Of a stretch of DNA of 64,000 bases, positions 1 through 64,000 are shown in pieces. How positions within the stretch are numbered: the first letter of the stretch is position 1; each line of letters begins with the position of its first letter. The DNA is from a virus. Its lineage: Duplodnaviria > Caudoviricetes. The notes below the pieces were generated by a model, which worked only from the letters and a program-made list of their open reading frames with translations, had not been told where the DNA came from and made no database searches. The DNA lies in IMG/VR virus record IMGVR_UViG_3300037067_012588; one strand, written 5' to 3'. A program made the translations under genes and the position numbers.

Positions 1-99
1 GAAAATAACAGCGCCCACACGGATTGTCTCTGTGCTTGCATAAGCAAATCCATAACTAAACGCCGCCAACAACATCAAACCCATCGAACGAATAAGCAT
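1..99 (-). CDS. partial secreted/membrane protein (runs off window)
   Basis: ATG at 99 after AAGGAG; MLIRSMGLMLLAAFSYGFAYA signal-peptide-like. Confidence 0.6.
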   Translation of the reverse strand, partial: MLIRSMGLMLLAAFSYGFAYASTETIRVGAVIF

Positions 100-129
100 A
101 CTGTCTCCTTTTACAAAACGGTTCTGCTT

Positions 130-158
130 ATTATACCAAAAAATACAGATTCGTAAAA
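130..158 (-). promoter_or_regulatory. sigma70-like promoter
   Basis: TTTTAC-17-TATAAT with TGn extension, upstream of ORF 1..99. Confidence 0.55.
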
Positions 159-196
159 GGCAAAAGTCTTTCAGCAACGGTGTTTGTGAAAAATAT

Positions 197-285
197 CCAA
201 AACAGAAAAACTGGATATTTTATGCCACGCACAACATCCGTTATTTTGAAAACCCATCATGCCTTGAAAAAATAATCGACCTATT
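197..285. repeat. dispersed ~95-bp element, copy 1
   Basis: exact GAAAAAATAATCGACCTATT at 266-285 plus TGCCACGCA and CTGGATA boxes. Confidence 0.75.
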
Positions 286-877
286 CGTCGCTCGAAGATT
301 CGTCAAAAACACTTGCTGCTGAGTATTTCTTGGCACTTACAGCGACATTGATGTTTTTCTTCGTATCACCAGTACCCTGTCTGGCAAAAACTTCTGCAAG
401 AATGCGGTTGAAATTTTGATTCGTCTTGTCAGCCGCATACTTCTTCGACTTGCCAACCAAATCAATTCCAATCCTCGGAAATATCTTCGCCTGAATAACC
501 TTCCAAAGGCTCCGAGAAATACAAGAACGCTCGTGAAATCGCCACATCCTTGTGTTGACTATAATATCATGGGCAAAAAGAGTCGGATAGTCTTTTTCGT
601 GAAACATCTTCACAACTTCAAACAAGGCATCACAAAGTTTGAACTCACCAATGTTACAAGGAAGATTGATATAGGTTTCTGTGATTTCCCTCGGAACAAA
701 AAGAAAACCTTCATCTTCAACAGGAAGAACCTTCTTCTTACATAAAGGAATACGGCATTCTTTTTTTTGCTCGGTGTTAGATTTCTCTTGATTGTAGAGG
801 AAGTCGATATACGACACTTGCCGATCATATGTCGACTTTGCCTCTTCCAACAAAACCTGACGTGTTTTTGGTGTCAT
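281..877 (-). CDS. hypothetical protein
   Basis: 198-aa ORF, ATGA overlap with upstream gene. Confidence 0.75.
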   Translation of the reverse strand: MTPKTRQVLLEEAKSTYDRQVSYIDFLYNQEKSNTEQKKECRIPLCKKKVLPVEDEGFLFVPREITETYINLPCNIGEFKLCDALFEVVKMFHEKDYPTLFAHDIIVNTRMWRFHERSCISRSLWKVIQAKIFPRIGIDLVGKSKKYAADKTNQNFNRILAEVFARQGTGDTKKNINVAVSAKKYSAASVFDESSSDE

Positions 878-1515
878 TTCTTTTTTTCCTTTTTTACCTT
901 TGAGTCAAGCTTCTCGACCAGCTTGACCTCTTCAAGCATGGCATCGTAAAAGGCAAGACTATCCTCATAGCTCTTCTCAAACTCGTCCAGTCTTTCCTTG
1001 GAGAGTTTAACAGAACGAACTGCGCACTCAATCACGAATTTCTTGTATTCCTCAAAACTCATAATCGGTCGAGGAATCAATGGAACATTTTTTGTATTGG
1101 TTGTCATCTCAAGTTGTTCAATCATGAACTTCTTCACATTCGCAAGCAATGGAGAGACTTTGTATTTCTTCACGTTCGCAAGCATATCTTTGAAAGACTG
1201 AACCTCTTGCTTTTTTTTCTCCTCCCGTGGAGAATCTTCCGAACAAGAGTCAACGTACTCCTTGAAGTTTTTGCGAACCAACACGGTGGAGCTTTTGAGG
1301 TTGTCGAGGTTAGCGATATCCTCCTTGTGGGCTTTCTTGAGTTCCATCAGTCTTTTCGAAAGGTTCGCACGAGATTCCTTTATCACCTTCACAACAGGAA
1401 AATCATCAGAGCAATCACGATAACAAAAAAGAAATGCCTTACAGCAATTCTTGAAGAAATCAGGAAATGATTGACCCTCTGCAACCAATGCGGTGTAACC
1501 AGTGCAACAAATCAT
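874..1515 (-). CDS. conserved phage hypothetical protein (coiled-coil)
   Basis: 213 aa, AGGAG RBS, TGYT N-terminal motif. Confidence 0.8.
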   Translation of the reverse strand: MICCTGYTALVAEGQSFPDFFKNCCKAFLFCYRDCSDDFPVVKVIKESRANLSKRLMELKKAHKEDIANLDNLKSSTVLVRKNFKEYVDSCSEDSPREEKKKQEVQSFKDMLANVKKYKVSPLLANVKKFMIEQLEMTTNTKNVPLIPRPIMSFEEYKKFVIECAVRSVKLSKERLDEFEKSYEDSLAFYDAMLEEVKLVEKLDSKVKKEKKK

Positions 1516-1749
1516 AATTGATTCTCCTTTTCAACGGGCATAGTTGCCCAAGCCTTCATATTATACGCAGAACCCAATCATCTACGCATAAAAGCGATTT
1601 CATTTTCATCGACGCACACTGTCGTCCACCCACTCAAGACGAGATACGTCCATTGCTCCGATAGATATCGGCAATTCATAGACAAAAACCTTTCCAGCTC
1701 TTGATCCATTCCCATTCCTCCAAAATGCATTCCTGCAATTGGACGAACT

Positions 1750-2226
1750 TCAGGAATTTGTAGGTTGTTCAGCATCTGAAAACTCCCCCATAAACGTTTC
1801 CAGCGCAATTCGATAAACAAGACGATTCGGAACGCCCTTCTGAAAGAACTCGTCATCGTTACCAAAAAGAACCTTCGACAAAGCAGCCGCAAGACCAACA
1901 GAACGGGACACGCCAGCCCCACAATGAATAACGATAGCCTCAACCCTAGAAAGCCACATCTTGACGAACGCCGATGCAGCAATGGCTTCTCTTGACGAAA
2001 ACAGAACATCACGAGGGTCTTCTGTCTCATCTAAATCTTGAAAGCGCAAACGAAGAATATCCAAAGCGCCAGAGTTGATTGACACTAAGGTCTCGCACGG
2101 GCAACAAATACTTATGACGACATGTGGGATAGGTTCTTCTGGTTTTTTCATACTTTGAATCTCATCACGAGACATCGTGATGATCGACAAACTTTTCCCG
2201 CCAATCTTGCCCACCTTAGATATCAT
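1750..2226 (-). CDS. protein tyrosine/dual-specificity phosphatase
   Basis: HCGAGVSRS (HCx5R) motif, LRLRFQD. Confidence 0.85.
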   Translation of the reverse strand: MISKVGKIGGKSLSIITMSRDEIQSMKKPEEPIPHVVISICCPCETLVSINSGALDILRLRFQDLDETEDPRDVLFSSREAIAASAFVKMWLSRVEAIVIHCGAGVSRSVGLAAALSKVLFGNDDEFFQKGVPNRLVYRIALETFMGEFSDAEQPTNS

Positions 2227-2309
2227 TTGAAATCCTTTACAAAAAAACAGAGGGACAAAGTGCAAAAATGCCTGAGCCCCTCATTCGTTTAAAGATTCAG
2301 AAACCGAAA

Positions 2310-2459
2310 TTAATCGGCTTCTGTGTTTGATTCTGTTTTTTGACTCTTAGATTCATCAGTGTAAAATCCTTCAAACACTTCACGAGAATCATTTTCAGAA
2401 CCACAAACGCCAAACAACAAATCGATACCAGAACTTCTTACCTCTACATCAACTTCCAC
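2310..2459 (-). CDS. small acidic protein
   Basis: GTG after GGAGGT. Confidence 0.45.
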   Translation of the reverse strand: MEVDVEVRSSGIDLLFGVCGSENDSREVFEGFYTDESKSQKTESNTEAD

Positions 2460-2553
2460 GATAACTACCTCCGATACAAAACAGTCTCTCAAGTGCGAGA
2501 GACACCACAACCGCCAACAAAGCGGATTGAAACGCCTTCAGGGAGTTTGAATC

Positions 2554-2581
2554 ATCATACATCACTAAGCCAGAAAGTCAA
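2554..2581 (-). promoter_or_regulatory. sigma70-like promoter
   Basis: TTGACT-16-TATGAT. Confidence 0.55.
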
Positions 2582-2627
2582 CAAAAATAATTTTCAGGAT
2601 GAATTATATTACTTTGCCTTTCTCTTC

Positions 2628-2846
2628 TCAACAACTTCCTTCATCCCGATCATCTTCCTTGGAGTTCTCGAACCGAATCCAGTCTGCCTTCAATGGCAAC
2701 ATACTCGTGTTATGCCTTGCAGCACAATCAGGACACACTGGAACGTCTTTCTCCTCACACCACCAACGAGTCTCTTTCCCGCAAAGGCAACAAGACTCAG
2801 CAGGAGCATCTGCAAAATCGGCAGGTTCGTGGACAATCTTAATCAT
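2628..2846 (-). CDS. small Zn-ribbon protein
   Basis: CCLCG...VCPDC, GAGGAG RBS. Confidence 0.7.
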   Translation of the reverse strand: MIKIVHEPADFADAPAESCCLCGKETRWWCEEKDVPVCPDCAARHNTSMLPLKADWIRFENSKEDDRDEGSC

Positions 2847-2865
2847 AATACCTCCTCTGGCGAAA

Positions 2866-3045
2866 TCACTTGAACTTGATGTTCTTCAGTTTCCCGAAAA
2901 GAATCTTCTTCTTTTTGTGCTTGCGGATAAATCCAGCAATACACCTATACGAACAAAAGAACTGGTGTCCTGTTCCTGCTGCTGTCCCGCTGCCATTACC
3001 TGTCAGCGCCTGACACAAAAAGCATCGATTTACCTCGCTCGACAT
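2866..3045 (-). CDS. 59-aa TRASH/YHS-like metal-binding protein
   Basis: hand-translated: CFLC...FFCSYRC. Confidence 0.55.
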   Translation of the reverse strand: MSSEVNRCFLCQALTGNGSGTAAGTGHQFFCSYRCIAGFIRKHKKKKILFGKLKNIKFK

Positions 3046-3047
3046 GG

Positions 3048-3314
3048 CTATTCTCCAATCACCTCGATGGTAACACGGACACGTTTGCCGACAAACTTGC
3101 GAAGCAACTTGTGACGTTCATCCTTGTCGGGGTTCACGTCGTAGCTTTGAAGCTTAACGAACATATGATCCTCGTCGGCTTGGTCCTTCTTGTACTCGGG
3201 AAACACTGTCCTCTTAGATTCGTCAATGTCGGCAACCATCGCCTGTCCGCTGTCTTCCATCTGAACCCACACTTGTGGAACAGTTCCATCGAAAACAATC
3301 TTCGTTCCTTCCAT
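3048..3314 (-). CDS. hypothetical protein
   Basis: ORF in gene chain with RBS. Confidence 0.7.
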   Translation of the reverse strand: MEGTKIVFDGTVPQVWVQMEDSGQAMVADIDESKRTVFPEYKKDQADEDHMFVKLQSYDVNPDKDERHKLLRKFVGKRVRVTIEVIGE

Positions 3315-3664
3315 TATACACCTTCCTTTGCATTAACCTTCCTGAGAAGGAACATGACCTTTTCAATCTTCGGGTGATTTCCGTTCCGAATACGGACGTT
3401 CCGCAATAACCATTTCCAGTCCCGATGAATCAGCCGTTCGAACGGCAAGTCCATTGTCCTCATCAGGTCCAAAAGACGGACATACGGCTCCTTGCGAGCG
3501 TCATAGCGCACCTTGCCAGTTCCTTCGCACGAAGAACACTTCGGCGAGCCATTGTGGTCATATCGTCCAGTGCCGTTGCAAGCATTGCACACTCTGAGAC
3601 GCCACATGTAAACGTTGTTCCAGAAGTGACTGGTACGTTTTGCTTTATCTTCGTGAAAAGACAT
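3314..3664 (-). CDS. DnaJ-type Zn-finger protein
   Basis: CNACNGTG and CSSCEGTG (CxxCxGxG) repeats. Confidence 0.75.
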   Translation of the reverse strand: MSFHEDKAKRTSHFWNNVYMWRLRVCNACNGTGRYDHNGSPKCSSCEGTGKVRYDARKEPYVRLLDLMRTMDLPFERLIHRDWKWLLRNVRIRNGNHPKIEKVMFLLRKVNAKEGV

Positions 3665-3681
3665 GGCATTGCTCCTGATTT

Positions 3682-4002
3682 TCAGACCTTCTTGACAAGC
3701 TTGAGAAGCTCGATAGCGATATCGACTCGATCATCCTTGATGAAGAGAATTGCGCAATTCTTGAGTGATTCGATACCGTTCTTGGTTTCCTCTTCCACAA
3801 TGAAGAAGAAAACGTTGGAACCCTCAAGAATACGAAGGGCTTCTCCATCTCCGACGTTTGTCTCAATCGTGCGCTTTTTTCCACGGCGCACATCTTCCAT
3901 GATTTCCTTCGATTCCTTAATCCCCTTGCCAGTAAGTTCACGGCATGTTTTGATGGAAGAAATGAAGGCATCATTCGTGAGTCCGGTGAAAGTGATTTTC
4001 AT
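3682..4002 (-). CDS. ribosomal protein L7/L12 C-terminal-domain-like protein
   Basis: ISSIKTCRELTGKGIKESKEIME resembles L7/L12 CTD IKxxRxxTGxGLKEAK. Confidence 0.6.
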   Translation of the reverse strand: MKITFTGLTNDAFISSIKTCRELTGKGIKESKEIMEDVRRGKKRTIETNVGDGEALRILEGSNVFFFIVEEETKNGIESLKNCAILFIKDDRVDIAIELLKLVKKV

Positions 4003-4035
4003 TTTAGTCCCTTTCTGTTGGATTTTTTTAATCGA

Positions 4036-4272
4036 CTATTTCCCAAACTTGATATATGCTTCGATGACAAAATCAACAGCAAGTTTCTTAACAAGTGATT
4101 CGGCACACGAGATGGCTGCAGAACCTTCAACACCATCATCGTGATACATTTGTGCAAGTTGACGAACGAAACCACTTCGGAGGATTCCGACTGAGTCTAA
4201 TTCTGAAAGTTCTTCACACATCTCTTTCAGGTGAGCCAAGCAAAAATCGACTTTTTCTGAATTATTTGACAT
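4036..4272 (-). CDS. hypothetical protein, paralog of 32190..32459
   Basis: shares EKVDFC.AHL.EMC and GFVRQLAQMYHDDG. Confidence 0.8.
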   Translation of the reverse strand: MSNNSEKVDFCLAHLKEMCEELSELDSVGILRSGFVRQLAQMYHDDGVEGSAAISCAESLVKKLAVDFVIEAYIKFGK

Positions 4273-4317
4273 GATTGTTCTCCTTTTGAGGTTTTTCGGG
4301 GAGGAACCGTTTCCTCC

Positions 4318-4358
4318 CACAGAAGAACATCGTCCAAAGGAGAAATTTCTGGAAAGAA
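4318..4358 (-). promoter_or_regulatory. GGACGAT promoter-like repeat, copy 1
   Basis: TTTCCA-15-GACGATGTTCTTCTGTG on minus strand. Confidence 0.7.
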
Positions 4359-4505
4359 CTTCTGAGAAAAGAAAGACTTTTCGGGATGTGGGTTCCAGTA
4401 ACAATATCAAAATAATGGCTGCATCCGTAATGAACGCAGCCACTAACCAAAAGCCCAGAAACGATTACTGCAACTAAAAAACGTCCATGATGCCTATTCG
4501 TTTTC

Positions 4506-4901
4506 TTAATTGTTATCCACTTGTTGAGGAGAATCTGAAATCACAGAAAAATATGGAATTCCGTTAGGAAAGAGTTTCCACATGTCACGGGGAAGAAGAA
4601 TCGAGGCTCGACCAACAGCGATACCAAGACAAAGAAGGTTGTCGATATCCCTGTGTTCGCCCCAATGAACCCCGTCCTCCCGCTGACAAGCCATCAAGAA
4701 CGACCAACCGTCATTGATAAACTGCTTCGGCAACTGCTCCAACATCGATATGATGTTTTCTTCCTGCTCGTTCAGGTGTTTGGGATTGAACCCAAACTTT
4801 CCACAAACACCTTCAACCATCACGGCGTTCGAAGAATCTTCTCCTCTGTTGAACAGGCACGAAACAATAACGTTCTCAACGTTTTCCGATGTCAGCTCCA
4901 T
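4506..4901 (-). CDS. conserved phage hypothetical protein
   Basis: GWSFL.AC...G.HWGEH and LPR.MW..FP.G.PYF motifs. Confidence 0.8.
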   Translation of the reverse strand: MELTSENVENVIVSCLFNRGEDSSNAVMVEGVCGKFGFNPKHLNEQEENIISMLEQLPKQFINDGWSFLMACQREDGVHWGEHRDIDNLLCLGIAVGRASILLPRDMWKLFPNGIPYFSVISDSPQQVDNN

Positions 4902-4902
4902 T

Positions 4903-5190
4903 TCACACCTCGATTTTATCTGAGAAAAATTTGTCGCACACATACGGCTTCAACAAGTCCTCAATCTTTTCGATGCCGAGTTCATCGAGGGCATCGATAT
5001 ACGAATGAAGCTCGCTCAACGACTTCGCTACCTTGAAGCAATTCATGTCCTTGTCGTAAAGAGCGAAAATCTCTCCATTACAACCAAGACAGATGTCGAA
5101 ATGCAGACCCTTCTTCTTCGCCCTCTCGTTCAACACCCAAAACGGCTCGTTGAAAGACTTCGTATCTTCAAGCAGTTCATTCAAACTCAT
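4903..5190 (-). CDS. hypothetical protein
   Basis: ORF in gene chain. Confidence 0.65.
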   Translation of the reverse strand: MSLNELLEDTKSFNEPFWVLNERAKKKGLHFDICLGCNGEIFALYDKDMNCFKVAKSLSELHSYIDALDELGIEKIEDLLKPYVCDKFFSDKIEV

Positions 5191-5194
5191 TGCT

Positions 5195-5689
5195 TCACCC
5201 CCGAACATTTCCCAACAAAAAATTTGCACTTCGGATGATTGAGTTCATCTTGTCGTTTTCGCCTCTATCCCAACACTCAACAAGAGAAAAAAGCATATAC
5301 CTGAGCTTGTGAGCAGAAGCGTACAGACGTGCCTTTGTGCCATTTGTGACACCATCGGCAACAACCTTGGACTCTTCATCAGAGATAGAAAAGGTCTTGT
5401 CTGTTTCGCTGAAATGCACACTGTATTTATTCTCAACACCAGTGTCTTTCTTGATGGATTCTTGAACCCTTACAACATCTTCATCGCTGAGCGGAATGAT
5501 GCTTGCATTCATGCCCAAAACAACAACCCGAAACAAACTCCAAGCCCTCGACTCACAAGGGAACAACGCAACTGGAAAACCCAAAGCGATGCTGGCTTGA
5601 TTCGAAAGATATGCCGTCCAATAGCAATCGTTCAAATACCCACCAAAACGAGACAATTGTTCGATTTCGTCATGGATTGTTTTGTTCAT
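5195..5689 (-). CDS. hypothetical protein
   Basis: ORF in gene chain. Confidence 0.7.
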   Translation of the reverse strand: MNKTIHDEIEQLSRFGGYLNDCYWTAYLSNQASIALGFPVALFPCESRAWSLFRVVVLGMNASIIPLSDEDVVRVQESIKKDTGVENKYSVHFSETDKTFSISDEESKVVADGVTNGTKARLYASAHKLRYMLFSLVECWDRGENDKMNSIIRSANFLLGNVRG

Positions 5690-5699
5690 GATGCCCCCA

Positions 5700-6269
5700 T
5701 TATCGGTTATAAGCCGCACTCAGCGCAGCACGCACTTTGTCAAGGTTCGTCCCATCATACCGCACAACGTTCTTGTGTTTGAAATCCTCATTGTAATCAT
5801 GAGCTGGCATAATCACCACGCCACGAGGACGATACTCCAACCAGCGGGTAATGTATTCGGGATAATCATCGACAAGGACTCGCCCGTAATGAAGCCCCTT
5901 GTCCCTTGTGATGCAAACCTCGATATCTGGCAGGTGCTTGTCACACCACTTGAGCTTGTGCGACCACGCCTCAGCGTTGTTCCGTGGACCCTGAGTGAGA
6001 ATGACAATGCGGAAGTTGAGGTTTTTGGCTTCGCCAAGAATGTCCCAGCCGAGCTGAAAACGATCAAGATTCTCCCACCACGAGCCTGCATTCTTTATCA
6101 GCTTCGCACGCTCCTTGATATAGGACGGAAGATCAGCTCGATAGATAGAACCAAGCTTTGGTTCTTCAGGAGACTTCAACTTTCCAAGGTCACGAACAAG
6201 TGCTCCTTCATAATCAGCAAGCGTCCCATCCATATCGAAATAAGCAACAGGCTTCTTTTCAGGATTCAT
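5700..6269 (-). CDS. HAD 5'(3')-deoxyribonucleotidase (NT5C-like)
   Basis: YFDMDGTLADY motif I, K.KWC, LVDD motif IV. Confidence 0.85.
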   Translation of the reverse strand: MNPEKKPVAYFDMDGTLADYEGALVRDLGKLKSPEEPKLGSIYRADLPSYIKERAKLIKNAGSWWENLDRFQLGWDILGEAKNLNFRIVILTQGPRNNAEAWSHKLKWCDKHLPDIEVCITRDKGLHYGRVLVDDYPEYITRWLEYRPRGVVIMPAHDYNEDFKHKNVVRYDGTNLDKVRAALSAAYNR

Positions 6270-6623
6270 TTATTGGTTCCTTTTTATGATGTCTTGAACC
6301 TCTTGTAAAACCTTCTTGCTCCAGCGACCATACCATTTGCCAAGAGGAACAAGTTCTTTTGATATTTCAAAAGCATTCAAGTCAAAAAGCATGTAATACG
6401 AAGGACACGTTTTACGCTTCTCAAACACCGTGAAGAAAACAGGATGAGAATGATGGTGCGCCACTACAAAACGACCATCATCACTGCGCCATTGAATTGT
6501 CCTCTTAGCAGACTGAAAGCATCCCTCGCCAAGAAGAAAGCGACTCATGAACAATTCATCTCTGTTTTCAACAGGAGGAGCTTTGCCACCAAGAATAGCT
6601 TTTCCAGTAATAACAAGAGCCAT
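6270..6623 (-). CDS. hypothetical protein
   Basis: ORF in gene chain. Confidence 0.7.
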   Translation of the reverse strand: MALVITGKAILGGKAPPVENRDELFMSRFLLGEGCFQSAKRTIQWRSDDGRFVVAHHHSHPVFFTVFEKRKTCPSYYMLFDLNAFEISKELVPLGKWYGRWSKKVLQEVQDIIKRNQ

Positions 6624-6628
6624 AACAC

Positions 6629-7042
6629 CTACCCCTTAAACGGATGACTTGCACTGGATGGACATGTCTCGTTTCTCGAACCACACTCGCTCGCACGGTA
6701 CGGCGTGCATTGGGACTGCGTTTCCTTCCCGAATTCGCAGTACGGAAGACGAACACAACACGAAGGAGTAAAGACAAAATCCTCACATGTCATCTTTTTC
6801 TTTTTCATGTTGATATATTCCTGCTCAGCCTCAGCAATTGCATCGAGAACAGTCTTCTCGATAACGCCGTAGGACGGCAAATCGAATGTGAGGAGCTTTC
6901 CACCTTGGGCTTCATCACTGGCAACCAAAACGGCATAGTGACGGATATCACGACCCAACAGATACGTTGCCACCATATCTGAGGAGACTTTTGTACAAGT
7001 CGCATTGCGCTTGTCAATCACAAGAACCTTAATATTACTCAT
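6629..7042 (-). CDS. hypothetical protein, Cys-rich C-terminus
   Basis: ORF in gene chain. Confidence 0.65.
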   Translation of the reverse strand: MSNIKVLVIDKRNATCTKVSSDMVATYLLGRDIRHYAVLVASDEAQGGKLLTFDLPSYGVIEKTVLDAIAEAEQEYINMKKKKMTCEDFVFTPSCCVRLPYCEFGKETQSQCTPYRASECGSRNETCPSSASHPFKG

Positions 7043-7460
7043 TTTGTTTATCCTCCAAACTCTTGAATAATTCCTCAGCTTGTTCTGGAGTCAGAACGTT
7101 GAAGCAGGAAACATCAACCTGAACATCCGAATCAACATCTCCATAAGAATCAGGATATCCAGACTTGAAAAAACCAACAGTTACTTTTCCAACAACCTCA
7201 ACTACTCCTTCGCCCCCATCTTTGATTTCTTCCGACAACGAACTAACGAAATCCCAGTCGAGGGACAAAAGGAAATCCTCAAGAACCGACTCAACATTTG
7301 AAATATTGTCCTTCTTAATTGCTGACAAACACTCAAGCGAAAACAACTCATACTTGAGCGTTTCGGTTTCTGTCACATCAATTCCACCGTCATACCAGTG
7401 AATCAACACACGAAAATACGAGCTTGCACTTCCAAGATTCTCTGTAAAATACAGGCTCAT
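7035..7460 (-). CDS. acidic hypothetical protein
   Basis: GGAGG RBS, ATGA overlap. Confidence 0.7.
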   Translation of the reverse strand: MSLYFTENLGSASSYFRVLIHWYDGGIDVTETETLKYELFSLECLSAIKKDNISNVESVLEDFLLSLDWDFVSSLSEEIKDGGEGVVEVVGKVTVGFFKSGYPDSYGDVDSDVQVDVSCFNVLTPEQAEELFKSLEDKQNE

Positions 7461-7657
7461 ATCGACCTCCCAAGACTCCACGCCACGAGAGCCTTGTTCG
7501 TCATCGGTCGAGGACACGGCTCTGCAGGATATGGAACACTAACGCCAAAAGAACCGCCCCTGTTATTAAATTTGAAATGAAGTTCACACCATTTGAATCC
7601 TTCGTTCCAAGCCTTGCAGTCCATACAGGAACCTCGGCATTTCTTCAGCTCGGTCAT
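7457..7657 (-). CDS. small Cys-rich protein
   Basis: CxxxCxxC...C...CP, overlaps neighbours. Confidence 0.6.
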   Translation of the reverse strand: MTELKKCRGSCMDCKAWNEGFKWCELHFKFNNRGGSFGVSVPYPAEPCPRPMTNKALVAWSLGRSI

Positions 7658-8130
7658 AGTTCCACCCCGCTTCGCAGAAGCCCATCAACAAACTCCATCA
7701 CTTGGATGTATTTTTCATCGCTCAACTCGACAACGATGCTTGGCGCAGACAACGGATGATTGGTAATGTGGAGGGTGACAACCCCGTCATGCTCTTCCGC
7801 AACAACCTTCCGTCCGAGACACTTACTTGCGAGCTTCGCCAGCTTTGCCTTGCCGCCGACCTTATTCGCCATGCTCTTGATGGTAGTCGTGATTTGTTCA
7901 ACCTCGTAGCTATAAACATTGTTCTTGGGTGTGAAAGTCTCATTCTCGTTTTTCGTACCCTCGATGGCATCTCGGAAGGCGACAAACTGATCTGTCCATT
8001 CACCTGCATTTTCATCAGGCAATGCCATCGGGAAAAACTCAGGATTCGCCGCAGAGTTGCGCTTCCAGTATTCAAGAAACTTCTTGAGGCTTTCCATCTC
8101 TTCTTGAACATACTGTTCGACGGTCTTCAT
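7654..8130 (-). CDS. hypothetical protein
   Basis: AGGAG RBS, follows promoter repeat. Confidence 0.75.
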   Translation of the reverse strand: MKTVEQYVQEEMESLKKFLEYWKRNSAANPEFFPMALPDENAGEWTDQFVAFRDAIEGTKNENETFTPKNNVYSYEVEQITTTIKSMANKVGGKAKLAKLASKCLGRKVVAEEHDGVVTLHITNHPLSAPSIVVELSDEKYIQVMEFVDGLLRSGVEL

Positions 8131-8161
8131 GGTTGTTCTCCTATTTACAGGTTCTTTATTT

Positions 8162-8203
8162 CACAGAAGAACATCGTCCAGAGAAGAAAATTCTGGAAAG
8201 AAA
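8162..8203 (-). promoter_or_regulatory. GGACGAT promoter-like repeat, copy 2
   Basis: close match to copy 1. Confidence 0.7.
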
Positions 8204-8210
8204 TCTGACT

Positions 8211-8567
8211 TTATTCGTCATCCACTACGAGGAACATCCCAAAGCGCACAACAAGGTCGCCGTCCTTCACGTTCGCTGAATGAAAGGCTACCCTCACATC
8301 ACCAGCCTCAGCATTCCGCAAGCCCTCCAAAAGCCCCCAAAGCTGCTCAAACAAGGAAGTCATCGAACCACCATGAATAGTCAGGTCAATCAGCGGAGCA
8401 ACAAACTTTTCGTCAACAACCTCGCCAAAAGCAAAACCCTCAAACGGTAAACCAACATGGAAAACATGCTTGCCCTTAAGGTCGTAAACTGGAAGCTTGC
8501 CATTCAACTCATCAACCTCACAACCATGCTCAGTAAACCAATTACAGACATCGCTCGTAATACTCAT
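8211..8567 (-). CDS. hypothetical protein
   Basis: ORF in gene chain. Confidence 0.7.
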   Translation of the reverse strand: MSITSDVCNWFTEHGCEVDELNGKLPVYDLKGKHVFHVGLPFEGFAFGEVVDEKFVAPLIDLTIHGGSMTSLFEQLWGLLEGLRNAEAGDVRVAFHSANVKDGDLVVRFGMFLVVDDE

Positions 8568-8809
8568 TTCAAAACACCTTTCGTTAATCCCCCATCACAA
8601 CCGACAACGATAAACATAGACTCATCGTCAAGAGATGCTCTCACCAAATCTGCTCCCCATACCTGATTCGTATCACTAATCAGTCCGTTTTGCTCGTCAT
8701 CAAAAATAGACGCAGCGTCTTTACCCAAAATAAGAACAGATGCCCTATTACAACGCCTCTCGACAACAGCAAACTTGTCTGCCAAAATCTCCAAAGGACC
8801 ACAGCTCAT
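8564..8809 (-). CDS. hypothetical protein
   Basis: ATGA overlaps. Confidence 0.65.
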   Translation of the reverse strand: MSCGPLEILADKFAVVERRCNRASVLILGKDAASIFDDEQNGLISDTNQVWGADLVRASLDDESMFIVVGCDGGLTKGVLK

Positions 8810-9111
8810 GATTTCTCCTTCACTAAAATGTGTTCAAGGTGAAATGGGCAAAAATCTCTCAACCACGAACCAGACCTCGTCACATCATAAACCAAACCAC
8901 CCAAACAAAAATCATCTCGACATGCACTCGGACCACGAAAGCTATCATATTCGGCAGTACACCACAACAACGTGCCCTTGTCCCACTCTCGCTCCCACTT
9001 ACCACCATAACTCGTTGGAATAGATTCTGCGCTTCGACCAATAGTAAACCACCCGCCTTTACGGCGGGCGTAGTCCATTATACATCTTCGGCAAATGTCT
9101 TTATTCGTCAT
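8806..9111 (-). CDS. CPxxxEH Cys-rich microprotein family
   Basis: KDICRRC...WDKG.LLWC...CPFHLEH. Confidence 0.8.
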   Translation of the reverse strand: MTNKDICRRCIMDYARRKGGWFTIGRSAESIPTSYGGKWEREWDKGTLLWCTAEYDSFRGPSACRDDFCLGGLVYDVTRSGSWLRDFCPFHLEHILVKEKS

Positions 9112-9367
9112 CCGGTTGATCCGATACAACATGCTCGGTTATGAACGGGCAATCAAAGTCGTTGAAAACACTATCAACCATAACGAACCACGGATACATG
9201 TCACTCGAATAACCTCTTTTCATGATCTTAAGGCAGTTGTAAATATGTCCGTGGTCAAACGAATCAGACCACTTGTTTATATCGGAATGTATCAACCCAC
9301 GCAAGTCCGAATGACCGATACGACTCTTTACGCACTTCATACAGATGTTTTTATTAGGCTTCGTCAT
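9101..9367 (-). CDS. CPxxxEH family
   Basis: KNICMKC...C...CPFITEHVVS. Confidence 0.8.
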   Translation of the reverse strand: MTKPNKNICMKCVKSRIGHSDLRGLIHSDINKWSDSFDHGHIYNCLKIMKRGYSSDMYPWFVMVDSVFNDFDCPFITEHVVSDQPDDE

Positions 9368-9614
9368 TGTCCACACCAAATGCAACAGTCTGCTCAAGAA
9401 GAAAAACACACAACTCAGGAATACTGTCATTTTTTCGTGCAACCGAAACATCTTTTGGCATACTGCTCGGAAAAGACTCTCTCGGACAACACACCTTCCC
9501 AATAAGCCAACGCTTCTCGTCTTGAAAACCCCAAGGAACAACAGCATTCAGCGTATGGTTAAACCTTCGCCTGTTGATGCAAACCATACAAGTCTTCTTG
9601 TTCAAAATTCCCAT
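9354..9614 (-). CDS. CPxxxEH family
   Basis: KKTCMVC...CCP...CVFLLEQ. Confidence 0.75.
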   Translation of the reverse strand: MGILNKKTCMVCINRRRFNHTLNAVVPWGFQDEKRWLIGKVCCPRESFPSSMPKDVSVARKNDSIPELCVFLLEQTVAFGVDNDEA

Positions 9615-9823
9615 GATACCACCTGCTCCGTAAAATACCGACAATCAAACGGTATCCTGTCTATCATACACGGCGGACAACTCTCGCCACAACGAACCAA
9701 GCCAACCGCCCAGTTAAAATCATCCACAACGCCCCAACCGTCAAAACGAGAAAAAAGACCATCCGTCCTCCGACGATGATTGTCACAACACACCTTGCAT
9801 ATCTCCATGCTCAAGGTTCCCAT
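9602..9823 (-). CDS. CPxxxEH family
   Basis: EICKVC...GLVRC...CRYFTEQVVS. Confidence 0.75.
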   Translation of the reverse strand: MGTLSMEICKVCCDNHRRRTDGLFSRFDGWGVVDDFNWAVGLVRCGESCPPCMIDRIPFDCRYFTEQVVSWEF

Positions 9824-10035
9824 GACACCATATGCTCCGTCTGATAAAGACATGCACTGTTAGGCTGGCAACGAACATCACGATACCAAGAGGGGTCATC
9901 ATCACACATAACGATACCCTGGCTAAAACGAATGTCGTCCTCAAACTCCCACCCTGCGTGAGACGAGGGATATTTGAAACTCATCCTGTGCTTGTTCACA
10001 CAAGCCTTACATATCGCCTTGGAAAGAGCCATCAT
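9811..10035 (-). CDS. CPxxxEH family
   Basis: KAICKAC...GIVMC...CLYQTEHMVS. Confidence 0.75.
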   Translation of the reverse strand: MMALSKAICKACVNKHRMSFKYPSSHAGWEFEDDIRFSQGIVMCDDDPSWYRDVRCQPNSACLYQTEHMVSWEP

Positions 10036-10232
10036 TGAACCCCAAAACGTCCAATCTTGCCGCACTTCACACACCGCATCTTCTTGCTCACAGAAGACTT
10101 GATGATGCTACCGCCACACTCACACTGACCAGCAATCACTGGCGCAGGACCAACAACAGCCTCAATCACCTCCTCAATAGGAGGTACAAAACGATGCATA
10201 TACAACGGAAACACCATCATCGACTTATCCAT
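10032..10232 (-). CDS. small Zn-ribbon protein
   Basis: CECGG...CVKCG. Confidence 0.6.
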   Translation of the reverse strand: MDKSMMVFPLYMHRFVPPIEEVIEAVVGPAPVIAGQCECGGSIIKSSVSKKMRCVKCGKIGRFGVQ

Positions 10233-10233
10233 G

Positions 10234-10464
10234 CTATCCCACACGCTGAAAATAGCGCAAAAATTCACGCCGTACACGCCAAACACCAAACGACTCACAC
10301 GCAGCCCGATATGACTCTGATGAATTATACCGAAGCATGATGTTGTCGCCAGATAGACTCTCTTCCTTCATTGCATCACGAGCAGACAACTGTCCGAACG
10401 CAACATAATAGTACGTCCCATTCTGCGGGTTCCGACGCTTCTTGATCCAATACGGCTTAGACAT
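10234..10464 (-). CDS. hypothetical protein
   Basis: GGAGG RBS after promoter repeat. Confidence 0.65.
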   Translation of the reverse strand: MSKPYWIKKRRNPQNGTYYYVAFGQLSARDAMKEESLSGDNIMLRYNSSESYRAACESFGVWRVRREFLRYFQRVG

Positions 10465-10497
10465 CTTTCCATCCTCCAAGATTTGTTCTTCGTCTTT

Positions 10498-10540
10498 CAC
10501 AAAAGAACATCGTCTAGAGAAAGAAAATCTTGGAAAGAAA
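10498..10540 (-). promoter_or_regulatory. GGACGAT promoter-like repeat, copy 3
   Basis: variant AGACGATGTTCTTTTGTG. Confidence 0.65.
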
Positions 10541-10557
10541 ACCAAGCCTCTTACAAA

Positions 10558-10794
10558 TCACGACTCCTCTTGATCATCTTCTTGCTCATCCTCTTGCTCC
10601 TGTTCATCCGCAACCGCTTCCTCGTGGATGTTCGAACCCTCATACGTCTCAACCATGAAAACACAACTCTCACCCCAGCCCTCAGGCTGATCAGACTCTG
10701 CATTCTCGGCTTTCTCTTCAGAAAGATACCAGCGAACATACGCAGAACCGTCTCCACCGTTCATTAACGCCCCAAAAATCTCAACCTTTTTCAT
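10558..10794 (-). CDS. acidic hypothetical protein
   Basis: NGGDGSA...EGWGE motifs, RBS. Confidence 0.7.
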   Translation of the reverse strand: MKKVEIFGALMNGGDGSAYVRWYLSEEKAENAESDQPEGWGESCVFMVETYEGSNIHEEAVADEQEQEDEQEDDQEES

Positions 10795-10877
10795 CGTTTT
10801 TCTCCATAAAAACCTTCAAAAACCACTATTTATGACGAAAATTTGACAAAATTCAGTCAAACACCATCATAAAATAA

Positions 10878-10968
10878 CCAAAAACCAAAAATCCCGATAA
10901 AATCTGCCACGCAGGACTGCCAAAATCGGGTATATAGCCTTCAAAAGAAAAAATAATCGACCTATTTC
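10878..10968. repeat. dispersed ~95-bp element, copy 2
   Basis: exact 20-mer at 10947-10966; CCAAAAACCAAAAATC...TGCCACGCAGGACTG. Confidence 0.8.
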
Positions 10969-11195
10969 GTGCAAAAGCCTATTTTCATCACCTGTTCCAC
11001 AGCATACTCACACCAAACAGGAGGATTATGACAGAACTCTATGAAAGTTACCCTCCTGTTCGAACAAACAACTAACCCAGCTTTCCAATCAGACCGAAAC
11101 TTCTCGACCGTGTATTGTATGCCACCTTCCGAAGCAGGATTAAACCGACCACACTCTTTCGCACAACGGAAACAGATTTCCTTGTCCAACATCAC
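10962..11195 (-). CDS. CPxxxEH family
   Basis: KEICFRC...GLVVC...CEYAVEQ. Confidence 0.75.
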   Translation of the reverse strand: MMLDKEICFRCAKECGRFNPASEGGIQYTVEKFRSDWKAGLVVCSNRRVTFIEFCHNPPVWCEYAVEQVMKIGFCTK

Positions 11196-11252
11196 TGACT
11201 CTCCATAACAACCAAATACGCAATAACTCGCCCCTCAACACCCTCTCTTCCT

Positions 11253-11540
11253 TCACAAGGCAGCCAACAAGTCGGACATCTTCAAAAAACATAGCGTCGG
11301 TGTAGTATAAACACCACAATATCCCTGCCATTGCATAGGTACGGTCACCTCTAAACATTCATCCGTCATCTTACTTATGAGTTTGACCTTGCTATGGGTT
11401 GGGACGCAAATCGTCTTCTGCCAGTATAAAACATCAAGCGGACGTGCCAACTCAAACTCTATTGGCACTCCTTCGCAAAACAACTGAATATCCACCCAAG
11501 CAATAAACTGCCTGTGAGAAAGATCAATAGGAAAATCCAT
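11253..11540 (-). CDS. hypothetical protein
   Basis: ATG at 11540 after GGAGGT. Confidence 0.6.
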   Translation of the reverse strand: MDFPIDLSHRQFIAWVDIQLFCEGVPIEFELARPLDVLYWQKTICVPTHSKVKLISKMTDECLEVTVPMQWQGYCGVYTTPTLCFLKMSDLLAAL

Positions 11541-11586
11541 AATATACCTCCAACAGACACTCCAATATACCTCCAACAGACACTCC
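11541..11586. repeat. perfect 23-bp tandem duplication
   Basis: AATATACCTCCAACAGACACTCC x2. Confidence 0.9.
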
Positions 11587-11590
11587 TCCT

Positions 11591-11627
11591 CACAGAATAT
11601 ATCGTCCAAGAAGAAATTTTCTGACAA
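11591..11627 (-). promoter_or_regulatory. GGACGAT promoter-like repeat, copy 4
   Basis: TTGTCA-15-GACGATATATTCTGTG. Confidence 0.6.
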
Positions 11628-12860
11628 CTATTTCTTCAACCTCAATAAAGCCATATCGAAATATTCCCTCTCACACTCTATCCCAATAAAACCAAAACCC
11701 TCCAAAATCGCAGCCTTGCCCGTACTACCACTACCCATAAATGGGTCAAGAATCAATCCAAAAGGACGTGTCACCAATCGACATAAATAACGCATTAACT
11801 CAGTCGGCTTCACTGTAGGATGCTTGTTGTCCAAACCCCTGTCCTTCTTCGATGCCTTGGCGCAATAAAAGAACCGAGCCGCTGAACCAGAATCACCACG
11901 CTTCTCCGAAGCTATCCGTCCATACTCGCCATAAGCATTCTTCCCAGTATGACTCAGCTCAGTTCCCCTCACATCGCCCTGCTGACCCTTACTCTCAGGA
12001 AACAACCCAATAACCTCTTCACTACCATCATGAATCAAATTCGCTGGATAACGACCCTTCAACTCTGGACGCTCAAATGACTCCCGATCCCTATCATTCT
12101 GTACACCACCAGCCAAAGCACCAGACTTAGCTGTACACTTCCCCTGCGGAGTAGCTGATGCCTTGTCAGCTTCATTTACATACTCAACACGACATCCATC
12201 AATATTCAAACCGCCAGTGCCCCACTTCAAAACATTCTTGGCTATCGTACTCTCAGAAATCGGCTTCTGAAACAACCACCAGTCCTCAACAGCGGGCTTT
12301 AAACATGTATTCCATCCATCCCATTGCTTCGCTTCCTCAGTAGATGGTGTTGTGATAGTTGCACCATTATCCGATCTGTCACTCATTGATTCATTTCCAC
12401 CAATATTCCCGATAGACCCACTTTTATATTGTCTGTTTGGGCGTAAACGTGATTCATCAAAACCTATCACCTCCCGCTCAACACCAGCCTGCTTGTCAAT
12501 CATCTTCCCAATATCTTGTCCCTTTGGAAACCCTGACCCAAAACAATGCGCTATCCTATCCTTCACAACAAAACCAGCATTCTCCCACGCTGTAGCCGTC
12601 CAATGACTTGTCCTCGGTATAGCCCAAACAAGTGCATAACCTCCCGGCTTCAAAACCCTCAAACATTCCCTTGCTATACTCTCCATCCAATTTATCCAAT
12701 GGTCACGACCGCCCTTATCATCATCCCATTCCTTACCCATAAACGATATTCCCGCAGGAGGGTCAGTAACAACACTGTCTACACTGTTCTCAGACATACC
12801 ACTCATCACTTCCAAACAATCACCGTTTATAAGATCAAAAGAATCCATTACACCATCCAT
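11628..12860 (-). CDS. DNA N6-adenine/N4-cytosine methyltransferase (beta-type)
   Basis: GDCLEVM, VTDPPA, HPTVKP, LDPFMGSGSTG. Confidence 0.9.
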   Translation of the reverse strand: MDGVMDSFDLINGDCLEVMSGMSENSVDSVVTDPPAGISFMGKEWDDDKGGRDHWINWMESIARECLRVLKPGGYALVWAIPRTSHWTATAWENAGFVVKDRIAHCFGSGFPKGQDIGKMIDKQAGVEREVIGFDESRLRPNRQYKSGSIGNIGGNESMSDRSDNGATITTPSTEEAKQWDGWNTCLKPAVEDWWLFQKPISESTIAKNVLKWGTGGLNIDGCRVEYVNEADKASATPQGKCTAKSGALAGGVQNDRDRESFERPELKGRYPANLIHDGSEEVIGLFPESKGQQGDVRGTELSHTGKNAYGEYGRIASEKRGDSGSAARFFYCAKASKKDRGLDNKHPTVKPTELMRYLCRLVTRPFGLILDPFMGSGSTGKAAILEGFGFIGIECEREYFDMALLRLKK

Positions 12861-12866
12861 TCAAAA

Positions 12867-12957
12867 CCAAAAACCAAAAATCTGGATTATTTCTGCTACA
12901 CAGGACTGGCACTTTTTCACATATGACACTCAGAAGAAAAAATAATCGACCTATTTC
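12867..12957. repeat. dispersed ~95-bp element, copy 3
   Basis: exact 20-mer at 12936-12955; CCAAAAACCAAAAATCTGGAT...CAGGACTG. Confidence 0.8.
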
Positions 12958-12975
12958 ATCAGAGCTTATTGTTTT

Positions 12976-13407
12976 TCATATCGATGTGTCTCTTCTTGAT
13001 GACTCCAATACTACCTTTGGATTAAGAACCTTCTTGAGATTCTCATCAACAACATCGCTTGCCATCTGAAGGACTTCATTCTCAGTAAGAGCCGTATCAC
13101 TATCAATACCTCTCGTCGTCAGTGCTATATACGTTTTCCCTGTCTTTGTGTTCACTCTGGCTTGAATGGTCTTAGCTGTCAAGAGTATCTTGATAGCTGC
13201 ATTGTAGTGTTGTTTTGACCCTGCAATGTGTCCAGCCATGAATGCACAAAGTCCTGATGCGAACATAGTGATGGGAATGAACAATGCAAGAGATATGGGC
13301 AACGCTTTGAAGTTATATCCACACGTCTGCAAGTGGACGAGAATGATAAGCGGAAGTGTGGTGATGAGATTCAATCCAGCGATGATAAGGGAGAGTTTTG
13401 TTTTCAT
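12976..13407 (-). CDS. membrane protein (2 N-terminal TM)
   Basis: two hydrophobic stretches. Confidence 0.7.
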   Translation of the reverse strand: MKTKLSLIIAGLNLITTLPLIILVHLQTCGYNFKALPISLALFIPITMFASGLCAFMAGHIAGSKQHYNAAIKILLTAKTIQARVNTKTGKTYIALTTRGIDSDTALTENEVLQMASDVVDENLKKVLNPKVVLESSRRDTSI

Positions 13408-13475
13408 AATTTTCTTTCCTCTTGATTTGGAAAAGATTGATTTGTTGGAAAATTTTCTGGCATTTGGCCACGGTT

Positions 13476-13520
13476 TTTAGGTTCGTTTAGGTTCGTTTAG
13501 GTTCGTTTAGGTTTAGGTTC
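13476..13520. repeat. tandem repeat (TTTAGGTTCG)x3 plus two partial units
   Basis: read directly, in non-coding gap at skew switch. Confidence 0.9.
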
Positions 13521-13716
13521 TTTATAATACAGGTAAGCTTCCCTCTATATACAAGCTTCTCTACCTACCCTATCGGCTATGCTATTCGCTATACTTCCCA
13601 CATATAGTCATTATACGCCCACAAGTGGAATTTTTGGGATTTTTTTACGAAGGGGAACATATACAAGTATGTCAAATATAAGCAGTTGTGTTTAGTTTTA
13701 GTTATGTACAGTTTTG

Positions 13717-13980
13717 TTACTGTTTTTTAAGGGGAGAACGTGTTTGTTCTGTGAGGTTGTGTTCGAGTATGTATGGGCAGTCTTTGATGTATTGAATAGC
13801 TTCTGTGGTTTTGACATTGATAGTGTGTGATTGTGGGAATACTGGGCAATTGTGGAAGATGTTTTGGTTCCAGAGTCTTTCCCATGTATTGAGTATTTGT
13901 TGTTGGTTCATTCCATCTACGGTGAAGGAATGAGCGAGGACTCTTTTTGTGAAGCATTGTTTACAGAGAGTTTTGTTCAT
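13717..13980 (-). CDS. CPxxxEH family
   Basis: KTLCKQC...NCP...CPYILEH. Confidence 0.8.
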   Translation of the reverse strand: MNKTLCKQCFTKRVLAHSFTVDGMNQQQILNTWERLWNQNIFHNCPVFPQSHTINVKTTEAIQYIKDCPYILEHNLTEQTRSPLKKQ

Positions 13981-13983
13981 CTT

Positions 13984-14139
13984 TTAGCCTTTGAGATACA
14001 TAACGATAGGGTCGAGGACAAACTTGGTGAACGCCACGACTGAGGCGATAAGTGTGATCATGAAGGCTGTGGATAGGAGTGATGCGAAAGGTTCTGAGTA
14101 ATAGACATTGACGAGGCATTCTTTCTTCTCAACACACAT
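13984..14139 (-). CDS. small TM protein or remnant of membrane subfamily
   Basis: hand-translated 51 aa with one TM helix. Confidence 0.4.
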   Translation of the reverse strand: MCVEKKECLVNVYYSEPFASLLSTAFMITLIASVVAFTKFVLDPIVMYLKG

Positions 14140-14215
14140 TGTTTTGAAACCATTTTATAATCCACCATCAATAGCTTTCTTAAGAGCAGCTATAGCACGA
14201 TTTTGCCATCAGATG

Positions 14216-14701
14216 TCAAGTTACACGAAGTCCCATTGACATATTTTCCTTGGCGAAAGCAGTTAACAACCCATCTTCGCCAACCAGATTCTCAGGGGAT
14301 GATAAAATAATCCGAACCCTGTCAATACCATTATAACTTCTCCCAGGGTTTAAACCAGCGAGTTTTCTATAGATCATTTCATCATCAAAACCAGTATGAT
14401 TTGGTTCTTCTAAATCCATCCGAGTAACACAAGACGAATCTAGGATAGTAGATCCATGTGTAAATTGGTATTCAAAGCTACGGTCAAAACCATATGTATA
14501 ATTCGTTGACCTGAAGGTCTCCATATATCTACTATTAGTTAAGTCCCTATACACACGGAGTGTCGTATCACCCGGACAACCTATTAGAATAACAAGAATG
14601 TTCATATTATACCTTTCAAAAAATTGTTTTTGATCCACCTCTTTATAATATTTTGTAACACATCCAACTTCACTTTTCCATGGTTTTGGAGTAATTCCCA
14701 T
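14216..14701 (-). CDS. hypothetical protein (AT-rich insert)
   Basis: AAGGAG RBS; composition differs from flanks. Confidence 0.7.
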   Translation of the reverse strand: MGITPKPWKSEVGCVTKYYKEVDQKQFFERYNMNILVILIGCPGDTTLRVYRDLTNSRYMETFRSTNYTYGFDRSFEYQFTHGSTILDSSCVTRMDLEEPNHTGFDDEMIYRKLAGLNPGRSYNGIDRVRIILSSPENLVGEDGLLTAFAKENMSMGLRVT

Positions 14702-14809
14702 TGAAATTCTCCTTAAATATAAGGACATCCATATTCTAAATCTGGGAACTTTTCAACTATCTCTGCTGCTGTTTTACAACTGAATTCGTTTCTTCCTTTC
14801 ATGGTTGGA

Positions 14810-15229
14810 TTATACGTCTGGGTCAGGTATTTGGTGTTTGAAAAGTCTGACGATATTAACGAGTATGGTTATGGCATTTGGTATAGCGAAGGCTATAGCG
14901 ATTTCGCTAGGGTATTTTGAGAAGAGTGGTTCTTGTGTTGAGAACGAGATGATATTGAGGCTTTTGAGTGCGTGCGTCACGGCGAGGAAGCCGAGCATAT
15001 AGAGGATGTTAACCAAGAAGATATGTGTGATGAGTTCTTCGAGGATTTTGAATCGGAATTTGAGGTAGATTCTTTGTGCGTATGAGTCAGAGACAACTCT
15101 TTCGAGTTGATATGGGCAGTCTTCGATATTGTAGCAGGTCAGGGGATTTGCCCGGATGTATTGGTATTCTTTTCGCCAATTATTTACATGGCCATAGATG
15201 GGGCAATTTTTAGGGCATGGGTTGAGCAT
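14810..15229 (-). CDS. membrane-anchored CPY subfamily, copy 8
   Basis: NPCPKNC...NPLTC...CPYQLER + 2 TM. Confidence 0.8.
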   Translation of the reverse strand: MLNPCPKNCPIYGHVNNWRKEYQYIRANPLTCYNIEDCPYQLERVVSDSYAQRIYLKFRFKILEELITHIFLVNILYMLGFLAVTHALKSLNIISFSTQEPLFSKYPSEIAIAFAIPNAITILVNIVRLFKHQIPDPDV

Positions 15230-15231
15230 GG

Positions 15232-15621
15232 TTATACTTCTTTCCACAAGGATACGATCATGGAAATCATAGCTCCCAGAGACGCAAACGCAATGCCGAT
15301 GCGGATTTCTCTATAGATGACATGTAGCCAAGGCAATGCCGATGCGATGAGCAAGACAGTTGTCAGGACAACCAAGACCAACGTAATGAAGAAGGGTATG
15401 CTATGGGGCAATTCGGCGTCATATTTCCATCTCATGGTGAACCACATACGACTGAGATAATCTTTGAGTTTGGACGCTTGGAGTGTCCTTTCGAGTTGAT
15501 AGGGGCAATCTGTTTGATTGCAGGAGACTTGATTTGGTGTATTTTTGAGGACATCATCCCAAGGTTTGATGGTTGTGTGTTTGAAGGCATGGCAGGATTT
15601 CGGGCATGTATTGAGCATCAT
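15232..15621 (-). CDS. membrane-anchored CPY subfamily, copy 7
   Basis: NTCPKSC...SC...CPYQLERT + 2 TM. Confidence 0.8.
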   Translation of the reverse strand: MMLNTCPKSCHAFKHTTIKPWDDVLKNTPNQVSCNQTDCPYQLERTLQASKLKDYLSRMWFTMRWKYDAELPHSIPFFITLVLVVLTTVLLIASALPWLHVIYREIRIGIAFASLGAMISMIVSLWKEV

Positions 15622-16013
15622 ATATCTATTTCATGGCATAAGACGATGTATAGACATAAGACAGCAGCGACGATCAATGAGGTTGCCGAGACGAATTGGA
15701 GTTCCTGTTCAAGGATTGGCAGGAACGAGATAAGGACAGCAGCCATGAACCCTATAGCCAAGACGAAGATGAACGCAGCGACTCTGTTTGGGAGTTTGAG
15801 TTTTGAGACTATGATGATGAAATACAGTGCAGCGAGGGTGAATATTTTTGATGGTGATGCTTGGAGTGTCCTTTCGAGTTCATAGGGACAATCGTGAGTG
15901 TTTTCACAAGTGAATGGATTGGGGAGTTTTTTCCAGATATTTTTGAGTTCTGGGAATGCTGCAAAGCCTTCGTGTTTGAAGGCTTTGCAGCATTTTGGGC
16001 ATGTATTGAGCAT
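15618..16013 (-). CDS. membrane-anchored CPY subfamily, copy 6
   Basis: NTCPKCC...NPFTC...CPYELERT + 3 TM. Confidence 0.8.
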   Translation of the reverse strand: MLNTCPKCCKAFKHEGFAAFPELKNIWKKLPNPFTCENTHDCPYELERTLQASPSKIFTLAALYFIIIVSKLKLPNRVAAFIFVLAIGFMAAVLISFLPILEQELQFVSATSLIVAAVLCLYIVLCHEIDI

Positions 16014-16016
16014 GGT

Positions 16017-16400
16017 TTATTCTTCTTTGAGTTTTCTAGTCAGATATACGATCATGTCGATTATACAAACCACATAGAGGAACGGCACAAGGCTTTCGCA
16101 GACGAATGACACGAGATATGTGACGGTCAATATAGCCATAACTCTCAGCAGCATCTTGAAGAACCAAATCTGTTTGTTCAACGATATGAGTTTGACTAAG
16201 AAATACAAGATAAAAACGCCTGCATTCATCCAAGAGAACGAGATAGTTCTTTCAACGAGATATGGGCATATGGAATCTTGTCTGAGCGAGTTGTTTGCGC
16301 AGGTCATAGGGTTTGGGATATTTTTCCAAAATTTATCCGTATCGCCGCCATCATAGCGATGTTCGAAGGCATGGCAGGATTTTGGGCAAGTGGTATTCAC
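16017..16400 (-). CDS. membrane-anchored CPY subfamily, copy 5
   Basis: TTCPKSC...NPMTC...CPYLVERT + TMs. Confidence 0.8.
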   Translation of the reverse strand: MNTTCPKSCHAFEHRYDGGDTDKFWKNIPNPMTCANNSLRQDSICPYLVERTISFSWMNAGVFILYFLVKLISLNKQIWFFKMLLRVMAILTVTYLVSFVCESLVPFLYVVCIIDMIVYLTRKLKEE

Positions 16401-16795
16401 ATATTTCTCATCATGACGAGCGTGATAATGGTAGCGGCAACAAAAGTATAACATGACGGCATTACGATAACTACCGCCTCAGCGAGAATTGGCATATTGA
16501 GGAGCTGGGCCATATTTCCGATGATGGAAAGCAGTCCTGTAACGATCATTGCTACGAAGAAGAAATTCACTGGCACGTCGAAATTGTGTTTGAGGATTGA
16601 TTTGAAGACGAAGAAGACCATGAGTATGAAAGCGTCCACCCGAGAGAACAGGACAGTTCTTTCGACGAGATAGGGGCAGGTATCATATTCGAACGAGCTA
16701 TTGGCACAGGTCACTGGGTTTGGGTTCTTTTCCCAGACGGATGACAAATAATTTGGTTCAAAGGCTTTGCAGTGTTTTGGGCATGTATTGAGCAT
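16397..16795 (-). CDS. membrane-anchored CPY subfamily, copy 4
   Basis: NTCPKHC...NPVTC...CPYLVERT + 3 TM. Confidence 0.8.
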   Translation of the reverse strand: MLNTCPKHCKAFEPNYLSSVWEKNPNPVTCANSSFEYDTCPYLVERTVLFSRVDAFILMVFFVFKSILKHNFDVPVNFFFVAMIVTGLLSIIGNMAQLLNMPILAEAVVIVMPSCYTFVAATIITLVMMRNM

Positions 16796-16798
16796 GGT

Positions 16799-17191
16799 TT
16801 ATTTCACTCCCCAATCATCCACAATTTCAACGAAGACGGATACAGCGCACACGACGAACAGGGCGATACTTGCTCCGAAGAGTTCTTTGCTGGCGATTTT
16901 GTTTTGGATAATCAGCAGTGTAATTCCCAAGACAAGCGTAAACAGCGGCACGAATGCTTCTTTTCTGAATTCGGCGTGTAATAACCCGCCGTATGATTTT
17001 ACTTTCAAGAGGAACATTTTCAGCTTGGATTTTTGGAGAATCATTTCGAGTTGGTACGGGCAACTGTCAGTATCTTCGTGTCCGCACGATATTGGGTTTG
17101 GTTCTTTTTCCAGAAAATTGTCCAAAACCTCGATATCATAGACACGGAGGTGAAGAAAGGTTTGGCAGTTTTTTGGGCAAGGGTTAATCAA
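16799..17191 (-). CDS. membrane-anchored CPY subfamily, copy 3
   Basis: NPCPKNC...NPISC...CPYQLE + 2 TM. Confidence 0.8.
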   Translation of the reverse strand: MINPCPKNCQTFLHLRVYDIEVLDNFLEKEPNPISCGHEDTDSCPYQLEMILQKSKLKMFLLKVKSYGGLLHAEFRKEAFVPLFTLVLGITLLIIQNKIASKELFGASIALFVVCAVSVFVEIVDDWGVK

Positions 17192-17565
17192 GTTTCGCTT
17201 CCAATTGCTACAACCAAAACAACGCACACGCTGGCGATATACAGGACAAACAATTCAGTGTTGATAATTTTCATGCTTGAGAACAAGGTGGCAAGGAGAG
17301 CCACCCCTGCAAAAATACTTGCCAAAATCAAGAGCACTTCCTTTTTGTCGAGTCTCACTTCATTATACGCTTTGATGGTGAAGGTGAGTTTGGTGAATAA
17401 ATATCCCAGCCCTTGTTTTGCGAGTAACAGTTCGAGTTGGTATGGGCAGTGTTGTTCAACGGTTTGGCAAGTAACCGGGTTTGGGATATTATCCAGCGGT
17501 TTTGGGTAATATTTTGATTTGGACAGGTGGTTATATTTTGGGCAATTTTTGGGGCAAGGGTTCAT
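17188..17565 (-). CDS. membrane-anchored CPY subfamily, copy 2
   Basis: NPCPKNC...NPVTC...CPYQLE + 2 TM. Confidence 0.8.
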   Translation of the reverse strand: MNPCPKNCPKYNHLSKSKYYPKPLDNIPNPVTCQTVEQHCPYQLELLLAKQGLGYLFTKLTFTIKAYNEVRLDKKEVLLILASIFAGVALLATLFSSMKIINTELFVLYIASVCVVLVVAIGSET

Positions 17566-17945
17566 CGTAATTTTCTTCCGATAATAAGTGAGGCAGCGCA
17601 GACGATGACGACGGTAACAGCGCAAGCCACTTCCAGTTCACGTTTGAGGACGGGCAATAAGATTGCATCTATGCCAAGGACGAAGAGGGTGAATATCGCC
17701 ACAAGCAAGACAAACAGCACTGGTGGAACCAGATATTCATTCAACGCTCTGACGCCATACCAAGCCTTTAGGACGATTTTGTTCAGTCCTTGGAGGCTGA
17801 GTAGCACTTCGAGTTCGTAAGGGCACTGTGAGCCTTTGTTGGCGCAGGTGACGGGGTTTGGTATGGTATAGAGCGGCAGAGTTCTTTCGAATCTGTAGGT
17901 TTGGGTTTCGTGCTGGTATTTTTTACAGTTTTTGCAAGGGTTCAT
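17562..17945 (-). CDS. membrane-anchored CPY subfamily, copy 1
   Basis: NPCKNC...NPVTC...CPYELE + 2 TM. Confidence 0.8.
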   Translation of the reverse strand: MNPCKNCKKYQHETQTYRFERTLPLYTIPNPVTCANKGSQCPYELEVLLSLQGLNKIVLKAWYGVRALNEYLVPPVLFVLLVAIFTLFVLGIDAILLPVLKRELEVACAVTVVIVCAASLIIGRKLR

Positions 17946-18166
17946 GTGTGTTTTTCCAAAAGCGAGCCATCAATCAGAGAATACGAGCAACGGTTTTTGA
18001 TGTTAAAAGTCTTTGCCCCTTCACGTTCGCCGTTTTGTATTTCACGTTCAGTGACATAAATCTGCCCTTTGAAGCAATCTTCCAAAAGAAAAGAACCATC
18101 CTTTTTGATAGCCTTTACTGTGTAAAGCACTTTTTCGATATAGACACAATCGTCAACATTGGTCAT
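17942..18166 (-). CDS. hypothetical protein
   Basis: GAGG RBS, ATGA overlap. Confidence 0.6.
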   Translation of the reverse strand: MTNVDDCVYIEKVLYTVKAIKKDGSFLLEDCFKGQIYVTEREIQNGEREGAKTFNIKNRCSYSLIDGSLLEKHT

Positions 18167-18170
18167 GTGC

Positions 18171-18401
18171 TTATTCCTCCTCAAAAACTGCATGTTCGGT
18201 AAGGTACGGGCAGCCGAAGTTATCTCCGACCAAGCTGAAAAGGAGTCGTCCGCATATTTTCGGACAGAGGCAGTGGACTTTCTTATCGAACAACACTTCC
18301 CATTCTTTTTCAGACATTTTGACGGAATAACTCTGGTTAAATATGTATTTGTCGAATTGGTCTTGGAGACATTTTCTGCAGACCTCTTTGGCGAATTTCA
18401 T
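18171..18401 (-). CDS. CPxxxEH family
   Basis: KEVCRKC...CP...CPYLTEH. Confidence 0.8.
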   Translation of the reverse strand: MKFAKEVCRKCLQDQFDKYIFNQSYSVKMSEKEWEVLFDKKVHCLCPKICGRLLFSLVGDNFGCPYLTEHAVFEEE

Positions 18402-18637
18402 GATTGACTCACAATATGTTCAGTGGCGTATGGACACCAATGTGGTATTTTGTATTTCGAGACACTGAAAAACCGAGCGCCTTCTCCAGAGATTACTTTA
18501 TCTGGACAGATGTGATTTACTCGTCCATCTTTACTCCAGAATTTTTCTACTCGTTCATCCCATCCTTGACTGGATAGAAATGAGACGATTCTGTATTTAT
18601 TGATGCATATCTTACAGATGTCTTTGTTCAGATTCAT
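18398..18637 (-). CDS. CPxxxEH family
   Basis: KDICKIC...CP...CPYATEHIVSQ. Confidence 0.8.
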   Translation of the reverse strand: MNLNKDICKICINKYRIVSFLSSQGWDERVEKFWSKDGRVNHICPDKVISGEGARFFSVSKYKIPHWCPYATEHIVSQS

Positions 18638-18910
18638 TCATAACCCCTGAGCGACTACTTGTTCTGTAGCGTATGGGCAACCATTTGAGATTATACTTTG
18701 TAATGAGTCGAAGGATATGAGATTTGTTTTTCCCATCTTTGATCGAAAATCATCATATTCGATTCTGAGGATAGGGCAGGCTACGATATTAAGTCGCCAC
18801 ATTGATTTGAGTAAAGCTGGAGACCACAGGATACCTTTCCTGTGGTCGTCTTGGCTTACTAAACGATGATCTTGAACGCATTTCAGGCAAATATTATAGA
18901 CTGGATTCAT
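18638..18910 (-). CDS. CPxxxEH family
   Basis: NICLKC...CP...CPYATEQ. Confidence 0.8.
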   Translation of the reverse strand: MNPVYNICLKCVQDHRLVSQDDHRKGILWSPALLKSMWRLNIVACPILRIEYDDFRSKMGKTNLISFDSLQSIISNGCPYATEQVVAQGL

Positions 18911-19173
18911 ATTTGTTTCTCCGTAGATATAGTATGCTCAGTGGCGAATAGACAATGTTTGAAAAGCATCTCTTCAAACAGGCTGATTGCGATGCATCCG
19001 ACATAGCCCACCAATTGTTCACCAGATACTTCAACGAAAAACTGAGCTCCTAAATCCTTAAGCACAGGACAAACAATAAATCCTTCATCCCATTTTTTAT
19101 TGGAGTTTTGGGTAAAAAACTCTGAAAGGAATTTCTCTTGGCATTGACGGCACACCTCTCTATTTGGCTTCAT
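18907..19173 (-). CDS. CPxxxEH family
   Basis: REVCRQC...WDEGFIVCP...CLFATEH. Confidence 0.8.
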   Translation of the reverse strand: MKPNREVCRQCQEKFLSEFFTQNSNKKWDEGFIVCPVLKDLGAQFFVEVSGEQLVGYVGCIAISLFEEMLFKHCLFATEHTISTEKQI

Positions 19174-19600
19174 GATTCCCCTCATAGGCAACCACATGTT
19201 CAGTTGCGAACGGGCAAATACATAACCCTTCTAATAGGTCAATTGTTTTAACCCCAATCTCAACAAACATCGTTCTTGGGCAGTATCGAAGGCGTCCTCT
19301 TTTGAAAGACTCTTCCCACTCGTCGATTGTTGAGCATGGCGGTATTATTTTAAGAACGCATTGTCGACAGACATCAATATTCGGAGTCAATTGTGTTCTT
19401 TGGAGTTTTTTATGTTCCTTGTTTTGTGGGCAACGTCTGTATTTTTTTAAGAAATCTGCTTTGAAATTGAAAGAAGTCCCACTTTGCCCTCCGATAGGCT
19501 TACAATGGACAACATCCACGCTCCACGAATAATCGAAGTCTTCTGGTTTTACTCCAGCCTTGATACGGCAAGCTTTGCAGACGCTATATATTGGTCTCAT
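19160..19600 (-). CDS. CPxxxEH family, two-domain
   Basis: two CxxC...C...CP units, ends CPFATEH. Confidence 0.8.
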   Translation of the reverse strand: MRPIYSVCKACRIKAGVKPEDFDYSWSVDVVHCKPIGGQSGTSFNFKADFLKKYRRCPQNKEHKKLQRTQLTPNIDVCRQCVLKIIPPCSTIDEWEESFKRGRLRYCPRTMFVEIGVKTIDLLEGLCICPFATEHVVAYEGNHEAK

Positions 19601-19788
19601 GATTCCTTCTTGGTATGGTATCTTTTTATCTCCTCATTGATTCTCACAATATTATCGCAAATCTTCTGAAAATCGTTTGCGCTGTCGCAAACACGGATAC
19701 ATGTGTTCTCGAAATGCAAGAATACTGCTTCTTCCATCACATCACCGTCACTATCATAGGAATTCACACTGAAGGTTATTTCCATCAT
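19597..19788 (-). CDS. hypothetical protein
   Basis: overlapping start/stop. Confidence 0.6.
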   Translation of the reverse strand: MMEITFSVNSYDSDGDVMEEAVFLHFENTCIRVCDSANDFQKICDNIVRINEEIKRYHTKKES

Positions 19789-20063
19789 TCACCATCCCAT
19801 TCACCGACAATATCAAGGTGTTCGGCATAATTGCCTTGATGTCCAGAGCGTCCGTAACGATTCCAGCAGGAAATACGCCACTCCCATCCACCGATTGTTC
19901 GCATAAGTATTGCACCGTGGATGGCTTCCCACAGGTTTTCACAGTGACAAGTTGCATCGAGCTTATCGACGATAACGGCATAGAAGCGAACCTTCAGACC
20001 ATTTCGGGTCTTGTAGAGCTTGTTAAGGTCAAAACCTTCGGCATAGGCATCAAACACAATCAT
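19785..20063 (-). CDS. hypothetical phage protein
   Basis: YKTRNGLKVR...W...G...LDIV motif. Confidence 0.65.
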   Translation of the reverse strand: MIVFDAYAEGFDLNKLYKTRNGLKVRFYAVIVDKLDATCHCENLWEAIHGAILMRTIGGWEWRISCWNRYGRSGHQGNYAEHLDIVGEWDGE

Positions 20064-20472
20064 CCTCCTTCTGGGTCGCCAAGAAGTGCTCAAGCAAATA
20101 CGGGCAGTCAGGGTGAACGTCATTACAAATAGACGTAGCCTTCATTCGGGCGACTAGCCAACACGGCACACAAGCCTGTTTTTCGAGCCAATCCTTGAAG
20201 GCATTTTTGTCATTATTGCCGTCTCGCTCATCGCAACACCTTCTGCAGATTTCCACTGAATGCTTTACTGGTCTCTTGACATGGGCATATTTTCTCAGCT
20301 TTGCCTTGTTGGTGCAACACCTCGGAACGGGAATATCAACCGAACGATAGATAGCTTTCGTTTTTGGGCAATATTTCAGCAAGTTTGTGACAGGGTCTAT
20401 CTCTGCACAAGCTCTCTTGTTGTCCTCCCGCAAGCACCTTCCACAAATGTCCTTATGTGGATACGGGTTCAT
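20050..20472 (-). CDS. CPxxxEH family, two-domain
   Basis: KDICGRC...EICRRC...CPYLLEH. Confidence 0.8.
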   Translation of the reverse strand: MNPYPHKDICGRCLREDNKRACAEIDPVTNLLKYCPKTKAIYRSVDIPVPRCCTNKAKLRKYAHVKRPVKHSVEICRRCCDERDGNNDKNAFKDWLEKQACVPCWLVARMKATSICNDVHPDCPYLLEHFLATQKEDDCV

Positions 20473-21083
20473 AAAACGCTTTCCACGGTGCGATTGCGCA
20501 CTTCATCCTGTTGTTCTTTGGTGAACCAAAACTCAGCATTTGACAACGGAGTTTTCTTGAGTCCAGCGCAAGCGATGATGGCCTTTGTTTCCCCCATGAG
20601 TCCACCCACAAGCAAGCCAGTGCTGATATAGCCGTTCGGTTGGATACAATACGGCTTGAACGAATAATTCAACGGATATTCGTGGTATGCTTGGTTGGCG
20701 ATTTGATACATGCGTTCATCCACGAGGATGCTAAATCTTTTGTCTCCAACCATACGCACCGTGGCGTATTTTCCTTTTTCGGAGCCAGGGCACAGGAATT
20801 CCCTATCGGCGTTATCCAATATCTTGCTGAATCTTACGGGACGAAAAATGTCCTCTTGCATGGCATCTGTCGATGGATTTTCTTTCATTCCAATGTAATA
20901 TTTGAACGACCGTTTAACTCTATACAGCCATTCCCTTCCACCGCTGAATATTCCGCACGCTTTGCAGTCTCTTGGCAGTTTCATGTAAAAGCATGGAGAA
21001 GCCAGCCAACGGGAGATTTCCCCTTCGCCTATCATCTTGAAAAACCCATCGCTCTTTTTGATTCGGATGCTTTTCATTTTCAA
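20469..21083 (-). CDS. hypothetical protein
   Basis: 204-aa ORF after promoter repeat. Confidence 0.7.
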   Translation of the reverse strand: MKMKSIRIKKSDGFFKMIGEGEISRWLASPCFYMKLPRDCKACGIFSGGREWLYRVKRSFKYYIGMKENPSTDAMQEDIFRPVRFSKILDNADREFLCPGSEKGKYATVRMVGDKRFSILVDERMYQIANQAYHEYPLNYSFKPYCIQPNGYISTGLLVGGLMGETKAIIACAGLKKTPLSNAEFWFTKEQQDEVRNRTVESVL

Positions 21084-21120
21084 TTACCCCATCAGACGTT
21101 GATAAAATACCTCTTCATGT

Positions 21121-21157
21121 CTATATATCGTCCGAAGGGCAAATTATTCCTGAGAAA
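21121..21157 (-). promoter_or_regulatory. GGACGAT promoter-like repeat, copy 5
   Basis: GGACGATATATAG core. Confidence 0.5.
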
Positions 21158-21425
21158 TAACGTGTTCAAGAAAAAATGGGCATTGGTCGGAGTCTGGGGC
21201 TAATTCGTCGTCTTCGTCGAAATCTCGACAAGCCAAGCACAGATTTTCTCCAACCGCTTTGCACCAAAGGATATACCCATAGTTTTTGACATGGGTATCG
21301 AAATATTCACGAGCCCTCTCGATAGGCAGATTTGGGTGAGAGTGTGAGCCTTTGGGCGTATATCTGCCTGTAGTTTTGACGGCACTACAGGCGCAAGCTC
21401 GGCATATTTCTGTATTTGGCTTCAT
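21144..21425 (-). CDS. CPxxxEH family
   Basis: KPNTEICRAC...WC...CPFFLEH. Confidence 0.8.
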   Translation of the reverse strand: MKPNTEICRACACSAVKTTGRYTPKGSHSHPNLPIERAREYFDTHVKNYGYILWCKAVGENLCLACRDFDEDDELAPDSDQCPFFLEHVISQE

Positions 21426-21682
21426 TGGTTATCGCCTTCAAGGGTTTGCTCCAAGAAATACGGGCAGTCACTTGGAATGCCTTCTGTGACAAAAAAACCG
21501 AATGGTCTTTGGCAAGGACACCAAAATACCCTCCCATTGTCAAATCGCACCGAGACATCGTTTAATGTGTTTTCCCATAGTATCTCTATCGATGTACTCT
21601 CGATCTCCCAATCCAAAAGATTTTCAAATTGATGTTTTACTGCGCACGGGACACAGATATTTTTATTCGGTTTTGGGTTCAT
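21422..21682 (-). CDS. CPxxxEH family
   Basis: NICVPC...CPC...CPYFLEQ. Confidence 0.8.
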   Translation of the reverse strand: MNPKPNKNICVPCAVKHQFENLLDWEIESTSIEILWENTLNDVSVRFDNGRVFWCPCQRPFGFFVTEGIPSDCPYFLEQTLEGDNQ

Positions 21683-21950
21683 TGGAAATTACCTGTTCTG
21701 TCAGATAACGGCATTGCGGCGGCGTCTTGAAATAGGGGAAATAATCATCCTCTGAGTAGAAATAATCATGCTGAGTTTTCATCAACTGCCAGCTATCGAT
21801 TTGGTTTTTGACTTTCTTGTTGATGTCTCTAATCAACTGACAGTGAAAATCCCTCTTGAGAAATTCGCATTGGCATTTCAAGCATATTCGGATATTCCTG
21901 TCGGCGAATTTTCCATCCCATGATTTTGCCAGATATTCAAGATAATTCAT
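21663..21950 (-). CDS. CPxxxEH family
   Basis: ICLKC...C...CRYLTEQVIS. Confidence 0.75.
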   Translation of the reverse strand: MNYLEYLAKSWDGKFADRNIRICLKCQCEFLKRDFHCQLIRDINKKVKNQIDSWQLMKTQHDYFYSEDDYFPYFKTPPQCRYLTEQVISNEPKTE

Positions 21951-22209
21951 TCGATTCGCACTCTATGAAATGCTCCAAGAAATACGGGCATTTGTCTGGG
22001 ATGCCGTCTTCTATAAAAAACCCAAAAGGCATTTTACAAGGACAAAAGAACACCTGCCCGTTGCCAAATCGCAAAGAGACGTCTCTCAATATTATTTCCC
22101 TTCGCACAGAAACGTCTGTCAACATTCTTTCACTCTCCGTCATCAGAACGTCACCTTGATATTTGGCAGCGCAAGGCAAGCAGATATTTATGTCTGGTTT
22201 AGGATTCAT
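21937..22209 (-). CDS. CPxxxEH family
   Basis: NICLPC...CPC...CPYFLEH. Confidence 0.8.
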   Translation of the reverse strand: MNPKPDINICLPCAAKYQGDVLMTESERMLTDVSVRREIILRDVSLRFGNGQVFFCPCKMPFGFFIEDGIPDKCPYFLEHFIECESNELS

Positions 22210-22519
22210 TTGAAATCACCTGTTCAGTGAAATACGGGCAGAGATTCGATTTGGGAGCCATCTCATCGTCTTGGTCAAAATCTCTGTTTATTCGCATTCC
22301 TGGGTTTGTACCACACTCCTCAACCCCTGATGATCCTATATACATCTGAGCAACCGCAGGACACCATTTAATCAGTCCGCTACGCCTTTTGATATTCTTG
22401 TCGAATGTTTTATACACTTGTTCTGGAGTTAATTGTTTAATTTTCAAGTTAGTTTTAGAGCGCCAAACAATATGGCGGTTACAAGCGCACTGTCTGCAGA
22501 TTTCGACATTAGGCTTCAT
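22199..22519 (-). CDS. CPxxxEH family
   Basis: KPNVEICRQC...WCP...CPYFTEQ. Confidence 0.8.
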   Translation of the reverse strand: MKPNVEICRQCACNRHIVWRSKTNLKIKQLTPEQVYKTFDKNIKRRSGLIKWCPAVAQMYIGSSGVEECGTNPGMRINRDFDQDDEMAPKSNLCPYFTEQVISNES

Positions 22520-22787
22520 TGGACACCACCTGTTCAGTGAAATACGGGCAGAGGTTTGACTTCGGGGCATTCAGAGCGCCAGAGTCAAAATCTCGACTTA
22601 TATTCATCGACAGTGAAATCTTTTTCGAGATTTTAAGAGCTTGACACCACAAAATAGACCTGAATTTGCTTGTTGTTATGTCAAACGTTTTGTAAACATC
22701 TTCTCTTGTTCGTGGAGACAGGCTTATCAATTTATTGATATAATACTCACAAGCGCACGTCCTACATATATCGATGTTAGGCTTCAT
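22509..22787 (-). CDS. CPxxxEH family
   Basis: KPNIDICRTC...WC...CPYFTEQ. Confidence 0.8.
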   Translation of the reverse strand: MKPNIDICRTCACEYYINKLISLSPRTREDVYKTFDITTSKFRSILWCQALKISKKISLSMNISRDFDSGALNAPKSNLCPYFTEQVVSNEA

Positions 22788-23395
22788 TGTTCTCTGCCTT
22801 ATCGGCGTCATATTCATGGGTCGATGATTTGTTCGCTATGGCATGTTCCACAACCAAGCCGCACTCTTTTGGGACAAACTTGCGAAGGTTCCAGTTTATC
22901 TGACGAGACCACAGGCATCCGTACAAAACATCATCGGAGTATTGGTCGCACCCAGACATTTTGCAGACATCTGGATGTATCAGGACTTCTTCGAAATGCT
23001 GACTGTCTTCCCGAAGATTCTTCGCATGACGGTCACGGGCAAACCTTACGCCTTCGGCAGACACCTCTTCTGTTGGCTCTTCCTCGAAAAGCGCCTCAAG
23101 GTTTTCTTCCATTTTTTTGTTTTCCAAAATTTGTTCTTCCTTGAAAAGACAATTCTCCAATACGGGACACGCTTCGCTTCCATCATCGAAATCAGCGTTG
23201 AACTCTACAAACATGTTTTTGGACGCTTTGCAGAGATAGAAAAAAATCATGGTTGAGACTTTCAGTCCCGCACTTCTGACAAATATGTTTAAGAGCCTTC
23301 AATTTTGGACGTTCCCACGGCTGTCTGGATTTGAACCAGATTTTTGGTTGGCTTTTACCGAACCCGTCGATTCGGTATGCTCGCAGCCCTTCCAT
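22777..23395 (-). CDS. CPxxxEH family, two-domain, interrupted by +1 frameshift at a T7 run (23240-23246)
   Basis: ICQKC in ORF 23192..23395 joins C...CLFKEEQ and VCKMSGC...CGLVVEH in ORF 22777..23250. Confidence 0.55.
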
Positions 23396-23504
23396 TGGAC
23401 AAGGATACTAGCGAATGTTTCGGTCGCCCCTACTTATCGCCATTTCTTGCCGCTTGCTTATGAGCTTCGCAACGTGTTCACACCACGCCGCAGCCGCAGG
23501 AACC

Positions 23505-23675
23505 TTATTCGTCTATCGGGTCGATCTTTGACCTCACCTCTTCAGGAGGAAGGCTTGGCACGGGTATCTCTGGCAGCACGGGCATATTCTTACGCTCATT
23601 GCGCTCGATAGCGTCATAGTCGCCCGGCTCAGGCTTCAAGACTCGATTCACCTTTACAGTCCAGAATGAAAGCAT
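23505..23675 (-). CDS. small Pro-rich protein
   Basis: hand-translated 56 aa, AAGGAG RBS. Confidence 0.5.
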   Translation of the reverse strand: MLSFWTVKVNRVLKPEPGDYDAIERNERKNMPVLPEIPVPSLPPEEVRSKIDPIDE

Positions 23676-23696
23676 GTTCCTTCTCCTTGCCTCTCA

Positions 23697-24137
23697 TTAT
23701 ACTGGATTGTCCTCTGTTTTACAAAGAGAAACAGCATGTTCGACGGCGTAAGGGCAATCGTCATCTTTGCCTGTTTGAGAACAGGTTGAGACAATAGCCA
23801 TGCTGATCATTTTAGCATGCCAACATTGGATAACCCCATGTTCATCGAAAAAAGGTTGTTCTCCTCGACACTTCAGGCAAACCTCTTTGGCTTTCGTTGC
23901 TTCTTTTTCTGCAGACAACGGGAGCCTATCAAGCTCAGGGCAACGGTCAAAAACTGGTGTTGCTATACTGTGATACACCATCACTTGTCTCAGATGTTCA
24001 CGGTCATCACACCTGACAAACCCTCTATCCCAACAATAAGAGAACGATTCGCCAGTACGAGCCCGAACTTTTGGCTTGCCGTTTTTGGCAAAACAAGCAG
24101 AACAGATTTCCTTGTCTGGATATCTGGACTCCATCAT
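23697..24137 (-). CDS. CPxxxEH family, two-domain
   Basis: KEICSAC...KEVCLKC...CPYAVEH. Confidence 0.8.
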   Translation of the reverse strand: MMESRYPDKEICSACFAKNGKPKVRARTGESFSYCWDRGFVRCDDREHLRQVMVYHSIATPVFDRCPELDRLPLSAEKEATKAKEVCLKCRGEQPFFDEHGVIQCWHAKMISMAIVSTCSQTGKDDDCPYAVEHAVSLCKTEDNPV

Positions 24138-24451
24138 TCTTCTCCTGAAACGACATGCTCGACGAAAAATGGGCAATCAGACAAAGCACAAGCAACATGT
24201 TTGTGCCAGTTTTTTTCGAAATCTTCAAACGTTGATTCGTCTTGAAAAGGGTTTTCCTTCTCTGTTCTCCTGAGAAAGCATTTAAGACTTGGGCACTCCA
24301 CCGCAAAAACAATTTCCTTTGGCAAACGCTTCCAGTCAAGCGTTGTTGGACGACCATCGATAAACAACGGATGACCATTCCACTGTTTAGCCTTAACATC
24401 ACAAGCTCGCTCACAAACAATACGCTGAAGCCTATAGTTAGACGCTTTCAT
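24134..24451 (-). CDS. CPxxxEH family
   Basis: CERAC...CP...CPFFVEHVVS. Confidence 0.75.
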   Translation of the reverse strand: MKASNYRLQRIVCERACDVKAKQWNGHPLFIDGRPTTLDWKRLPKEIVFAVECPSLKCFLRRTEKENPFQDESTFEDFEKNWHKHVACALSDCPFFVEHVVSGEE

Positions 24452-24930
24452 TTTTCACCCATAGATAGGACATGCTCAGTCTCGTATGGGCAATCGACAT
24501 GCTTCCGAATACACTGAATAGCCGAAAAAGCCCCGCTCGAAAGCGATGAAAACATCACAAGCCCACACAGCTCCCGACAAATCACCAAGCCATGACTGAT
24601 CATCTCATCAATCATCCGATTTTCGTCTTCCCTCAGTCTCTCATCTTCTCTTGGATTGTTGGATACCAGCCTCTTCAAGCACAACCGACAAATATCTGGA
24701 TTCGCCGCATGGTCTGAGCGAATCTTTTTCCTCTTGAGATTTGGACAGACAACGGTGAAACGATTGGCGTAGCCCTCAGCACCTTCGTTCGTATATTCTG
24801 GCGCAAGAGGGCAGCCATATATAAGCCCACGCTTCCATTCAGCAACCCACGATGCGGCACTGAAAGAATAATTCTTCTTCCATGACGCTAACACACAAGA
24901 ATAGCATTTGTCATAAGGCTTGGACATCAC
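24448..24930 (-). CDS. CPxxxEH family, two-domain
   Basis: CYSC...DICRLC...CPYETEH. Confidence 0.8.
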   Translation of the reverse strand: MMSKPYDKCYSCVLASWKKNYSFSAASWVAEWKRGLIYGCPLAPEYTNEGAEGYANRFTVVCPNLKRKKIRSDHAANPDICRLCLKRLVSNNPREDERLREDENRMIDEMISHGLVICRELCGLVMFSSLSSGAFSAIQCIRKHVDCPYETEHVLSMGEK

Positions 24931-25373
24931 TCTTCCCTCGATACAACGTGCTCAATCTCGTATGGGCAGCCTTCTGGGACTTCATCTATTATGCCTGTCA
25001 TTGACTTCGTACACTGAACCGTACCATGACTCCAAATCTCACGCAAAAGATTATCCTCAAAAACTGGATAGGTGTTATGATGCGGACACTTGGAGCAAAC
25101 CTCAAGACTCAAAACAGACTCTGGCAAACACTCTACCTCTGTTTTGAGCTCATTGTAATGCCTGCAATATCTCTCAATCACACGCATCCTTGTCGAAATT
25201 ACGTTCGAAAACTCATAAAAGCCGGGACACTCGATAAAACCATCGTGAAAACGTAAATCCCAGCTAGACATATATTGTTCAACCAGCTCTGGACGGTCGC
25301 CGATATCCCATTCGACAGAAGACTCGATAAGGCAACGCCTGCAAACCTCAGCATCTGGCAATTTGTATGTCAC
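24927..25373 (-). CDS. CPxxxEH family, two-domain
   Basis: EVCRRC...EVCSKC...CPYEIEH. Confidence 0.8.
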   Translation of the reverse strand: MTYKLPDAEVCRRCLIESSVEWDIGDRPELVEQYMSSWDLRFHDGFIECPGFYEFSNVISTRMRVIERYCRHYNELKTEVECLPESVLSLEVCSKCPHHNTYPVFEDNLLREIWSHGTVQCTKSMTGIIDEVPEGCPYEIEHVVSREE

Positions 25374-25678
25374 GACGAGTGCTCCTCAAGAAAATGTTCC
25401 ACAGAATAAGGACACCACTCAGGCGGTTCTTTTTTTACCTCGACGATGAATTCATTCAAAAAAATGCAAGGGCAATGTACATTGCCCCTATCCCACAAGA
25501 CTTCGTCTTCATCACGCCAAGGACTCGGGTCGTTCGTTGCCATCAGCTCGCCACTCGGATAGCACCTCGCAAATGGTCTCAGTTTGAAAGAAGGGTGCAT
25601 TTCTTCGCTGTAACAGATTCCGTTAACGCACCGTGTTCTTTCCATACACACTTTACAGACTGTCTTTTGAAGCATCAT
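25370..25678 (-). CDS. CPxxxEH family
   Basis: KTVCKVC...WDRGNVHCP...CPYSVEH. Confidence 0.8.
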   Translation of the reverse strand: MMLQKTVCKVCMERTRCVNGICYSEEMHPSFKLRPFARCYPSGELMATNDPSPWRDEDEVLWDRGNVHCPCIFLNEFIVEVKKEPPEWCPYSVEHFLEEHSS

Positions 25679-25731
25679 CGCCCCCTGCCGACACACTTTT
25701 TGCAGACTTCCTTATCGAGACTTTTGCACAT
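25675..25731 (-). pseudogene. 18-aa orphan N-terminal fragment of CPxxxEH family
   Basis: MCKSLDKEVCKKCVGRGR*, GGAG RBS. Confidence 0.55.
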
Positions 25732-25742
25732 GTTTTTCTCCA

Positions 25743-26180
25743 TTACAGGAAAGACTCGATGATATATTTCCAGATTTTTGCCATCAGTTTTGTTGAAAAT
25801 GTGTTTGGTTTTTTCAACAAATGCTCAAGCTCGTAAGGGCAGTTTTTCGTTGATCCGCAATCACTATCTCGATGTTCGCTTTTTGGGCAATCAATCAGAA
25901 CCCTACAACTCCAAAACGTCCGCCGCCAAGTAGCCTTGTCAACGTTTGTCTTACCATTATCGTAGACACACTTTTGGCAAATATCAATGTCGAGGAAAAC
26001 CTCTTCCGTCTTGATATGCTTATCCTTGTGTGGACATTTTCTCGGCGTCAAATATATGGAAAACCAGTGATTAGCCTTTGGGCAGCCACGAATGAAACCC
26101 ATTTCAAATTCTTTTTTCCAATACCAACCTAAGACCTTTGTGTTGTTAATACAGGCTTCGCACGTTTTCATGTCAAGCAT
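25743..26180 (-). CDS. CPxxxEH family, two-domain
   Basis: TCEAC...DICQKC...CPYELEH. Confidence 0.8.
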   Translation of the reverse strand: MLDMKTCEACINNTKVLGWYWKKEFEMGFIRGCPKANHWFSIYLTPRKCPHKDKHIKTEEVFLDIDICQKCVYDNGKTNVDKATWRRTFWSCRVLIDCPKSEHRDSDCGSTKNCPYELEHLLKKPNTFSTKLMAKIWKYIIESFL

Positions 26181-26184
26181 GAGG

Positions 26185-26619
26185 CTATTCCTTCTGCGTC
26201 GATAAAGCGTGCTCAGTCAAATATGGACACCCATCGGGCGGCCCTACAAAGACACAGCGGAAGTTCATTACCTTATCAATCGGACACAACGTCATAACAC
26301 CGTCTTCAACAAAATGCTTCGCCCACTGTCTCAGAATACCTTGGGAATATCCAGCATTACTTTCCTTGAGAATACACCTGATACATATCTCTGGGTCAAA
26401 CTTCACAGTCTGAGCGTCTCGCTGCTTATAGGATTTCAGTTTGAGCTTGTGCTTACATCTGTTTGGCACTGGCATGTTCATAGAGCGTGCTGATGGAAAA
26501 GATCGGTTGTTGTTTGTTTTCCCGTAAAAAGGCTTAGAGCAAGGACAGCCAACAAGGACATCCCCATAACCTCTCGCACTGCAGTCATTGCACACCTCTA
26601 GGTTTGGGAAAGGATTCAT
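26185..26619 (-). CDS. CPxxxEH family, two-domain
   Basis: EVCNDC...EICIRC...CPYLTEH. Confidence 0.8.
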   Translation of the reverse strand: MNPFPNLEVCNDCSARGYGDVLVGCPCSKPFYGKTNNNRSFPSARSMNMPVPNRCKHKLKLKSYKQRDAQTVKFDPEICIRCILKESNAGYSQGILRQWAKHFVEDGVMTLCPIDKVMNFRCVFVGPPDGCPYLTEHALSTQKE

Positions 26620-27023
26620 TGCAGCCCCAATATATGCTCGGTTTGAAACGGGCATTCTTTGAACGAATGCGTTGTAAAAACAACATCATGCCTGAACACG
26701 GGACACAGAAGCAACATGCCTCCATCAAATGCGATATCCCAAGTCCTTGTTACAGCGTTCTTCCTACAGACACAGGCACGGCAAATCTCTTTCAACAAGC
26801 CAACTGGCTCCTCTTTTTTGACTGGGAGCTTATCGACATGTGGACACTCGGTTATTCCAACATCGCTTGAAATTACCGTTGTCTCCTCGATAAAGACAGG
26901 GCAATCCAGAAGCTCGCCTTGATCGAACAAGATACCCCAAATGACACCATCGACCGCTTTGTCGCTGTGGTTCTTGTTTGAGCGCCAGCACGCCTCGCAG
27001 ACCGCTTTATCAGGCTTCTTCAT
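26616..27023 (-). CDS. CPxxxEH family, two-domain
   Basis: AVCEAC...EICRAC...CPFQTEH. Confidence 0.8.
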   Translation of the reverse strand: MKKPDKAVCEACWRSNKNHSDKAVDGVIWGILFDQGELLDCPVFIEETTVISSDVGITECPHVDKLPVKKEEPVGLLKEICRACVCRKNAVTRTWDIAFDGGMLLLCPVFRHDVVFTTHSFKECPFQTEHILGLQ

Positions 27024-27029
27024 GGCTTA

Positions 27030-27449
27030 TTATACACTCATGAGATGTTCGAGGACGTATGGGCATTGAGACATTTCTTGTCGGCTCTTCGCCAACTTGT
27101 TTATGCCCTTGATTCTAAATTGAAAACGACAATGAAGCATCCCTCTTGACCAGAAATGTTCAAAGTTCTTCTCTGCAAAATTCTCCTCTACAAAATCCTC
27201 TCTTCTCTGTAGACAACATTTCCAGCATATATCCTTGTTCAGCAAGAGCTTGAAGTCTTTCTTTTGAAACCCCTTGTCGCATTTTGTCCTTGCGATATCA
27301 ATTGACACACTATCTGGAAACAAGCTACATTTAAGAATACCATCCCTGAAGAATGTCCTCCAGTTATCCCTAGATGTTATGGACCTAAAGGTTTTCGCTT
27401 TAGTCCAATAACACTTCTCGCAATTGGACATACAAAAACGCTTCTTCAT
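27030..27449 (-). CDS. CPxxxEH family, two-domain
   Basis: CEKC...KDICWKC...CPYVLEH. Confidence 0.8.
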   Translation of the reverse strand: MKKRFCMSNCEKCYWTKAKTFRSITSRDNWRTFFRDGILKCSLFPDSVSIDIARTKCDKGFQKKDFKLLLNKDICWKCCLQRREDFVEENFAEKNFEHFWSRGMLHCRFQFRIKGINKLAKSRQEMSQCPYVLEHLMSV

Positions 27450-27472
27450 GGCTTACACCCAACAATAGAAAC

Positions 27473-27508
27473 AAAAACCCCCGCACAGGCATGCGTCCCG
27501 TGCGGGGT
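27473..27508 (-). terminator. intrinsic terminator-like hairpin
   Basis: CCCCGCAC/GTGCGGGG stem followed by TTTTT on minus strand. Confidence 0.6.
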
Positions 27509-27606
27509 GCTACTGTGGCAACCCGTAGAAGAGTTGCCGAAGAACTCACTATACGACTGACAGCTTGCTTTTCGAGCAACTATTTTCAAAAAAACTGAAA
27601 ATAATA

Positions 27607-28053
27607 TCATGACGTCACCGGGCTTCCGACAACGTGCTCAATCTGAAACGGGCATTTGGCGAGAAACTTATCAAACATCGCCTTGACGCCAACAACGACA
27701 TTCGGAGCCTTTGGGCATCCTCGCAAGAGATCATACTTCAAAAAGTCTTCCCGCCAATGGTCAGTTGTTGTCTCCATGTTATCAAAACCATGCTTCTCCT
27801 CGATACAGGCAAAGCAAATGTCAACCTGAAGCCTTGGGCGAATCTTTTTGGCACGCTTGCCGTTTACCGAACAATACTTCTCGGCAGCCAACAAGCCAAC
27901 AGAGCGTTTCGATGTCCAGCTAAACCCCTTGCCAGAGCAATTGTAAACGTATCCAAGCGCAAAGCACTCTTCGAGCCTGCTCACGAAATAATCCTGAGAC
28001 GCCCCATGATGACTGTTGCGGAGACATTTTTTGCATGTTTTGAGGTCACACAT
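27607..28053 (-). CDS. CPxxxEH family, two-domain
   Basis: TCKKC...DICFAC...CPFQIEH. Confidence 0.8.
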   Translation of the reverse strand: MCDLKTCKKCLRNSHHGASQDYFVSRLEECFALGYVYNCSGKGFSWTSKRSVGLLAAEKYCSVNGKRAKKIRPRLQVDICFACIEEKHGFDNMETTTDHWREDFLKYDLLRGCPKAPNVVVGVKAMFDKFLAKCPFQIEHVVGSPVTS

Positions 28054-28492
28054 CGTTCATCTCGCAAACAATTTGCTCAAGGTAATATTGGCACTCAGTG
28101 GCAAGTGTTTTCGCCACTACAGGGTGAGACATTGTCGTTCCAATGCAGTACCCATCTGCCGACAACACGCAACAATTCAATATACCACGCTTCACAAAGT
28201 CTTCTCGCCATATCTTCTTCTGGGCTTTGGTGAATTTGTTGCGCATGAAAACACAAGCCTCGCAAACCTCTACCTGAAGAAACTTGTCGGTCTTCTTGTG
28301 TTTTCCAGCGGACGGACAGCGCAACTTTGCGACACCAATACCAATGTCAGTTGCATTACCATCAATGGGACAAAGAGGGATATAGCCACAATCCTTCATG
28401 GAGCATTCAAGATTTATAAGAGCTTGGTCACGTCCGACGGAAGGCAAGAATCGCCGCTCATAGCACGCCTTGCATTTTCTATACGTACACAT
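28046..28492 (-). CDS. CPxxxEH family, two-domain
   Basis: CKAC...EVCEAC...CQYYLEQ. Confidence 0.8.
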   Translation of the reverse strand: MCTYRKCKACYERRFLPSVGRDQALINLECSMKDCGYIPLCPIDGNATDIGIGVAKLRCPSAGKHKKTDKFLQVEVCEACVFMRNKFTKAQKKIWREDFVKRGILNCCVLSADGYCIGTTMSHPVVAKTLATECQYYLEQIVCEMNDV

Positions 28493-29017
28493 TCAGCTAT
28501 CCTTATCATTCTCTTCCGAGCACATTATGTGCTCAGTGGCATATGGGCACAGGTTTGTCGAGATAATATGGTTGGCAATATAGTTCACACCGAAAACATG
28601 AATGTCTTTCTTAAGAGTGCCTTTCTTACGATTACCTTGGAGCAAATCAAGATAGCCATCTGGGTTTGACGATATTATGCAGTAATAAACAACCCCTCTT
28701 TCGAAGTCCCTCTTGAAATCTCTCAACAATATCGAAGGCGCAGCATACCGAAGATTTCTTCTTAAGAAACACGCCAGACAAACCTCATAGCTCAGCTTTA
28801 TCGGGATTTTTTTCCTAAAGCCTTGCGTGCATTTTCTTCTCGCAAACTCATGACCAACAAGAACATGACCGCCAATAGTTTTCTTCGGGCAATCAGGACA
28901 GTCATATACAACTCCGAAAGGGAAATGATGACGGACTAAAGACTTTTCTCCCCGATTCTTTCGCTTCGGACAGTTAGCGCAGCCTTCGGCACTGAATCGA
29001 TGATTTTGGGTTTTCAA
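28493..29017 (-). CDS. CPxxxEH family, two-domain
   Basis: CANC...EVCLAC...CPYATEH. Confidence 0.8.
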   Translation of the reverse strand: MKTQNHRFSAEGCANCPKRKNRGEKSLVRHHFPFGVVYDCPDCPKKTIGGHVLVGHEFARRKCTQGFRKKIPIKLSYEVCLACFLRRNLRYAAPSILLRDFKRDFERGVVYYCIISSNPDGYLDLLQGNRKKGTLKKDIHVFGVNYIANHIISTNLCPYATEHIMCSEENDKDS

Positions 29018-29238
29018 TGCTTGTTTACCTTCTGAGAAACAACATGCTCTGTTTCGTAAGGGCAGCCTTTAGGAACGCCGCTTTGAACCGAACGCCAGCT
29101 ATGAAAGTTCTCTGCCCCAACCTTGCACGCATCGCAATAGAGGCTACCATTTTCAAAGGCTTTAATGAAAGCCTTTGTCAGCTTGAACGATTGCGGACAG
29201 CGCAAGCATACGTCCAAAATAGGTATGACTCTTTTCAT
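29014..29238 (-). CDS. CPxxxEH family
   Basis: DVCLRC...GSLYC...CPYETEHVVSQ. Confidence 0.8.
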   Translation of the reverse strand: MKRVIPILDVCLRCPQSFKLTKAFIKAFENGSLYCDACKVGAENFHSWRSVQSGVPKGCPYETEHVVSQKVNKH

Positions 29239-29486
29239 TGTGCGCCAGCCTCTTGACTCATCACCAGTTCGACAAGATAAGGGCAACTCTGAGCTATGTC
29301 TTCTGGTAAGTCTAATGAAATACATCGCTTCATAAGATTTCTGCCAACATCGACAGGACACGAATACAAAAGATACTTTTCAAACAGCTCTATCCAAACA
29401 CACATATCCCAAAAAGACACGTCGGGGTTCTTTTCACGCCAATGATTGAGAACGCATAGATAGCAAATCGACTTTATGGCTTTCAT
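29235..29486 (-). CDS. CPxxxEH family
   Basis: SICYLC...CP...CPYLVEL. Confidence 0.75.
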   Translation of the reverse strand: MKAIKSICYLCVLNHWREKNPDVSFWDMCVWIELFEKYLLYSCPVDVGRNLMKRCISLDLPEDIAQSCPYLVELVMSQEAGAQ

Positions 29487-29488
29487 CG

Positions 29489-29716
29489 TTACCTGCACGA
29501 GTTGCAAAAACAGGGCTCGTTGTTTTCATCCGCAAGCTCGCAACACCCAACCCACCAATCGCAGTTTGGGCATCGCTCATAGTTGTTGTTTGCCATGATT
29601 TCCTCAATCTTGGAAATCGTTATGTCATACTCATCAGCGACAACGGAATCACTTAAACCAGAAGTGTCCTTGAGCTTACAGAAAATCCGATTTTCGTCTT
29701 CGTCAGAGAGTGACAT
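29489..29716 (-). CDS. small Zn-finger protein
   Basis: CPNCDWW...CNSC. Confidence 0.6.
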   Translation of the reverse strand: MSLSDEDENRIFCKLKDTSGLSDSVVADEYDITISKIEEIMANNNYERCPNCDWWVGCCELADENNEPCFCNSCR

Positions 29717-29939
29717 TCTTTCCGCCTTCTGGCTGCAGTATGATGATTTCTTCTGCATACGGACACCACTGTTCAAAGCCTTCAGGGAGCACATACGTTC
29801 TTGTGTCGTCCCTCCCGCCAAGAATCCTCAAAGCACCTTGACACTTGCCAATATAGCGACAATCGAAACTTTTGTCAGATTCGCATCGCAATATCGTGAC
29901 CTCGATACACTTCCGACAAACAGCATAGACGGTCTTCAT
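29703..29939 (-). CDS. CPxxxEH family
   Basis: AVCRKC...C...CPYAEE. Confidence 0.7.
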   Translation of the reverse strand: MKTVYAVCRKCIEVTILRCESDKSFDCRYIGKCQGALRILGGRDDTRTYVLPEGFEQWCPYAEEIIILQPEGGKNVTL

Positions 29940-30106
29940 TTGCCCTTGCGCTCTTCTCTTGCAAGGAACATCGCAACCGTTCCCAACTCGATAGCAGCGA
30001 CCGCCAACGCCACAGCAAAGACCTCAGTTACCGTAACCGGCCAGCGCATGAAGCACAGAAGAAACATACCATATAGAAACGGAAAAAGCCAAATCAGACG
30101 ATTCAT
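29936..30106 (-). CDS. small 2-TM protein
   Basis: hand-translated 56 aa, ATGA overlaps. Confidence 0.55.
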   Translation of the reverse strand: MNRLIWLFPFLYGMFLLCFMRWPVTVTEVFAVALAVAAIELGTVAMFLAREERKGK

Positions 30107-30279
30107 GTTCTTGCCCTTTTCTTTCTATCCCTTGTCAGTTTGTCCCACTTCGCCCACGCTTCAGTCTTGGTCTGCATTGCTTTCGTTTCACGGCTACAGG
30201 AGCCGCTACAGCGAACAATATAGCCACTTGCCGCTTGAACCATCGAGACACGCTTTCCACAATAACAGAGCCGTCCCAT
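30103..30279 (-). CDS. small Lar-like Zn protein
   Basis: hand-translated 58 aa CYCG...VRCSGSC...AWAKW. Confidence 0.5.
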   Translation of the reverse strand: MGRLCYCGKRVSMVQAASGYIVRCSGSCSRETKAMQTKTEAWAKWDKLTRDRKKRART

Positions 30280-30672
30280 TCAAGCCTCCGTGAATTTTTC
30301 CTTACGAATACGCATCTTACCCTTGCAGGAACGGCAATCGATTACCGAATCGACGCCACGCTCCACATAGTATACAGCAAAACACTTGCACCGAGGACAA
30401 GCAAGTTCAATATAAACGCCATTCACGACTTTCTTCTGTGGACGAGTCAAGCCCTTCTCTTTGAGCCACTCTTCGCCCTCAAGGGAAATATACAGCTCAA
30501 CACCACGAACCATGTCATCGACAATCTTTTTCTCTTCGGGTGTTGGCGGTGGCAGTTCCCCATCGAGCATCTTCTGTTGCACGTCGAACGTTTTGCGAAT
30601 GATATCGACGACAATGTCCTCTCGCTCTTCGGGAGAAATCCTCAGTAGTTTTTCCCTGAGTTGGTCAAGCAT
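30280..30672 (-). CDS. Zn-ribbon protein
   Basis: CPRC...CRSC. Confidence 0.7.
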   Translation of the reverse strand: MLDQLREKLLRISPEEREDIVVDIIRKTFDVQQKMLDGELPPPTPEEKKIVDDMVRGVELYISLEGEEWLKEKGLTRPQKKVVNGVYIELACPRCKCFAVYYVERGVDSVIDCRSCKGKMRIRKEKFTEA

Positions 30673-31036
30673 TTTCCAGCCCCGCCATGATGTTGATTTT
30701 TTGACGAACCTCTTCGGTAATGAAACTCACGAACACTCTGAATTCTTTTGTCTTTTTTTCATCAGGAAGACTGTCGAGAACCTTTGCGACTTCATCTTTG
30801 ATTGCAGGAACAAGCTTTGCCCAATCAGCGGTTTGGTTTTCTGCGAAAAGCTCATCGAACATGCTGATGGGTTTTGCACTGATACACATAGAGGCTAACT
30901 CATCTATCTGTATCCCAACCTCATCCATGCGACGAATGACAAAATACTTACACAGGACATTGATTTTCCCAGACAATGGCAATGACAGGAAAATTTTACT
31001 AAAAGAACAGTAAGGGGTAAAATTGCAAGCACTCAT
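30665..31036 (-). CDS. hypothetical protein, paralog of 31049..31414
   Basis: GK..xLC.YFV and DWAK..P.IK.E shared. Confidence 0.8.
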   Translation of the reverse strand: MSACNFTPYCSFSKIFLSLPLSGKINVLCKYFVIRRMDEVGIQIDELASMCISAKPISMFDELFAENQTADWAKLVPAIKDEVAKVLDSLPDEKKTKEFRVFVSFITEEVRQKINIMAGLENA

Positions 31037-31048
31037 CGAATTTCTCCT

Positions 31049-31414
31049 TCAACGTACACCTTCAAATATAATGTGAATAAGAACCTTCTGCATGAGGTAA
31101 TTGTTAATTTCATTCAGTTTTTGTTCGTCTAGGTAACACACATTGCCCTTAAACATCTTACGAAAACCTTTGTTAATTTCCCTTTTGATTAAAGGAATAC
31201 GTTTCGCCCAATCTGAATCACGATTCGTTTCGATAAGTTCTTCAATGACCATTGATTCTTCAATGACTATGTCTTTGGTAGTGTTTTCAAGGTCGAACCC
31301 AAGAGCGTTCAATTTCACGACGACAAAATACCGACACAGCGTAGCTAACTTTCCATCCATCGTAAGCAATTCAAACAGCTCGTTAAACTTGTCAACGTTA
31401 GCATTGCAACTCAT
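31049..31414 (-). CDS. hypothetical protein, paralog of 30665..31036
   Basis: same motifs; identical 22-bp start region. Confidence 0.8.
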   Translation of the reverse strand: MSCNANVDKFNELFELLTMDGKLATLCRYFVVVKLNALGFDLENTTKDIVIEESMVIEELIETNRDSDWAKRIPLIKREINKGFRKMFKGNVCYLDEQKLNEINNYLMQKVLIHIIFEGVR

Positions 31415-31444
31415 CGAATTTCTCCTTCAAAATGGTTACGGCTC

Positions 31445-31957
31445 TCACACACGCCCATCAAGAATCTTGTTAATCTCGGCAAGACGATTGGTCAGCACCT
31501 CACGCTCTTGGAGCAAATTCTCAATCTCGTTCTTATCCATTACCTCATAAACAATCTTCGCAAAATCAGCATCAAGCTTCTTCGCAAAGGCAATCTCAAG
31601 ATCCGCAGCGGACGGAAGCGCCTCAGTCTTCGGAGCAGCCTCGATTAACGCCTTGACAACAGCATCACGGAAATCAAGAAACTGCGAACCCCAATCCCAC
31701 GTCTTCTGGTCCCACATGATACCAGACGCCTCAACCGTTCCAATATGCCCCGTATGCCCACCATTACGGGCACTGCCGAACGGGTCTTTGCTGACAATCA
31801 CCGTTCCGACACACAAATCGTACTGCTTGCCCTCGTTCAGGAAATCTCCATCGAAGGCATAGCCGTTTGTTTTCGACTTGTCGACACTTTTGATGGTTTT
31901 CGTCCAACCGACACGCCCACCAGAAGCGGTCTCATTTTTGATTGAAATTCGTGGCAT
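31445..31957 (-). CDS. hypothetical protein
   Basis: W.K.I..VDKSKTNGYAF.GDF motif, RBS. Confidence 0.75.
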   Translation of the reverse strand: MPRISIKNETASGGRVGWTKTIKSVDKSKTNGYAFDGDFLNEGKQYDLCVGTVIVSKDPFGSARNGGHTGHIGTVEASGIMWDQKTWDWGSQFLDFRDAVVKALIEAAPKTEALPSAADLEIAFAKKLDADFAKIVYEVMDKNEIENLLQEREVLTNRLAEINKILDGRV

Positions 31958-31968
31958 TCAAACACCTC

Positions 31969-32190
31969 TCAAAGACACGGGTCATCTTCGCCAATATCCA
32001 TAAACACGTCAGCAACAGCCTTACCCTTTGAAATTTCAACAGCCTTGATGCACTCGCTCCACCGCTCAGGATGAAGCGCAGCTTCATTCGTCTCGGGGCT
32101 TTCCTGAACGATGTTTGCTTCGGTGAAGGTACGCTCTTCAACACACCACTTCGCAAAAAGTCCGTTCGGCTGCACTACGGTCACAATCAT
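31969..32190 (-). CDS. hypothetical protein
   Basis: VVQPNGLFAKW motif. Confidence 0.65.
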   Translation of the reverse strand: MIVTVVQPNGLFAKWCVEERTFTEANIVQESPETNEAALHPERWSECIKAVEISKGKAVADVFMDIGEDDPCL

Positions 32191-32459
32191 TATTTATCCA
32201 TCCCTTCAGCATGTTCGACGACAAAATCAAAAGCGAGTTTTTTCACCAGCGACTCTGCAACCGAAAGAGCGGAAGAACCATCAATGCCGTCGTCGTGATA
32301 CATTTGCGCAAGCTGACGAACAAAGCCACCACTCAGAAGGATGGACGTTGAACCAAAATCGATAAGCTCTGCACACATCTCGTTCAGGTGAGCCTTGCAG
32401 AAATCAACCTTTTCGGAATGCTTTTTTGACATTTCTGACATTTTCTTTCTCCCTGCCAT
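32190..32459 (-). CDS. hypothetical protein, paralog of 4036..4272
   Basis: GFVRQLAQMYHDDG shared. Confidence 0.8.
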   Translation of the reverse strand: MAGRKKMSEMSKKHSEKVDFCKAHLNEMCAELIDFGSTSILLSGGFVRQLAQMYHDDGIDGSSALSVAESLVKKLAFDFVVEHAEGMDK

Positions 32460-32475
32460 TATGGGTTCGTCTTTT

Positions 32476-32517
32476 CACAGAAGAGCATCGTCCAAGGGAG
32501 AAATTTCTGGAAAGAAA
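32476..32517 (-). promoter_or_regulatory. GGACGAT promoter-like repeat, copy 6
   Basis: near-identical to copy 1. Confidence 0.7.
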
Positions 32518-32522
32518 TATGC

Positions 32523-32810
32523 CTAAAATTCGTCTTCTTCTTCAAGAAGCTGCTCAAGACGATAAACACAGTCCTTCGGCACAGGACAGAATTTGTGGAA
32601 AGACAAAGAAAGCACTGCAGCTTGACACGGACACCACCGTATTTCGTTCTTGTCCCAAAACTCTTTCCCGCTTGGGAAGTTGCCAAGACGATTATCCCAG
32701 AGTTTTTCAGGCTCTGGGATTTCGGGCTTATCCTTCGCTTGGTCTGCAATGTAACACAGACGGCACAACCTCTCCGAAAGCACGTCACTCTCCTTCGTAG
32801 AGCAACCCAC
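32523..32810 (-). CDS. CPxxxEH family
   Basis: LCRLC...WCPC...CVYRLEQ. Confidence 0.75.
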   Translation of the reverse strand: MGCSTKESDVLSERLCRLCYIADQAKDKPEIPEPEKLWDNRLGNFPSGKEFWDKNEIRWCPCQAAVLSLSFHKFCPVPKDCVYRLEQLLEEEDEF

Positions 32811-33030
32811 AAGACTGACAGGTTTTCTCTTGACGCTCCTTGAAATCCTGCATTATCATATTATACAGCTCACAGTGAGACAGGACGAACTTGTCCGCAT
32901 CCACTCTCAGCCTCGCCATTGCACTGTCAAACCTTCCATCAGCAAGGTCTTTCGCACCCAACACAACAACCGTGAAAATCTGTAGGCTTGGGTCTGCGAG
33001 AATTTGCGACAGCCTTTCCTTGTCAATCAT
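32785..33030 (-). CDS. hypothetical protein
   Basis: ORF in gene chain. Confidence 0.6.
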   Translation of the reverse strand: MIDKERLSQILADPSLQIFTVVVLGAKDLADGRFDSAMARLRVDADKFVLSHCELYNMIMQDFKERQEKTCQSCGLLYEGE

Positions 33031-33046
33031 TTCACTTTCCCCTGCT

Positions 33047-33445
33047 TCACGACTGAGAGCCGCCGCTGACGTCCGAGACAATATTTCCACACCCAGTTTT
33101 CCCACAGCTCACCGAGCCGCCAGCAACAACATTTCCACCGACATTGTTGCCACGCACAGAGCCGCCAGCATTGACGTTGCCGCCAACGTGGCAGCAATTC
33201 ACCGAGCCACCAGCCTTGACGCTGCCCTGAACGTTGTCGCAATACACAGAACCATCAGTCAACAGAACCTGCTCTAGAAAAAATGGGCAATTTAGAGGAG
33301 GAGTCATATCCCATGTGACCTTTCCCGCCCCTTCGCAAGTCCAACTGAAATCGGAGTAGACGCCCTTGGTAAAAATCCCATACGGCTCACCAATTTGAGC
33401 GCAATATCTTTTGCAAGACTTTTTGCAAAAAGCCCTGTCTATCAT
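33047..33445 (-). CDS. CPxxxEH domain fused to beta-helix-like repeats
   Basis: CKKSC...C...CPFFLEQ then 16-aa GGSVxxxxVGGNVxA repeats. Confidence 0.75.
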   Translation of the reverse strand: MIDRAFCKKSCKRYCAQIGEPYGIFTKGVYSDFSWTCEGAGKVTWDMTPPLNCPFFLEQVLLTDGSVYCDNVQGSVKAGGSVNCCHVGGNVNAGGSVRGNNVGGNVVAGGSVSCGKTGCGNIVSDVSGGSQS

Positions 33446-33606
33446 GTCTCTTTCGATTCGTTGGTAGCCTTTGTGAGGTTGAACGCAGCTTCCTTGAAAA
33501 CATTCGTCATGAAGGTCGAATACACCAACCCACGCTCCTTCGCAATCTCTTTCATGGCATCACGAAGATACTTCGGAAGCTTGATTGTTACGGAAATATC
33601 ATTCAT
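33442..33606 (-). CDS. ribbon-helix-helix (CopG-like) DNA-binding protein
   Basis: SVTIKLPKYLRDAMKEIAKERGL.YSTF. Confidence 0.6.
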   Translation of the reverse strand: MNDISVTIKLPKYLRDAMKEIAKERGLVYSTFMTNVFKEAAFNLTKATNESKET

Positions 33607-33862
33607 CTTTTTTCTCCTGCGAAATAACATGCTCTGTTGCGAACGGACACATTGCAAAAAGCTCTTCAAACCCATCAATGGAGACCCTAGCGCAGAAAGA
33701 ACCGTAACACACCGTTCTGCACATGATATATCCAGAAGCAAAAGCCCTGTCAAAATCTTCCATCGACAGCCCAAAAGCACTATCGTATTTGTTCAGCAAA
33801 TGAAATCGTTGCTGAAAACACGCCCTACAGACATCTTTGTCTGGACTCATGACTACCCGCAT
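33599..33862 (-). CDS. CPxxxEH family
   Basis: KDVCRAC...GYIMC...CPFATEHVISQ. Confidence 0.8.
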   Translation of the reverse strand: MRVVMSPDKDVCRACFQQRFHLLNKYDSAFGLSMEDFDRAFASGYIMCRTVCYGSFCARVSIDGFEELFAMCPFATEHVISQEKKDE

Positions 33863-34050
33863 TCGTTTCCAAACTTATCGTAACGAACCTTCCCGCCGCT
33901 TGGACCGCCAAACACAACAATAGACGAACCATCGGAAAACTCCAACCGACACTCAGCGCAGTTTGAGTGGTCACGCTTGCCTTTACGATAGTCAGACCCC
34001 TCTTGGAGCGAGTCAAAATCTTCCATGCACAAGGGCTTTTCGTCAATCAT
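33853..34050 (-). CDS. hypothetical protein
   Basis: GGAGG RBS. Confidence 0.55.
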   Translation of the reverse strand: MIDEKPLCMEDFDSLQEGSDYRKGKRDHSNCAECRLEFSDGSSIVVFGGPSGGKVRYDKFGNECG

Positions 34051-34403
34051 TATACCTCCAAGAGCGAAAGAAGTTTCAGACATTGTGCCTCATCGAACAT
34101 TGCGATGTGGGCTTTCGAACCATCCAACTCCATCTTCTCTTGTAACCACTGATAGGCTTCCTTGCGACTCATCTTGCCGCCGTTCTTCCACAGCCTATCA
34201 AACCCATCGTGGCAGCGCACACGCAAGGCACGGACGTTCTTTGGCGCAGGGATGCCTAACGGGTTCCTCGTGCCGGGATGAACGCCTACAGCCCCGCCAC
34301 AGCCCGTCTCAGACCACATCTCGCAACCATAGAAGCCGCCAAACTTCGATTTCTTCCAAATAAGCTCTGCCCCACAATCAGGGCAGAGCAGTTTTGCCTT
34401 CAT
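34050..34403 (-). CDS. DUF3268-like zinc-finger protein
   Basis: CPDCG...C...VGVHPGT..PLG...H..FDRLW...HIAMFD..QC. Confidence 0.75.
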   Translation of the reverse strand: MKAKLLCPDCGAELIWKKSKFGGFYGCEMWSETGCGGAVGVHPGTRNPLGIPAPKNVRALRVRCHDGFDRLWKNGGKMSRKEAYQWLQEKMELDGSKAHIAMFDEAQCLKLLSLLEV

Positions 34404-34413
34404 GGTGTTCCCT

Positions 34414-34752
34414 TCAGTAGTTGAACGACTTCTCAGCTTCAGCGGACAACTCAACCTCCATCCGCTCAAGTGAAGCCTCAACTCCGTCAACACGAACGAC
34501 ATAGACAACAGCGCACTTCTTTTCATCGAACCGTGTTTCCAGTACCATCGCCTTCTTGTTGTTCATCCGCAGATAGACGATGTCACCAGAAGAGAAAACT
34601 GGTTTGTTCTTTTTCTCCTTGGCTAACGCCTCAGCATGGTTTCTTTCTGCCAAAGCCTTGGCTCGTGCCAATGCTGGAACCAGAATAGCAGCCAGAATAC
34701 CAAGAATTGCAAGGATAATAGCAAACTCGATGAATGTAAAACCCTTCTTCAT
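34414..34752 (-). CDS. type IV prepilin-like protein
   Basis: MKKG|FTFIE class III signal, hydrophobic helix, PALARAK. Confidence 0.8.
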   Translation of the reverse strand: MKKGFTFIEFAIILAILGILAAILVPALARAKALAERNHAEALAKEKKNKPVFSSGDIVYLRMNNKKAMVLETRFDEKKCAVVYVVRVDGVEASLERMEVELSAEAEKSFNY

Positions 34753-35453
34753 ACTGTCAACCCCCTTTCTCCCGCAAGGTGCATTTCGGCAGATTCGCCC
34801 ATCTTCTTGCCATGACTCGCCCAATCCACCCACGAATCCAAGGCGAAATTGGCAAAAATCGGGTTGCCATACTTGGCGTGCCATTCCTTCACGTCAGCCC
34901 GAAGGCGTTCAAGGATGTCAATCTGAACGTTGTAGCTGTTTTCACCACCCCAACCATCATTGAAAACCGAACCGACAACCTTGCCATTCAGGGTGATTTT
35001 TGCAGAGAAGGGTATGGAATCGTCATGCCCATGCTGACGCTTGTACGAAGTGATGTCCCACTTGTCCATTTCGCTCGGTTCATCAGCCTTCGGCGCAGCC
35101 GCTGGGGTGAATGAACTTGCGGGTGCTTTGACCCACGACGAACCACCTTCAAAGAACACCTTCATGAACGGACGGTTGATTTTGTATGTGACCTTGTCGA
35201 CAATACCAAGATGAGTCTCGCCCTTCACGGTGTAGTTAACCCAGTCGCCCTTCTTGAACTGGCAGGGAACCAATTCGGGGAGCGGAGCGGCACTCAGACG
35301 GAAATTCTTTTCCATCGACCTGATAGCACCGCCACCATTGTCGATGTTCATTCTGACCATACGATACACACCCTTGTCTTGGATGTTGCTGATGATACCG
35401 TACAGGGTCTTACCATTGTGGTCGATTTCGGCTCGCATTCCCTTACCAAGCAT
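34749..35453 (-). CDS. hypothetical protein
   Basis: 234 aa, AAGGAG RBS, NDGWGG motif. Confidence 0.75.
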   Translation of the reverse strand: MLGKGMRAEIDHNGKTLYGIISNIQDKGVYRMVRMNIDNGGGAIRSMEKNFRLSAAPLPELVPCQFKKGDWVNYTVKGETHLGIVDKVTYKINRPFMKVFFEGGSSWVKAPASSFTPAAAPKADEPSEMDKWDITSYKRQHGHDDSIPFSAKITLNGKVVGSVFNDGWGGENSYNVQIDILERLRADVKEWHAKYGNPIFANFALDSWVDWASHGKKMGESAEMHLAGERGLTV

Positions 35454-35483
35454 GGCGTTTCTCCTTTGAAGGCGTCATTGCCT

Positions 35484-35526
35484 ATAGAAGAACATCGTCC
35501 ATAGGAAGATATTCTGTGAAAGAAAA
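35484..35526 (-). promoter_or_regulatory. GGACGAT promoter-like repeat, copy 7
   Basis: GGACGATGTTCTTCT core. Confidence 0.65.
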
Positions 35527-35543
35527 TGAGACTTATTTGCGAA

Positions 35544-36239
35544 TTACAGCAAAGGGACTGTCCTTCCCCTTTTGGAGTTTACCAATACGTCAAGGAATTT
35601 TTCATGACGGCGTTTTTTTGCCTTCGCCTTACGGGCTTCCTTTTCGGCAAGCCGTTGTTCGGGAGTGATTTTGGCAACCTGAATCATTTCCTTCGTGGTT
35701 CTGTTGTAAATCCATACGCCAGACTCTGTCGGACTGATGCCAGCTTCTCTTGCGTCATTCCCCCAGCAGCCCTTGTGCCAGTATGTCCGAACCTCGTTAC
35801 CCATATTGCCCCAGCAAGCATATTCACCCTGAATGGAATTCAGCATCCGTTCGAGTTCTGCCAGAGTTTTTGCAGCGGCATAGACATGCAACTCTGCGCT
35901 ATAACAAAGCCAGCAGCGACCGTTCCAAACATTGAGTCCGTGTTCGGCAGCAACCTTGGCTTCAGACACAGAGCTTGACAAAACAGCCGTTACAGGCTTC
36001 ACAACCTCAGCCGTTGCAACAACCTCTTGTGACTTGCTCGGATGGTTTTGCTTGGCATCGAGAATGTATCCACGAACCTTGCTCTCGGCGTTCCGCATGG
36101 ATATAATCCAACGCTGAGAATCAGGAGCACTCGGGTCCAAGACAACGCCAGAATCAATGGACTCAATCTCGGCAATAAACCCTCGACAAGCACGAAGAAA
36201 AGCATCGCAGTTCTCACTGTCTGTTGGCATCTTCGACAT
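35544..36239 (-). CDS. hypothetical protein
   Basis: 231 aa, AAGGAG RBS. Confidence 0.75.
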   Translation of the reverse strand: MSKMPTDSENCDAFLRACRGFIAEIESIDSGVVLDPSAPDSQRWIISMRNAESKVRGYILDAKQNHPSKSQEVVATAEVVKPVTAVLSSSVSEAKVAAEHGLNVWNGRCWLCYSAELHVYAAAKTLAELERMLNSIQGEYACWGNMGNEVRTYWHKGCWGNDAREAGISPTESGVWIYNRTTKEMIQVAKITPEQRLAEKEARKAKAKKRRHEKFLDVLVNSKRGRTVPLL

Positions 36240-36280
36240 CAGATTTTCTCCTTAAAAGCCTTCATTGAACGACAAGCTTA

Positions 36281-36320
36281 CACATTGTCATCGTCCAATG
36301 GAAGAGGTTTTTGGAATAAA
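36281..36320 (-). promoter_or_regulatory. GGACGAT promoter-like repeat, copy 8
   Basis: ATTCCA-15-GACGATG. Confidence 0.55.
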
Positions 36321-36330
36321 TTCGGATTTT

Positions 36331-36519
36331 TTACAAAATATCTTCGGGGTGTTCATATACAACAAGAACGCCTTCAAGTTTTAGGAATGGGCGCAAGCTT
36401 GAAAAACTCATAGGGAAATATGGCGAAGCTCCAACATCGACGAGCTTCTTTGCGGTTTTGGATGGATTCTTGAACCCAGCATCATCAGCAAAGGTATCGA
36501 TAACATCAAACCAGTTCAC
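36331..36519 (-). CDS. LxGVLVV microprotein family
   Basis: KLEGVLVVYE. Confidence 0.65.
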   Translation of the reverse strand: MNWFDVIDTFADDAGFKNPSKTAKKLVDVGASPYFPMSFSSLRPFLKLEGVLVVYEHPEDIL

Positions 36520-36715
36520 CGCTCACCACCTTGTTTCGATATGGACATTCCTTGAACACCACAAGAACGCCCTCCAACTTCCTACTCACGGGAAAAGAAT
36601 ATCTTTTCATCTTTATAGGGTTCATCATCTGGTCAAACAACGAAGAGCTGTTTTTCATCTCCGAGATAAACAAAAGCTGCTTCTCTTTATGAGTCATGGC
36701 TTGATGTTTCTCCAC
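36506..36715 (-). CDS. LxGVLVV microprotein family
   Basis: KLEGVLVVFKECPY. Confidence 0.65.
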   Translation of the reverse strand: MEKHQAMTHKEKQLLFISEMKNSSSLFDQMMNPIKMKRYSFPVSRKLEGVLVVFKECPYRNKVVSGELV

Positions 36716-37013
36716 TCTTCAACCCATCATCCAAGTTGCTCAGAGCGATAGCCCGAATCAACTCTCCGTCCTTCCACTTGGCAATCAACTCACACGTTGA
36801 TATAACCGAAAGCAAGTCGTCCTCATGATATTTCATCAAAAGGTCAAGGCAATCAACAACACTGCTCATTTTGTAGTACGTAAAAGTTTTCGCATCAACC
36901 GCCCTCTCAGTGTCGTCAGACACCAAAGCATCACGCAAGCCGTCATACCTATCCAGAATCAGCTCACGCAAATCATCGCAGGCAACCTTGCCATAATCCC
37001 CATCTGCCGACAT
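36687..37013 (-). CDS. hypothetical protein
   Basis: ORF in gene chain. Confidence 0.65.
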   Translation of the reverse strand: MSADGDYGKVACDDLRELILDRYDGLRDALVSDDTERAVDAKTFTYYKMSSVVDCLDLLMKYHEDDLLSVISTCELIAKWKDGELIRAIALSNLDDGLKSGETSSHDS

Positions 37014-37025
37014 CTCTGCCCTCTG

Positions 37026-37253
37026 TCAATGGTCAACCAAACGGACAACATTTCCCGGCCGCTTGAATTTCGCCTGAAACCCACAACCAAGACATGCAAA
37101 CTGCGATTCCTTTTCGAGGTGAATCCATTGCGAGCCAGAACAAAAAGGACACCGCCCCGACAAAGTCAGAACAGTGTCATCGTCCTCAGACTCGACAATA
37201 ACCTCACGCTGTTTTGGAAATAGACATTCTGTTTTGAGAATCATATTGTCCAC
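37026..37253 (-). CDS. Zn-ribbon protein
   Basis: CPFC...CLGCG. Confidence 0.65.
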   Translation of the reverse strand: MDNMILKTECLFPKQREVIVESEDDDTVLTLSGRCPFCSGSQWIHLEKESQFACLGCGFQAKFKRPGNVVRLVDH

Positions 37254-37282
37254 CTTGCCTTCTTATACACTCGACAGGCGAA

Positions 37283-37468
37283 TTATTTTCCATCATCCAT
37301 AAGCAGAAGATCAAAAAAAACGGCTCCGCTTTCAGCAAGAGCCCCTTGGCAAACCAACCCATCAACAGATGCAGAGAGAGAAGACACCTCTCGTCGCTCG
37401 TCCTCGTTTTCTGGAACAACAACCAATGACGCCAAGGATGAACTTGTCTGAATGACACGAACCTTCAT
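37283..37468 (-). CDS. hypothetical protein
   Basis: AGGAGG RBS. Confidence 0.6.
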   Translation of the reverse strand: MKVRVIQTSSSLASLVVVPENEDERREVSSLSASVDGLVCQGALAESGAVFFDLLLMDDGK

Positions 37469-37486
37469 GTGTTGTCCTCCTGTGAG

Positions 37487-37690
37487 TCAGTCCTCGTCAA
37501 AACCGAAAGTGAAGTCTTCCACCCTACCTTGACAGTCTATGGGTTTTTTATCAGGCTTCTCATCATACACCACAAGAACACCATCCAATGGCTCTGGGTC
37601 ATAATGCCAGAACCATTCTGGCATAGAGGCTGCCGTTATACTGGCAGTTGTGGCTATGTCCTCACCAACCATATCTTCATCCATTTTCAA
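37487..37690 (-). CDS. LxGVLVV microprotein family
   Basis: PLDGVLVVYDE. Confidence 0.6.
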   Translation of the reverse strand: MKMDEDMVGEDIATTASITAASMPEWFWHYDPEPLDGVLVVYDEKPDKKPIDCQGRVEDFTFGFDED

Positions 37691-37769
37691 GAACCTCCTT
37701 CTTCATTCTACCGATAACTCGTTACTTTTTTTATTATCAACCTACTATAACGATAGAGGAGAAACAAAA

Positions 37770-39020
37770 ATGATATCACAACGCTTTCCGAAGCAGTATT
37801 TTCTGGACGAGATTTACCTTTGCACCCAAAATGACATTGACGCAATATCTGGCACACCATCAGCTTTTTATCAGTTTATCACGCAATGTCGTGCCTCTTC
37901 GTCACGCCTTGTCATGATAAAGTGCTACGCAAACAAATTCATCCCGTCATATACCTATTACGCTCAATGTATTTATTGCACCGATGTTAATGCCACACTC
38001 GGAACCGCAGCAACCCTGACAATGACCTCCATCAACGGTAGCTCATACGATGCCCCGATTCAATTGGTTCGCTCCAGTGATACCAAAACTGTTGCCTTTT
38101 GGGCGACAACGGCAAACACCATCGCTGGGAGCTGCATCAACCTCTCTGGAAACACCTGTGCGCAGTCGACAATATACCCATCGCTTATCTCTGACATTAC
38201 GCCAGAATATACTGTCATCAATATCTCAAACACGCAATTTCTTGCTGTTTGGAAAAACACAAGTGGCGTTTATTACGCCGCCACGCTCTCCGTTTCTTGA
38301 AACGTCATTACGGCCGGAGCATCTTATGCTCTTACTGTAACCAGTGCGACAAACTACAGCAGCATCTCTGCAGCCATGCTGTCTGGAACAAGAGCTCTTG
38401 TCACGGCTGTCAACCAGACAACATCGTATCGGAGAATGGCTTTCACCATCGACATCGCAGGAGCTGTTCTCACTCAAAACACACCGACCTATTCTACCCT
38501 TGCAGGAGCTGCACCGTATTACTCCGGCTACAACATAACAGGATGGATTCTCGGCATGGGTTCTCACAACAAGACCATCATCGTCGAAAGCGACACCAAG
38601 GCTTATGTTGTTGGCGTCAGTGGCTCGATTGGAGATAGTGGCAGCTACAACCGATATGTACCAATAACCATCTCTGGAACGACAACCTCCATTGCGGCTG
38701 TTGTCACGGCATTCGGCGGGGTTGGACAAAGATACGGATTTACGGCAGATGGGTTTGGCGATGGAACATGGTTCTATATCACTGGAGACAGAGACCCATC
38801 TTATCCTGGATGTATAGGCCTTTATGCGAAAACATCTCGAAACACAATGGCCAACCAGAAATCTCAAACGTTCTCTTTCTACCACGACTCCGCAAGTTCA
38901 CTGACTATCAACGCAACTACGTTTGGCGTCACCTGTCTGAACACCAGATTGGCTTATATCACAACATCTGGGTTTTATCAGAATGGTGGAATCTTCGGAA
39001 GGCTCGCTCGCCGTCAGTGA
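37770..39020 (+). CDS. S/T/Y-rich beta-propeller-like (putative virion) protein with in-frame TGA at 38298-38300
   Basis: GAGGAG RBS; the two track ORFs are in one frame; MISQRFPK start resembles paralogs at 58886-61263. Confidence 0.7.
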
Positions 39021-39023
39021 GAT

Positions 39024-39305
39024 TCAATACTCCCACGGAGTGTTTTCTTCACTCAACGCATCGGAAAGTCTTGCAAAGGCTTCTTCGAATTTTTCATTCT
39101 CTACGTAGCGATGGATAACAGTATCCGACCCCAAGATGAAAAAATTGAACGACTCAAGCCCATTAGTCGATTTTGTAACATTCACCCGAACATCCGACAA
39201 AGGGACAATCAGATTTCTTTCAACAAAATTACAGGACTTATAAAACCCTTCGAAAAACACAAACGAGCCACGACGGTATATCTTCATCTTCGGATTCATG
39301 TTCAT
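39024..39305 (-). CDS. hypothetical protein
   Basis: ORF convergent with the plus-strand gene. Confidence 0.6.
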   Translation of the reverse strand: MNMNPKMKIYRRGSFVFFEGFYKSCNFVERNLIVPLSDVRVNVTKSTNGLESFNFFILGSDTVIHRYVENEKFEEAFARLSDALSEENTPWEY

Positions 39306-39309
39306 CTTT

Positions 39310-39705
39310 TCAAGCCCTCAATATTTCAATGGCACGTTTGTATTCGTTGATGCAAGCACGGACCCTTTTCAGTTCTTTTCTCCAAAGGCGTCGCAAGGAA
39401 CACATCATCAAAGTAAACCATGTGACCAAAGCGAGGGCTACCGTTGCCGACAACAGTAAGACCGCTGGCCAGAAGTATGCGGCAACCAATAGAAGCAACA
39501 CGAACGAGTATCCACCATACGAAAACAGCTTGCTGATACCAAGACTCTTTCTCAGCTCGGATTCCATCACAACAAGCTCTTCTTTGGGCTTTTCTGGAAG
39601 GCACGGGAAAACAATCAAGACGCCCAATTGATCAAGCGAACGCCATGAATGCGAAGGACTTGAAGACGACGATGAAGATAAATTCACTGGATACATTTTA
39701 CCCAT
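39310..39705 (-). CDS. membrane protein with LGVLIVF motif
   Basis: QLGVLIVFP plus 2 TM. Confidence 0.65.
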   Translation of the reverse strand: MGKMYPVNLSSSSSSSPSHSWRSLDQLGVLIVFPCLPEKPKEELVVMESELRKSLGISKLFSYGGYSFVLLLLVAAYFWPAVLLLSATVALALVTWFTLMMCSLRRLWRKELKRVRACINEYKRAIEILRA

Positions 39706-39707
39706 TT

Positions 39708-39950
39708 TTACTCAGTCTCTTCTTCATCATCCATGTTAACGAAAACTTCCTCATCGCCCTCATCTTCATCAGTATCCAGCTTCATGTTGTCATCGCAATC
39801 AGGGCAAACAGGGCTACCAGACTCTGCCAGCTCAGCGTAAGAAATGTCAGCCTGATACCCACATGAACAGACCCACGGGAACGAAACTGTCCACGGACTC
39901 TTCTTCGATTTTTTCTTCTTACTCATCTTTCTTTCCCCCGTACTCAACAA
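39708..39950 (-). CDS. Zn-ribbon protein
   Basis: CSCG...CPDC. Confidence 0.65.
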   Translation of the reverse strand: MLSTGERKMSKKKKSKKSPWTVSFPWVCSCGYQADISYAELAESGSPVCPDCDDNMKLDTDEDEGDEEVFVNMDDEEETE

Positions 39951-40269
39951 CCTTTAACCAAGCGGAGAGCCATTCCCTCGCTTCAAAAACAATCTGCTGC
40001 TTCTCTGCCTCAGAGAGCAATCCGAAATCGTGCCGATAGTTCATGCACGCATTATAGACCTCATCATCTGTCGGCTGACGAATCATTTTGCCCTAGCCTC
40101 AAGAAGCTTCCTCATTGTTCCTGCAACGTCACCCATTGTCTCGCCAGACTCTGTACGTCTCAACGTGTTATCTTGTTGGCACGTTTTGGGAGACGTAACC
40201 TCTGGCATCAAAATGCCAAGAAGCTTGGATAGCTCTTTTCCTCCGATTGACTCGACCATGTCGTTCTCC

Positions 40270-40782
40270 TTAGTCTTCCTGCGAAACAATCTGCTCAGTC
40301 ATCAACGGACAATTCAGACAAACACGCCTACATCCAAATATCTCGACCACCTTGCCATCTATCAGAACGTCCTTGTTGCCATCTTTGAAATACTCCCACG
40401 CCGAAGCAACATCACTACGCCTCTTGCAACCCTGACAAACACTATCGTTCGCAAGGATATCTGTGAATGGAAACTCTTTCACAGAAGGGTCGAAAGTTGT
40501 TGCCTCAAATAACACAAAGTCCGAGGCTTTTGCAAGATGCTCTGACTGTGCCATCGGAGCTGGAACATCTATCATATTCGCCAACGCCATCTCATCAAGC
40601 GGAGCCATCTTCCATTTCTTGCACGTTCGGCATGATTCGAAGACGTCATCGACACTCATAGACCTCGGGTCGAAATCACACTTCTTTCCCTTCCAACCTT
40701 CTTTCGTTAGACAATAATCACATGAACGGCAACAAGTCTCCCCATTCCAGCCCCGCCTTGTTATCTCTCGCCGCTTAGCCAT
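40270..40782 (-). CDS. Cys-rich protein ending in CPxxxEH domain
   Basis: VCQGC...C...CPLMTEQIVSQED. Confidence 0.75.
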   Translation of the reverse strand: MAKRREITRRGWNGETCCRSCDYCLTKEGWKGKKCDFDPRSMSVDDVFESCRTCKKWKMAPLDEMALANMIDVPAPMAQSEHLAKASDFVLFEATTFDPSVKEFPFTDILANDSVCQGCKRRSDVASAWEYFKDGNKDVLIDGKVVEIFGCRRVCLNCPLMTEQIVSQED

Positions 40783-40792
40783 ATTATCCTCC

Positions 40793-41329
40793 TCAGACTA
40801 TTCCACGAGCCCTCCCAAGTTCAACCAAGGACTCTATACCTTTGCGCATCAAATCCAAATCATCGTTGTTCCAAAGCGTCAAGTCAACAGGAATCGTCAA
40901 CCCAGACTCGGATGAATGCTTCTGCGGTAACTTCTCACCCTTGGCTTCAGCACGCCGCTGGCGAATCTCCTCATCCGCATTCACACACACCACAAGCCCA
41001 CCATTGCTTATGGCAGCCATTGCCTCGTTGTCATACCGGGTGTCATCCGAAACAACGTCACAAAGCCCTCCGTTGACTTCTTTGACGGCTCGCAACCACT
41101 GGTCTACCCAGAAGTTCTCATTATAGCACCTTCCGATTTCCGTGCCAAGAATTTGAAGAAACTTACGCCCCTTCTCATCCTTTTTACCATCCCAGCCAAA
41201 ACTCCGAGCCATATCCTTCAATGGCTTCGCAAACGGCAGGACGAAATGCTTTCCTCCAAGGCGCTCAACAATGAGCCTACCAACCTCAGACTTCCCAGCA
41301 TATGCTGGACCACACAACGCAATAATCAT
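40793..41329 (-). CDS. deoxynucleoside monophosphate kinase
   Basis: GPAYAGKS P-loop, LQ.LGTE.GR, D.RY.NE, HSSE. Confidence 0.85.
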   Translation of the reverse strand: MIIALCGPAYAGKSEVGRLIVERLGGKHFVLPFAKPLKDMARSFGWDGKKDEKGRKFLQILGTEIGRCYNENFWVDQWLRAVKEVNGGLCDVVSDDTRYDNEAMAAISNGGLVVCVNADEEIRQRRAEAKGEKLPQKHSSESGLTIPVDLTLWNNDDLDLMRKGIESLVELGRARGIV

Positions 41330-41416
41330 AGTATCCTCCTTGTCCTCAGACAAAACGTTTTGGGATTATACACACCAAACGCTTATCAAAGAATTTTGGA
41401 GGATACTTTTTCAGCC

Positions 41417-41815
41417 TTAAATCAAACCCTTCTCAATCAGCATCTTCCGAACGGCAACCCAGTCTACATGGTCGCCATTCATCGGAACGCCAAAAGACTT
41501 GTCATCGATATAGATATCAGCCCCAATCTTGCGGCAATCGTTCGACCAACGCTCAATCAGAAACGGGTCGTTCTCGTTGAACGCATGAAACAAATTTTCG
41601 ATACCAAGAAAAGCCAAATGCGATTTTGCAGCATCAAGGTTTTCATCTGTGCGACATGTCCACAACAAGAGAGTATGCCCGTTTGCATGAAGCTCCTTGA
41701 TTGTCTCAATTGCAAAATCAACTTCGCCAAGAATGTCGTAAGGAACGGCCGTCTTGACAATCGTATTGTCGAAGTCAATGGCAATATGAAGTTTTCCTGC
41801 CTGATTCATGGTCAC
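41417..41815 (-). CDS. HAD-like hydrolase (BT0820-like)
   Basis: IAIDFDNTIV, LWTCR, RKI.ADIYIDDK. Confidence 0.85.
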   Translation of the reverse strand: MTMNQAGKLHIAIDFDNTIVKTAVPYDILGEVDFAIETIKELHANGHTLLLWTCRTDENLDAAKSHLAFLGIENLFHAFNENDPFLIERWSNDCRKIGADIYIDDKSFGVPMNGDHVDWVAVRKMLIEKGLI

Positions 41816-42207
41816 TTATTCCCGTCTTCAAGGAACGAAACTGCCCGACGAAGCATGGCGAGCAAAATACCGCCATTAACCTTGGACTCCGAAACCGTTG
41901 TCTCGACAATCATATCACCAACATTCCCACCAACCTCAACAGGAACAGTGACAGACTGAATACTTCCAACAAGACCATTCGTAAGCTCTTCATTGGCAGA
42001 GATGGTCACTTTCAATGGTTCGAAAAAATCAGCAGGCAGCGGGATGTTAATACGGACAACACGGGAATCCACGTCAATTTCGTCTTCATCGTCTTCCGCA
42101 ATGAAACAATACCCAGTTTCCCTTGAACCTTTCTTAAGAACAAGGTCAACACAAGCATAATTTGGGTTGCCACCGTCGCCTGTAATCTGGTTGACAAAAT
42201 CACTCAT
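41812..42207 (-). CDS. hypothetical protein
   Basis: overlapping start/stop. Confidence 0.7.
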   Translation of the reverse strand: MSDFVNQITGDGGNPNYACVDLVLKKGSRETGYCFIAEDDEDEIDVDSRVVRINIPLPADFFEPLKVTISANEELTNGLVGSIQSVTVPVEVGGNVGDMIVETTVSESKVNGGILLAMLRRAVSFLEDGNK

Positions 42208-42407
42208 ATCTTTTTCCCTTCGTTTTCAAAAATCTCGGCAAGCTCTTTGAGAACACGAGCGTTCTCAGCTTCTTCGAGAGAACTCACAAGCGGAACAACA
42301 AACGAATGATATTTCGCATCATCGCACGATTCTACGTCCTTGATAAATTGTTCACGGACTCGCTTTCGTTCCTTCTTCAGCCGCTTTCTCAAGTGATTAC
42401 TCATCAC
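42204..42407 (-). CDS. hypothetical protein
   Basis: overlapping start/stop. Confidence 0.6.
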   Translation of the reverse strand: MMSNHLRKRLKKERKRVREQFIKDVESCDDAKYHSFVVPLVSSLEEAENARVLKELAEIFENEGKKI

Positions 42408-44314
42408 GCCTCCGACCTCGTTCCGACATCAAGCTTTCCTGCGTGAAAATCTTCAGCAGCCAATAACAACGGAGCCCATTGGAGATATTCGCAGCGTGTC
42501 CGAGGGTCATCGAAAAACTGATGATAGTCACCCAGCGTATACGCCTCGACATTCAACAATACCCCAACAGGAACGCTCACAGACTCCTTGATGGGTTCCT
42601 GATGGTATCTCGAATACCGCTTGTTTTCACGCTCCCATTTGAAGCAGCACTTCTTTCCGACCATCTTCGTCACGTTGGCAATCACGCCCGGACCAGAATC
42701 ATTATACGGACGAAAACGAATATATCTGAACTTTTGTTTGATGCGCCAGTCTCTTTTCTGTCGCTCATTCTCTTCGCTCGCCTTCAAGCGAAGCCAATAG
42801 TCCTCCTGCCCAACAACCAAGGTTCCCGTCTTGATAGAAGCGTTCAACCTTGCACGATACGCCTCAAAATCAGGCTTCTCGCCACTCGTCAGGACAAGAG
42901 CAGCATCACGAACAAGCTCCACCGATTCTTCAAAGCTCGCCCTGTCCCACACCTTGACAGGCAAGTGCGGATGAAACACGGGGCTTCTGTCGAACAAACC
43001 CTGCAGGACAAGAGCGATACGATTATACTCCTTTGCCTGTCTTTCGATTTGAGCAACGCCCTCATCGTAATTGAGAGACTTGCTATCGAAAGACTCCCAC
43101 TCACGATAGTCAAACGAACCTGAAACATTCCAATAAAATGGACTGCCTTCTCGACAATACATCATCATTCGTTTTTCAGGGTGCGCTTTATCCCAAGCCT
43201 TCGAAAGACGTTTGAACTTTACAACCTCTGCCTTCTTGTCAAGGTATTCACGCTCAGTCATGAACTTGATATCGTTCAACCACCTTGAGCAAAACCAAAG
43301 CTTCTCGCCAGCCATCAATTCCTTTTCGTCAGGAAAAAGCTTTTCACCGAAATCCATACCCGTGTCCATACGATACAGATTTTCGCCATTGCGCAGATAC
43401 ATGAACGTTCTTTTGTTCGACTCCTCAATCCTGATACGAATCATGCACTCAGTCTCTTCTTGGCTGAAGAGGGAAGAATCTTTCCTGCGAACCCGAAACG
43501 CAACAAGACACTTCTGGAACGGAAGAATCCGCTCCATGTTCGACTTCTTCGCAATCCATGAATCGAACTCGTGGATATCGCTGAAATCCATGCCGCCATG
43601 AAGATAGTCAGCAAGGCACTCCTCATCCATATAGCAGCGTCTCTGCATAACATGCAGCTTCTCATCGATAGCAGCAGGAACTCCCTCACGAATCTGCTCG
43701 ACTTGTTCCGTCAAGCCAGCGTACAGCTCAATGTGGAAAATCCGCTCCTTGATAACCTCGACGCTTCCCTCCATCTGCTTGGCAAACGCCTGAAGGGGAA
43801 GAAGCTCTGCATTCATCCATGTTGAGAGTTTTTCATTGAGCTTTTTGACCTCGCTGAAAAGCTCAGGAAGCTTTTTGTCCTTGGCTTCGTTGAGGGCAAC
43901 TTCGTATTGCTTGAGGTCAGCACCATGCGCCCTCATAGGCAAAAGCGAATCGCCAACGCTGGACAACTCGGTTTGCTTTTGCAAGCCAAGCTGCCTAGTG
44001 AGATTTGTAATCTCTTGAAGTTTTTCACGGACGAGGATTTGGGTTTTCGCTATTTGCTCTTCGATGTACGGCTTCGGGTCTTCGACCTTCGTGCAATACG
44101 AATCGAACTCGTCAAGGTGAATACGATATTTGTATTCCTCAACCGTATCCACCTCAACAAAATTGGTTCCAACATGGACGATACACCCAAGCATCCTTTT
44201 CGGCTCAGGTGTATCATCTTCTTTATTTGTATACCAATACCATTGCCCGACTTCGATGAACTCTTCGGGAACATATTCGGTTTCGGTCTTGGCGATGTCA
44301 GGTAGACGATTCAT
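42404..44314 (-). CDS. large conserved phage hypothetical protein
   Basis: 636 aa; ELYAGL.E, YMDEEC, FFDDPRTR.EYL.WAPLLL motifs; function not recognised. Confidence 0.85.
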   Translation of the reverse strand: MNRLPDIAKTETEYVPEEFIEVGQWYWYTNKEDDTPEPKRMLGCIVHVGTNFVEVDTVEEYKYRIHLDEFDSYCTKVEDPKPYIEEQIAKTQILVREKLQEITNLTRQLGLQKQTELSSVGDSLLPMRAHGADLKQYEVALNEAKDKKLPELFSEVKKLNEKLSTWMNAELLPLQAFAKQMEGSVEVIKERIFHIELYAGLTEQVEQIREGVPAAIDEKLHVMQRRCYMDEECLADYLHGGMDFSDIHEFDSWIAKKSNMERILPFQKCLVAFRVRRKDSSLFSQEETECMIRIRIEESNKRTFMYLRNGENLYRMDTGMDFGEKLFPDEKELMAGEKLWFCSRWLNDIKFMTEREYLDKKAEVVKFKRLSKAWDKAHPEKRMMMYCREGSPFYWNVSGSFDYREWESFDSKSLNYDEGVAQIERQAKEYNRIALVLQGLFDRSPVFHPHLPVKVWDRASFEESVELVRDAALVLTSGEKPDFEAYRARLNASIKTGTLVVGQEDYWLRLKASEENERQKRDWRIKQKFRYIRFRPYNDSGPGVIANVTKMVGKKCCFKWERENKRYSRYHQEPIKESVSVPVGVLLNVEAYTLGDYHQFFDDPRTRCEYLQWAPLLLAAEDFHAGKLDVGTRSEA

Positions 44315-44352
44315 GGTCTTTCCTATCTAATGATGTGATTGACAGCGGCGTC

Positions 44353-44685
44353 TCACCTCGTCAATTGTTCATGAATGGCGTTGCTCTCTTGAATGCTCTT
44401 GTCTATTGCCCTGATCGCCGCCTTGACCGTATTGAACCTCCGCTCGCCGTAGAACCAGTCGAACACACCCATCGACCCCTTGGTCGTCACGCAATATTGC
44501 TTGGTGAAGACATTCGCCGTGTAGTGCGTCCGTTCAATGGGGTCCCACAGCTCCCTTTCCTTTTCAGCCGTCTCAATGATAAACACTTGTGTACTTCCGT
44601 CTGGGTAGGTATAGACGTATTTTTCAGACTTGTATGCCAACCCGTGCTTCTTGTGGAAATCGAAAATCATTTCGGTCAGGGTCAT
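44353..44685 (-). CDS. hypothetical protein
   Basis: ORF after promoter repeat. Confidence 0.7.
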   Translation of the reverse strand: MTLTEMIFDFHKKHGLAYKSEKYVYTYPDGSTQVFIIETAEKERELWDPIERTHYTANVFTKQYCVTTKGSMGVFDWFYGERRFNTVKAAIRAIDKSIQESNAIHEQLTR

Positions 44686-44730
44686 GTTAGGTCCTTTTCT
44701 CTTGTCGGTGTCAGGTAGACTTCCTTTTAC

Positions 44731-44768
44731 TCTACCTATTCATCGTCCGAGGTTGAGATTTTTGACAA
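44731..44768 (-). promoter_or_regulatory. GGACGAT promoter-like repeat, copy 9
   Basis: TTGTCA-15-GACGATG. Confidence 0.55.
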
Positions 44769-44987
44769 TTATTCTGAATTTGACTCAATCATCGTAATCT
44801 CAACAGCGTAAGGACACTCTGGATACCGATACCCTTTTTGTTCACCTGTTGGACTCCTAAAGATGCAGTTGCCATCCTCTATCCGCTTCTGTTGAGCTTC
44901 ACGGATAATCGCACAAAGTGAACCATGAACTGGTTTTTCACTCATTGTCGAATCAGCACACCTCGAACAAAGAGACACCCTATCCAT
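44769..44987 (-). CDS. CPxxxEH family
   Basis: LCSRC...C...CPYAVE. Confidence 0.7.
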   Translation of the reverse strand: MDRVSLCSRCADSTMSEKPVHGSLCAIIREAQQKRIEDGNCIFRSPTGEQKGYRYPECPYAVEITMIESNSE

Positions 44988-45800
44988 TCTTCCTCATCTT
45001 CGGCTTGATGTATTCCTTGTGAAAACGCAAAGCCACATCCGCAATATCCTTCGTCAAGAACGTCATCGCCTTATCCTTGAGCTCTTGAGGAACACCACCA
45101 TAATACGCCTCGGCAATCGAACCCGCAATCGCCGCTTGCGTGTCCGTATCCCCGCCAAGAGAAATGGCAGTACGAACCGTGTCCTCATACGAAACAGACT
45201 CAAGAAAAGCAATAATGGCTTCAGGAACGGAACCTGCACAGGACGAGTCAAATTGATACCCCGGACGGATATCTTTGATCTCTCGATTGAGATTGTATTC
45301 GAACGTCTTCTCGACAAAGCTCTTGATTTCGAGCTTGTCGGCTCCTTGCCGTGCCAACAGAATCGCAGCCGCCGTCGCTTGCGCACCCTTTACGCCTTCA
45401 GGGTGATTGTGGGTCACAGACGCCGTTTCCCTTGCAGCCTTGAGAACGCCCTCCATGTCGTCATGAAACCACGCCACGGGGCTTACACGCATCGCTGAGC
45501 CATTCCCAAACGAACCATACGGCTGCGGGTCTTTCTCAGCCATCCAATCCCTGAACCGACCACCAAACCCACGATTCGGATAACGCTTGGCATATTTCAG
45601 GATTTGTCCCTTGAAGTCGCCATCCGACATAAGAGCATCAGCGACGGCAACGGTCAGCACCGTGTCATCGGTAAAGCCGACCTCTTTCCCTTGCGGGTGT
45701 TTGCAAAGAAATCGAACTCCTTGCTCTTCATGTGAAACGGCGATTTACGCCCACGCTCAAACGTCGAGCCGACAATGTCACCAATGATAACGCCAAACAT
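44980..45800 (-). CDS. ADP-ribosylglycohydrolase (DraG/ARH family); full length requires a -1 frameshift near 45684-45690
   Basis: MFGVIIGDIVGS (frame 0), FTDDT, SFGNGSAMRVSP, GGDTDT (frame -1). Confidence 0.9.
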
Positions 45801-45813
45801 CAAACCTCTCCTC

Positions 45814-46650
45814 TCAACTCACAATTCGAGCCCTTGAACCCAATGCTTGCTTGAAAACACCAAGACTATTCAAAAACCCAAGCGTCCTCCAATATGAATC
45901 AAGGACAGACGGGAACGTATACGAAACCGCATTCCGAAGAGCCTCATAAAACAGAATATCACGAACCATCTTCGACTCACGCATGTTTTTTGCGCAAGCC
46001 TTTTCAATCAGAGGACGACCAACATCCAAAAACAACATCTCGAACTCATAACTCCGAACGCAATGCTCAGGGTTTATTTCTTCGTAATCCTCCCACCATC
46101 CATTGCTCGGATTTCCAATGAACGAACAATAAATGCCGCCGAACATGTCGATGAAGTCAGATGTCGTCTTGATTTTGTCAAACACGGAGTAAGCCAGTTT
46201 GAAGTCCAAATCACCACGGTGTTTGGCAACATCCTCTTCCGTCATACAGACAACACGGAGAATCGTGTCCAGCTCCAAATCTTTGAATTGAGCCGTGAAC
46301 GGAACAACTTCTTCTTTCAACTCGTCAAAACATGAACGCTCAAGGTCTGTCTTCACGTTCTTCTTTTTCCACTTCTCCTTAAGGTCAGAGTAGAGGTCAG
46401 AATAGTCATTGATAGCCTCTTTTGACTTTGACAAGATCAAAGAAATTCTCTTTGAATCCTCGCCACGGGGATACACGATTTTCTTCCTCGAATTCAGAAG
46501 CCTGACATCAATCGAAGAACTCAGAGGCTCTTTCGAAGTATCCAAAATATGCTCTTCAGAAGAAGCAAGCTGCTTGGAAACCAAATTTGGAAGAGTGTTC
46601 TTTGACTTTGCCTTCGCACGGAACGTCTTCCTCACAACCTTCGTTGCCAT
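45814..46650 (-). CDS. hypothetical protein
   Basis: long ORF in gene chain. Confidence 0.7.
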   Translation of the reverse strand: MATKVVRKTFRAKAKSKNTLPNLVSKQLASSEEHILDTSKEPLSSSIDVRLLNSRKKIVYPRGEDSKRISLILSKSKEAINDYSDLYSDLKEKWKKKNVKTDLERSCFDELKEEVVPFTAQFKDLELDTILRVVCMTEEDVAKHRGDLDFKLAYSVFDKIKTTSDFIDMFGGIYCSFIGNPSNGWWEDYEEINPEHCVRSYEFEMLFLDVGRPLIEKACAKNMRESKMVRDILFYEALRNAVSYTFPSVLDSYWRTLGFLNSLGVFKQALGSRARIVS

Positions 46651-46661
46651 TTTCAATCCTC

Positions 46662-47132
46662 TCATTTCATCCATTTCAAAATAGGAATACCAGCCTCACC
46701 CAACATCGAAATCGAAATATCCATGTCCTCTTTCCACCTCTGCATACGTTCTGGATCAAACCATGGATTATCAGGGCTGTAATCTATCACAACCTTTGAT
46801 ATGCCTGCACCAATGATTCCACGAGCACAATCTGTACAAGGATACCACGGCACATATAACGTACAACCCTTCAACGAAACTCCCATACGAGCTGCATTAT
46901 AAATAGCATTGCGCTCTGCATGTTCGACAAACTTATATTTCAGCGGACGAACCAAACGCTCAGAAACATCATCATTGATACCACGAGGGAAACTATTGTA
47001 TCCAGTCGAACGAATCTCATTGTCTGGACCAACAATAACACACCCGACCTTAGTATCAGGGTCTTTCGATTTCGATGCGATAATTGGAAGCATCGACATG
47101 AAATAGCTTGCCCAAGATATTTTCTCAGTCAC
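46662..47132 (-). CDS. dCMP deaminase
   Basis: SKDP.TKVG, TGYN, HAERNA, PCTDC. Confidence 0.9.
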   Translation of the reverse strand: MTEKISWASYFMSMLPIIASKSKDPDTKVGCVIVGPDNEIRSTGYNSFPRGINDDVSERLVRPLKYKFVEHAERNAIYNAARMGVSLKGCTLYVPWYPCTDCARGIIGAGISKVVIDYSPDNPWFDPERMQRWKEDMDISISMLGEAGIPILKWMK

Positions 47133-47464
47133 TTGTTTTTCCTCGCTTTGTATTCTGCCATAATACGATCATATTCAGCACGCAGTTTTTCATCAAATCC
47201 ATCCGTCTTTGCTTCTTCGGGAGGAATATTCGAATTGAGAAGTGTCCATTGAATACTTGCAATATACTTCGTGTGCATATCAAAACCATGACAAGTAGTT
47301 GCTGGCAGAGCCGCACACTCTTCCTGAGTATTCCTGCATTCAATGGTGCAATAATCAATTCCCTCTTTGTTGTTGTTGTGGTATATCACCCAAGGCAAAG
47401 CCCCGCACCATTTGCATGGCACGAGGTCGCCTGTCGATTGCTTCTCTTCTTTTTCTCCAAACAT
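47129..47464 (-). CDS. Lar-like restriction-alleviation Zn protein
   Basis: LVPCKWCG...IEC....C...IQW. Confidence 0.5.
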   Translation of the reverse strand: MFGEKEEKQSTGDLVPCKWCGALPWVIYHNNNKEGIDYCTIECRNTQEECAALPATTCHGFDMHTKYIASIQWTLLNSNIPPEEAKTDGFDEKLRAEYDRIMAEYKARKNK

Positions 47465-47528
47465 GCGGACTCCTCACTTTTTGTTTCAATATACCAGTGG
47501 ACTTTCATCCACTGGAACAGTACAGCCC

Positions 47529-48089
47529 TCACTTCTTGAATGTTTTTGCCAATCCTGACTTCAACAACTCCTCTCCAAGATTATACGCCTTATCCCCATC
47601 AATCCATAAAACATATCCAAGAGAACGACCAAAAGAATCGTTCTTTCCACTTGAAGCAAAATAGAGGACGTTCTTCTGAGTGGCAGCCAAAGTGAATTCC
47701 TTCGCCTTTTTTGCGTTTGTGATCTCAATAGACTTCTCGGCATCCGTACCTTCATGGGGATGCAGCTCAGGGGTATCTACCCCAAGCAAGCGAATACGCT
47801 TTGTGATGGTAATGTCATTCCAAACCTCAATCTCTATGTCCATCGTATCACCATCAACAACACCTATCAGGTTTACAGGATAGACAGAGACCCCAGACGC
47901 CTTGAACAGCTTCAGGCGACTCGTGGCGTTCTCGATTTGATCTTTGGCGATGTTGCCATTGAGCTCGGCAATATATTCCCTATCCTTGGAGATTTTCTCG
48001 AAGGCATCGTTCGACCGAGAATCATAATACATGCCAGAAACAAAACCAAAAACAGCAACAGCAAAAAGAGCCACAACGTTACGCATCAT
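47529..48089 (-). CDS. thermonuclease (SNase-like) with N-terminal signal/anchor
   Basis: VVDGDT, IRLLGVDTPE, DSFGRSLG, LLKSGLA. Confidence 0.9.
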   Translation of the reverse strand: MMRNVVALFAVAVFGFVSGMYYDSRSNDAFEKISKDREYIAELNGNIAKDQIENATSRLKLFKASGVSVYPVNLIGVVDGDTMDIEIEVWNDITITKRIRLLGVDTPELHPHEGTDAEKSIEITNAKKAKEFTLAATQKNVLYFASSGKNDSFGRSLGYVLWIDGDKAYNLGEELLKSGLAKTFKK

Positions 48090-48110
48090 ATTTCTCCTTG
48101 TATGGTACAA

Positions 48111-48165
48111 TAAAAAAATCCACTTCTAGAAATTGGCTTTAACCAATCGAACCCAGTAGAAGTGG
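48111..48165 (-). terminator. intrinsic terminator-like hairpin
   Basis: CCACTTCTA/TAGAAGTGG stem followed by T7 on minus strand. Confidence 0.6.
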
Positions 48166-48253
48166 CAAGAACTGGAACCCATTTACAGAACTTATTTAAC
48201 GTCGGATACCAAGGAAGGCTCGGGCGAACTCTTGGCCCCTGACCGACAAACAC

Positions 48254-48281
48254 GTTTTACACAGAAACACTCCTTCGTCAA
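48254..48281 (-). promoter_or_regulatory. sigma70-like promoter
   Basis: TTGACG-16-TAAAAC. Confidence 0.5.
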
Positions 48282-48290
48282 GGGAATATC

Positions 48291-48647
48291 TTAGCGCAAA
48301 CAGGCATCGTATTCCAACGAAATCATAGCCTCAACCTCTTCACAGATTTCTTTTGTGGCAACGTAATTCTTGGCTCCATCAAGCTTCAATGTCACTGATT
48401 CGTAACTGGAAAACTTCCACCTTCCGCTACGAACAACAATCGTCCCAGCGCCCTGCACAAGCGGAATCTCTTCTTTCGTCACCATGTCCGAATGGTCAAG
48501 ACGAAAGTTTTCTGACATACTTGCGATCCGATAACCGCCACCTATCTTGACAAACTTGATGTCGTCAATGAGGTTGCCACTGTTAATCTCTTCCATCGTA
48601 ATCGGCTTGAACATCGTATTCTCCAAAATCAGATAATGCTCTCGCAT
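48291..48647 (-). CDS. hypothetical protein
   Basis: ORF in gene chain. Confidence 0.65.
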   Translation of the reverse strand: MREHYLILENTMFKPITMEEINSGNLIDDIKFVKIGGGYRIASMSENFRLDHSDMVTKEEIPLVQGAGTIVVRSGRWKFSSYESVTLKLDGAKNYVATKEICEEVEAMISLEYDACLR

Positions 48648-49081
48648 TGCTTGAAAGAAACACCCTCGTATTCGTAACTAGCCCGACTCATGATAATGCA
48701 AACAGCGTAATCGCTCTCCGCCGCCAACGCCTCTTCAACCTCGCTGATAAACTCATTTTGTCGCTGAGTATAACGAACCAAGTTTTCGTATTCCTCCCAC
48801 TCCCCCAACGCTGCCTTCAGAAGAGCTCCACTGAGAAGCTTTTCGGCATCTTCTTTCGACATCTGCGGCTTTCGAATATCTTCTATCTTCTGTGGCTCCT
48901 TTTCCCACCACACGCCATGCCGCTCACGGAGAAGCTTCCGACAAGCGCAGCCAGCCTCGGCAATTGTATTTGCGAGGAAATACCTGTCGCCGTGTTTTTC
49001 ATGGACAACCATAATCGTTCCCGGAGAGAAAGTCCTCTCGGCACGCTTGATCGATTGGGCAATCCACTCTTCCCTTGACAT
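48629..49081 (-). CDS. hypothetical protein
   Basis: EKHGDRYF...YEYEG motifs. Confidence 0.7.
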   Translation of the reverse strand: MSREEWIAQSIKRAERTFSPGTIMVVHEKHGDRYFLANTIAEAGCACRKLLRERHGVWWEKEPQKIEDIRKPQMSKEDAEKLLSGALLKAALGEWEEYENLVRYTQRQNEFISEVEEALAAESDYAVCIIMSRASYEYEGVSFKQCESII

Positions 49082-49083
49082 GG

Positions 49084-49404
49084 TTAATCCCTTCCAAGAT
49101 ACAGATTGAGATTCGAAACCAACTTCTCGACAACATCTGGGTCAAGGAAAATCTTGTTGGTCTCCTTAATCCCATTGTCGGTATAGACAACCACAACTCC
49201 GTCTTCAATCTTCACATAGACACTGTCACCAAGGTAGACTTTTTCAAACTCGACCTCCTGACAGTTCTTCGTGTGCCACCACATATCCAATGTCTTTACA
49301 CCACCATCCTCGAAAGGAAAGTCACCACGAACCATGACCTCAAGTCCTTTCGACTGAACGACATCGTACCACTTGTCGCCCCGCCTGACACGCTTTATCG
49401 CCAT
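49084..49404 (-). CDS. hypothetical protein
   Basis: YLGDSVY...TDNG...I.LDP motif, GAGGAG RBS. Confidence 0.7.
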   Translation of the reverse strand: MAIKRVRRGDKWYDVVQSKGLEVMVRGDFPFEDGGVKTLDMWWHTKNCQEVEFEKVYLGDSVYVKIEDGVVVVYTDNGIKETNKIFLDPDVVEKLVSNLNLYLGRD

Positions 49405-49408
49405 GATT

Positions 49409-49594
49409 TTACTCCTCAGCATCAACCCTGAACACAGAAAGATTGTCTTTGTCTGGGCTGCCATCGACATACGCATTTGCCTTGCAATATGCCTCAAACC
49501 CCTCTCCAGTACCAACAAACACCTTTACCGGAACAGAGTCTCCATTGTTTTTCCTTTTCCTGACCACAACATATACAACACTTGGAACAGCCAT
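49409..49594 (-). CDS. hypothetical protein
   Basis: ORF in gene chain. Confidence 0.55.
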   Translation of the reverse strand: MAVPSVVYVVVRKRKNNGDSVPVKVFVGTGEGFEAYCKANAYVDGSPDKDNLSVFRVDAEE

Positions 49595-49598
49595 GACC

Positions 49599-49898
49599 CT
49601 AACCCTTTCCGATAAACTTCCCGAGGTCAATGCTTGTTTGTTCACTTTCACACTCACCGTCCTTATAAACGGGAGCAATCTCCACCGTCATCCGAATGTC
49701 GCTTCCGCATTCGGCATAGCCCGTCCAGTGGTCTTCGGTAGTGATTTCTGCGTTGTACTTTTCAAGAAGAGCATGAAGGTCAGCAAGGAACGCTTGCTTG
49801 ATTTCATCCTTCGTAACCATTCTTGGCGTTATGCCAAGAACAGCCTTGTCTGTATCATTGAGGATTTTTTGACGAAGAATATCCAAAACAGACATCAC
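49599..49898 (-). CDS. hypothetical protein
   Basis: GAGGAGG RBS. Confidence 0.65.
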   Translation of the reverse strand: MMSVLDILRQKILNDTDKAVLGITPRMVTKDEIKQAFLADLHALLEKYNAEITTEDHWTGYAECGSDIRMTVEIAPVYKDGECESEQTSIDLGKFIGKG

Positions 49899-50089
49899 TC
49901 ACCTCCTCTTGACGAAAATGTCGTCGTCACACACATCGACACGATATAGGTTTTCCCGCAGCTATGGCATTCACACTCCCACTCATCGCTGTCGTTCTTC
50001 GGCTCCAAGCCGTCCCACCAGTCATGGTCCTCTTCGCCGCAGTGCGGACAAACAGGAACATCTGTATTGTCTGTTTCATGTTCGGTCAT
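49895..50089 (-). CDS. Zn-ribbon protein
   Basis: CPHCG...CHSCG. Confidence 0.7.
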   Translation of the reverse strand: MTEHETDNTDVPVCPHCGEEDHDWWDGLEPKNDSDEWECECHSCGKTYIVSMCVTTTFSSRGGE

Positions 50090-50364
50090 TTTTCAGCTCC
50101 GCTTCTGGACAACTTCCGCCCACACATGGGACAATACGATATCTCAATCTTGTCGCCATGATCCAAGCAATCAGAATCACTCGCCTCAACAAACCGCAAG
50201 AACCCACGGTCAATGAAAACCTCAAACCTGTCCATGTTGTCCTCTGCCTCTTTGAGGTTTATCTTTGTGTCATTACAACCCCATCCCCAAGAGGACGGAG
50301 ATATTCTCTCCATGCCAAAGATGGTCTTGTTGTTCTGGCAGTATTCACAAGGCTTTTCACTCAT
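50086..50364 (-). CDS. Zn-finger protein
   Basis: CEYC...ISYCPMCGRKL. Confidence 0.7.
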   Translation of the reverse strand: MSEKPCEYCQNNKTIFGMERISPSSWGWGCNDTKINLKEAEDNMDRFEVFIDRGFLRFVEASDSDCLDHGDKIEISYCPMCGRKLSRSGAEK

Positions 50365-50368
50365 CACC

Positions 50369-50821
50369 TCAGTGGTTGTCGTTGTCGAGATGGATAACAG
50401 AGTCTGGCGAGAACAGGAACGCATCCAGCATTGTACGGCTATCGAAAATCTCCATATTGTTGGGACACGAAGACTGATGGTCGATATACCCATGACGCTT
50501 TTCAGAATGTTCATTCCAACCAAGTGTCAAAACGTTTGTGAACTCCTTGATGTTTGTGTGTTCCGAAATGCTGTCACGAAACATCTCCATCGCAAACGAT
50601 ATTCCCTGTTTCTCAGACAACATCGCCTGAAGTAGGGCGAAATTGAGACGGCTGTAAACATCATGAATATCGGATGGTCCCCATCCGAACTCACATTCAC
50701 CTTCGCTTCCAAGCTGATAATCGTGTGGATCATCAACCTCAAGACGAACGATAGGCGTCATCCCGATAACGACAAACGACGAGCTACTGCTATTACTTAC
50801 AAAACCATGACGATTCTTCAT
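50369..50821 (-). CDS. conserved phage protein (FVSNSSSSSF family)
   Basis: MK.R.GFVSNSSSSSF, GYIDHQS. Confidence 0.8.
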   Translation of the reverse strand: MKNRHGFVSNSSSSSFVVIGMTPIVRLEVDDPHDYQLGSEGECEFGWGPSDIHDVYSRLNFALLQAMLSEKQGISFAMEMFRDSISEHTNIKEFTNVLTLGWNEHSEKRHGYIDHQSSCPNNMEIFDSRTMLDAFLFSPDSVIHLDNDNH

Positions 50822-50986
50822 CCTAAGTTCCTTCGAAAAAACGGTTCTTTACCATTTCGGTAATCATTTTACCAAGCTCTTCAGCAATGTCGTTCAGTTC
50901 TTCTTTTGAATATTTCCGACTCCATGTTCCAAACAAAAGAAAGCACCAATTATTTATCAGGAATATTGGAGACTTTTCATCATCTC

Positions 50987-51190
50987 TCATTTGCTGCCCT
51001 TTACCTTGTTCCTGTAATGTGCCCTCAAAGAAAGGTCAGGACAAACGTTGTCAACTTCACGCATGAACTGGATGAAGTCGTTTTTCGGATCAATGCCGTT
51101 CTCTTTGACATACGCCCGATATGCGGCGATAGTCTCTTCCTTGTTTTTGCCAGTACAGGCGAAATTCTTAATCACCGAAAAGACGTCCAT
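50987..51190 (-). CDS. hypothetical protein
   Basis: AAGGAG RBS. Confidence 0.6.
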   Translation of the reverse strand: MDVFSVIKNFACTGKNKEETIAAYRAYVKENGIDPKNDFIQFMREVDNVCPDLSLRAHYRNKVKGSK

Positions 51191-51229
51191 TGGTCTTACT
51201 CCTTCTCTACCACAGAAAAAAATACCAAC

Positions 51230-51436
51230 TCAGGCAAGAACGCCTTCATTGGTGAGAGCCACAACAAGAGCAATACCCTTGGTGCGAGCACGGGTCTTGG
51301 TGGGGATGCGTTCGCCAAGGGCGAGGCAGCGGGAGAGCTGGAAGCGGTACTTGCTTCCATCGACACACATGCGCCAGCCTCCGTCGATAGCAACAGTGCG
51401 GGGACCTTTGGTGCGTTTGCTGTTGTAGGCCTTCAT
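51230..51436 (-). CDS. hypothetical basic protein
   Basis: AAGGAG RBS after promoter repeat. Confidence 0.6.
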   Translation of the reverse strand: MKAYNSKRTKGPRTVAIDGGWRMCVDGSKYRFQLSRCLALGERIPTKTRARTKGIALVVALTNEGVLA

Positions 51437-51468
51437 CTCTATTCTCCTTTTGGTTGTTCTTCGTTTTT

Positions 51469-51508
51469 CACAAAAGAACATCGTCCAGAAGGAGGAATTT
51501 TGGGAACA
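51469..51508 (-). promoter_or_regulatory. GGACGAT promoter-like repeat, copy 10
   Basis: GGACGATGTTCTTTTGTG core. Confidence 0.65.
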
Positions 51509-51707
51509 ATTATCAAAAACCTTACAGAATCCCCATGCCCTTCAGTATGGACTCAAGACCAACAGCAATCGCACCAAGGATAAACAAAATGGGAATTATC
51601 GCACTACACCCAACCTTGTCACTAGCATCGCCATAATCACCATGAAATTTCCAGCTCATCGAAATCTCTCCTTAGTCAGCTCGTACACCTCACAAATAAC
51701 CGTATTG

Positions 51708-51738
51708 GCCCTTGTCTGTTTTTCAGGCAGACAAGGGC
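51708..51738. other. 11-bp stem-loop downstream of nadV
   Basis: GCCCTTGTCTG/CAGACAAGGGC; no U-tract. Confidence 0.6.
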
Positions 51739-51747
51739 TAAACCCAA

Positions 51748-53142
51748 TCAAAGACGAGCGTTATGACGAACCTGATCGAAGTTATAACATGTGACGATTT
51801 TTCCGTCTTCAAACACGGTAACAAGATCATCCTTACGACCGTTCAACTCGCTTGCCAATATGGTCTTATAAACACCATCCTCTTTTACAAGAGCCATACG
51901 ACCCTTCTTGCTTGTCTTCGTCTTGTCAACAGGGTCCTTGAAAATGTCATACCACTTCCCATCACGGCACTGTGCGCAGCTTTTGAACGCAAACCGTTGA
52001 GTGTCACGGTTCACCTTCTGGAGGAGTCCGCCGCCCATGCCGAAGCAAGCAATATTTTCAATACTCCATCCAGCGTTTTTCATCGCAAACATGATATCAT
52101 AAATCATGTCGAAATTCAAACCATCGCCCCACAAGAGACGAATCTTCGGATTCAAAGTTTTGAATCCCTTACTGTTAACGATGAATCCGAACTTTGCCCC
52201 AAGAATATCAAGACACCTCAATACCGTGCTGACGGGGTCTCCGCTATCAGGGCGAACCACAAACACGCCATCACGAGCAAGAATTTCTTCACGCAACACG
52301 CCGCCAATAATATTCTCGCAATAATTGAAGATGTCATAGCTATCTCCAACATCGCTCAAGATACCCCTCGGGAACTTCTTGAGAAGCTGACGGACAATAT
52401 CAACCTCACCATCCTTGCCAAGAGCCGTTTTTACGCTGTGTTCGCTCGCAGGTACACTGAACCCGCAAACGTCTGCCCCGTAATAATACTCAGCATACTC
52501 AATTCCACGAATGGTATCTGTTCCGTTGAAGTTAATCAGGTGAGCCATGCCGCCCAATCCCGCACTCTCAACACTGCTGACGCCACGATACCCGAAATCA
52601 TGAAGCATCCACGGCAAACCAGCGTCACTGTCAGCCGTCTCATGAAGGAATCGCTGGATTTGTTCCTTGACCTTGCGACTCAACGTTGCGACCGTGCTTG
52701 TATACCAAACGTGTGTGAGAATGGTTTCGAGATAATTCGTCAACGGAGCACACTTCGGATCGGTATTCACAACTGTCATCAGGATGTTGCTGTTTGGAAC
52801 GACTGTCCCTTCAGGAACCGCACGAATACGAACTGGCAAACAACCATCGTGATTCTTCAGAATGTGCTCCCACATGTCCCGATTGAACATCGTATCATCG
52901 CCGTTGAAATACTTCTTATAGAACTCGGCAGCATGCTCAATCTTTCCACGGGTAACAACCTGACCCACGAAGTATTGCGTGAGAATCGGCTGCAATCCAG
53001 CAAAGACAGTATAGCTGTATTTCGCACCATTCCTTGCCTCGAAATAGCTTTCAAGGTATTCTGTGCCCTCTGGAAGCATCTTCCAGTGGCCGGGCTTGTA
53101 ACCATCGGTTCCCAAAATCACATTGAACGGTGGAATAATCAT
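51748..53142 (-). CDS. nadV: nicotinamide phosphoribosyltransferase
   Basis: TDGYK..H, LHDFGYRG, PASEHS, VRPDSGDP, FGMGGGLLQK. Confidence 0.95.
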   Translation of the reverse strand: MIIPPFNVILGTDGYKPGHWKMLPEGTEYLESYFEARNGAKYSYTVFAGLQPILTQYFVGQVVTRGKIEHAAEFYKKYFNGDDTMFNRDMWEHILKNHDGCLPVRIRAVPEGTVVPNSNILMTVVNTDPKCAPLTNYLETILTHVWYTSTVATLSRKVKEQIQRFLHETADSDAGLPWMLHDFGYRGVSSVESAGLGGMAHLINFNGTDTIRGIEYAEYYYGADVCGFSVPASEHSVKTALGKDGEVDIVRQLLKKFPRGILSDVGDSYDIFNYCENIIGGVLREEILARDGVFVVRPDSGDPVSTVLRCLDILGAKFGFIVNSKGFKTLNPKIRLLWGDGLNFDMIYDIMFAMKNAGWSIENIACFGMGGGLLQKVNRDTQRFAFKSCAQCRDGKWYDIFKDPVDKTKTSKKGRMALVKEDGVYKTILASELNGRKDDLVTVFEDGKIVTCYNFDQVRHNARL

Positions 53143-53179
53143 TGTGTTCTCCTTTGGGGGTAACTTTTAACCCCCTTTG

Positions 53180-54001
53180 TCACTTCCATCCAAGCTTCGA
53201 ACGAACGAGTCCATACTCGTCTTCGTCTCCACGATACATCATCACACATTTTCCAGAAAGCGAAATTGTCAAAACATCTGGATCAAGAACCTCTTCATAT
53301 CCATCGTAACATAACTGAAACGATTGCCTGCTTTCGGCATCCAAACTCACATTTATCTCGTCGTCCTTCGACAACACAATCGGTCTGTTCGACAACTGAT
53401 GCGGACAAATAGGAACCAAAACCATGCCTTGAACATTTGGCGACATAATCGGTCCACCTGCCGACAAGGCATATGCTGTTGAACCTGTTGGCGTACTGAT
53501 TATAACGCCATCACCAGCAATCGTGGAAAGATGTTTTCCGTTTATCCCGACGACAACCTTCACGATGTTTCCTACTCGCTTCGGGGCACAAATGAACTCG
53601 TTCAGAGCGTAAAACTCACGAGTCTTGAAGCCAATGACAGTTTCAACGCACTTCAATAGCCAACGTTTTTGGAACTTTGCCTTACCTGACAGTATCGAAT
53701 GAAAGGCTTCGTAAAACCCTTCCTTGCTTGTCCCAGTCATATAACCAAGGTGTCCAACGTTGACATTCAACATCTTGTGCTGACGTCGATACCCAAGCCT
53801 ATGAACCGTATTGATTACCGTCCCGTCACCGCCAAGAACTATGACAAAGTCTTCATCATAGTTTCCATCTTTGGCAAGAACATCTTGCTTCGAAACAGAA
53901 ACTCTGCATTCGCACTTGCAAGTATCACAGAACGATTTAACAACCTCTGCGAACTGCAAAGCCTCTGGTTTGTTTTCGTTGGCGACGACAAGTATCTTCA
54001 C
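53180..54001 (-). CDS. nadK: NAD kinase
   Basis: GGDGT, G.LGYM, LNE, DG..ISTPTGSTAYALSAGG. Confidence 0.95.
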   Translation of the reverse strand: MKILVVANENKPEALQFAEVVKSFCDTCKCECRVSVSKQDVLAKDGNYDEDFVIVLGGDGTVINTVHRLGYRRQHKMLNVNVGHLGYMTGTSKEGFYEAFHSILSGKAKFQKRWLLKCVETVIGFKTREFYALNEFICAPKRVGNIVKVVVGINGKHLSTIAGDGVIISTPTGSTAYALSAGGPIMSPNVQGMVLVPICPHQLSNRPIVLSKDDEINVSLDAESRQSFQLCYDGYEEVLDPDVLTISLSGKCVMMYRGDEDEYGLVRSKLGWK

Positions 54002-54445
54002 TCAGATTCTCCCGAACTTGCGCTTCAAGATTTCCAATGCACGGTCAAGACTCGGGAAATGAGGATTCGGAATCTCTCCCCAAATGTCCACCCATTGCCA
54101 TCCTTCGCACTTATCAGGCTCAGTATTGACAGGCTCAACCTCTTCTGCACAACGAAAAACGACAAACGACGTAATGTAATGCTTCCCTGACTCTGGAAAC
54201 AACTCCGTCTCTGTCGTCAAAATTTCAGTGTCGTCAATGCTTGTATTACAAACATATTCAACATCAATACCTGTTTCCTCTTTCACCTCTCTTGCAGCCG
54301 CAACGCCAATCGTTTCCCACTTGTCAATGTGACCGCCTGGCATACCATACCATCCATCACCAACGCCAGTCCCAATCCTCTTGCCAAGGAGAAACTTGTT
54401 GCCATTCATGACGAACGCAGCAACACCAACACTGATGTCGCTCAT
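54002..54445 (-). CDS. Nudix hydrolase (MutT/NUDT15-like)
   Basis: PGGH....ET....A.REVKEETG, EPDKCEGW. Confidence 0.9.
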   Translation of the reverse strand: MSDISVGVAAFVMNGNKFLLGKRIGTGVGDGWYGMPGGHIDKWETIGVAAAREVKEETGIDVEYVCNTSIDDTEILTTETELFPESGKHYITSFVVFRCAEEVEPVNTEPDKCEGWQWVDIWGEIPNPHFPSLDRALEILKRKFGRI

Positions 54446-54579
54446 GTGTTCACCAATTCACTTTCGACAATGATGCTGAGCTGACCACACGCCGCACCAG
54501 CAGCAATCTCAGCCTGTGTTGCAACCGCAACAGCAAAATCATACCCAGCCGCTTCCAATTGCTTTTTAATGTCTTCCAT
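54442..54579 (-). CDS. 45-aa peptide matching the RlmN C-terminal segment (AACGQL)
   Basis: hand-translated MEDIKKQLEAAGYDFAVAVATQAEIAAGAACGQLSIIVESELVNT; AAGGAG RBS; ATGA overlap. Confidence 0.75.
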   Translation of the reverse strand: MEDIKKQLEAAGYDFAVAVATQAEIAAGAACGQLSIIVESELVNT

Positions 54580-54593
54580 GATACGTCTCCTTC

Positions 54594-55379
54594 TCAGACC
54601 AAATTGACTGCTTCAATAACACCCAAACCAAGACCATTTGCTTCCGACACATCGTTCGGATTGATGGGCGATAATTTGATGAAAAAATACTTTGGGTCGA
54701 AATACTTCTTCAACCTCTCGATATCAAAATCCTTTTCATCGACAAGGGTCAGATTCACCGTTGTCTTTAGATTGCTTTGCGTCCGAATCTGACCAAGCTC
54801 CTCAATACTCATTTTACCATCCATCGGAATCAATTCGTCACGCCTTTTTTCGTCCAAACTGTGCAACGAAACTTGAAGTGTGATATTGTCTTTGACCCAC
54901 GAGAAATCGGAACCCTTAATGCCGATTGTCGAAACATAATGATGCACACAACCAGGAAACAACTTGTCGATACGAGTGATTGCAAGACGGACATCCTCTA
55001 GGTTCAGAAAAGGCTCACCCATTCGGGTATAGTTTATCTTAAACTCCTTGGCGTCTTGAACTCGATACTCCGAGTTTTGCTTAATCACGAAAGCAACCTG
55101 CGAAATAATTTCGTTCGCAGTAAGATTGCGACACTTTGAAAGCGATCCAGTTGCGCAAAACTTGCATCCGACAGGACATCCGCTCATAGTCGACACGCCA
55201 ACCATAAACCTTTCCGACCTGCTTCCAAGATCAACATCTTTCATTTTGTTAGCTCTACCTACGCAGAACTTGGTATAATACGGCAAAAAAGTATCCGTCA
55301 CCTCAATCGGAAAGCCATCATTTGTCTTGATAGCGTATACCGTTCCGTTTTTGAATGTTTTGCTTCGAACGACTTGCAT
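54594..55379 (-). CDS. RlmN/Cfr-like radical SAM protein (C-terminal segment split off)
   Basis: CPVGCKFC, RNLT..EI..QV, MGEP, SLHS...R.ELIP, INPN. Confidence 0.85.
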   Translation of the reverse strand: MQVVRSKTFKNGTVYAIKTNDGFPIEVTDTFLPYYTKFCVGRANKMKDVDLGSRSERFMVGVSTMSGCPVGCKFCATGSLSKCRNLTANEIISQVAFVIKQNSEYRVQDAKEFKINYTRMGEPFLNLEDVRLAITRIDKLFPGCVHHYVSTIGIKGSDFSWVKDNITLQVSLHSLDEKRRDELIPMDGKMSIEELGQIRTQSNLKTTVNLTLVDEKDFDIERLKKYFDPKYFFIKLSPINPNDVSEANGLGLGVIEAVNLV

Positions 55380-55381
55380 CT

Positions 55382-55858
55382 TTACGCTCCATGATTCCTG
55401 TTTGTAACGAAGTCGATATATTTCCGACTTATGACAAAGTCGATGACAGTGCGAACAAGGACATCGTAAACGGGAGGATTGACATCTTCCATATCAAACC
55501 CAACCATGTCATACCAGCCCCACCCCTCACACTTGTTCGGCTCCATGTTCTTTGGCTCATCATCTCCCTGATAGTGAGCGAAAAGATAGATGGTTGCATA
55601 TTGAAGATTCTCAACAGGAAAAAACTCATCCCGTGCCGTCAGAATGACAGCGGACTCAACATCAAGCCCTGTCTCTTCCTTGACCTCACGGATAGCACAA
55701 TCAACCAGCGTCTCACCCTTCTCAAGGTGTCCACCCGGAAGCGAATACAAACCAGCCCCATGCGAACCCTTGCGCTTGCCGAGCAAGAAACGACGGCGAT
55801 TCTTGTTAAACACAAATACGTCGACCCCAACCATCGGCATGTCGGTTCTCTTTTTCAT
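55382..55858 (-). CDS. Nudix hydrolase (MutT/NUDT15-like)
   Basis: PGGHLEKGETLVDCAIREVKEETGL, EPNKCEGW. Confidence 0.9.
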   Translation of the reverse strand: MKKRTDMPMVGVDVFVFNKNRRRFLLGKRKGSHGAGLYSLPGGHLEKGETLVDCAIREVKEETGLDVESAVILTARDEFFPVENLQYATIYLFAHYQGDDEPKNMEPNKCEGWGWYDMVGFDMEDVNPPVYDVLVRTVIDFVISRKYIDFVTNRNHGA

Positions 55859-55864
55859 TGGAGC

Positions 55865-56098
55865 TTATCCTCCCGCTTTCATCCAATCGCCAATTCCGAG
55901 GTACTCCATTGCACAAGCACCGTGAAGGAGAACCAAAACAAAAATGACAACAGACGCTATTGCAAAAAGAAGCTGATCTCGTTGCCGAAGAAGATGTTCT
56001 CGTTTCTGTTCCTCTGTCGGAGCGGGGTAAAGACGACCACAAAACTCCGTCTCGTCGTCGTACTCTGCCAACCTTTGCCGTATCTCTTTTGCCTTCAC
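55865..56098 (-). CDS. small TM protein
   Basis: AAGGAG RBS, one TM. Confidence 0.6.
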   Translation of the reverse strand: MKAKEIRQRLAEYDDETEFCGRLYPAPTEEQKREHLLRQRDQLLFAIASVVIFVLVLLHGACAMEYLGIGDWMKAGG

Positions 56099-56145
56099 GG
56101 GTGTTCTCCTTTGTTCAACTATTCAACTACTCAACTGAAATTCAC

Positions 56146-56187
56146 TACCAATACATCGTCCGAGAAAGGAAAAACTCAGCGTGAAAA
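56146..56187 (-). promoter_or_regulatory. GGACGAT promoter-like repeat, copy 11
   Basis: GGACGATGTAT core. Confidence 0.5.
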
Positions 56188-57159
56188 TCACTTTTCCTTT
56201 GGAGGATACGGAATAACCTGCCCGTCTGTCCAACCAGTCGCCTTCTCTTCCCGCTTGGCAAAGCGAAGTTTGGACTTGGCGCACAATATCTTCAACAGCG
56301 GACGGTGTTCGGCAACCAAATCACTCTCGTGAATATCAGCCGCCTCAAACCAGCGCAGCTCGAAAATGTCATCATCGGGTGTCGGGATACCAAACGTGTG
56401 CTCAGCCTCGAACAAACACGTCATAATCTTGTCCATCTCCCGACGATACCGCCAATCATCAACAATATGGCTGCCAAGAAATTGCGGCTCGCTGATTTCG
56501 ATATGAGCTTCTTCCTGAACCTCACGACGTGCCGAGACCTCCAGCGTCTCGCACTGGACGAACCCACCAATGAATCGGAAAAGGGTTTCCTCTTTCTTCC
56601 GAGCCATCAGAAGCCTCTTGTGGTCTGTATCCCAGATTGCGACATCAATCGTCGGGATACTGCGAGGGTATTGATTGTATGCCGCCCAGATTACACCCGC
56701 ACGAAACAACGGGTCAGCCTTGACTTCGGTGCTGATTTTGGTACGAATCTCAGCACCACTGATATAGGATTCCTGTTCAAGTTCGCATGTCGAATACCGC
56801 CCCGTATACCCATCAATGCACGATTCCCGACCGCCATAAATGACGACCGTTTTGCCGGGTCCAACAAGGTCACTGATTTGGCTGTCGAGACTCTTGCTCC
56901 AAACTTCATCACGGGCAACATCCTTGATATAGAGGACATTGGCCGTGGGAAACTGGTCAAGAATCATTTGCTTGCGACTCTCGAAGTCGAGAGGGTTGTT
57001 TCGGGTAACACGGCACGGGGAAAGCCCAAGAAAAATGAGAACCTTGCTATGGGCTTTGACAACAGAACCGATGAGGTTGAGGTGAGCTTCGTGAAGGTCG
57101 TCGACTTGGAACCTGCCGACTAAAACACCAACATCTGCCTTGGGCAGTTTTGGTTGCAT
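56188..57159 (-). CDS. nadM: bifunctional NMN adenylyltransferase / Nudix (NadM-Nudix)
   Basis: GRFQ...LHEAH, NPL.F..R..MI, ISG.EIR, Nudix GGF...RE..EE. Confidence 0.9.
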   Translation of the reverse strand: MQPKLPKADVGVLVGRFQVDDLHEAHLNLIGSVVKAHSKVLIFLGLSPCRVTRNNPLDFESRKQMILDQFPTANVLYIKDVARDEVWSKSLDSQISDLVGPGKTVVIYGGRESCIDGYTGRYSTCELEQESYISGAEIRTKISTEVKADPLFRAGVIWAAYNQYPRSIPTIDVAIWDTDHKRLLMARKKEETLFRFIGGFVQCETLEVSARREVQEEAHIEISEPQFLGSHIVDDWRYRREMDKIMTCLFEAEHTFGIPTPDDDIFELRWFEAADIHESDLVAEHRPLLKILCAKSKLRFAKREEKATGWTDGQVIPYPPKEK

Positions 57160-57359
57160 CTTTCTTCTCCTTGCGCCATTGCATCATTGCATCAGACGGA
57201 AACGGATTGGATAACGCCACAAAAATGTCTGTACCTTTTGGTCTTACATTCTGTCTCTCCTTGCAAAAACCCACTACCTATCGCAGTCTTTGGGTACTGA
57301 ATACACCATTGTTATACGGTTCAACGAACAAAAGCAAACGAAAAATCGAATTTTTTATT

Positions 57360-57545
57360 TCAGATTCGAAAAAGTTTTCTGGCGACAGCCATTAGTCGCC
57401 CAAGCCAACCAGAGTCACAACCAATTGCCCTTTCCACCTCATAAGGACAGCCTTCATCCGACAAAAAGCAGAACTTTTCGTTGGGAGTTTTCGGCGCAGA
57501 AGACGTAAGCGCCAGATATTTCTCACAGGTTTTCGGGCAGCCCAT
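57360..57545 (-). CDS. CPY subfamily (CPKxC type), short
   Basis: CPKTC...PN..C...CPYEVER. Confidence 0.65.
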   Translation of the reverse strand: MGCPKTCEKYLALTSSAPKTPNEKFCFLSDEGCPYEVERAIGCDSGWLGRLMAVARKLFRI

Positions 57546-58017
57546 CCTGAATCTTTCCGTGCTGTTCGCACTTGTCAAACACTACGCCAAATTGCCCATA
57601 GTGTCCATTCTCATCCTTGATGTTGTACTCTTCATTTCCCTTCATGGAACGGAACCTCAAGCCTGACTCGACAACCATGACCCCAGACCTCTTGCACTCT
57701 GAGCAGCGATAGAAAGCCCCGCCTTCGGCAACAACATCCTCTTCCTGTTTGGTTAGCAACTCACATGCCGTACAAAGCTCTGGATTCGGAATTCTTTCTC
57801 CTTCGAGGATATGCCTTCCAAGAACCTCGATGAGTGTCGCACCGCATCCGCATTTTGACGTAACCTCAGCCCCGTAGACGAACGCCTGACAGTTTGGACA
57901 CTGAACGACCAAGCTACGCCTCGACAACGCAACCACACGCCTCACAACCTTCCCGCAGCGGCGACAAAACGTTGGATGCTTACTTGAGCCATCCGATTCG
58001 TTAATAATGACCTTCAT
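57523..58017 (-). CDS. multi-Zn-ribbon protein
   Basis: several CxxC pairs. Confidence 0.7.
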   Translation of the reverse strand: MKVIINESDGSSKHPTFCRRCGKVVRRVVALSRRSLVVQCPNCQAFVYGAEVTSKCGCGATLIEVLGRHILEGERIPNPELCTACELLTKQEEDVVAEGGAFYRCSECKRSGVMVVESGLRFRSMKGNEEYNIKDENGHYGQFGVVFDKCEQHGKIQDGLPENL

Positions 58018-58247
58018 TTGTTCTCCTGCGAAACAACATGCTCTGTTTCAAACAAACACCATTTTGGAGGAGCCTCATTGATCTTTACTCCATCTTGAGA
58101 CGAAAGAGAACGGCAATACACAACACCATTCTTCCACGCCACCTCATCAAGCTTTTCCCATTTCCGAAACCTACAAACATCATTGCCAAACACTTGCTTG
58201 CCTGATTTTTGGAGAATGCACAGCTTACAGATCCCTTTGTTCAGCAC
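58014..58247 (-). CDS. CPxxxEH family
   Basis: KGICKLC...GVVYC...CLFETEHVVSQ. Confidence 0.8.
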   Translation of the reverse strand: MLNKGICKLCILQKSGKQVFGNDVCRFRKWEKLDEVAWKNGVVYCRSLSSQDGVKINEAPPKWCLFETEHVVSQENK

Positions 58248-58530
58248 TCTGATTCTCCTGCGCAATAACGTGCTCAGTCTCAAAAGGACACCAATCTGGC
58301 GTGCCAAAGAAAATCCTTGTTGCCCTTGACTCTTCGGCGGCGTCTGTAAGAAGAAATCCTTTTATCCTATCGTCAAATCGACACCGAACAATCCCATGAC
58401 TCCACGCAACATCATCGTCTACACCCCAACCCTTGAATCTGCATACCTTGTCCATCAAAGCAATATCACCGCAAGCGAGTTTGCCTGCCGACATTTCGAT
58501 ACATTTTTTACAAACCTCTTTGCTCAGCAT
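58225..58530 (-). CDS. CPxxxEH family
   Basis: KEVCKKC...GIVRC...CPFETEH. Confidence 0.8.
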   Translation of the reverse strand: MLSKEVCKKCIEMSAGKLACGDIALMDKVCRFKGWGVDDDVAWSHGIVRCRFDDRIKGFLLTDAAEESRATRIFFGTPDWCPFETEHVIAQENQSAEQRDL

Positions 58531-58832
58531 TTTTTGCCTTCAGATACAATGTGCTCAGTGGCATATGGACAATGACTCGGTGGCTCGTCCCAAGATTTTG
58601 CCCTCTGAACGCAGCCACTGTCTGGACAAACAATCCGACAACGCACCTCGCCAAATCTCCACGTTCTTTCGTCATCGTTGTTCCATTTGGTCAGAAAGGC
58701 ATTTCTCAACCCAGAAAGGTTAACGAATCCTTGGTCGCCAGTCCACTTCGAAAGGTCTTTCAAAGTGTTGTCATCCAGTCCTTTTTCACAGTATAGGTTT
58801 ACACAGGCAATACAAATGTCCTTGTTCAGCAT
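58524..58832 (-). CDS. CPxxxEH family
   Basis: KDICIAC...GEVRC...CPYATEH. Confidence 0.8.
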   Translation of the reverse strand: MLNKDICIACVNLYCEKGLDDNTLKDLSKWTGDQGFVNLSGLRNAFLTKWNNDDERTWRFGEVRCRIVCPDSGCVQRAKSWDEPPSHCPYATEHIVSEGKKC

Positions 58833-58885
58833 GTTGTCCTCCGTCCTATTCTATCATTATACGACGGAAAGACTGATTCACAATA

Positions 58886-60016
58886 TCAATTCCTCATCAC
58901 TGCCTGAACAAGAAGAGCATAAGAATAATTGTCCGAACTCTGGCAAAATACCAAACCAAGATTTGAAGATAAGGCAACTGTTGCAGGATATGCATTAGTC
59001 AATGAGTCCGTGAAGTTTGTCGAATAGAACCTCGTCTCCGATTTTGGGTTTTTGAAGTTTGAAAGGTAAACTGGAAGATTTGACACCCCTTGAGAAGCTA
59101 CAAAAAAGTATGAATTATCAAATGAAGACACCGATGAATAATTCGCTATTGGATAATCAAACGAACCGTAATGCGTCTCATCTTGAACTATTGTTTTATC
59201 TCCAGCGATGTCTACGAAATTAAACGACAGAGAATTAGTATTTGAATGAATATACATATAACGGGTGAGAGACACTTGCGCAACTTTACGCATATATGTA
59301 TATCCAACTCCATTTTGTGAAAAATAATTCAACGTATATGGATTGAATGTTGTTCCCGACAAACCCACAACTTGGAAACCACGATAGTAGTTGCTCCCAG
59401 ACGTGAAAACAATTCCCAACAAATACTCATTCGTTCCACAGTTGTATATCTCACCACTGTTGCAGTTTGTCATCAATGATGTGATATTTGTATTTGTTTC
59501 TGCCGCCAGAGTTATGACATTCCCAGAAACATTGAAAAGCTGAAGATATTGACCAGTATAATTCTGATTTCCAGAATATAACATAAACTGGGTTGACGAT
59601 GTAGCAACGGAATCATGAATAGTGCTGGGAACAAGAGTTGCCAAACCTGAATATGTTGTCCCCGCTGTAATTGTGTTTGTTGATACATTGAGAACACAAT
59701 AGTATGACGTATATGACACCATCCAAGAAATAACAGCTTTCGTATCTGTTATACGAACAAGAGATATTTCTGAGATATTCGAACCTCCTGCTACTGTAAA
59801 TTGTGCCCCAAGAGTAATCGTTGCCCCATTTGTATAAACGATTCGAGCATATATACCATATGGACTCGAACCATATGAATACGCAATAATGGCTCGACTT
59901 GCAGATAATCGGCAAGGTTTCGAAAATGTGATATAACTATTTGAAGTGACAATAGTCTTTGCCGCCATCACCATACCGTTTCCAGCGACATATTTTGGTA
60001 TTCGATTTTGAATCAT
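58886..60016 (-). CDS. S/T/Y/N-rich beta-propeller-like putative virion protein
   Basis: MIQNRIPKY start; repeated LS.TR.I and VSGN.IT strands. Confidence 0.75.
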   Translation of the reverse strand: MIQNRIPKYVAGNGMVMAAKTIVTSNSYITFSKPCRLSASRAIIAYSYGSSPYGIYARIVYTNGATITLGAQFTVAGGSNISEISLVRITDTKAVISWMVSYTSYYCVLNVSTNTITAGTTYSGLATLVPSTIHDSVATSSTQFMLYSGNQNYTGQYLQLFNVSGNVITLAAETNTNITSLMTNCNSGEIYNCGTNEYLLGIVFTSGSNYYRGFQVVGLSGTTFNPYTLNYFSQNGVGYTYMRKVAQVSLTRYMYIHSNTNSLSFNFVDIAGDKTIVQDETHYGSFDYPIANYSSVSSFDNSYFFVASQGVSNLPVYLSNFKNPKSETRFYSTNFTDSLTNAYPATVALSSNLGLVFCQSSDNYSYALLVQAVMRN

Positions 60017-60027
60017 CTTTCACTCCC

Positions 60028-61263
60028 CTACAAAGCACGCAAAATTTTGAGAGTATACTCGGAAGTGCCACTATAGCTTGCCGAGTTCTCTATCACCGCA
60101 AGACCCAATGACAGCGTGTGTATTCTTCTCATATAGGGATAAGTCGAATAGGCATTCTGATAAAGATAGTCATAATTAGAAGGCCCATAACATTTGTTCG
60201 GGCTAGTCGCTCCAAAACCATAGGCCTGAAGTGTACTCGAAGCACCATTGTTCAAACCACCGACAAGAAAACACTGCTCTTGGCTCCAACTTCCCATAAG
60301 AATTGGAAATGATGTGTTAACATAAAGAGAATTTGCCCAATTACTCATTGAAAGCCATGTTGCTGGATTTGACCATGTTCCCGTCCAATACATCTTCACC
60401 ACGTCACCAACAATTCGGAACATCGTATATTGGTTCGCATAGAAACCGAAAAACTTATCATCTGCCACCTGATATATTTCGAAGTTCGGAGCAACATAGG
60501 TTGATGAATAAAAATACCCATTCGGGTCTGGAGAATTTGTCGCAGAAGCAGATACAGTATCACCAGACACCGTTACAAAAGCCTGATATGGTGCCGCAAA
60601 AACAGAAATCCTCCCATCCCACATTCTGATAACACGCATAGCCTCAGACATGGCGTAAGAATAATGAGAGATAATTGCAACCTCAGAACCTATTCTCGTA
60701 ATGACATTCGTTGCTATATTGAAGAGCTGACAACGAATAATCATAGATGAGTCGAGCCAAACAACAAGAACCCTGGTCGCAGAAAGAGGAATTGCATGCA
60801 GATAAGAGTTTGTTCCCGTCGTCATAGACCATGGATAATTCGTCGCAACAGGAGTCGTCGTGTTGCCGCTTGAGTTGATGATGTTTGTATTGAGGGTCGT
60901 CCCAACAAACCAACAGGAAAAAACCTTGTTATTTGTCACAGCACAAGACCCACAATAGCTTCCTGGTAAAGTCGAACTTGCTGAAAGTGTTACTGGAGTA
61001 CCATATGTTATTGTTGTCGGTGTAATTGTATACATTTGACCATACGGTATATACGTCGAAGAACCATTTTGTCTTCCATATATCGCCATGAGTTGTGAGT
61101 TACTCATCCTCAGAGTATAAGCTGTTCCTCCTTGCCCCATATGTCCTGGTCCGGCAGCCGGAGTTGCATAATAATTGTTACCACTGGAGCTAGTTATAAC
61201 TGACTTAACTCCCCATGACAACTGAGGACGAAAAACATATTTTGGTGTTCTGCTTATCTGCAT
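60028..61263 (-). CDS. S/T/Y/N-rich beta-propeller-like putative virion protein
   Basis: MQISRTPKY start; LSATRVLVVW. Confidence 0.75.
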   Translation of the reverse strand: MQISRTPKYVFRPQLSWGVKSVITSSSGNNYYATPAAGPGHMGQGGTAYTLRMSNSQLMAIYGRQNGSSTYIPYGQMYTITPTTITYGTPVTLSASSTLPGSYCGSCAVTNNKVFSCWFVGTTLNTNIINSSGNTTTPVATNYPWSMTTGTNSYLHAIPLSATRVLVVWLDSSMIIRCQLFNIATNVITRIGSEVAIISHYSYAMSEAMRVIRMWDGRISVFAAPYQAFVTVSGDTVSASATNSPDPNGYFYSSTYVAPNFEIYQVADDKFFGFYANQYTMFRIVGDVVKMYWTGTWSNPATWLSMSNWANSLYVNTSFPILMGSWSQEQCFLVGGLNNGASSTLQAYGFGATSPNKCYGPSNYDYLYQNAYSTYPYMRRIHTLSLGLAVIENSASYSGTSEYTLKILRAL

Positions 61264-61277
61264 TATGACCTCCTGAC

Positions 61278-61305
61278 AAAAAAGGATGACGGAAACCCGT
61301 CATCC
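61278..61305 (-). terminator. intrinsic terminator
   Basis: GGATGACGG/CCGTCATCC 9-bp stem plus T6 on minus strand. Confidence 0.8.
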
Positions 61306-61337
61306 CTTGTCAATTATCAGAAAAAAGTTTACCCGTG

Positions 61338-61574
61338 TCACTCTTGTGGCTTTTTCACAATCTTCCCGCACCGCACACAGACATCGTATTCATATGTCTT
61401 GGTAATATCATGGGCGTTCAACAACTTCTGAATGTCGTTCAAGCTCCCAGTTACTCGTTGAATCTTGATATTACCAATGGGACTCTGAACATCTTTCTCT
61501 GAATACCGTGCCTCAAATTTGTGCCCAAGCAACGCACCAATGATACCACGGCAACCTTCATCTTCAATCGTCAT
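61338..61574 (-). CDS. small phage protein
   Basis: LLGHKF...CVRCGK. Confidence 0.65.
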   Translation of the reverse strand: MTIEDEGCRGIIGALLGHKFEARYSEKDVQSPIGNIKIQRVTGSLNDIQKLLNAHDITKTYEYDVCVRCGKIVKKPQE

Positions 61575-61797
61575 CTTCAATCTCCTGATAATCTTCACAT
61601 ACTCCGCCACCCTCTGGATGAATCGGGCTACGTCTCTGCTTCCCGTTCAGCATCCCGCCAATAACCCATTCTCCATCCTTGCAGAAGGTACACTCAAATA
61701 TGTGCCCAGATGCCGAACTACCCATACAAACAAAGCCATCAAAACCATCACACCTTGTTTGCCAAAAGCACCACGGGACTGCGTTTTCCTTCGTCAT
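61564..61797 (-). CDS. small Cys-rich protein
   Basis: ATGA overlap with thyX. Confidence 0.6.
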   Translation of the reverse strand: MTKENAVPWCFWQTRCDGFDGFVCMGSSASGHIFECTFCKDGEWVIGGMLNGKQRRSPIHPEGGGVCEDYQEIEDDD

Positions 61798-63269
61798 TGA
61801 TATACCTCGATATCGTCAAACAATGGCTTCGCCCATACAAGAAGCTGCTTGTGAATCATCTCACAAACCTCCCGAATCTGAGGATGCGCTGCCTTGGATG
61901 TGCGAAGCTTCATGATGTGCCGCCACTCACGAGCATTCGTCGTAACAACGAGCTCAGTCTTCAAACACGTCGGTAACACAGAACGTGCAATTTGTGGCGT
62001 ACAACCACGATCAAGCATATCACCATATAAAACCTCTGCTTGAGACATAGCTTCGCCCCAAACCCAAGAAGCCTCCTCGCAATTTACTGGAAACGGAGGA
62101 ACAATACACTGAACACGACCAACACCACAATCACGAAGCTCTATTGGACGCCCAATTGCTCTTAAAGCCCTTGATGTTTTTTCTGGATGACCGTATGGCC
62201 AATTGAAGTTCGAATACATCTTTTCACAAAGATGTTTTGCCCTAGAAGGAGTGCAAACACTAATCCTCCACAAATCGTCACAGCCGTGAACCTTGACAAC
62301 AGAGCAAGTGTTTCCAAACTCTTTCTCTAAGAAACCGGCAATATGGCCAATCAAGAACTTGTTCCCATTCCAACAAATATTTACAGACTCTGTTTTTCCT
62401 TGGTTTTTCTGCTCAAAAAACCGAAGACTACCATCACCATCCAAAAGACCACGCATAAAATCAAGCCTGAAGTCTCTGACACTTTCCCACAAACTACCAA
62501 CCTCTTCCTCTGACCACTCAAAAGACTTCCTTGGCCGAATGCCGTGACGATACAAATCTTCCCATAACTCTTTGGATGTTATAGTATATTGTTTACAAGA
62601 TCCATCTTTGTACCCAGACACTTGTGGGTGTATAAAGTCAGAAACAAATTGTTTTATAAACCATCCATCTTTTTGTGTTATGGATAATGATTGCCCATTA
62701 TCTCTCATTGACCCATCTGCTGCAAACATCCCAAGAAACCAAGCCTTTTCTGGACTATCTATAACACTCATGAAATCGTGAATAACTTTTCCATGATTGT
62801 TCTTTGACCTGATACTTACTCCTCCCTCAATCAATGCATTCCGAACATCCCACTCTGTCATGATTCCATTACTTATCTCTGAAATCTTTCTCATTGAAAG
62901 ACCATCTTCATAGAGCTTGCAAACAGTCTCCTCGTTGAATGCAATAACCTTGTCTTTGTAACGAACATACCTTGTCGACTCCTGCGCAAAACTCGGAATA
63001 CGGTGGCGAACGAACTCGTGCGTCACGCCCCTGTCTGTGATGATATGAAAGCTCGCCGAAACATGCTCGATCATCGCAGTATGGTCACGTTCGACAAGAC
63101 CACGAACAAACTTCTCAGCACGCTCACGACAAGCTGGACACTTCCCATCTTTGCATTCGCACGTCATTTTTTCTTCGGACTTGTAACAAACACGACCGAT
63201 ACGCTCAATCGTGAAGATTGGCTCTTCTGTGGCCCAAATCAAACTGACTGACGGCTCAACAATCTTCAT
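61794..63269 (-). CDS. thyX: FAD-dependent thymidylate synthase with in-frame endonuclease insertion
   Basis: H.AMIEH, RHRIPSFAQESTRY, ARSVLP, NAREWRH, AHPQIRE. Confidence 0.9.
   Translation of the reverse strand: MKIVEPSVSLIWATEEPIFTIERIGRVCYKSEEKMTCECKDGKCPACRERAEKFVRGLVERDHTAMIEHVSASFHIITDRGVTHEFVRHRIPSFAQESTRYVRYKDKVIAFNEETVCKLYEDGLSMRKISEISNGIMTEWDVRNALIEGGVSIRSKNNHGKVIHDFMSVIDSPEKAWFLGMFAADGSMRDNGQSLSITQKDGWFIKQFVSDFIHPQVSGYKDGSCKQYTITSKELWEDLYRHGIRPRKSFEWSEEEVGSLWESVRDFRLDFMRGLLDGDGSLRFFEQKNQGKTESVNICWNGNKFLIGHIAGFLEKEFGNTCSVVKVHGCDDLWRISVCTPSRAKHLCEKMYSNFNWPYGHPEKTSRALRAIGRPIELRDCGVGRVQCIVPPFPVNCEEASWVWGEAMSQAEVLYGDMLDRGCTPQIARSVLPTCLKTELVVTTNAREWRHIMKLRTSKAAHPQIREVCEMIHKQLLVWAKPLFDDIEVYQ
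62118..62948 (-). mobile_element. HTH + double LAGLIDADG homing endonuclease inserted in thyX (approximate bounds)
   Basis: AWFLGMFAADGS and FMRGLLDGDGS; no Hint motifs. Confidence 0.8.
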
Positions 63270-63494
63270 TCACTCGCCTCCTAACAAGACATGTTCTGTA
63301 ACGTAAGGACAATAACTCGGAACCTCACTCGTTCTGGTAATTTTACCATTCGGGCAACGAACAATACCTTTCGCCCAAGTTTCCTCATCCCTTGGACATT
63401 TCAGAGAACCCCAAGGAACTGGAGTTTTTTCTCTTCCAGTATTCGTAATAGCCATACAAGCCTTGCAAATCCTCTTCGATAAAACGCAACTCAT
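63270..63494 (-). CDS. CPxxxEH family
   Basis: KRICKAC...GIVRCP...CPYVTEH. Confidence 0.8.
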   Translation of the reverse strand: MSCVLSKRICKACMAITNTGREKTPVPWGSLKCPRDEETWAKGIVRCPNGKITRTSEVPSYCPYVTEHVLLGGE

Positions 63495-63694
63495 TCTGAA
63501 ACGACATGTTCAAGTAAAAATGGACACCAGTCTTTTAGTTTCTTGTCCACGTGATATCCCTCATCACCAACATGAGGCTTATGCGGACAACTCACAAGGC
63601 CTCTTCTCCATAAATCATCAAACACAATCTGCGAGAACTCTGGGTTCACCTTCTTCTGACAAAGCATACACAATGAACGGTTAGCGATTGTCAT
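63491..63694 (-). CDS. CPxxxEH family
   Basis: LCMLC...GLVSCP...CPFLLEH. Confidence 0.8.
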   Translation of the reverse strand: MTIANRSLCMLCQKKVNPEFSQIVFDDLWRRGLVSCPHKPHVGDEGYHVDKKLKDWCPFLLEHVVSE

Positions 63695-63707
63695 TTTATT
63701 TGTCTTG

Positions 63708-64000
63708 TTAAGAAACAGGAACTATCATTTTTCCAGTTCCACTACAGGATGAACAACACACGTTTCCATACCCAACCGACATACCGTAAACCAGCCCATA
63801 TCCAGAACAAGCAACACAAGGAACCTCTCTCAAGGGAACAATTTTCCCATCAACTTTTGATATCCTCTTTTTTTCTTCTTCGAACATCGGAGTGAAAGTA
63901 TCTTTCTCAAAAGAAATATCTGTTCCGCAAACTTCTGAGTCTTTGTTCTGAGTGGAAAAATCTTCGGCATCTCTGAGAAAACGCCATACAAAAGAACCAG
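63708..64000 (-). CDS. partial protein with DnaJ-type Zn finger
   Basis: hand-translated CVACSGYG...CSSCSGTG; open to window edge. Confidence 0.6.
   Translation of the reverse strand, partial: GSFVWRFLRDAEDFSTQNKDSEVCGTDISFEKDTFTPMFEEEKKRISKVDGKIVPLREVPCVACSGYGLVYGMSVGYGNVCCSSCSGTGKMIVPVS

What the first reader, a model, noticed from the sequence alone, without database searches (positions are those of the whole stretch)
14810..17945. Eight tandem membrane-anchored versions of the Cys domain
Seen: eight consecutive 125-140 aa genes, each N[PT]CPKxC...NPx[TS]C...CPYx[LV]E[R] followed by 2-3 divergent TM helices. A relative without clear TM helices lies at 57360..57545. Inference: the same C-terminal Zn/docking motif is grafted onto variable membrane modules, possibly a diversified set of superinfection-exclusion proteins or inhibitors of membrane defence effectors.
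Basis: partly seen in the sequence, partly recalled or inferred. Interest (0 to 1): 0.75.

Follow-up and report, generated by a model that had tools for sequence, protein, structure and literature searches.

The report
Membrane-anchored four-cysteine mini-proteins, jumbo phage
An uncultured 345-kb phage carries eight back-to-back genes for small proteins that join a compact four-cysteine (probably metal-binding) head to a membrane-spanning hairpin; a related phage has at least two at the same spot, no database recognises them, and their function is untested.

Summary
Eight contiguous minus-strand genes at 14810-17945 encode proteins of 125-139 aa, separated by -4 to +3 nt. Each has a 44-51-aa head, C-x3-C...[PNP]xxC...CPYxxE (m8 has C-x2-C), then one weakly hydrophobic or amphipathic helix and two strong transmembrane (TM) helices.

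The membrane parts are not unrelated grafts. They are collinear and more alike than hydropathy-preserving shuffles (16.6% against 13.3%, 0 of 80 shuffles reach it). This points to one fusion, then tandem duplication and fast divergence.

The link to the phage's roughly 48-member soluble family (CxxC...CP[YF]xxEH) rests statistically on the CPYxxE motif alone. The four-Cys order is collinear, but no similarity is detectable once the motif is masked.

Pfam, PHROGs, NCBIfam, PADLOC, PDB sequences, BFVD and GenBank phages give no hit. An exhaustive profile search of 1.8 billion representatives found only the paralogues and one JGI protein. A syntenic 2.7-kb contig of a related phage holds an m-type gene at the same position, directly followed by the start of that JGI protein.

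Best reading, inferred: N-in/C-in hairpin proteins that display a cytoplasmic metal-stapled binding head at the inner face of the host membrane. The function is unknown.

The scan read this stretch once more in another window, and the soluble family was followed up separately.

The parts
17562..17945 (-). m8, 127 aa. First gene of the array. Its head has C-x2-C like the soluble family, followed by one helix and 2 TM helices.
17188..17565 (-). m7, 125 aa. Its ATG overlaps the m8 stop (ATGA).
16799..17191 (-). m6, 130 aa. TTG start overlapping the m7 stop.
16397..16795 (-). m5, 132 aa. Sister of m4, the only supported pair in the tree.
16017..16400 (-). m4, 127 aa. GTG start overlapping the m5 stop. 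The public gene call used a later ATG, which loses the first Cys pair (P0009).
15618..16013 (-). m3, 131 aa. This is the member that was modelled. It is the closest to the JGI relative P0006 (61% identity in the head).
15232..15618 (-). m2, 128 aa (129 aa if the ATG at 15621 is used).
14810..15229 (-). m1, 139 aa. Last gene of the array, with a longer (27-aa) loop between the two TM helices.
57360..57545 (-). 61-aa relative of the same subtype (CPKxC...NExxC...CPYEVER). It has no TM helix but has an amphipathic basic C-terminal tail.
14714..14803 (-). 29-aa ORF directly after m1 that ends in GCPYI. Probably a decayed remnant of a family member.

Best explanation
Anatomy and history (shown). 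The eight genes are a lineage-specific tandem expansion of one membrane-anchored branch of the phage's four-cysteine mini-domain family. A single ancestral gene joined a compact head to a juxtamembrane helix and a two-helix membrane hairpin. It was then duplicated in place, and the copies diverged strongly: heads are 31-53% identical, membrane parts about 17%.

Topology (inferred). The head is C-x3-C, about 26 residues, C, 5-10 residues, then CPYxxE running into a helix. The head, the basic juxtamembrane helix and the short C-tail face the cytoplasm. Only a 3-27-residue loop, carrying a conserved Glu at the start of the last helix, faces the periplasm.

Mechanism (inferred, committed). The proteins hold a metal-stapled binding head against the inner face of the host membrane. 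The head is probably zinc-stapled; the metal is untested. There they capture, sequester or inhibit a membrane-proximal partner during infection. They would be the membrane-tethered arm of the phage's large repertoire of soluble four-Cys binders.

The TM-less relative at 57360-57545 ends in an amphipathic basic helix. This suggests that membrane association is the selected property of the whole subtype.
For: Real genes in one block:
- Junctions are -4 to +3 nt, and motif-coding DNA repeats with a 377-410-nt period.
- Conserved columns are C5, C9, C36, C42, P43, Y44 and E47.

One origin for the membrane part:
- The profile aligns all members over their full length.
- The C-terminal parts exceed full shuffles (16.6% against 11.9%, z 5.7) and within-hydropathy-block shuffles (13.3%, z 4.2, 0 of 80).

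Conserved elsewhere:
- L001, a syntenic contig of a related phage, carries a 123-aa m-type gene (68 bits to the profile of the eight). It lies directly after the orthologue of 18171-18401.
- The contig's last 35 nt encode the first 12 residues of P0006.

Topology:
- In the hairpin model 83 K+R lie on the N-side and tails against 9 in the inter-TM loops.
- The loop before the first strong TM helix is always basic.
- There is no signal peptide, and soluble homologues lack one too.

Link to the soluble family:
- hhalign hit on CPYxxE.
- All four Cys fall in the family's four invariant Cys columns in an unsupervised MAFFT alignment.
- 26 of the top 30 sub-threshold HMM hits are family members.
- m8 keeps C-x2-C.
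- The array is flanked by soluble members.

Amphipathic tail of the TM-less relative.
Against: - No functional evidence of any kind exists.
- Metal binding is untested. Cys-Pro contexts would also suit an Fe-S or iron site.
- AlphaFold2 gives the head pLDDT 41-57, so no fold comparison was possible.
- With CPYxxE masked, the head is not detectably similar to the soluble family.
- The topology rests on the positive-inside rule and Kyte-Doolittle hydropathy only. In m3-m5, P0006 and the L001 protein the first helix is hydrophobic enough (KD about 1.9-2.2) to span the membrane, which would change the topology.
- The amphipathicity of that helix is not significant against shuffles in the eight.
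- If the heads are a binder repertoire, one would expect them to be the most variable part. Here they are the most conserved part.
Confidence: 0.45

Rival explanations
1. Inhibitors or traps of host membrane proteins, for example membrane-bound defence effectors or transporters. Specificity would lie in the diverged TM hairpins, through helix-helix pairing in the bilayer. The conserved head would supply a common effector or docking function.
For: - The TM parts are the most diverged part and the head the most conserved.
- The array is lineage-specifically expanded: eight copies here against at least two detected in the relative.
- Between the two phages the copies are only 26-41% identical, while two neighbouring genes are 81% identical.
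Against: - Divergence of the TM parts is also what neutral drift of a simple anchor gives.
- Other soluble neighbours are equally diverged between the phages (36-49%).
- There are no PADLOC or other defence-related hits nearby.
- The host is unknown.
Confidence: 0.2
2. Superinfection-exclusion or injection-blocking proteins of the inner membrane, as T4 Imm is.
For: - Small phage inner-membrane proteins with a two-helix hairpin.
- They lie in a region of small non-structural genes with two further small membrane proteins just downstream: 12976-13407 and 13984-14139.
Against: - The predicted periplasmic exposure is only a 3-15-residue loop in seven of eight, and the conserved part is cytoplasmic.
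- Eightfold redundancy is not needed for exclusion.
- No match to any PHROG or Pfam exclusion family.
Confidence: 0.1
3. Subunits of one hetero-oligomeric membrane assembly built by the phage, such as a channel, scaffold or anchoring platform. The eight paralogues would be made in fixed ratios.
For: - Start/stop overlaps and gaps of 3 nt or less suggest translational coupling.
- Sizes are uniform and the architecture is conserved.
Against: - Equally tight packing is seen throughout this genome, for example 18171-19600.
- The related phage appears to have fewer copies, which argues against a fixed eight-part complex.
Confidence: 0.1
4. Holin- or pinholin-like membrane-permeabilising proteins with a regulatory cytoplasmic head.
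For: The size (125-139 aa) and the predicted N-in/C-in two-helix hairpin resemble class II holins. This rests on established knowledge of holin classes and the topology.
Against: - No holin family hit in Pfam, PHROGs, NCBIfam or BFVD.
- C-tails are 4-13 residues with 0-3 basic residues.
- Eight copies.
- No lysis enzyme among the neighbours scanned.
Confidence: 0.07
5. The head is exported and disulfide-bonded (N-out), acting in the periplasm.
For: Four invariant Cys could form two disulfides. The first helix is hydrophobic in some members.
Against: - There is no signal peptide.
- The N-side (head plus the stretch up to the first strong TM helix) holds 6-11 K+R per protein.
- The soluble relatives have no export signal.
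- Long basic N-tails are not translocated without one (established positive-inside rule).
Confidence: 0.05

Closest known systems
The soluble CxxC...W...C...CP[YF]xxEH four-cysteine mini-protein family of this same phage. It is undescribed and was followed up elsewhere in this scan.
   Same: - The same terminal Cys-Pro-Tyr-x-x-Glu motif leads into a helix.
- The four Cys are in the same order.
- Same genome, directly adjacent genes.
- m8 keeps C-x2-C.
   Different: - The head is compact: 5-10 residues between Cys3 and Cys4, against 15-40 in the soluble family.
- The first pair is C-x3-C with Pro-Lys.
- PNPxxC replaces W-x-x-G-x-V-x-C.
- The His after Glu is replaced by R, M, L or V.
- The motif is followed by about 80 residues of membrane helices instead of ending the protein.
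- No detectable similarity once the motif is masked.
Lineage-specific expansion of about 35 zinc-ribbon proteins in Bacillus phage G (Iyer et al. 2021, PMC7824862).
   Same: A jumbo phage that has multiplied one small Cys-based domain many times, with unknown function.
   Different: - tblastn of m3 and of one soluble member against GenBank phages found nothing.
- That expansion is described as soluble, possibly transcription factors or DNA binders.
- No membrane-anchored branch is described there.
Zinc-binding anti-sigma factors (ZAS; RsrA, RslA and ChrR type; Pfam zf-HC2).
   Same: The architecture and a possible logic: an N-terminal cytoplasmic metal-binding head followed by a membrane anchor, which holds a cytoplasmic partner at the membrane. 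This rests on established knowledge.
   Different: No H-x3-C-x2-C motif and no Pfam hit. Two or three helices rather than one. No sigma factor found next to the array.
Membrane-anchored rubredoxin RubA of cyanobacteria and plastids.
   Same: A small N-terminal four-Cys metal domain tethered to the membrane by a C-terminal anchor (established knowledge).
   Different: No rubredoxin knuckles (C-x2-C-G, C-P-x-C-G) and no Pfam rubredoxin hit at E up to 1. The anchor is a hairpin, not a single helix.
Small phage inner-membrane proteins: T4 Imm (superinfection exclusion) and class II holins.
   Same: Size class and the predicted two-helix N-in/C-in hairpin.
   Different: Those proteins have no Cys head. 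No family match. Eight tandem paralogues are not a feature of either.

Membership tests
Soluble CxxC...CP[YF]xxEH mini-domain family of this phage | C-terminal C-P-[YF]-x-x-E motif followed by a short helix | tested here: met
   hhalign of the heads (A3) against the soluble members (A4): E 2.5e-5, prob 75%, 15 columns. The motif is invariant in all ten membrane forms.
Soluble CxxC...CP[YF]xxEH mini-domain family of this phage | Four invariant Cys in the same order | tested here: met
   In the joint MAFFT alignment A6, C5, C9, C36 and C42 fall in the family's four invariant Cys columns.
Soluble CxxC...CP[YF]xxEH mini-domain family of this phage | First pair C-x2-C and His directly after the Glu | tested here: not met
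   Seven of eight have C-x3-C. None has E-H; they have R, M, L or V.
Soluble CxxC...CP[YF]xxEH mini-domain family of this phage | Sequence similarity outside the terminal motif | tested here: not met
   With the motif masked, an HMM of the truncated heads does not rank family ORFs above others (Mann-Whitney p 0.08; p 0.23 against Cys-rich controls).
Soluble CxxC...CP[YF]xxEH mini-domain family of this phage | Same three-dimensional fold | tested here: inconclusive
   AlphaFold2 gave pLDDT 41-57 for the head with both alignments, so no usable model was obtained.
Holins (class II / pinholin) | Match to a holin family profile or fold | tested here: not met
   Pfam, PHROGs and NCBIfam give only sub-threshold compositional hits. 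BFVD best E 0.73.
Holins (class II / pinholin) | Two TM helices, N-in/C-in, with a charged C-terminal tail | tested here: inconclusive
   The hairpin and N-in orientation are predicted from hydropathy and K/R counts. The tails are short (4-13 aa) with 0-3 basic residues.
Zinc-binding anti-sigma factors (zf-HC2) | H-x3-C-x2-C motif or a PF13490 match | tested here: not met
   No Pfam hit at E up to 1. The motif is absent from the alignment.
Superinfection-exclusion proteins (T4 Imm type) | Match to a described exclusion family | tested here: not met
   No PHROG or Pfam match.
Known anti-phage defence proteins | Match to a PADLOC model | tested here: not met
   No hit at E up to 0.1.

The most novel reading that the evidence does not exclude
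The array is a diversified set of membrane-embedded 'trap' proteins. Each TM hairpin would pair with a different host membrane protein, for example a pore-forming or membrane-bound defence effector. The shared metal-stapled head would neutralise it or hand it to a common phage factor. That would be a new class of phage counter-defence acting inside the bilayer.
Probability: 0.12. Interest if true: 0.8.

Novelty: new variant of a known kind. Interest (0 to 1): 0.45.

Why it matters
Large expansions of tiny Cys-stapled proteins are turning up in many uncultured jumbo phages, and none has a known function. This array is the first case seen in this scan where one such domain is tethered to the membrane and then multiplied. 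That gives the family a predicted cellular address, the inner face of the host membrane. It also gives experimentally easy handles: localisation, topology, metal content and partners. If the heads of the tethered and soluble forms bind the same kind of partner, the tethered forms could reveal what the whole 50-100-copy family does.

Tried and rejected
Family and structure databases:
- Pfam, PHROGs, NCBIfam and PADLOC scans of all eight gave only sub-threshold compositional TM hits.
- A PDB sequence search with the head profile gave antibody light chains at E 0.3, which is noise.
- The ESM Atlas gave no feature hit, and its structure rows had TM-scores below 0.5.
- Foldseek against BFVD with the pLDDT-63 model gave nothing below E 0.7.

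Structure prediction:
- AlphaFold2 on m3 with 9 sequences, and on the head alone with 22 sequences (heads plus soluble members), left the head at pLDDT 41-57.
- For that reason I did not run PDB fold searches on it.

Searches for relatives:
- GenBank phages gave no DNA or protein match.
- The first metagenome scan, with P0006, found nothing.
- A word-based search with the soluble alignment gave only 7 hits, too few for a deep alignment.
- No whole genome is held for this window.

Rejected ideas:
- The plus-strand ORFs overlapping the array (15403-15885 and 17033-17509) are not the real genes. The motifs, the paralogy and the synteny with L001 all lie in the minus frames.
- P0010 is not a relative. 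It is a repeat protein that matches only through a recurring GCPYQLE.
- The local G/C-skew inversion is not a property of the membrane genes. It sits at third codon positions and covers all genes from 13.7 to about 19 kb.
- The promoter and terminator scan did not exceed shuffles.
- The tree of the paralogues is a star, with only m4+m5 supported.
Full report
CONTEXT

The window is part of a 344,634-bp uncultured phage contig. Almost all genes lie on the minus strand. It encodes ThyX with an inserted LAGLIDADG domain, NAMPT, a Nudix/NMN-adenylyltransferase-like protein, NAD kinase and a DNA methylase. The NAMPT is at most 48% identical to those of known jumbo phages. The region has no DNA match in GenBank phages.

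A simple motif census finds 48 of 397 minus-strand ORFs with C-[PLI]-[YFW]-x-x-[EQ] near their end. This is the soluble four-Cys family that other notes of this scan describe.

OBSERVATION

Eight consecutive minus-strand ORFs fill 14810-17945. Aligning the paralogues and looking at start/stop overlaps fixes the starts. The proteins are then 125-139 aa, and the junctions, listed from m8 down to m1, are -4, -4, +3, -4, +3, -1 and +2 nt.

DNA repeats with a period of 377-410 nt correspond to the motif-coding segments.

Each protein has three parts:
- A 44-51-residue head.
- A helix of variable hydrophobicity.
- Two strongly hydrophobic helices (Kyte-Doolittle 2.0-3.2 over 17 residues).

AlphaFold2 on m3 predicts helices 54-71, 76-96 and 103-128 at pLDDT 65-77 and leaves the head unmodelled.

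m8 has C-x2-C, m2 has NQ, and only five of eight end the motif with Arg.

The compact C-x3-C subtype occurs nowhere else in the window except in the 61-aa ORF at 57360-57545. That ORF matches an HMM built from the eight heads alone at 28 bits. It ends in an amphipathic basic tail instead of TM helices.

ONE MODULE OR MANY?

Heads are 31-53% identical pairwise. BLAST detects the C-terminal parts in only a few pairs, but always in register. A profile of the eight aligns every member end to end.

The mean pairwise identity of the C-terminal parts is 16.6%. After shuffling each sequence and realigning it is 11.9 +/- 0.8%. When residues are shuffled only inside hydropathy blocks, so that the helix layout is kept, it is 13.3 +/- 0.8%, and none of 80 shuffles reaches the observed value.

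A short loop motif, usually P-[IVF]-L-x-x-E-[LI], with Glu at the start of the last helix, is kept in most members.

So the membrane part descends from one ancestor. The array arose by one fusion and then tandem duplication, not by repeated grafting.

The tree is a star with long tips (0.7-2.2 changes per site), and only m4+m5 are supported. This indicates old or fast-diverging copies.

RELATION TO THE SOLUBLE FAMILY

Profile-profile comparison of the heads with 18 single-domain soluble members gives one hit over the CPYxxE motif and the following helix: E 2.5e-5, probability 75%, 15 columns. With relaxed settings the alignment extends collinearly through all four Cys and a Trp.

An unsupervised joint MAFFT alignment puts the four Cys and the Glu in the family's invariant columns. 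Of the 30 best sub-threshold hits of the head HMM in the window, 26 carry the family motif (p about 1e-26) and three more are variants of it.

That enrichment is driven by the motif itself. When the motif is masked and the HMM truncated before it, family ORFs no longer score above other ORFs (p 0.08; p 0.23 against Cys-rich ORFs).

My reading is that the head is a compact, strongly diverged member of the family. This is supported by the motif, the Cys order, m8's ancestral C-x2-C and the genomic embedding. Only the motif is statistically secured, and the fold test could not be done.

DISTRIBUTION

An exhaustive HMM search of 1.84 billion cluster representatives found the window's own paralogues, one foreign protein (P0006, 130 aa, from a 9.3-kb JGI contig) and one false positive. 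The word-indexed search gave the same result. A search with the head alone found only the 57360 ORF.

A second metagenome scan used P0016, the orthologue of the neighbouring soluble gene. It retrieved L001 (JGI contig Ga0172381_10080216, 2734 bp). L001 is syntenic with 18.2-21.7 kb of the window, as follows:

| L001 element | Window counterpart | Identity |
|---|---|---|
| orthologue | 20050-20472 | 49% aa |
| orthologue | 18638-18910 | 81% aa, 86% nt |
| orthologue | 18398-18637 | 81% aa |
| orthologue | 18171-18401 | 39% aa |
| 123-aa m-type gene, directly after the previous one | m genes | 68 bits to the profile of the eight; 25-35% to individual copies |
| last 35 nt of the contig | next gene | encode the first 12 residues of P0006 |

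A related phage therefore has at least two tandem copies at the same place.

L001's m-type protein itself was not in the searched library, so 'no further hits' is weak evidence. Even so, no other copy from the 9.3-kb contig was found, which suggests that the relative has fewer copies and that the eightfold expansion is specific to this phage.

TOPOLOGY AND MECHANISM (INFERRED)

In the hairpin model, 83 Lys+Arg lie in the N-side and C-tails of the eight proteins, against 9 in the inter-TM loops. The segment just before the first strong TM helix is always basic.

If the first helix of m3-m5 were treated as membrane-spanning, it would put a basic loop outside and an acidic, Lys/Arg-free loop inside. 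This is disfavoured by the positive-inside rule.

There is no signal peptide, and the soluble relatives have none. I therefore place the head, the juxtamembrane helix and the C-tail in the cytoplasm, with a 3-27-residue loop outside.

The most economical mechanism is a membrane-tethered binding head: the soluble family's module brought to the inner face of the membrane. The TM-less relative with an amphipathic tail fits the idea that membrane association is what defines this subtype.

What the head binds is unknown. It is also unknown whether the diverged TM hairpins carry specificity of their own (rival 1) or merely drift.

No holin, transporter, exclusion or defence family matches.

COMPARISON WITH KNOWN SYSTEMS

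The nearest published parallel for the expansion is the roughly 35-copy zinc ribbon of Bacillus phage G (PMC7824862). tblastn of m3 and of one soluble member against GenBank phages found nothing.

Two families are architectural analogues only, and their defining motifs are absent:
- Zinc-binding anti-sigma factors.
- Membrane-anchored rubredoxin.

I searched papers for membrane-anchored zinc-finger phage proteins and for small membrane proteins with zinc ribbons. I found nothing comparable.

VERDICT

This is a real, cleanly delimited and lineage-restricted gene array. It is a new membrane-anchored variant within an undescribed phage four-Cys family. Its anatomy and evolutionary origin are well supported. 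Its topology is predicted and its function is unknown.

The same stretch was also noted in an overlapping window of this scan (e1-5781504). The soluble family was followed up separately (e1-5781534).

Noticed in passing
window 14714-14803 (-): A 29-aa ORF directly after m1 has two Cys and ends in GCPYI-stop. It looks like a truncated remnant of a family member. It scores weakly with the head HMM (E 0.08 among 397 ORFs).
   Followed up: partly
window 12976-14139 (-): Two further small membrane proteins lie just downstream of the array. One is a 143-aa protein with two N-terminal TM helices (12976-13407). The other is a 51-aa single-TM protein (13984-14139). Together, 12.9-17.9 kb forms an island of membrane proteins.
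   Followed up: partly
window 8200-23250: The G/C-skew switch is at third codon positions. Coding-strand GC3 skew is +0.3 to +0.66 for genes at 8.2-12.9 kb and -0.25 to -0.75 for genes at 13.7-18.9 kb, fading towards 0 beyond 19 kb. AT3 skew flips as well. It is therefore a regional mutational asymmetry with its break at 12.9-13.7 kb, not an effect of membrane-protein composition. The gene at 14216-14701 is an exception (skew +0.24, GC3 0.28) and may be a recent acquisition.
   Followed up: partly
L001:1855-2106 (+) against window 18398-18637: In the related phage the orthologue is 81% identical up to the last Cys. It then reads CPRTRYQ... instead of CPYATEH, which suggests a frameshift at the family's defining motif (pseudogene or assembly error).
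   Followed up: no
L001 against window 18171-21700: Conservation between the two phages is mosaic. Two family members are 81% identical in protein (86% in DNA), while their immediate neighbours are 36-49% identical. The 83-aa gene at 17942-18193 has no counterpart in L001.
   Followed up: partly
window 15974-16021 and 16756-16803: The 5' ends and upstream junctions of m3 and m5 are 92% identical over 48 nt, far above the rest of the genes. This could be local gene conversion or a constrained translation-start region.
   Followed up: no
window 33047-33445 (-): Another N-terminal Cys head (C-x3-C-x3-C ... CPFFLEQ) is followed by glycine-rich GGxV repeats. This is a second case where the domain is N-terminal to a different C-terminal module.
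   Followed up: no
window 25743-26180 (-): A two-domain soluble family member carries an extra amphipathic C-terminal tail after CPYELEH (hydrophobic moment 0.64 over 14 residues). It is possibly another peripheral membrane binder.
   Followed up: no

Follow-up and report, generated by a model that had tools for sequence, protein, structure and literature searches.

The tail assembly chaperone gene pair G/GT of lambda is a described phage system in which two reading frames are joined by a −1 shift at a GGGAAAG heptamer; both of its products function, the ratio between them matters, the arrangement is conserved across tailed phages and the shift reportedly needs no stimulator. In E. coli, G_GGA_AAG ranks, given a stimulator, among the three heptamers that shift to −1 most efficiently (PMC5009743; PMC4066793), and 3′ stimulators usually begin 5–9 nt after the heptamer (PMC5009743), while slippery heptamers that lack a stimulator shift at only 2–10 times the background of 0.055% (PMC4066793). 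A second described class is ‘compensatory’ frameshifting at an indel in a slippery run, as in the G-run mutants of herpesvirus thymidine kinase (PMC5009743). Phage genes for enzymes that remove ADP-ribose are also known to be broken in nature: adfN (30.3) of RB69, which encodes an ADP-ribose eraser, is interrupted by a single-base insertion and is intact in relatives (bioRxiv 10.1101/2024.07.11.602962).

Here we describe an ADP-ribosylglycohydrolase (ARH) gene that is divided between two reading frames. It is an accessory gene of an uncultured jumbo phage of roughly 345 kb and belongs to the short bacterial and phage subfamily of the ARH3/DraG superfamily. We analysed it within a window of 64,000 nt, the whole stretch of DNA that was available to us, in which everything described for the gene lies on the minus strand. 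The features of the locus, from upstream to downstream, are as follows.

45816–45814, minus strand: stop codon (TGA) of the upstream gene, directly 5′ of the Shine-Dalgarno-like GAGGAGAGG
45805–45813, minus strand: Shine-Dalgarno-like GAGGAGAGG, separated from the downstream ATG 45800 by 4 nt
45654–45800, minus strand: frame-0 N-terminal reading frame, opening at ATG 45800, 48 codons plus TGA (45656–45654)
44980–45747, minus strand: −1 frame with the remainder of the ARH gene (FTDDT, HNHP, GGDTDT), ending at TAG 44982–44980
45684–45690, minus strand: heptamer G_GGA_AAG, which is also a G3A3 run; frame-0 codons AAG, GGA, AAG
45652–45682, minus strand: RNA hairpin GGUCGGC-UUU-ACCG-AUGACA-CGGU-GCUGACC, with a 7-bp lower stem, UUU bulge, 4-bp upper stem and 6-nt loop
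45658–45660, minus strand: GTG start chosen by gene callers for a 226-aa product (P0001), downstream of FTDDT
44769–44987, minus strand: downstream gene for a 72-aa four-cysteine mini-protein, whose ATG overlaps the ARH stop (ATGGATAG)

The initial annotation had described an N-terminus in frame 0 that stops after 48 aa, with FTDDT and the rest of the enzyme in the −1 frame, and every part of this arrangement is present at the coordinates given. Judged from its sequence, the ribosome binding site GAGGAGAGG ahead of ATG 45800 is a strong one. The frame-0 reading frame contains the N-terminal G-D-I-V-G-S-x-x-E motif of ARH enzymes (as GDIVGSTFE) and closes with RSALPMTRC, a tail translated out of frame. 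A −1 offset between the frames falls within 45704–45679, and the ARH gene is thus not one continuous reading frame. Upstream of GTG 45660 the −1 frame contains no ATG, GTG or TTG, and GTG 45660 itself lies 4 nt upstream of the frame-0 TGA (GTGCTGA). It is the truncated 226-aa product that is on record for this gene, on a contig of 344,634 nt.

Assignment to the family is secure for the portion encoded in the −1 frame, which scores 122.7 bits against Pfam PF03747 (cut-off 26.2) and matches PHROG 6572 (ADP-ribosylglycohydrolase) with an E value of 1e-47. All three ARH motifs, the N-terminal GDxxGxxxE, TDD(T/S) and GGD(T/S)DT, were found, but across two frames. ARH3 is the best solved relative (E 3e-22) of the closest homologue, a 277-aa protein from a JGI contig of 3,827 nt that is ~70% identical to the window enzyme (P0002); the YTDDT and GGDTDT motifs of ARH3 are aligned in this comparison, with FTDDT of the homologue opposite YTDDT. 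The window gene therefore belongs to the same family as the enzymes of the ARH3/DraG type (PF03747; PDB 6g1p, 2foz, 2woe) and has their G-D-x-x-G-x-x-x-E, TDDT and GGDTDT motifs, and it differs from them in being a short form of ~270 aa, of a bacterial and phage subfamily, that is split over two frames. Members of this short subfamily (~255–280 aa) are common in bacteria, sometimes as a DUF1810 fusion, and occur in phages of Porphyromonas and Bacteroides as well as in huge uncultured ones. By analogy with the NADAR erasers of phages, the intact enzyme may serve to reverse ADP-ribosylation by host defences. Two homologues are of unusual build. The ARH encoded at 2398–3579 (plus strand) of an IMG/VR contig of 183,649 nt (L003) has an extra N-terminal region of ~130 aa that is absent from the window form and from bacterial forms, and a 301-aa homologue from an ENA contig of 387,924 nt (P0003) contains an exact internal tandem duplication of ~43 residues (AMRVSPVGFAYN...GAQATAA), which could be real or an assembly artefact.

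The neighbours of the ARH gene are small genes of unknown function together with an adjoining dCMP deaminase. The adjoining 636-aa protein has relatives of ~40% identity on IMG/VR phage contigs of 157–529 kb, and the 286-aa gene upstream of ARH has no relative in IMG/VR. No tRNA genes were found in the 64-kb window. The 72-aa gene downstream, which shows a CxxC...C...CPYxxE pattern, is presumably translationally coupled to full-length ARH; from the overlap of its ATG with the ARH stop, early termination within ARH may lower its expression. Elsewhere in the window, a small reading frame at 34414–34884 (minus strand) contains an N-terminal signal resembling that of type IV pilins (KKGFTFIEF ahead of a hydrophobic helix), a surprising feature for a jumbo phage; the likely start of the frame is an internal ATG after the stop of the gene upstream.

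Comparison with the closest homologue places the change of frame within a short interval. The homologue reads KEFDFF-KKWEH-GKEV-RFTDDT in one frame, whereas the window has KEFDFF-ANTRK-GK in frame 0 and GKEV-GFTDDT in the −1 frame. From FDFF to GFTDDT there are 26 nt in the window as against 27 nt (9 codons) in the homologue, so that exactly one base is missing or one base is read twice, and by homology the frame switch is confined to these 26 nt. The in-phase GGGAAAG that had been noted at 45690–45684, in the interval where the switch must occur, is present as described and is phased X_XXY_YYZ, which makes tandem −1 slippage possible. A restored product was built by script, joining the two frames with −1 re-reading of G 45684. 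The joined protein is 273 aa long and shares 191 identities with the homologue over 270 alignment columns, with a single gap that is away from the junction. A −1 slip at the heptamer, with the predicted junction GK/EVGFTDDT, does restore a colinear enzyme. Identity to the homologue amounts to 26/32 in the N-terminal part and 160/226 in the C-terminal part; since both halves are equally well preserved and the motifs are intact, the break appears to be young.

To place the break among its relatives, we tested by tblastn 122 homologous loci from IMG/VR, metagenomes and two related jumbo phages. Among the loci that could be assessed, 119 of 120 are continuous from the N-terminal to the C-terminal motif, and a further 2 are cut by contig ends. 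The initial annotation had proposed to look for conservation of the break in relatives and had named continuous homologues, along with a reporter that shows no shifting, as what would speak against its reading; continuity is what we found, both in the closest homologue and in 119 of the 120 loci. The sole other broken locus (L107, 3889–4672, plus strand, contig ODWU01000009.1) loses its frame directly behind the FTDDT codons, apparently through insertion of a single base, and no slippery heptamer is present there; its sequence at the break is ..GAT GAT ACT ACT ATG TAC C... This locus indicates that ordinary breaks occur in the ARH family at ~1%, none of which recurs at the window site. Break and heptamer together are common to identical copies only, and no diverged relative has them. 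The database holds no protein between ~70% and 100% identity to the 226-aa product, and the break is therefore without evolutionary depth. No intact allele of the window ARH is on record. Searches of GenBank phages gave no match by DNA and a best match of 53% identity by protein; IMG/VR contains no close relative of the window ARH, and metagenome homologues among the matches listed are at most 59% identical. In the related jumbo phages no syntenic ARH was found beside the gene for the 636-aa protein: 2 of 10 relatives carry a PF03747 gene, both intact and elsewhere in the genome, and the one that we compared is 29% identical. This sporadic occurrence, with no syntenic copy, marks ARH as a dispensable accessory gene.

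The heptamer and the hairpin differ in how unusual they are. GGGAAAG occurs 11 times in the window against 9.8 expected and is not enriched. In-phase XXXYYYZ heptamers begin at ~0.5% of the codons in the reading frames of the window, which gives a chance of ~5% of an in-phase heptamer in a zone of 9 codons; as a rough estimate, a homopolymer deletion at random would fall on such an in-phase heptamer 1–2% of the time. The hairpin at 45682–45652, folded alone, has a minimum free energy of −16.1 kcal/mol (z −4.3) and is the most stable of 109 orthologous 34-nt segments, those of the 108 homologue loci averaging −5.0 kcal/mol and none falling below −13.8 kcal/mol. Hairpins this stable are found at 19 places in the minus strand of the 64 kb, about once per 3.4 kb, and the probability that so stable a hairpin starts within 15 nt downstream of a random site is ~0.006. 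Folding of the 96-nt context is not unusual (z −1.4). The inner stem, ACCG/CGGU, arises from the T-D-D-T-V codons and recurs in intact homologues; the outer stem, GGUCGGC/GCUGACC, depends on codon choice for E-V-G and V-L-T. The frame-0 stop falls in the 3′ arm. The hairpin had been described as closer than usual for a stimulator, and so it is: the spacer between heptamer and hairpin is 1 nt, a single unpaired A, compared with the usual 5–9 nt. From this geometry, a ribosome with the slippery codons GGA and AAG in its P and A sites would have opened most of the 7-bp lower stem, leaving an upper stem of 4 bp, ~11 nt away, that would be weak. No SD-like 5′ stimulator was found 10–14 nt upstream of the heptamer, and the site accordingly has neither a 3′ structure 5–9 nt away nor an SD-like element on its 5′ side. 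Given that lambda G/GT reportedly works without one, the missing stimulator is in itself compatible with a programmed frameshift. Two other roles for these elements were dismissed: the hairpin is not a terminator, as there is no T-run, and AGG after the heptamer does not act as a rare ‘hungry codon’, being common here (57/301 Arg codons in long reading frames).

Several explanations can be offered for the divided gene. A sequencing or assembly error, with the phage DNA really reading A4 or G4 and the gene intact, would fit a break within short homopolymer runs in a gene that is otherwise flawless. The identical truncated call of 226 aa is nevertheless found on two JGI contigs and on one ENA/Logan contig of a different length (11,785 nt), whose protein (P0121) is identical to P0001 and differs only in how the GTG start is written. 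All three records may go back to a single set of reads. An intact gene would be called at ~273 aa and none is among the matches, so at least two assembly pipelines agree on the break, and its presence on three contig records makes an assembly error unlikely. Runs of 3–4 bases are not error-prone in short-read data, and the window contains no other convincing frame break on the same strand, although the heuristic scan on which this rests yielded ordinary gene overlaps only and was so insensitive that it did not recover the ARH break itself. We consider an error distinctly unlikely. The proximity of stop and start in GTGCTGA, and the prediction of the 226-aa piece by gene callers, might instead suggest a two-piece enzyme, made as a 48-aa peptide and a 226-aa piece by termination–reinitiation at GTG 45660. 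FTDDT, however, lies 5′ of this GTG, is specified by the −1 frame alone and has no start codon before it in that frame, so that neither piece would have the motif that aligns with YTDDT of ARH3; no homologue shows such a design, and we rejected it as highly improbable. An alternative genetic code is irrelevant, since the halves differ in frame and not by a stop codon.

The proposal of the initial annotation was a selected, programmed −1 frameshift at G_GGA_AAG that, as in lambda G/GT, would set a low and tuned level of the enzyme, with the 48-aa product discarded. Its identification of GGGAAAG as the lambda heptamer is correct, for the heptamer and its phase are identical in the window, as is the setting in a double-stranded DNA phage, and an in-phase heptamer of the class most prone to shift in E. 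coli (PMC5009743; PMC4066793) speaks in favour of programming. So do the exceptional stability of the hairpin relative to its orthologous segments and its low probability near a random site, the retention of a strong ribosome binding site with both halves intact and an exactly colinear junction, and the occurrence of the same broken allele on all three contig records with no intact allele known. In contrast to lambda, the frame-0 product of the window is a 48-aa stub, the gene encodes an accessory enzyme and the arrangement is found in no relative. The continuity of the homologues, the hairpin spacing, the predicted melting of the lower stem and weakness of the upper one, the unexceptional folding of the wider context, the origin of the inner stem as a by-product of conserved codons and the lack of an SD-like element upstream all argue against a selected device. 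Its frame-0 product has no plausible function, so that a programmed shift would do no more than reduce expression, for which a weak ribosome binding site would be the simpler means. To our knowledge, programmed frameshift sites have very seldom been found beyond tail chaperones, transposases, dnaX and prfB, which weighs further against one here. Tuned expression by a programmed shift is not borne out by these comparisons, and the sequence is accounted for in full if a homopolymer run has lost one base. We therefore regard programming as rather unlikely, and it is equally doubtful that G_GGA_AAG and the abutting two-stem hairpin keep the output of an enzyme, presumably one of counter-defence, to a few per cent of what is initiated at the strong ribosome binding site.

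The explanation that we favour, with a probability of roughly 0.6, is that the break in ARH is a recent and genuine indel, possibly leaky, and not an evolved programmed frameshift. One base would have been lost in the G3A3 run at 45690–45684, turning AAG GGA AAA GAG or AAG GGG AAA GAG into AAGGGAAAGAG; taking one A from GGA AAA GAG, or one G from GGG AAA GAG, yields the observed string letter for letter with G-K-E-V kept. The zone contains four short runs (AAA, CCC, GGG, AAA), in any of which the deletion may have occurred. Translation from ATG 45800 would then mostly end after 48 residues, producing a stub that would carry the catalytic Glu motif and lack the TDD and GGDTDT metal-binding motifs. 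With the deletion in a heptamer prone to shifting, a minor share of ribosomes probably slips to the −1 frame and makes the full 273-aa enzyme, a leak that we infer to be between ~0.1% and a few per cent; in our reading the frameshift allele would be leaky by accident and not through selection for control. The coincidence of the break with a heptamer of the best class, exactly in phase, and with an unusually stable adjacent hairpin counts against a recent indel, as do the lack of visible further decay and of an intact allele on record. It is also conceivable that a stable DNA hairpin promotes slippage of replication at a short run beside it, in which case hairpin and deletion would not be independent.

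The window ARH resembles the compensatory class (PMC5009743) in that a one-base indel in a run leaves a useless non-shifted product and low slippage can restore some full-length protein, and differs from it in the run itself, which is no long homopolymer but a short G3A3 stretch that makes up a classical tandem-slippage heptamer. With RB69 adfN it shares the inactivation, by a one-base indel, of a phage accessory enzyme that removes ADP-ribose; AdfN, unlike the window enzyme, belongs to the NADAR family and not to PF03747, and the adfN break lies close to the C-terminus and involves no slippery heptamer.

Were the shift selected after all, programmed −1 frameshifting in phages would extend past tail chaperones and mobile elements to the control of enzyme dosage, as a frameshift in a non-structural phage enzyme with a throw-away frame-0 peptide, and the locus would offer a stimulator of unusual geometry to study. 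If the break is an ordinary recent indel, as we favour, the locus matters mainly for annotation: the proper record would be a frameshifted ARH, in place of a 226-aa ‘ADP-ribosylglycohydrolase’ with neither FTDDT nor the catalytic motif of the N-terminus. The locus would then be a further case, like RB69 adfN, of the loss of an accessory ADP-ribose eraser by a phage.

Follow-up and report, generated by a model that had tools for sequence, protein, structure and literature searches.

Two neighboring genes on the minus strand of a giant Caudoviricetes phage (IMG/VR record IMGVR_UViG_3300037067_012588) encode the separate pieces of an RlmN-like radical SAM protein. Within the 64,000-nucleotide stretch of this genome that was analyzed, referred to here as the window, the larger gene encodes a 261-amino-acid catalytic core (54594-55379) that ends before the C-terminal segment of RlmN. 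The smaller gene encodes a 45-amino-acid peptide (54442-54579) that carries the AACGQL Cys of this segment. On balance, we favor the view that the two products form a single heterodimeric enzyme of the RlmN/Cfr type (class A-like), in which the peptide would supply the methyl-carrier Cys loop. To our knowledge, no class A radical SAM methylases other than RlmN and Cfr have been characterized, and the mechanism of these two requires two cysteines in one chain. Here, a large and strongly conserved phage lineage keeps one RlmN cysteine on a separate protein of ~40 residues and has lost the other. A literature search found no paper describing this split or a phage RlmN-like enzyme.

RlmN is the C2-methyl synthase of 23S rRNA A2503 and tRNA A37 (PDB 3RF9/3RFA, 4PL1, 5HR6/5HR7, and 6FZ6), while Cfr is the C8-methyltransferase of 23S rRNA A2503 (TIGR04432; PDB 9P0P). 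These are the closest families to the core by both sequence and fold, as seen when its entry in the open reading frame (ORF) listing was compared with NCBIfam, PDB sequences, and solved structures. The top NCBIfam match was the RlmN model TIGR00048 (E = 1.9e-23), with 83 bits against a cutoff of 290 and an alignment spanning only model positions 92-244 of 355. Cfr models scored 56-59 bits against cutoffs of 468-550, placing the core below the equivalog cutoffs of all RlmN and Cfr models. Pfam returned a weak Radical_SAM match and nothing else, and PHROGs returned a family without known function. A phmmer search of PDB sequences aligned the core to RlmN (6fz6, 4pl1, 5hr6, and 3rf9) and Cfr (9p0p). 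The cluster motif CxxxCxxC is formed by C68, C72, and C75, and the core retains S63, Q94, GEP (121-123), N126, S171 and H173 of SLH, and R180, all of which are invariant in the RlmN family.

Structural comparison gave the same assignment. An AF2 model of the core (pLDDT 91) was searched with Foldseek, and the first 11 matches were all RlmN/Cfr chains (E = 2e-11 to 2e-6; TM ~0.66). These included the RlmN chains 6fz6, 4pl1, 3rf9, and 5hr6 (E = 2e-11 to ~1e-8) as well as Cfr (9p0p). Two parts of RlmN are absent from the core. The N-terminal accessory domain is missing, as Pfam found Radical_SAM only and the TIGR00048 alignment begins at model position 92 of 355, and the 261 residues do not include the C-terminal Cys loop. 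Core and peptide together amount to 306 amino acids. Homologues of the core fell into 2245 clusters, the best 120 of which encode proteins of 255-287 amino acids.

The ORF listing, hhalign, and a model of the complex describe the peptide as a helix, a beta strand (YDFAV), and a loop (GAACGQL) with Cys31; its C-terminal part reads GAACGQLS. A profile of 40 peptide homologues aligned by hhalign to the last 46 columns of a profile built from 24 fused RlmN-like proteins (probability 93.6%, E = 2e-7). The overlap with these fused C-termini covered the helix, the strand, and CGQL. The single peptide had no match by phmmer against PDB sequences, and hmmsearch of the peptide profile against the same sequences did not find RlmN chains (the best hits, at E ~1, were unrelated proteins). 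Homology to the RlmN C-terminus rests on the profile-profile comparison and on the complex model, both of which point to the peptide as the counterpart of the segment holding the methyl-carrier C355. Homologues of the peptide formed 161 clusters of 39-67 amino acids. Twelve residues (L8, G12, A18, A20, T21, E24, A29, A30, C31, G32, Q33, and L34) were invariant across 40 aligned members, which suggests that the peptide is under purifying selection. Among further relatives, AACGQL was replaced by AACSQL in two peptides, and one peptide (locus L003) lacked CGQL.

We collected loci using each piece of the pair in turn. The core led to 95 loci from viral contigs, GenBank phage records, and other assemblies, every one of which also held the peptide gene. 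The peptide led to 70 further loci from viral contigs, and in each of these the core was found as well, upstream of the peptide gene. Each of the resulting 165 loci contained one peptide gene, in the same orientation as the core. Grouping at 85% identity yielded 42 lineages, in which the two genes were adjacent (24), separated by more than 100 nt (17; the widest gap was 5.6 kb), or fused with the peptide module upstream (1). Among cultured phages, the pair is kept in Kehishuvirus 'tikkala' (crAss-like, infecting Bacteroides; WEU69814 and WEU69813), in Moorella phage MTATph1, and in Pectobacterium phage Arno162 (orf59 and orf56), in which core and peptide lie three genes apart. Overall, the lineage takes in abundant gut crAss-like phages and cultured phages of Bacteroides, Moorella, Pectobacterium, and Yersinia. 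As cultured hosts exist, the function of the pair is open to direct experiment.

Two relatives carry the peptide module within the same chain as the core. In P0248 (315 amino acids, found in two samples) it is fused to the N-terminus of the core. P0261 (695 amino acids, seen once) is a triple fusion in which peptide module and core are followed by another radical SAM domain at the C-terminus. These circularly permuted fusions argue for the peptide as a fixed 1:1 partner of the core and give it the appearance of a subunit.

The peptide gene has its own translation signals. The core stops at a TGA (54594-54596, minus strand) just upstream of a Shine-Dalgarno sequence, AAGGAG (54587-54592, minus strand), which lies 7 nt before the peptide ATG (54577-54579). 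At its other end, the TGA of the peptide overlaps the ATG of a downstream Nudix gene within the sequence ATGA (54442-54445, minus strand), an arrangement suited to translational coupling. The split into a 261-residue core and a 45-residue ORF with the AACGQL Cys, the AAGGAG, and the ATGA overlap had all been put forward in the original prediction, and each is present in the sequence. As the two ORFs lie in different frames only 14 nt apart (their starts are 800 nt apart), they could in principle be one gene broken by an indel error, a decaying pseudogene, or the halves of a programmed frameshift product, and the L003 peptide without CGQL could be read as decay. We regard such an artefact as extremely improbable. 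Contigs from a landfill metagenome, an independent sample, cover 54300-54649 with zero differences and zero gaps, which sets an indel error aside, and contigs from a groundwater metagenome (the probable source run) have the identical junction without indels. The split is also kept across 165 loci with spacings from adjacent to 5.6 kb, and the peptide gene has a strong ribosome-binding site and ATG of its own. Frameshift fusion was rejected, as no slippery heptamer (XXXYYYZ) occurs in the 16 nt where the shift would have to fall and the spacing varies among loci. A split intein was likewise rejected; all 45 residues align to the RlmN C-terminus, leaving no room for intein blocks.

The other departure from RlmN concerns its second cysteine. 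In RlmN, C355 is methylated by one SAM, and the 5'-deoxyadenosyl radical from a second SAM converts this methyl into a thiomethylene radical that adds to adenine (PMC5130265). The resulting covalent RNA-protein adduct is resolved by a second conserved Cys, C118. This residue is needed for product formation, as the C118A variant gives no m2A and traps the adduct (PMC5130265). Alignments by phmmer place Gly61 of the core over C118 of RlmN ('vGvstmsgC' vs 'vCvscqvgC' in 6fz6, and likewise with the C118A chain 4pl1), 7 residues before the cluster motif. This Gly was invariant in the family alignment and in every intact core of the 165 loci, which bears out the predicted absence of a resolving Cys and shows that both the split and the Gly are kept among homologues, with P0248 and P0261 as the fused exceptions to the split. 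No further Cys was conserved in the core within the family alignment.

Across RlmN-like proteins, the residue at the C118 position follows architecture. Among representatives clustered at 50% identity, Gly was associated with proteins without a Cys tail and Cys with a fused CGQL tail, while a third set with Ile, Asn, Val, Met, Thr, or Ala at this position had a fused 'GSNCGQ' tail. A quick maximum-likelihood tree, for which support is SH-aLRT only, separated a classical C118 + CGQL clade (support 98), a GSNCGQ clade (support 100), and a third lineage (support 97). The third lineage comprised the split phage clade, a small fused clade, and a 'KIGVS' clade. Members of the small fused clade (P0292 and P0332), the nearest fused relatives, have Thr in place of C118 and a tail that reads AACGQA. 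Proteins of the 'KIGVS' clade keep the helix and strand and end before the Cys loop; for two of them (P0300 and P0309) no peptide gene was visible on their contigs, which are short. Since P0292, P0332, and the GSNCGQ lineage are fused and also lack C118, its loss is older than the split, not tied to it, and widespread among uncharacterized RlmN-like proteins.

To place the peptide relative to the active site, the core, the peptide, a [4Fe-4S] cluster, and SAM were modeled as a complex alongside 3 controls. The complex scored an ipSAE of 0.83, compared to 0.43 for the best control. This mark was attained by 58 of 80 solved complexes and by 2 of 110 mismatched pairs. Runs shared at least 50% of their contacts, and partner pLDDT was 61-78. 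In the model, peptide residues 13-17 pair with the core strand 232-236. The Cys loop (peptide residues 23-41) touches core residues 74-80, beside the cluster motif, and 118-120, beside GEP, and it also contacts residues 28-32 within the TDTFLP motif specific to the family. The score supports the subunit picture, short of proving binding, and may reflect likeness to RlmN structures, as the pair is a split of a solved fold. Profile comparison, fold search, and complex model all suggest that the peptide contributes the missing strand and Cys loop.

The genes surrounding the pair, all on the minus strand, include several of NAD metabolism. Immediately downstream of the peptide gene is a 147-amino-acid Nudix hydrolase (54002-54445; Pfam NUDIX, 1.2e-19). 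Immediately upstream of the core is another of 158 amino acids (55382-55858; Pfam NUDIX, 9.8e-22), with its stop 2 nt before the core ATG. Beyond the first lie a NAD kinase (53180-54001; NAD_kinase_C, 1.4e-29) and a nicotinamide phosphoribosyltransferase, Nampt (51748-53142; NAPRTase, 3.6e-48; NAMPT_N, 3.7e-31). Beyond the second lies a NadM-like Nmnat-Nudix gene (56188-57159). Pfam matched only the Nudix half of this last gene in the window, and its homologue in locus L017 also matches CTP_transf_like. These matches agree with the original prediction, which had set the pair between two Nudix genes inside an NAD cluster. Nampt and Nmnat constitute the NARP2 gene set, reported in ~1.1% of sequenced phages (bioRxiv 10.1101/2024.02.11.579819). 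Its presence on both sides of the pair describes genomic context and is distinct from membership of the pair in the pathway.

Similar neighborhoods recur in part of the family. In 9 of the 42 lineages, the window included, Nampt and the pair are no more than 10 kb apart, with Nampt either upstream or downstream and often directly adjacent. In one case (L031) it follows the peptide gene, although 5.6 kb of other genes part the peptide gene from the core. Other recurrent neighbors are Nmnat-Nudix, NADAR-exonuclease, ADP-ribosylglycohydrolase, macro domain, NAD kinase, Tpt1/KptA, and nucleotidase genes. NAD genes were not seen near the pair in the majority of lineages, among them the crAss-like, Moorella, and Pectobacterium phages. 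The link between the pair and NAD is suggestive rather than universal, and the 9 Nampt lineages may share ancestry. Thus, while the window and 8 other lineages resemble NARP2 in having the pair within or beside Nampt/Nmnat genes, the published pathway consists of two enzymes with no radical SAM component (bioRxiv 10.1101/2024.02.11.579819), and most phages with the pair show no nearby NAD genes. Radical SAM enzymes are not mentioned in the NARP2 paper (bioRxiv 10.1101/2024.02.11.579819) or in the NARP3 papers. The position of the pair within Nampt/Nmnat genes, in the window and about one fifth of lineages, raises the possibility of a new reaction in the NAD arms race between phages and bacteria.

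Our data suggest a mechanism that adapts RlmN chemistry to two chains. The 261-residue core would bind the [4Fe-4S] cluster and SAM, and the peptide would dock, as modeled, so that its beta strand extends the core sheet at its edge. Docking would bring the invariant AACGQL loop, and with it Cys31, into the active site, a task that falls in RlmN to the C-terminal segment of the same chain (in cis). By analogy to RlmN, Cys31 would be S-methylated by one SAM, and a 5'-deoxyadenosyl radical from a second SAM would turn this methyl into a thiomethylene radical that adds to an sp2 carbon of the substrate. Because a conserved Gly takes the place of the second RlmN Cys, the adduct would have to be resolved in another way, perhaps by a different acid/base group or by an outside thiol. 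Turnover without C118 is assumed in this scheme by analogy to RlmN.

The target may be an adenine-containing nucleotide, or a nucleic acid tied to NAD/ADP-ribose conflict with host defenses, because the pair is packed between two Nudix genes in a Nampt-Nmnat (NARP2-type) operon. In this phage, the substrate is probably tied to NAD or nucleotide metabolism. The rRNA/tRNA site of RlmN is probably not the target, because the whole lineage is without the RlmN N-terminal domain. A more specific version of this idea, which we consider quite unlikely, would make the pair an add-on to NAD+ reconstitution whose substrate, in place of RNA, is a free adenine nucleotide such as NAD+, ADP-ribose, or a derived immune signal. 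Under this version, the 45-residue subunit might even be a single-turnover co-substrate bridged to the nucleotide through Cys-S-CH2, which is conceivable because there is no resolving Cys.

Single use of the peptide could be taken further. Each copy might serve as a consumable tag or cross-linker, joined once through Cys-S-CH2 to RNA, DNA, a nucleotide, or a protein, with the adduct as the end product. The invariant Gly at the C118 position and the lack of any other conserved Cys in the core fit this reading, as RlmN C118A yields exactly such a trapped adduct (PMC5130265), and a Cys on a small separate chain would be cheap to sacrifice. The family would then represent deliberate use of a state known from a mutant; our heterodimer reading would instead imply a second way to finish class A chemistry. 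We consider the tag unlikely. The natural fusions P0248 and P0261 would become single-use enzymes, and fused relatives without C118 are common (P0292, P0332, and the GSNCGQ-tail lineage), such that loss of C118 is uncoupled from possession of a free peptide. Moreover, nearly all conserved residues of the peptide fall in the modeled interface with the core, which would leave little for a function after ligation, and each locus has a single peptide gene. The original suggestion of a trans-acting methyl carrier, or of a consumable tag permanently ligated to its target, has so far gone unsupported, with the P0248/P0261 fusions and the C118-less fused P0292/P0332 pointing away from it.

Alternatively, the pair could be an ordinary RNA methyltransferase in two pieces, forming m2A or m8A in host or phage-encoded tRNA or rRNA, with another group replacing C118. 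RlmN and Cfr are the nearest relatives by sequence and fold, tRNA genes are present in many of the phages (in Kehishuvirus, a tRNA-Arg is found at a distance of 3.6 kb from the pair), and Tpt1/KptA and peptidyl-tRNA hydrolase genes occur near some loci. We nevertheless find this improbable. The RlmN N-terminal domain is missing, leaving 306 residues for core and peptide, scores fall far under all RlmN/Cfr cutoffs, and in the tree the lineage branches apart from the classical clade. The net charge of the holoenzyme (approximately -4.5, compared to mostly positive values for classical relatives) points the same way, although this is a weak argument and too weak to tell a nucleic-acid from a small-molecule substrate. 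A third alternative takes the peptide as the substrate, a RiPP-like precursor or carrier modified by the core and elsewhere also by radical SAM enzymes encoded between the pieces. In ~9 contigs one to three radical SAM genes precede the small conserved peptide gene, and in P0261 both the peptide module and the core are fused to a further radical SAM domain. However, the peptide is homologous to the structural element missing from the core and is modeled as an integral strand of its sheet. It is also nearly invariant over its full length, whereas a RiPP precursor has a variable core region, and no second radical SAM gene is present in the window, where a search for CxxxCxxC in every ORF of at least 120 amino acids returned only the core. 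We regard this alternative as very unlikely. The extra genes between core and peptide gene, of 290 amino acids in ~9 contigs and of 250 amino acids (MoaA/viperin-like) in 4 to 5 contigs, suggest a longer pathway that the heterodimer model does not explain.

Set against the characterized enzymes, the heterodimer shares with RlmN the radical SAM core fold, the CxxxCxxC motif with its accompanying invariants, and a C-terminal helix-strand-AACGQL module with the methyl-carrier Cys. It differs in that this module is encoded by a gene of its own, Gly replaces C118, and the N-terminal domain is missing. The score of 83 bits against 290 and the separate tree lineage also set it apart, as does its encoding by a phage, with a NAD-salvage context in the window. 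Class A architecture and two-SAM logic link the pair to Cfr, which it also matches in sequence and fold. The differences listed for RlmN apply here as well, with the addition that matches to Cfr are weaker than those to RlmN and there is no sign of an antibiotic-resistance role.

A precedent for such a division comes from the Aeromonas phage Aeh1, where nrdA is split by the homing endonuclease mobE and the pieces reassemble into an enzyme that is still active (PMC3045599). By analogy, the present split most likely originated as a 'gene in pieces' in a region that homing endonucleases had visited, and later became fixed. Both cases involve an enzyme gene of a large phage in two separately translated pieces, and homing endonuclease genes occur at the split in at least one relative here. 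In that relative (L004), the core gene is flanked on either side by GIY-YIG+NUMOD3 endonuclease genes, one directly after it, with an HNH gene after the peptide gene and, in between, a remnant copy of the core C-terminus. No endonuclease gene was listed among the ORFs at the junction in the window. In contrast to nrdA, the split described here is ancient and fixed over dozens of lineages. Its small piece is only ~40 amino acids with the catalytic residue, and has been re-fused at the opposite end of the core in two relatives. A further mobile element was found in the core of P0246, which carries an intein with LAGLIDADG inside the cluster motif.

Two additional radical SAM gene families recurred between the core and peptide genes of other phages. 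One encodes proteins of approximately 290 aa (loci L004:5995-6861, L031:11721-12617, and L078:8784-9668, among others), while members of the other are MoaA/viperin-like and approximately 250 aa long (L003:6112-6885, L055:8789-9574, and L079:8734-9462). A small SAM-methyltransferase-like gene was sometimes found alongside them. The 695-aa protein P0261 (L173:67-2154) unites three parts in a single chain: the peptide module, whose loop reads GAACGNL, followed by an RlmN-like core and then another radical SAM domain. This triple fusion is known from one 25-kb contig only.

Variation was also observed within the Cys loop and the core segment predicted to face it. The peptide gene at L003:8138-8248 carries an in-frame deletion of CGQL and thus encodes no carrier Cys, the sole such case among the 165 loci; the accompanying core gene nonetheless appears intact. 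In one subclade, comprising P0280, P0288, and the protein of Pectobacterium phage Arno162 (L007:4001-4876), the family motif TDTFLP of the core is replaced by TATCLP. The change introduces a Cys into the segment positioned against the Cys loop in the predicted complex of core and peptide.

Two further groups of RlmN-like proteins lacked the counterpart of C118, the second catalytic Cys of E. coli RlmN. Members of the "KIGVS" clade (P0300, P0309, and seven relatives; e.g. L098:2132-2971) bear Gly at this position and stop just short of the Cys loop, such that neither Cys is present. One member is flanked by pyruvate kinase and greA, surroundings which look like a cellular context. C118 is likewise absent from the "GSNCGQ/STSCGQ" lineage, of which the RlmN-like proteins P0304, P0355, and P0358 are fused to an isochorismatase-family domain. 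Nicotinamidases are among the members of this family.

Mobile elements were encountered at the pair in some relatives. Within L004 (region 3219-8671), the core gene is bracketed by GIY-YIG+NUMOD3 endonuclease genes, and an HNH+NUMOD3 gene lies downstream of the peptide gene. A short ORF repeating the C-terminal end of the core (L004:5607-5747) looks like a scar left by a homing event. The 601-aa family member P0246 contains an intein (Hint plus LAGLIDADG) inserted directly after the CxxxCxxC motif.

A 466-aa open frame running antisense across the whole Nampt gene (window 51763-53163, plus strand) is most likely a shadow ORF. The label "ribulose bisphosphate carboxylase small subunit," given by one source to family members P0035 and P0073, appears to be an annotation error.
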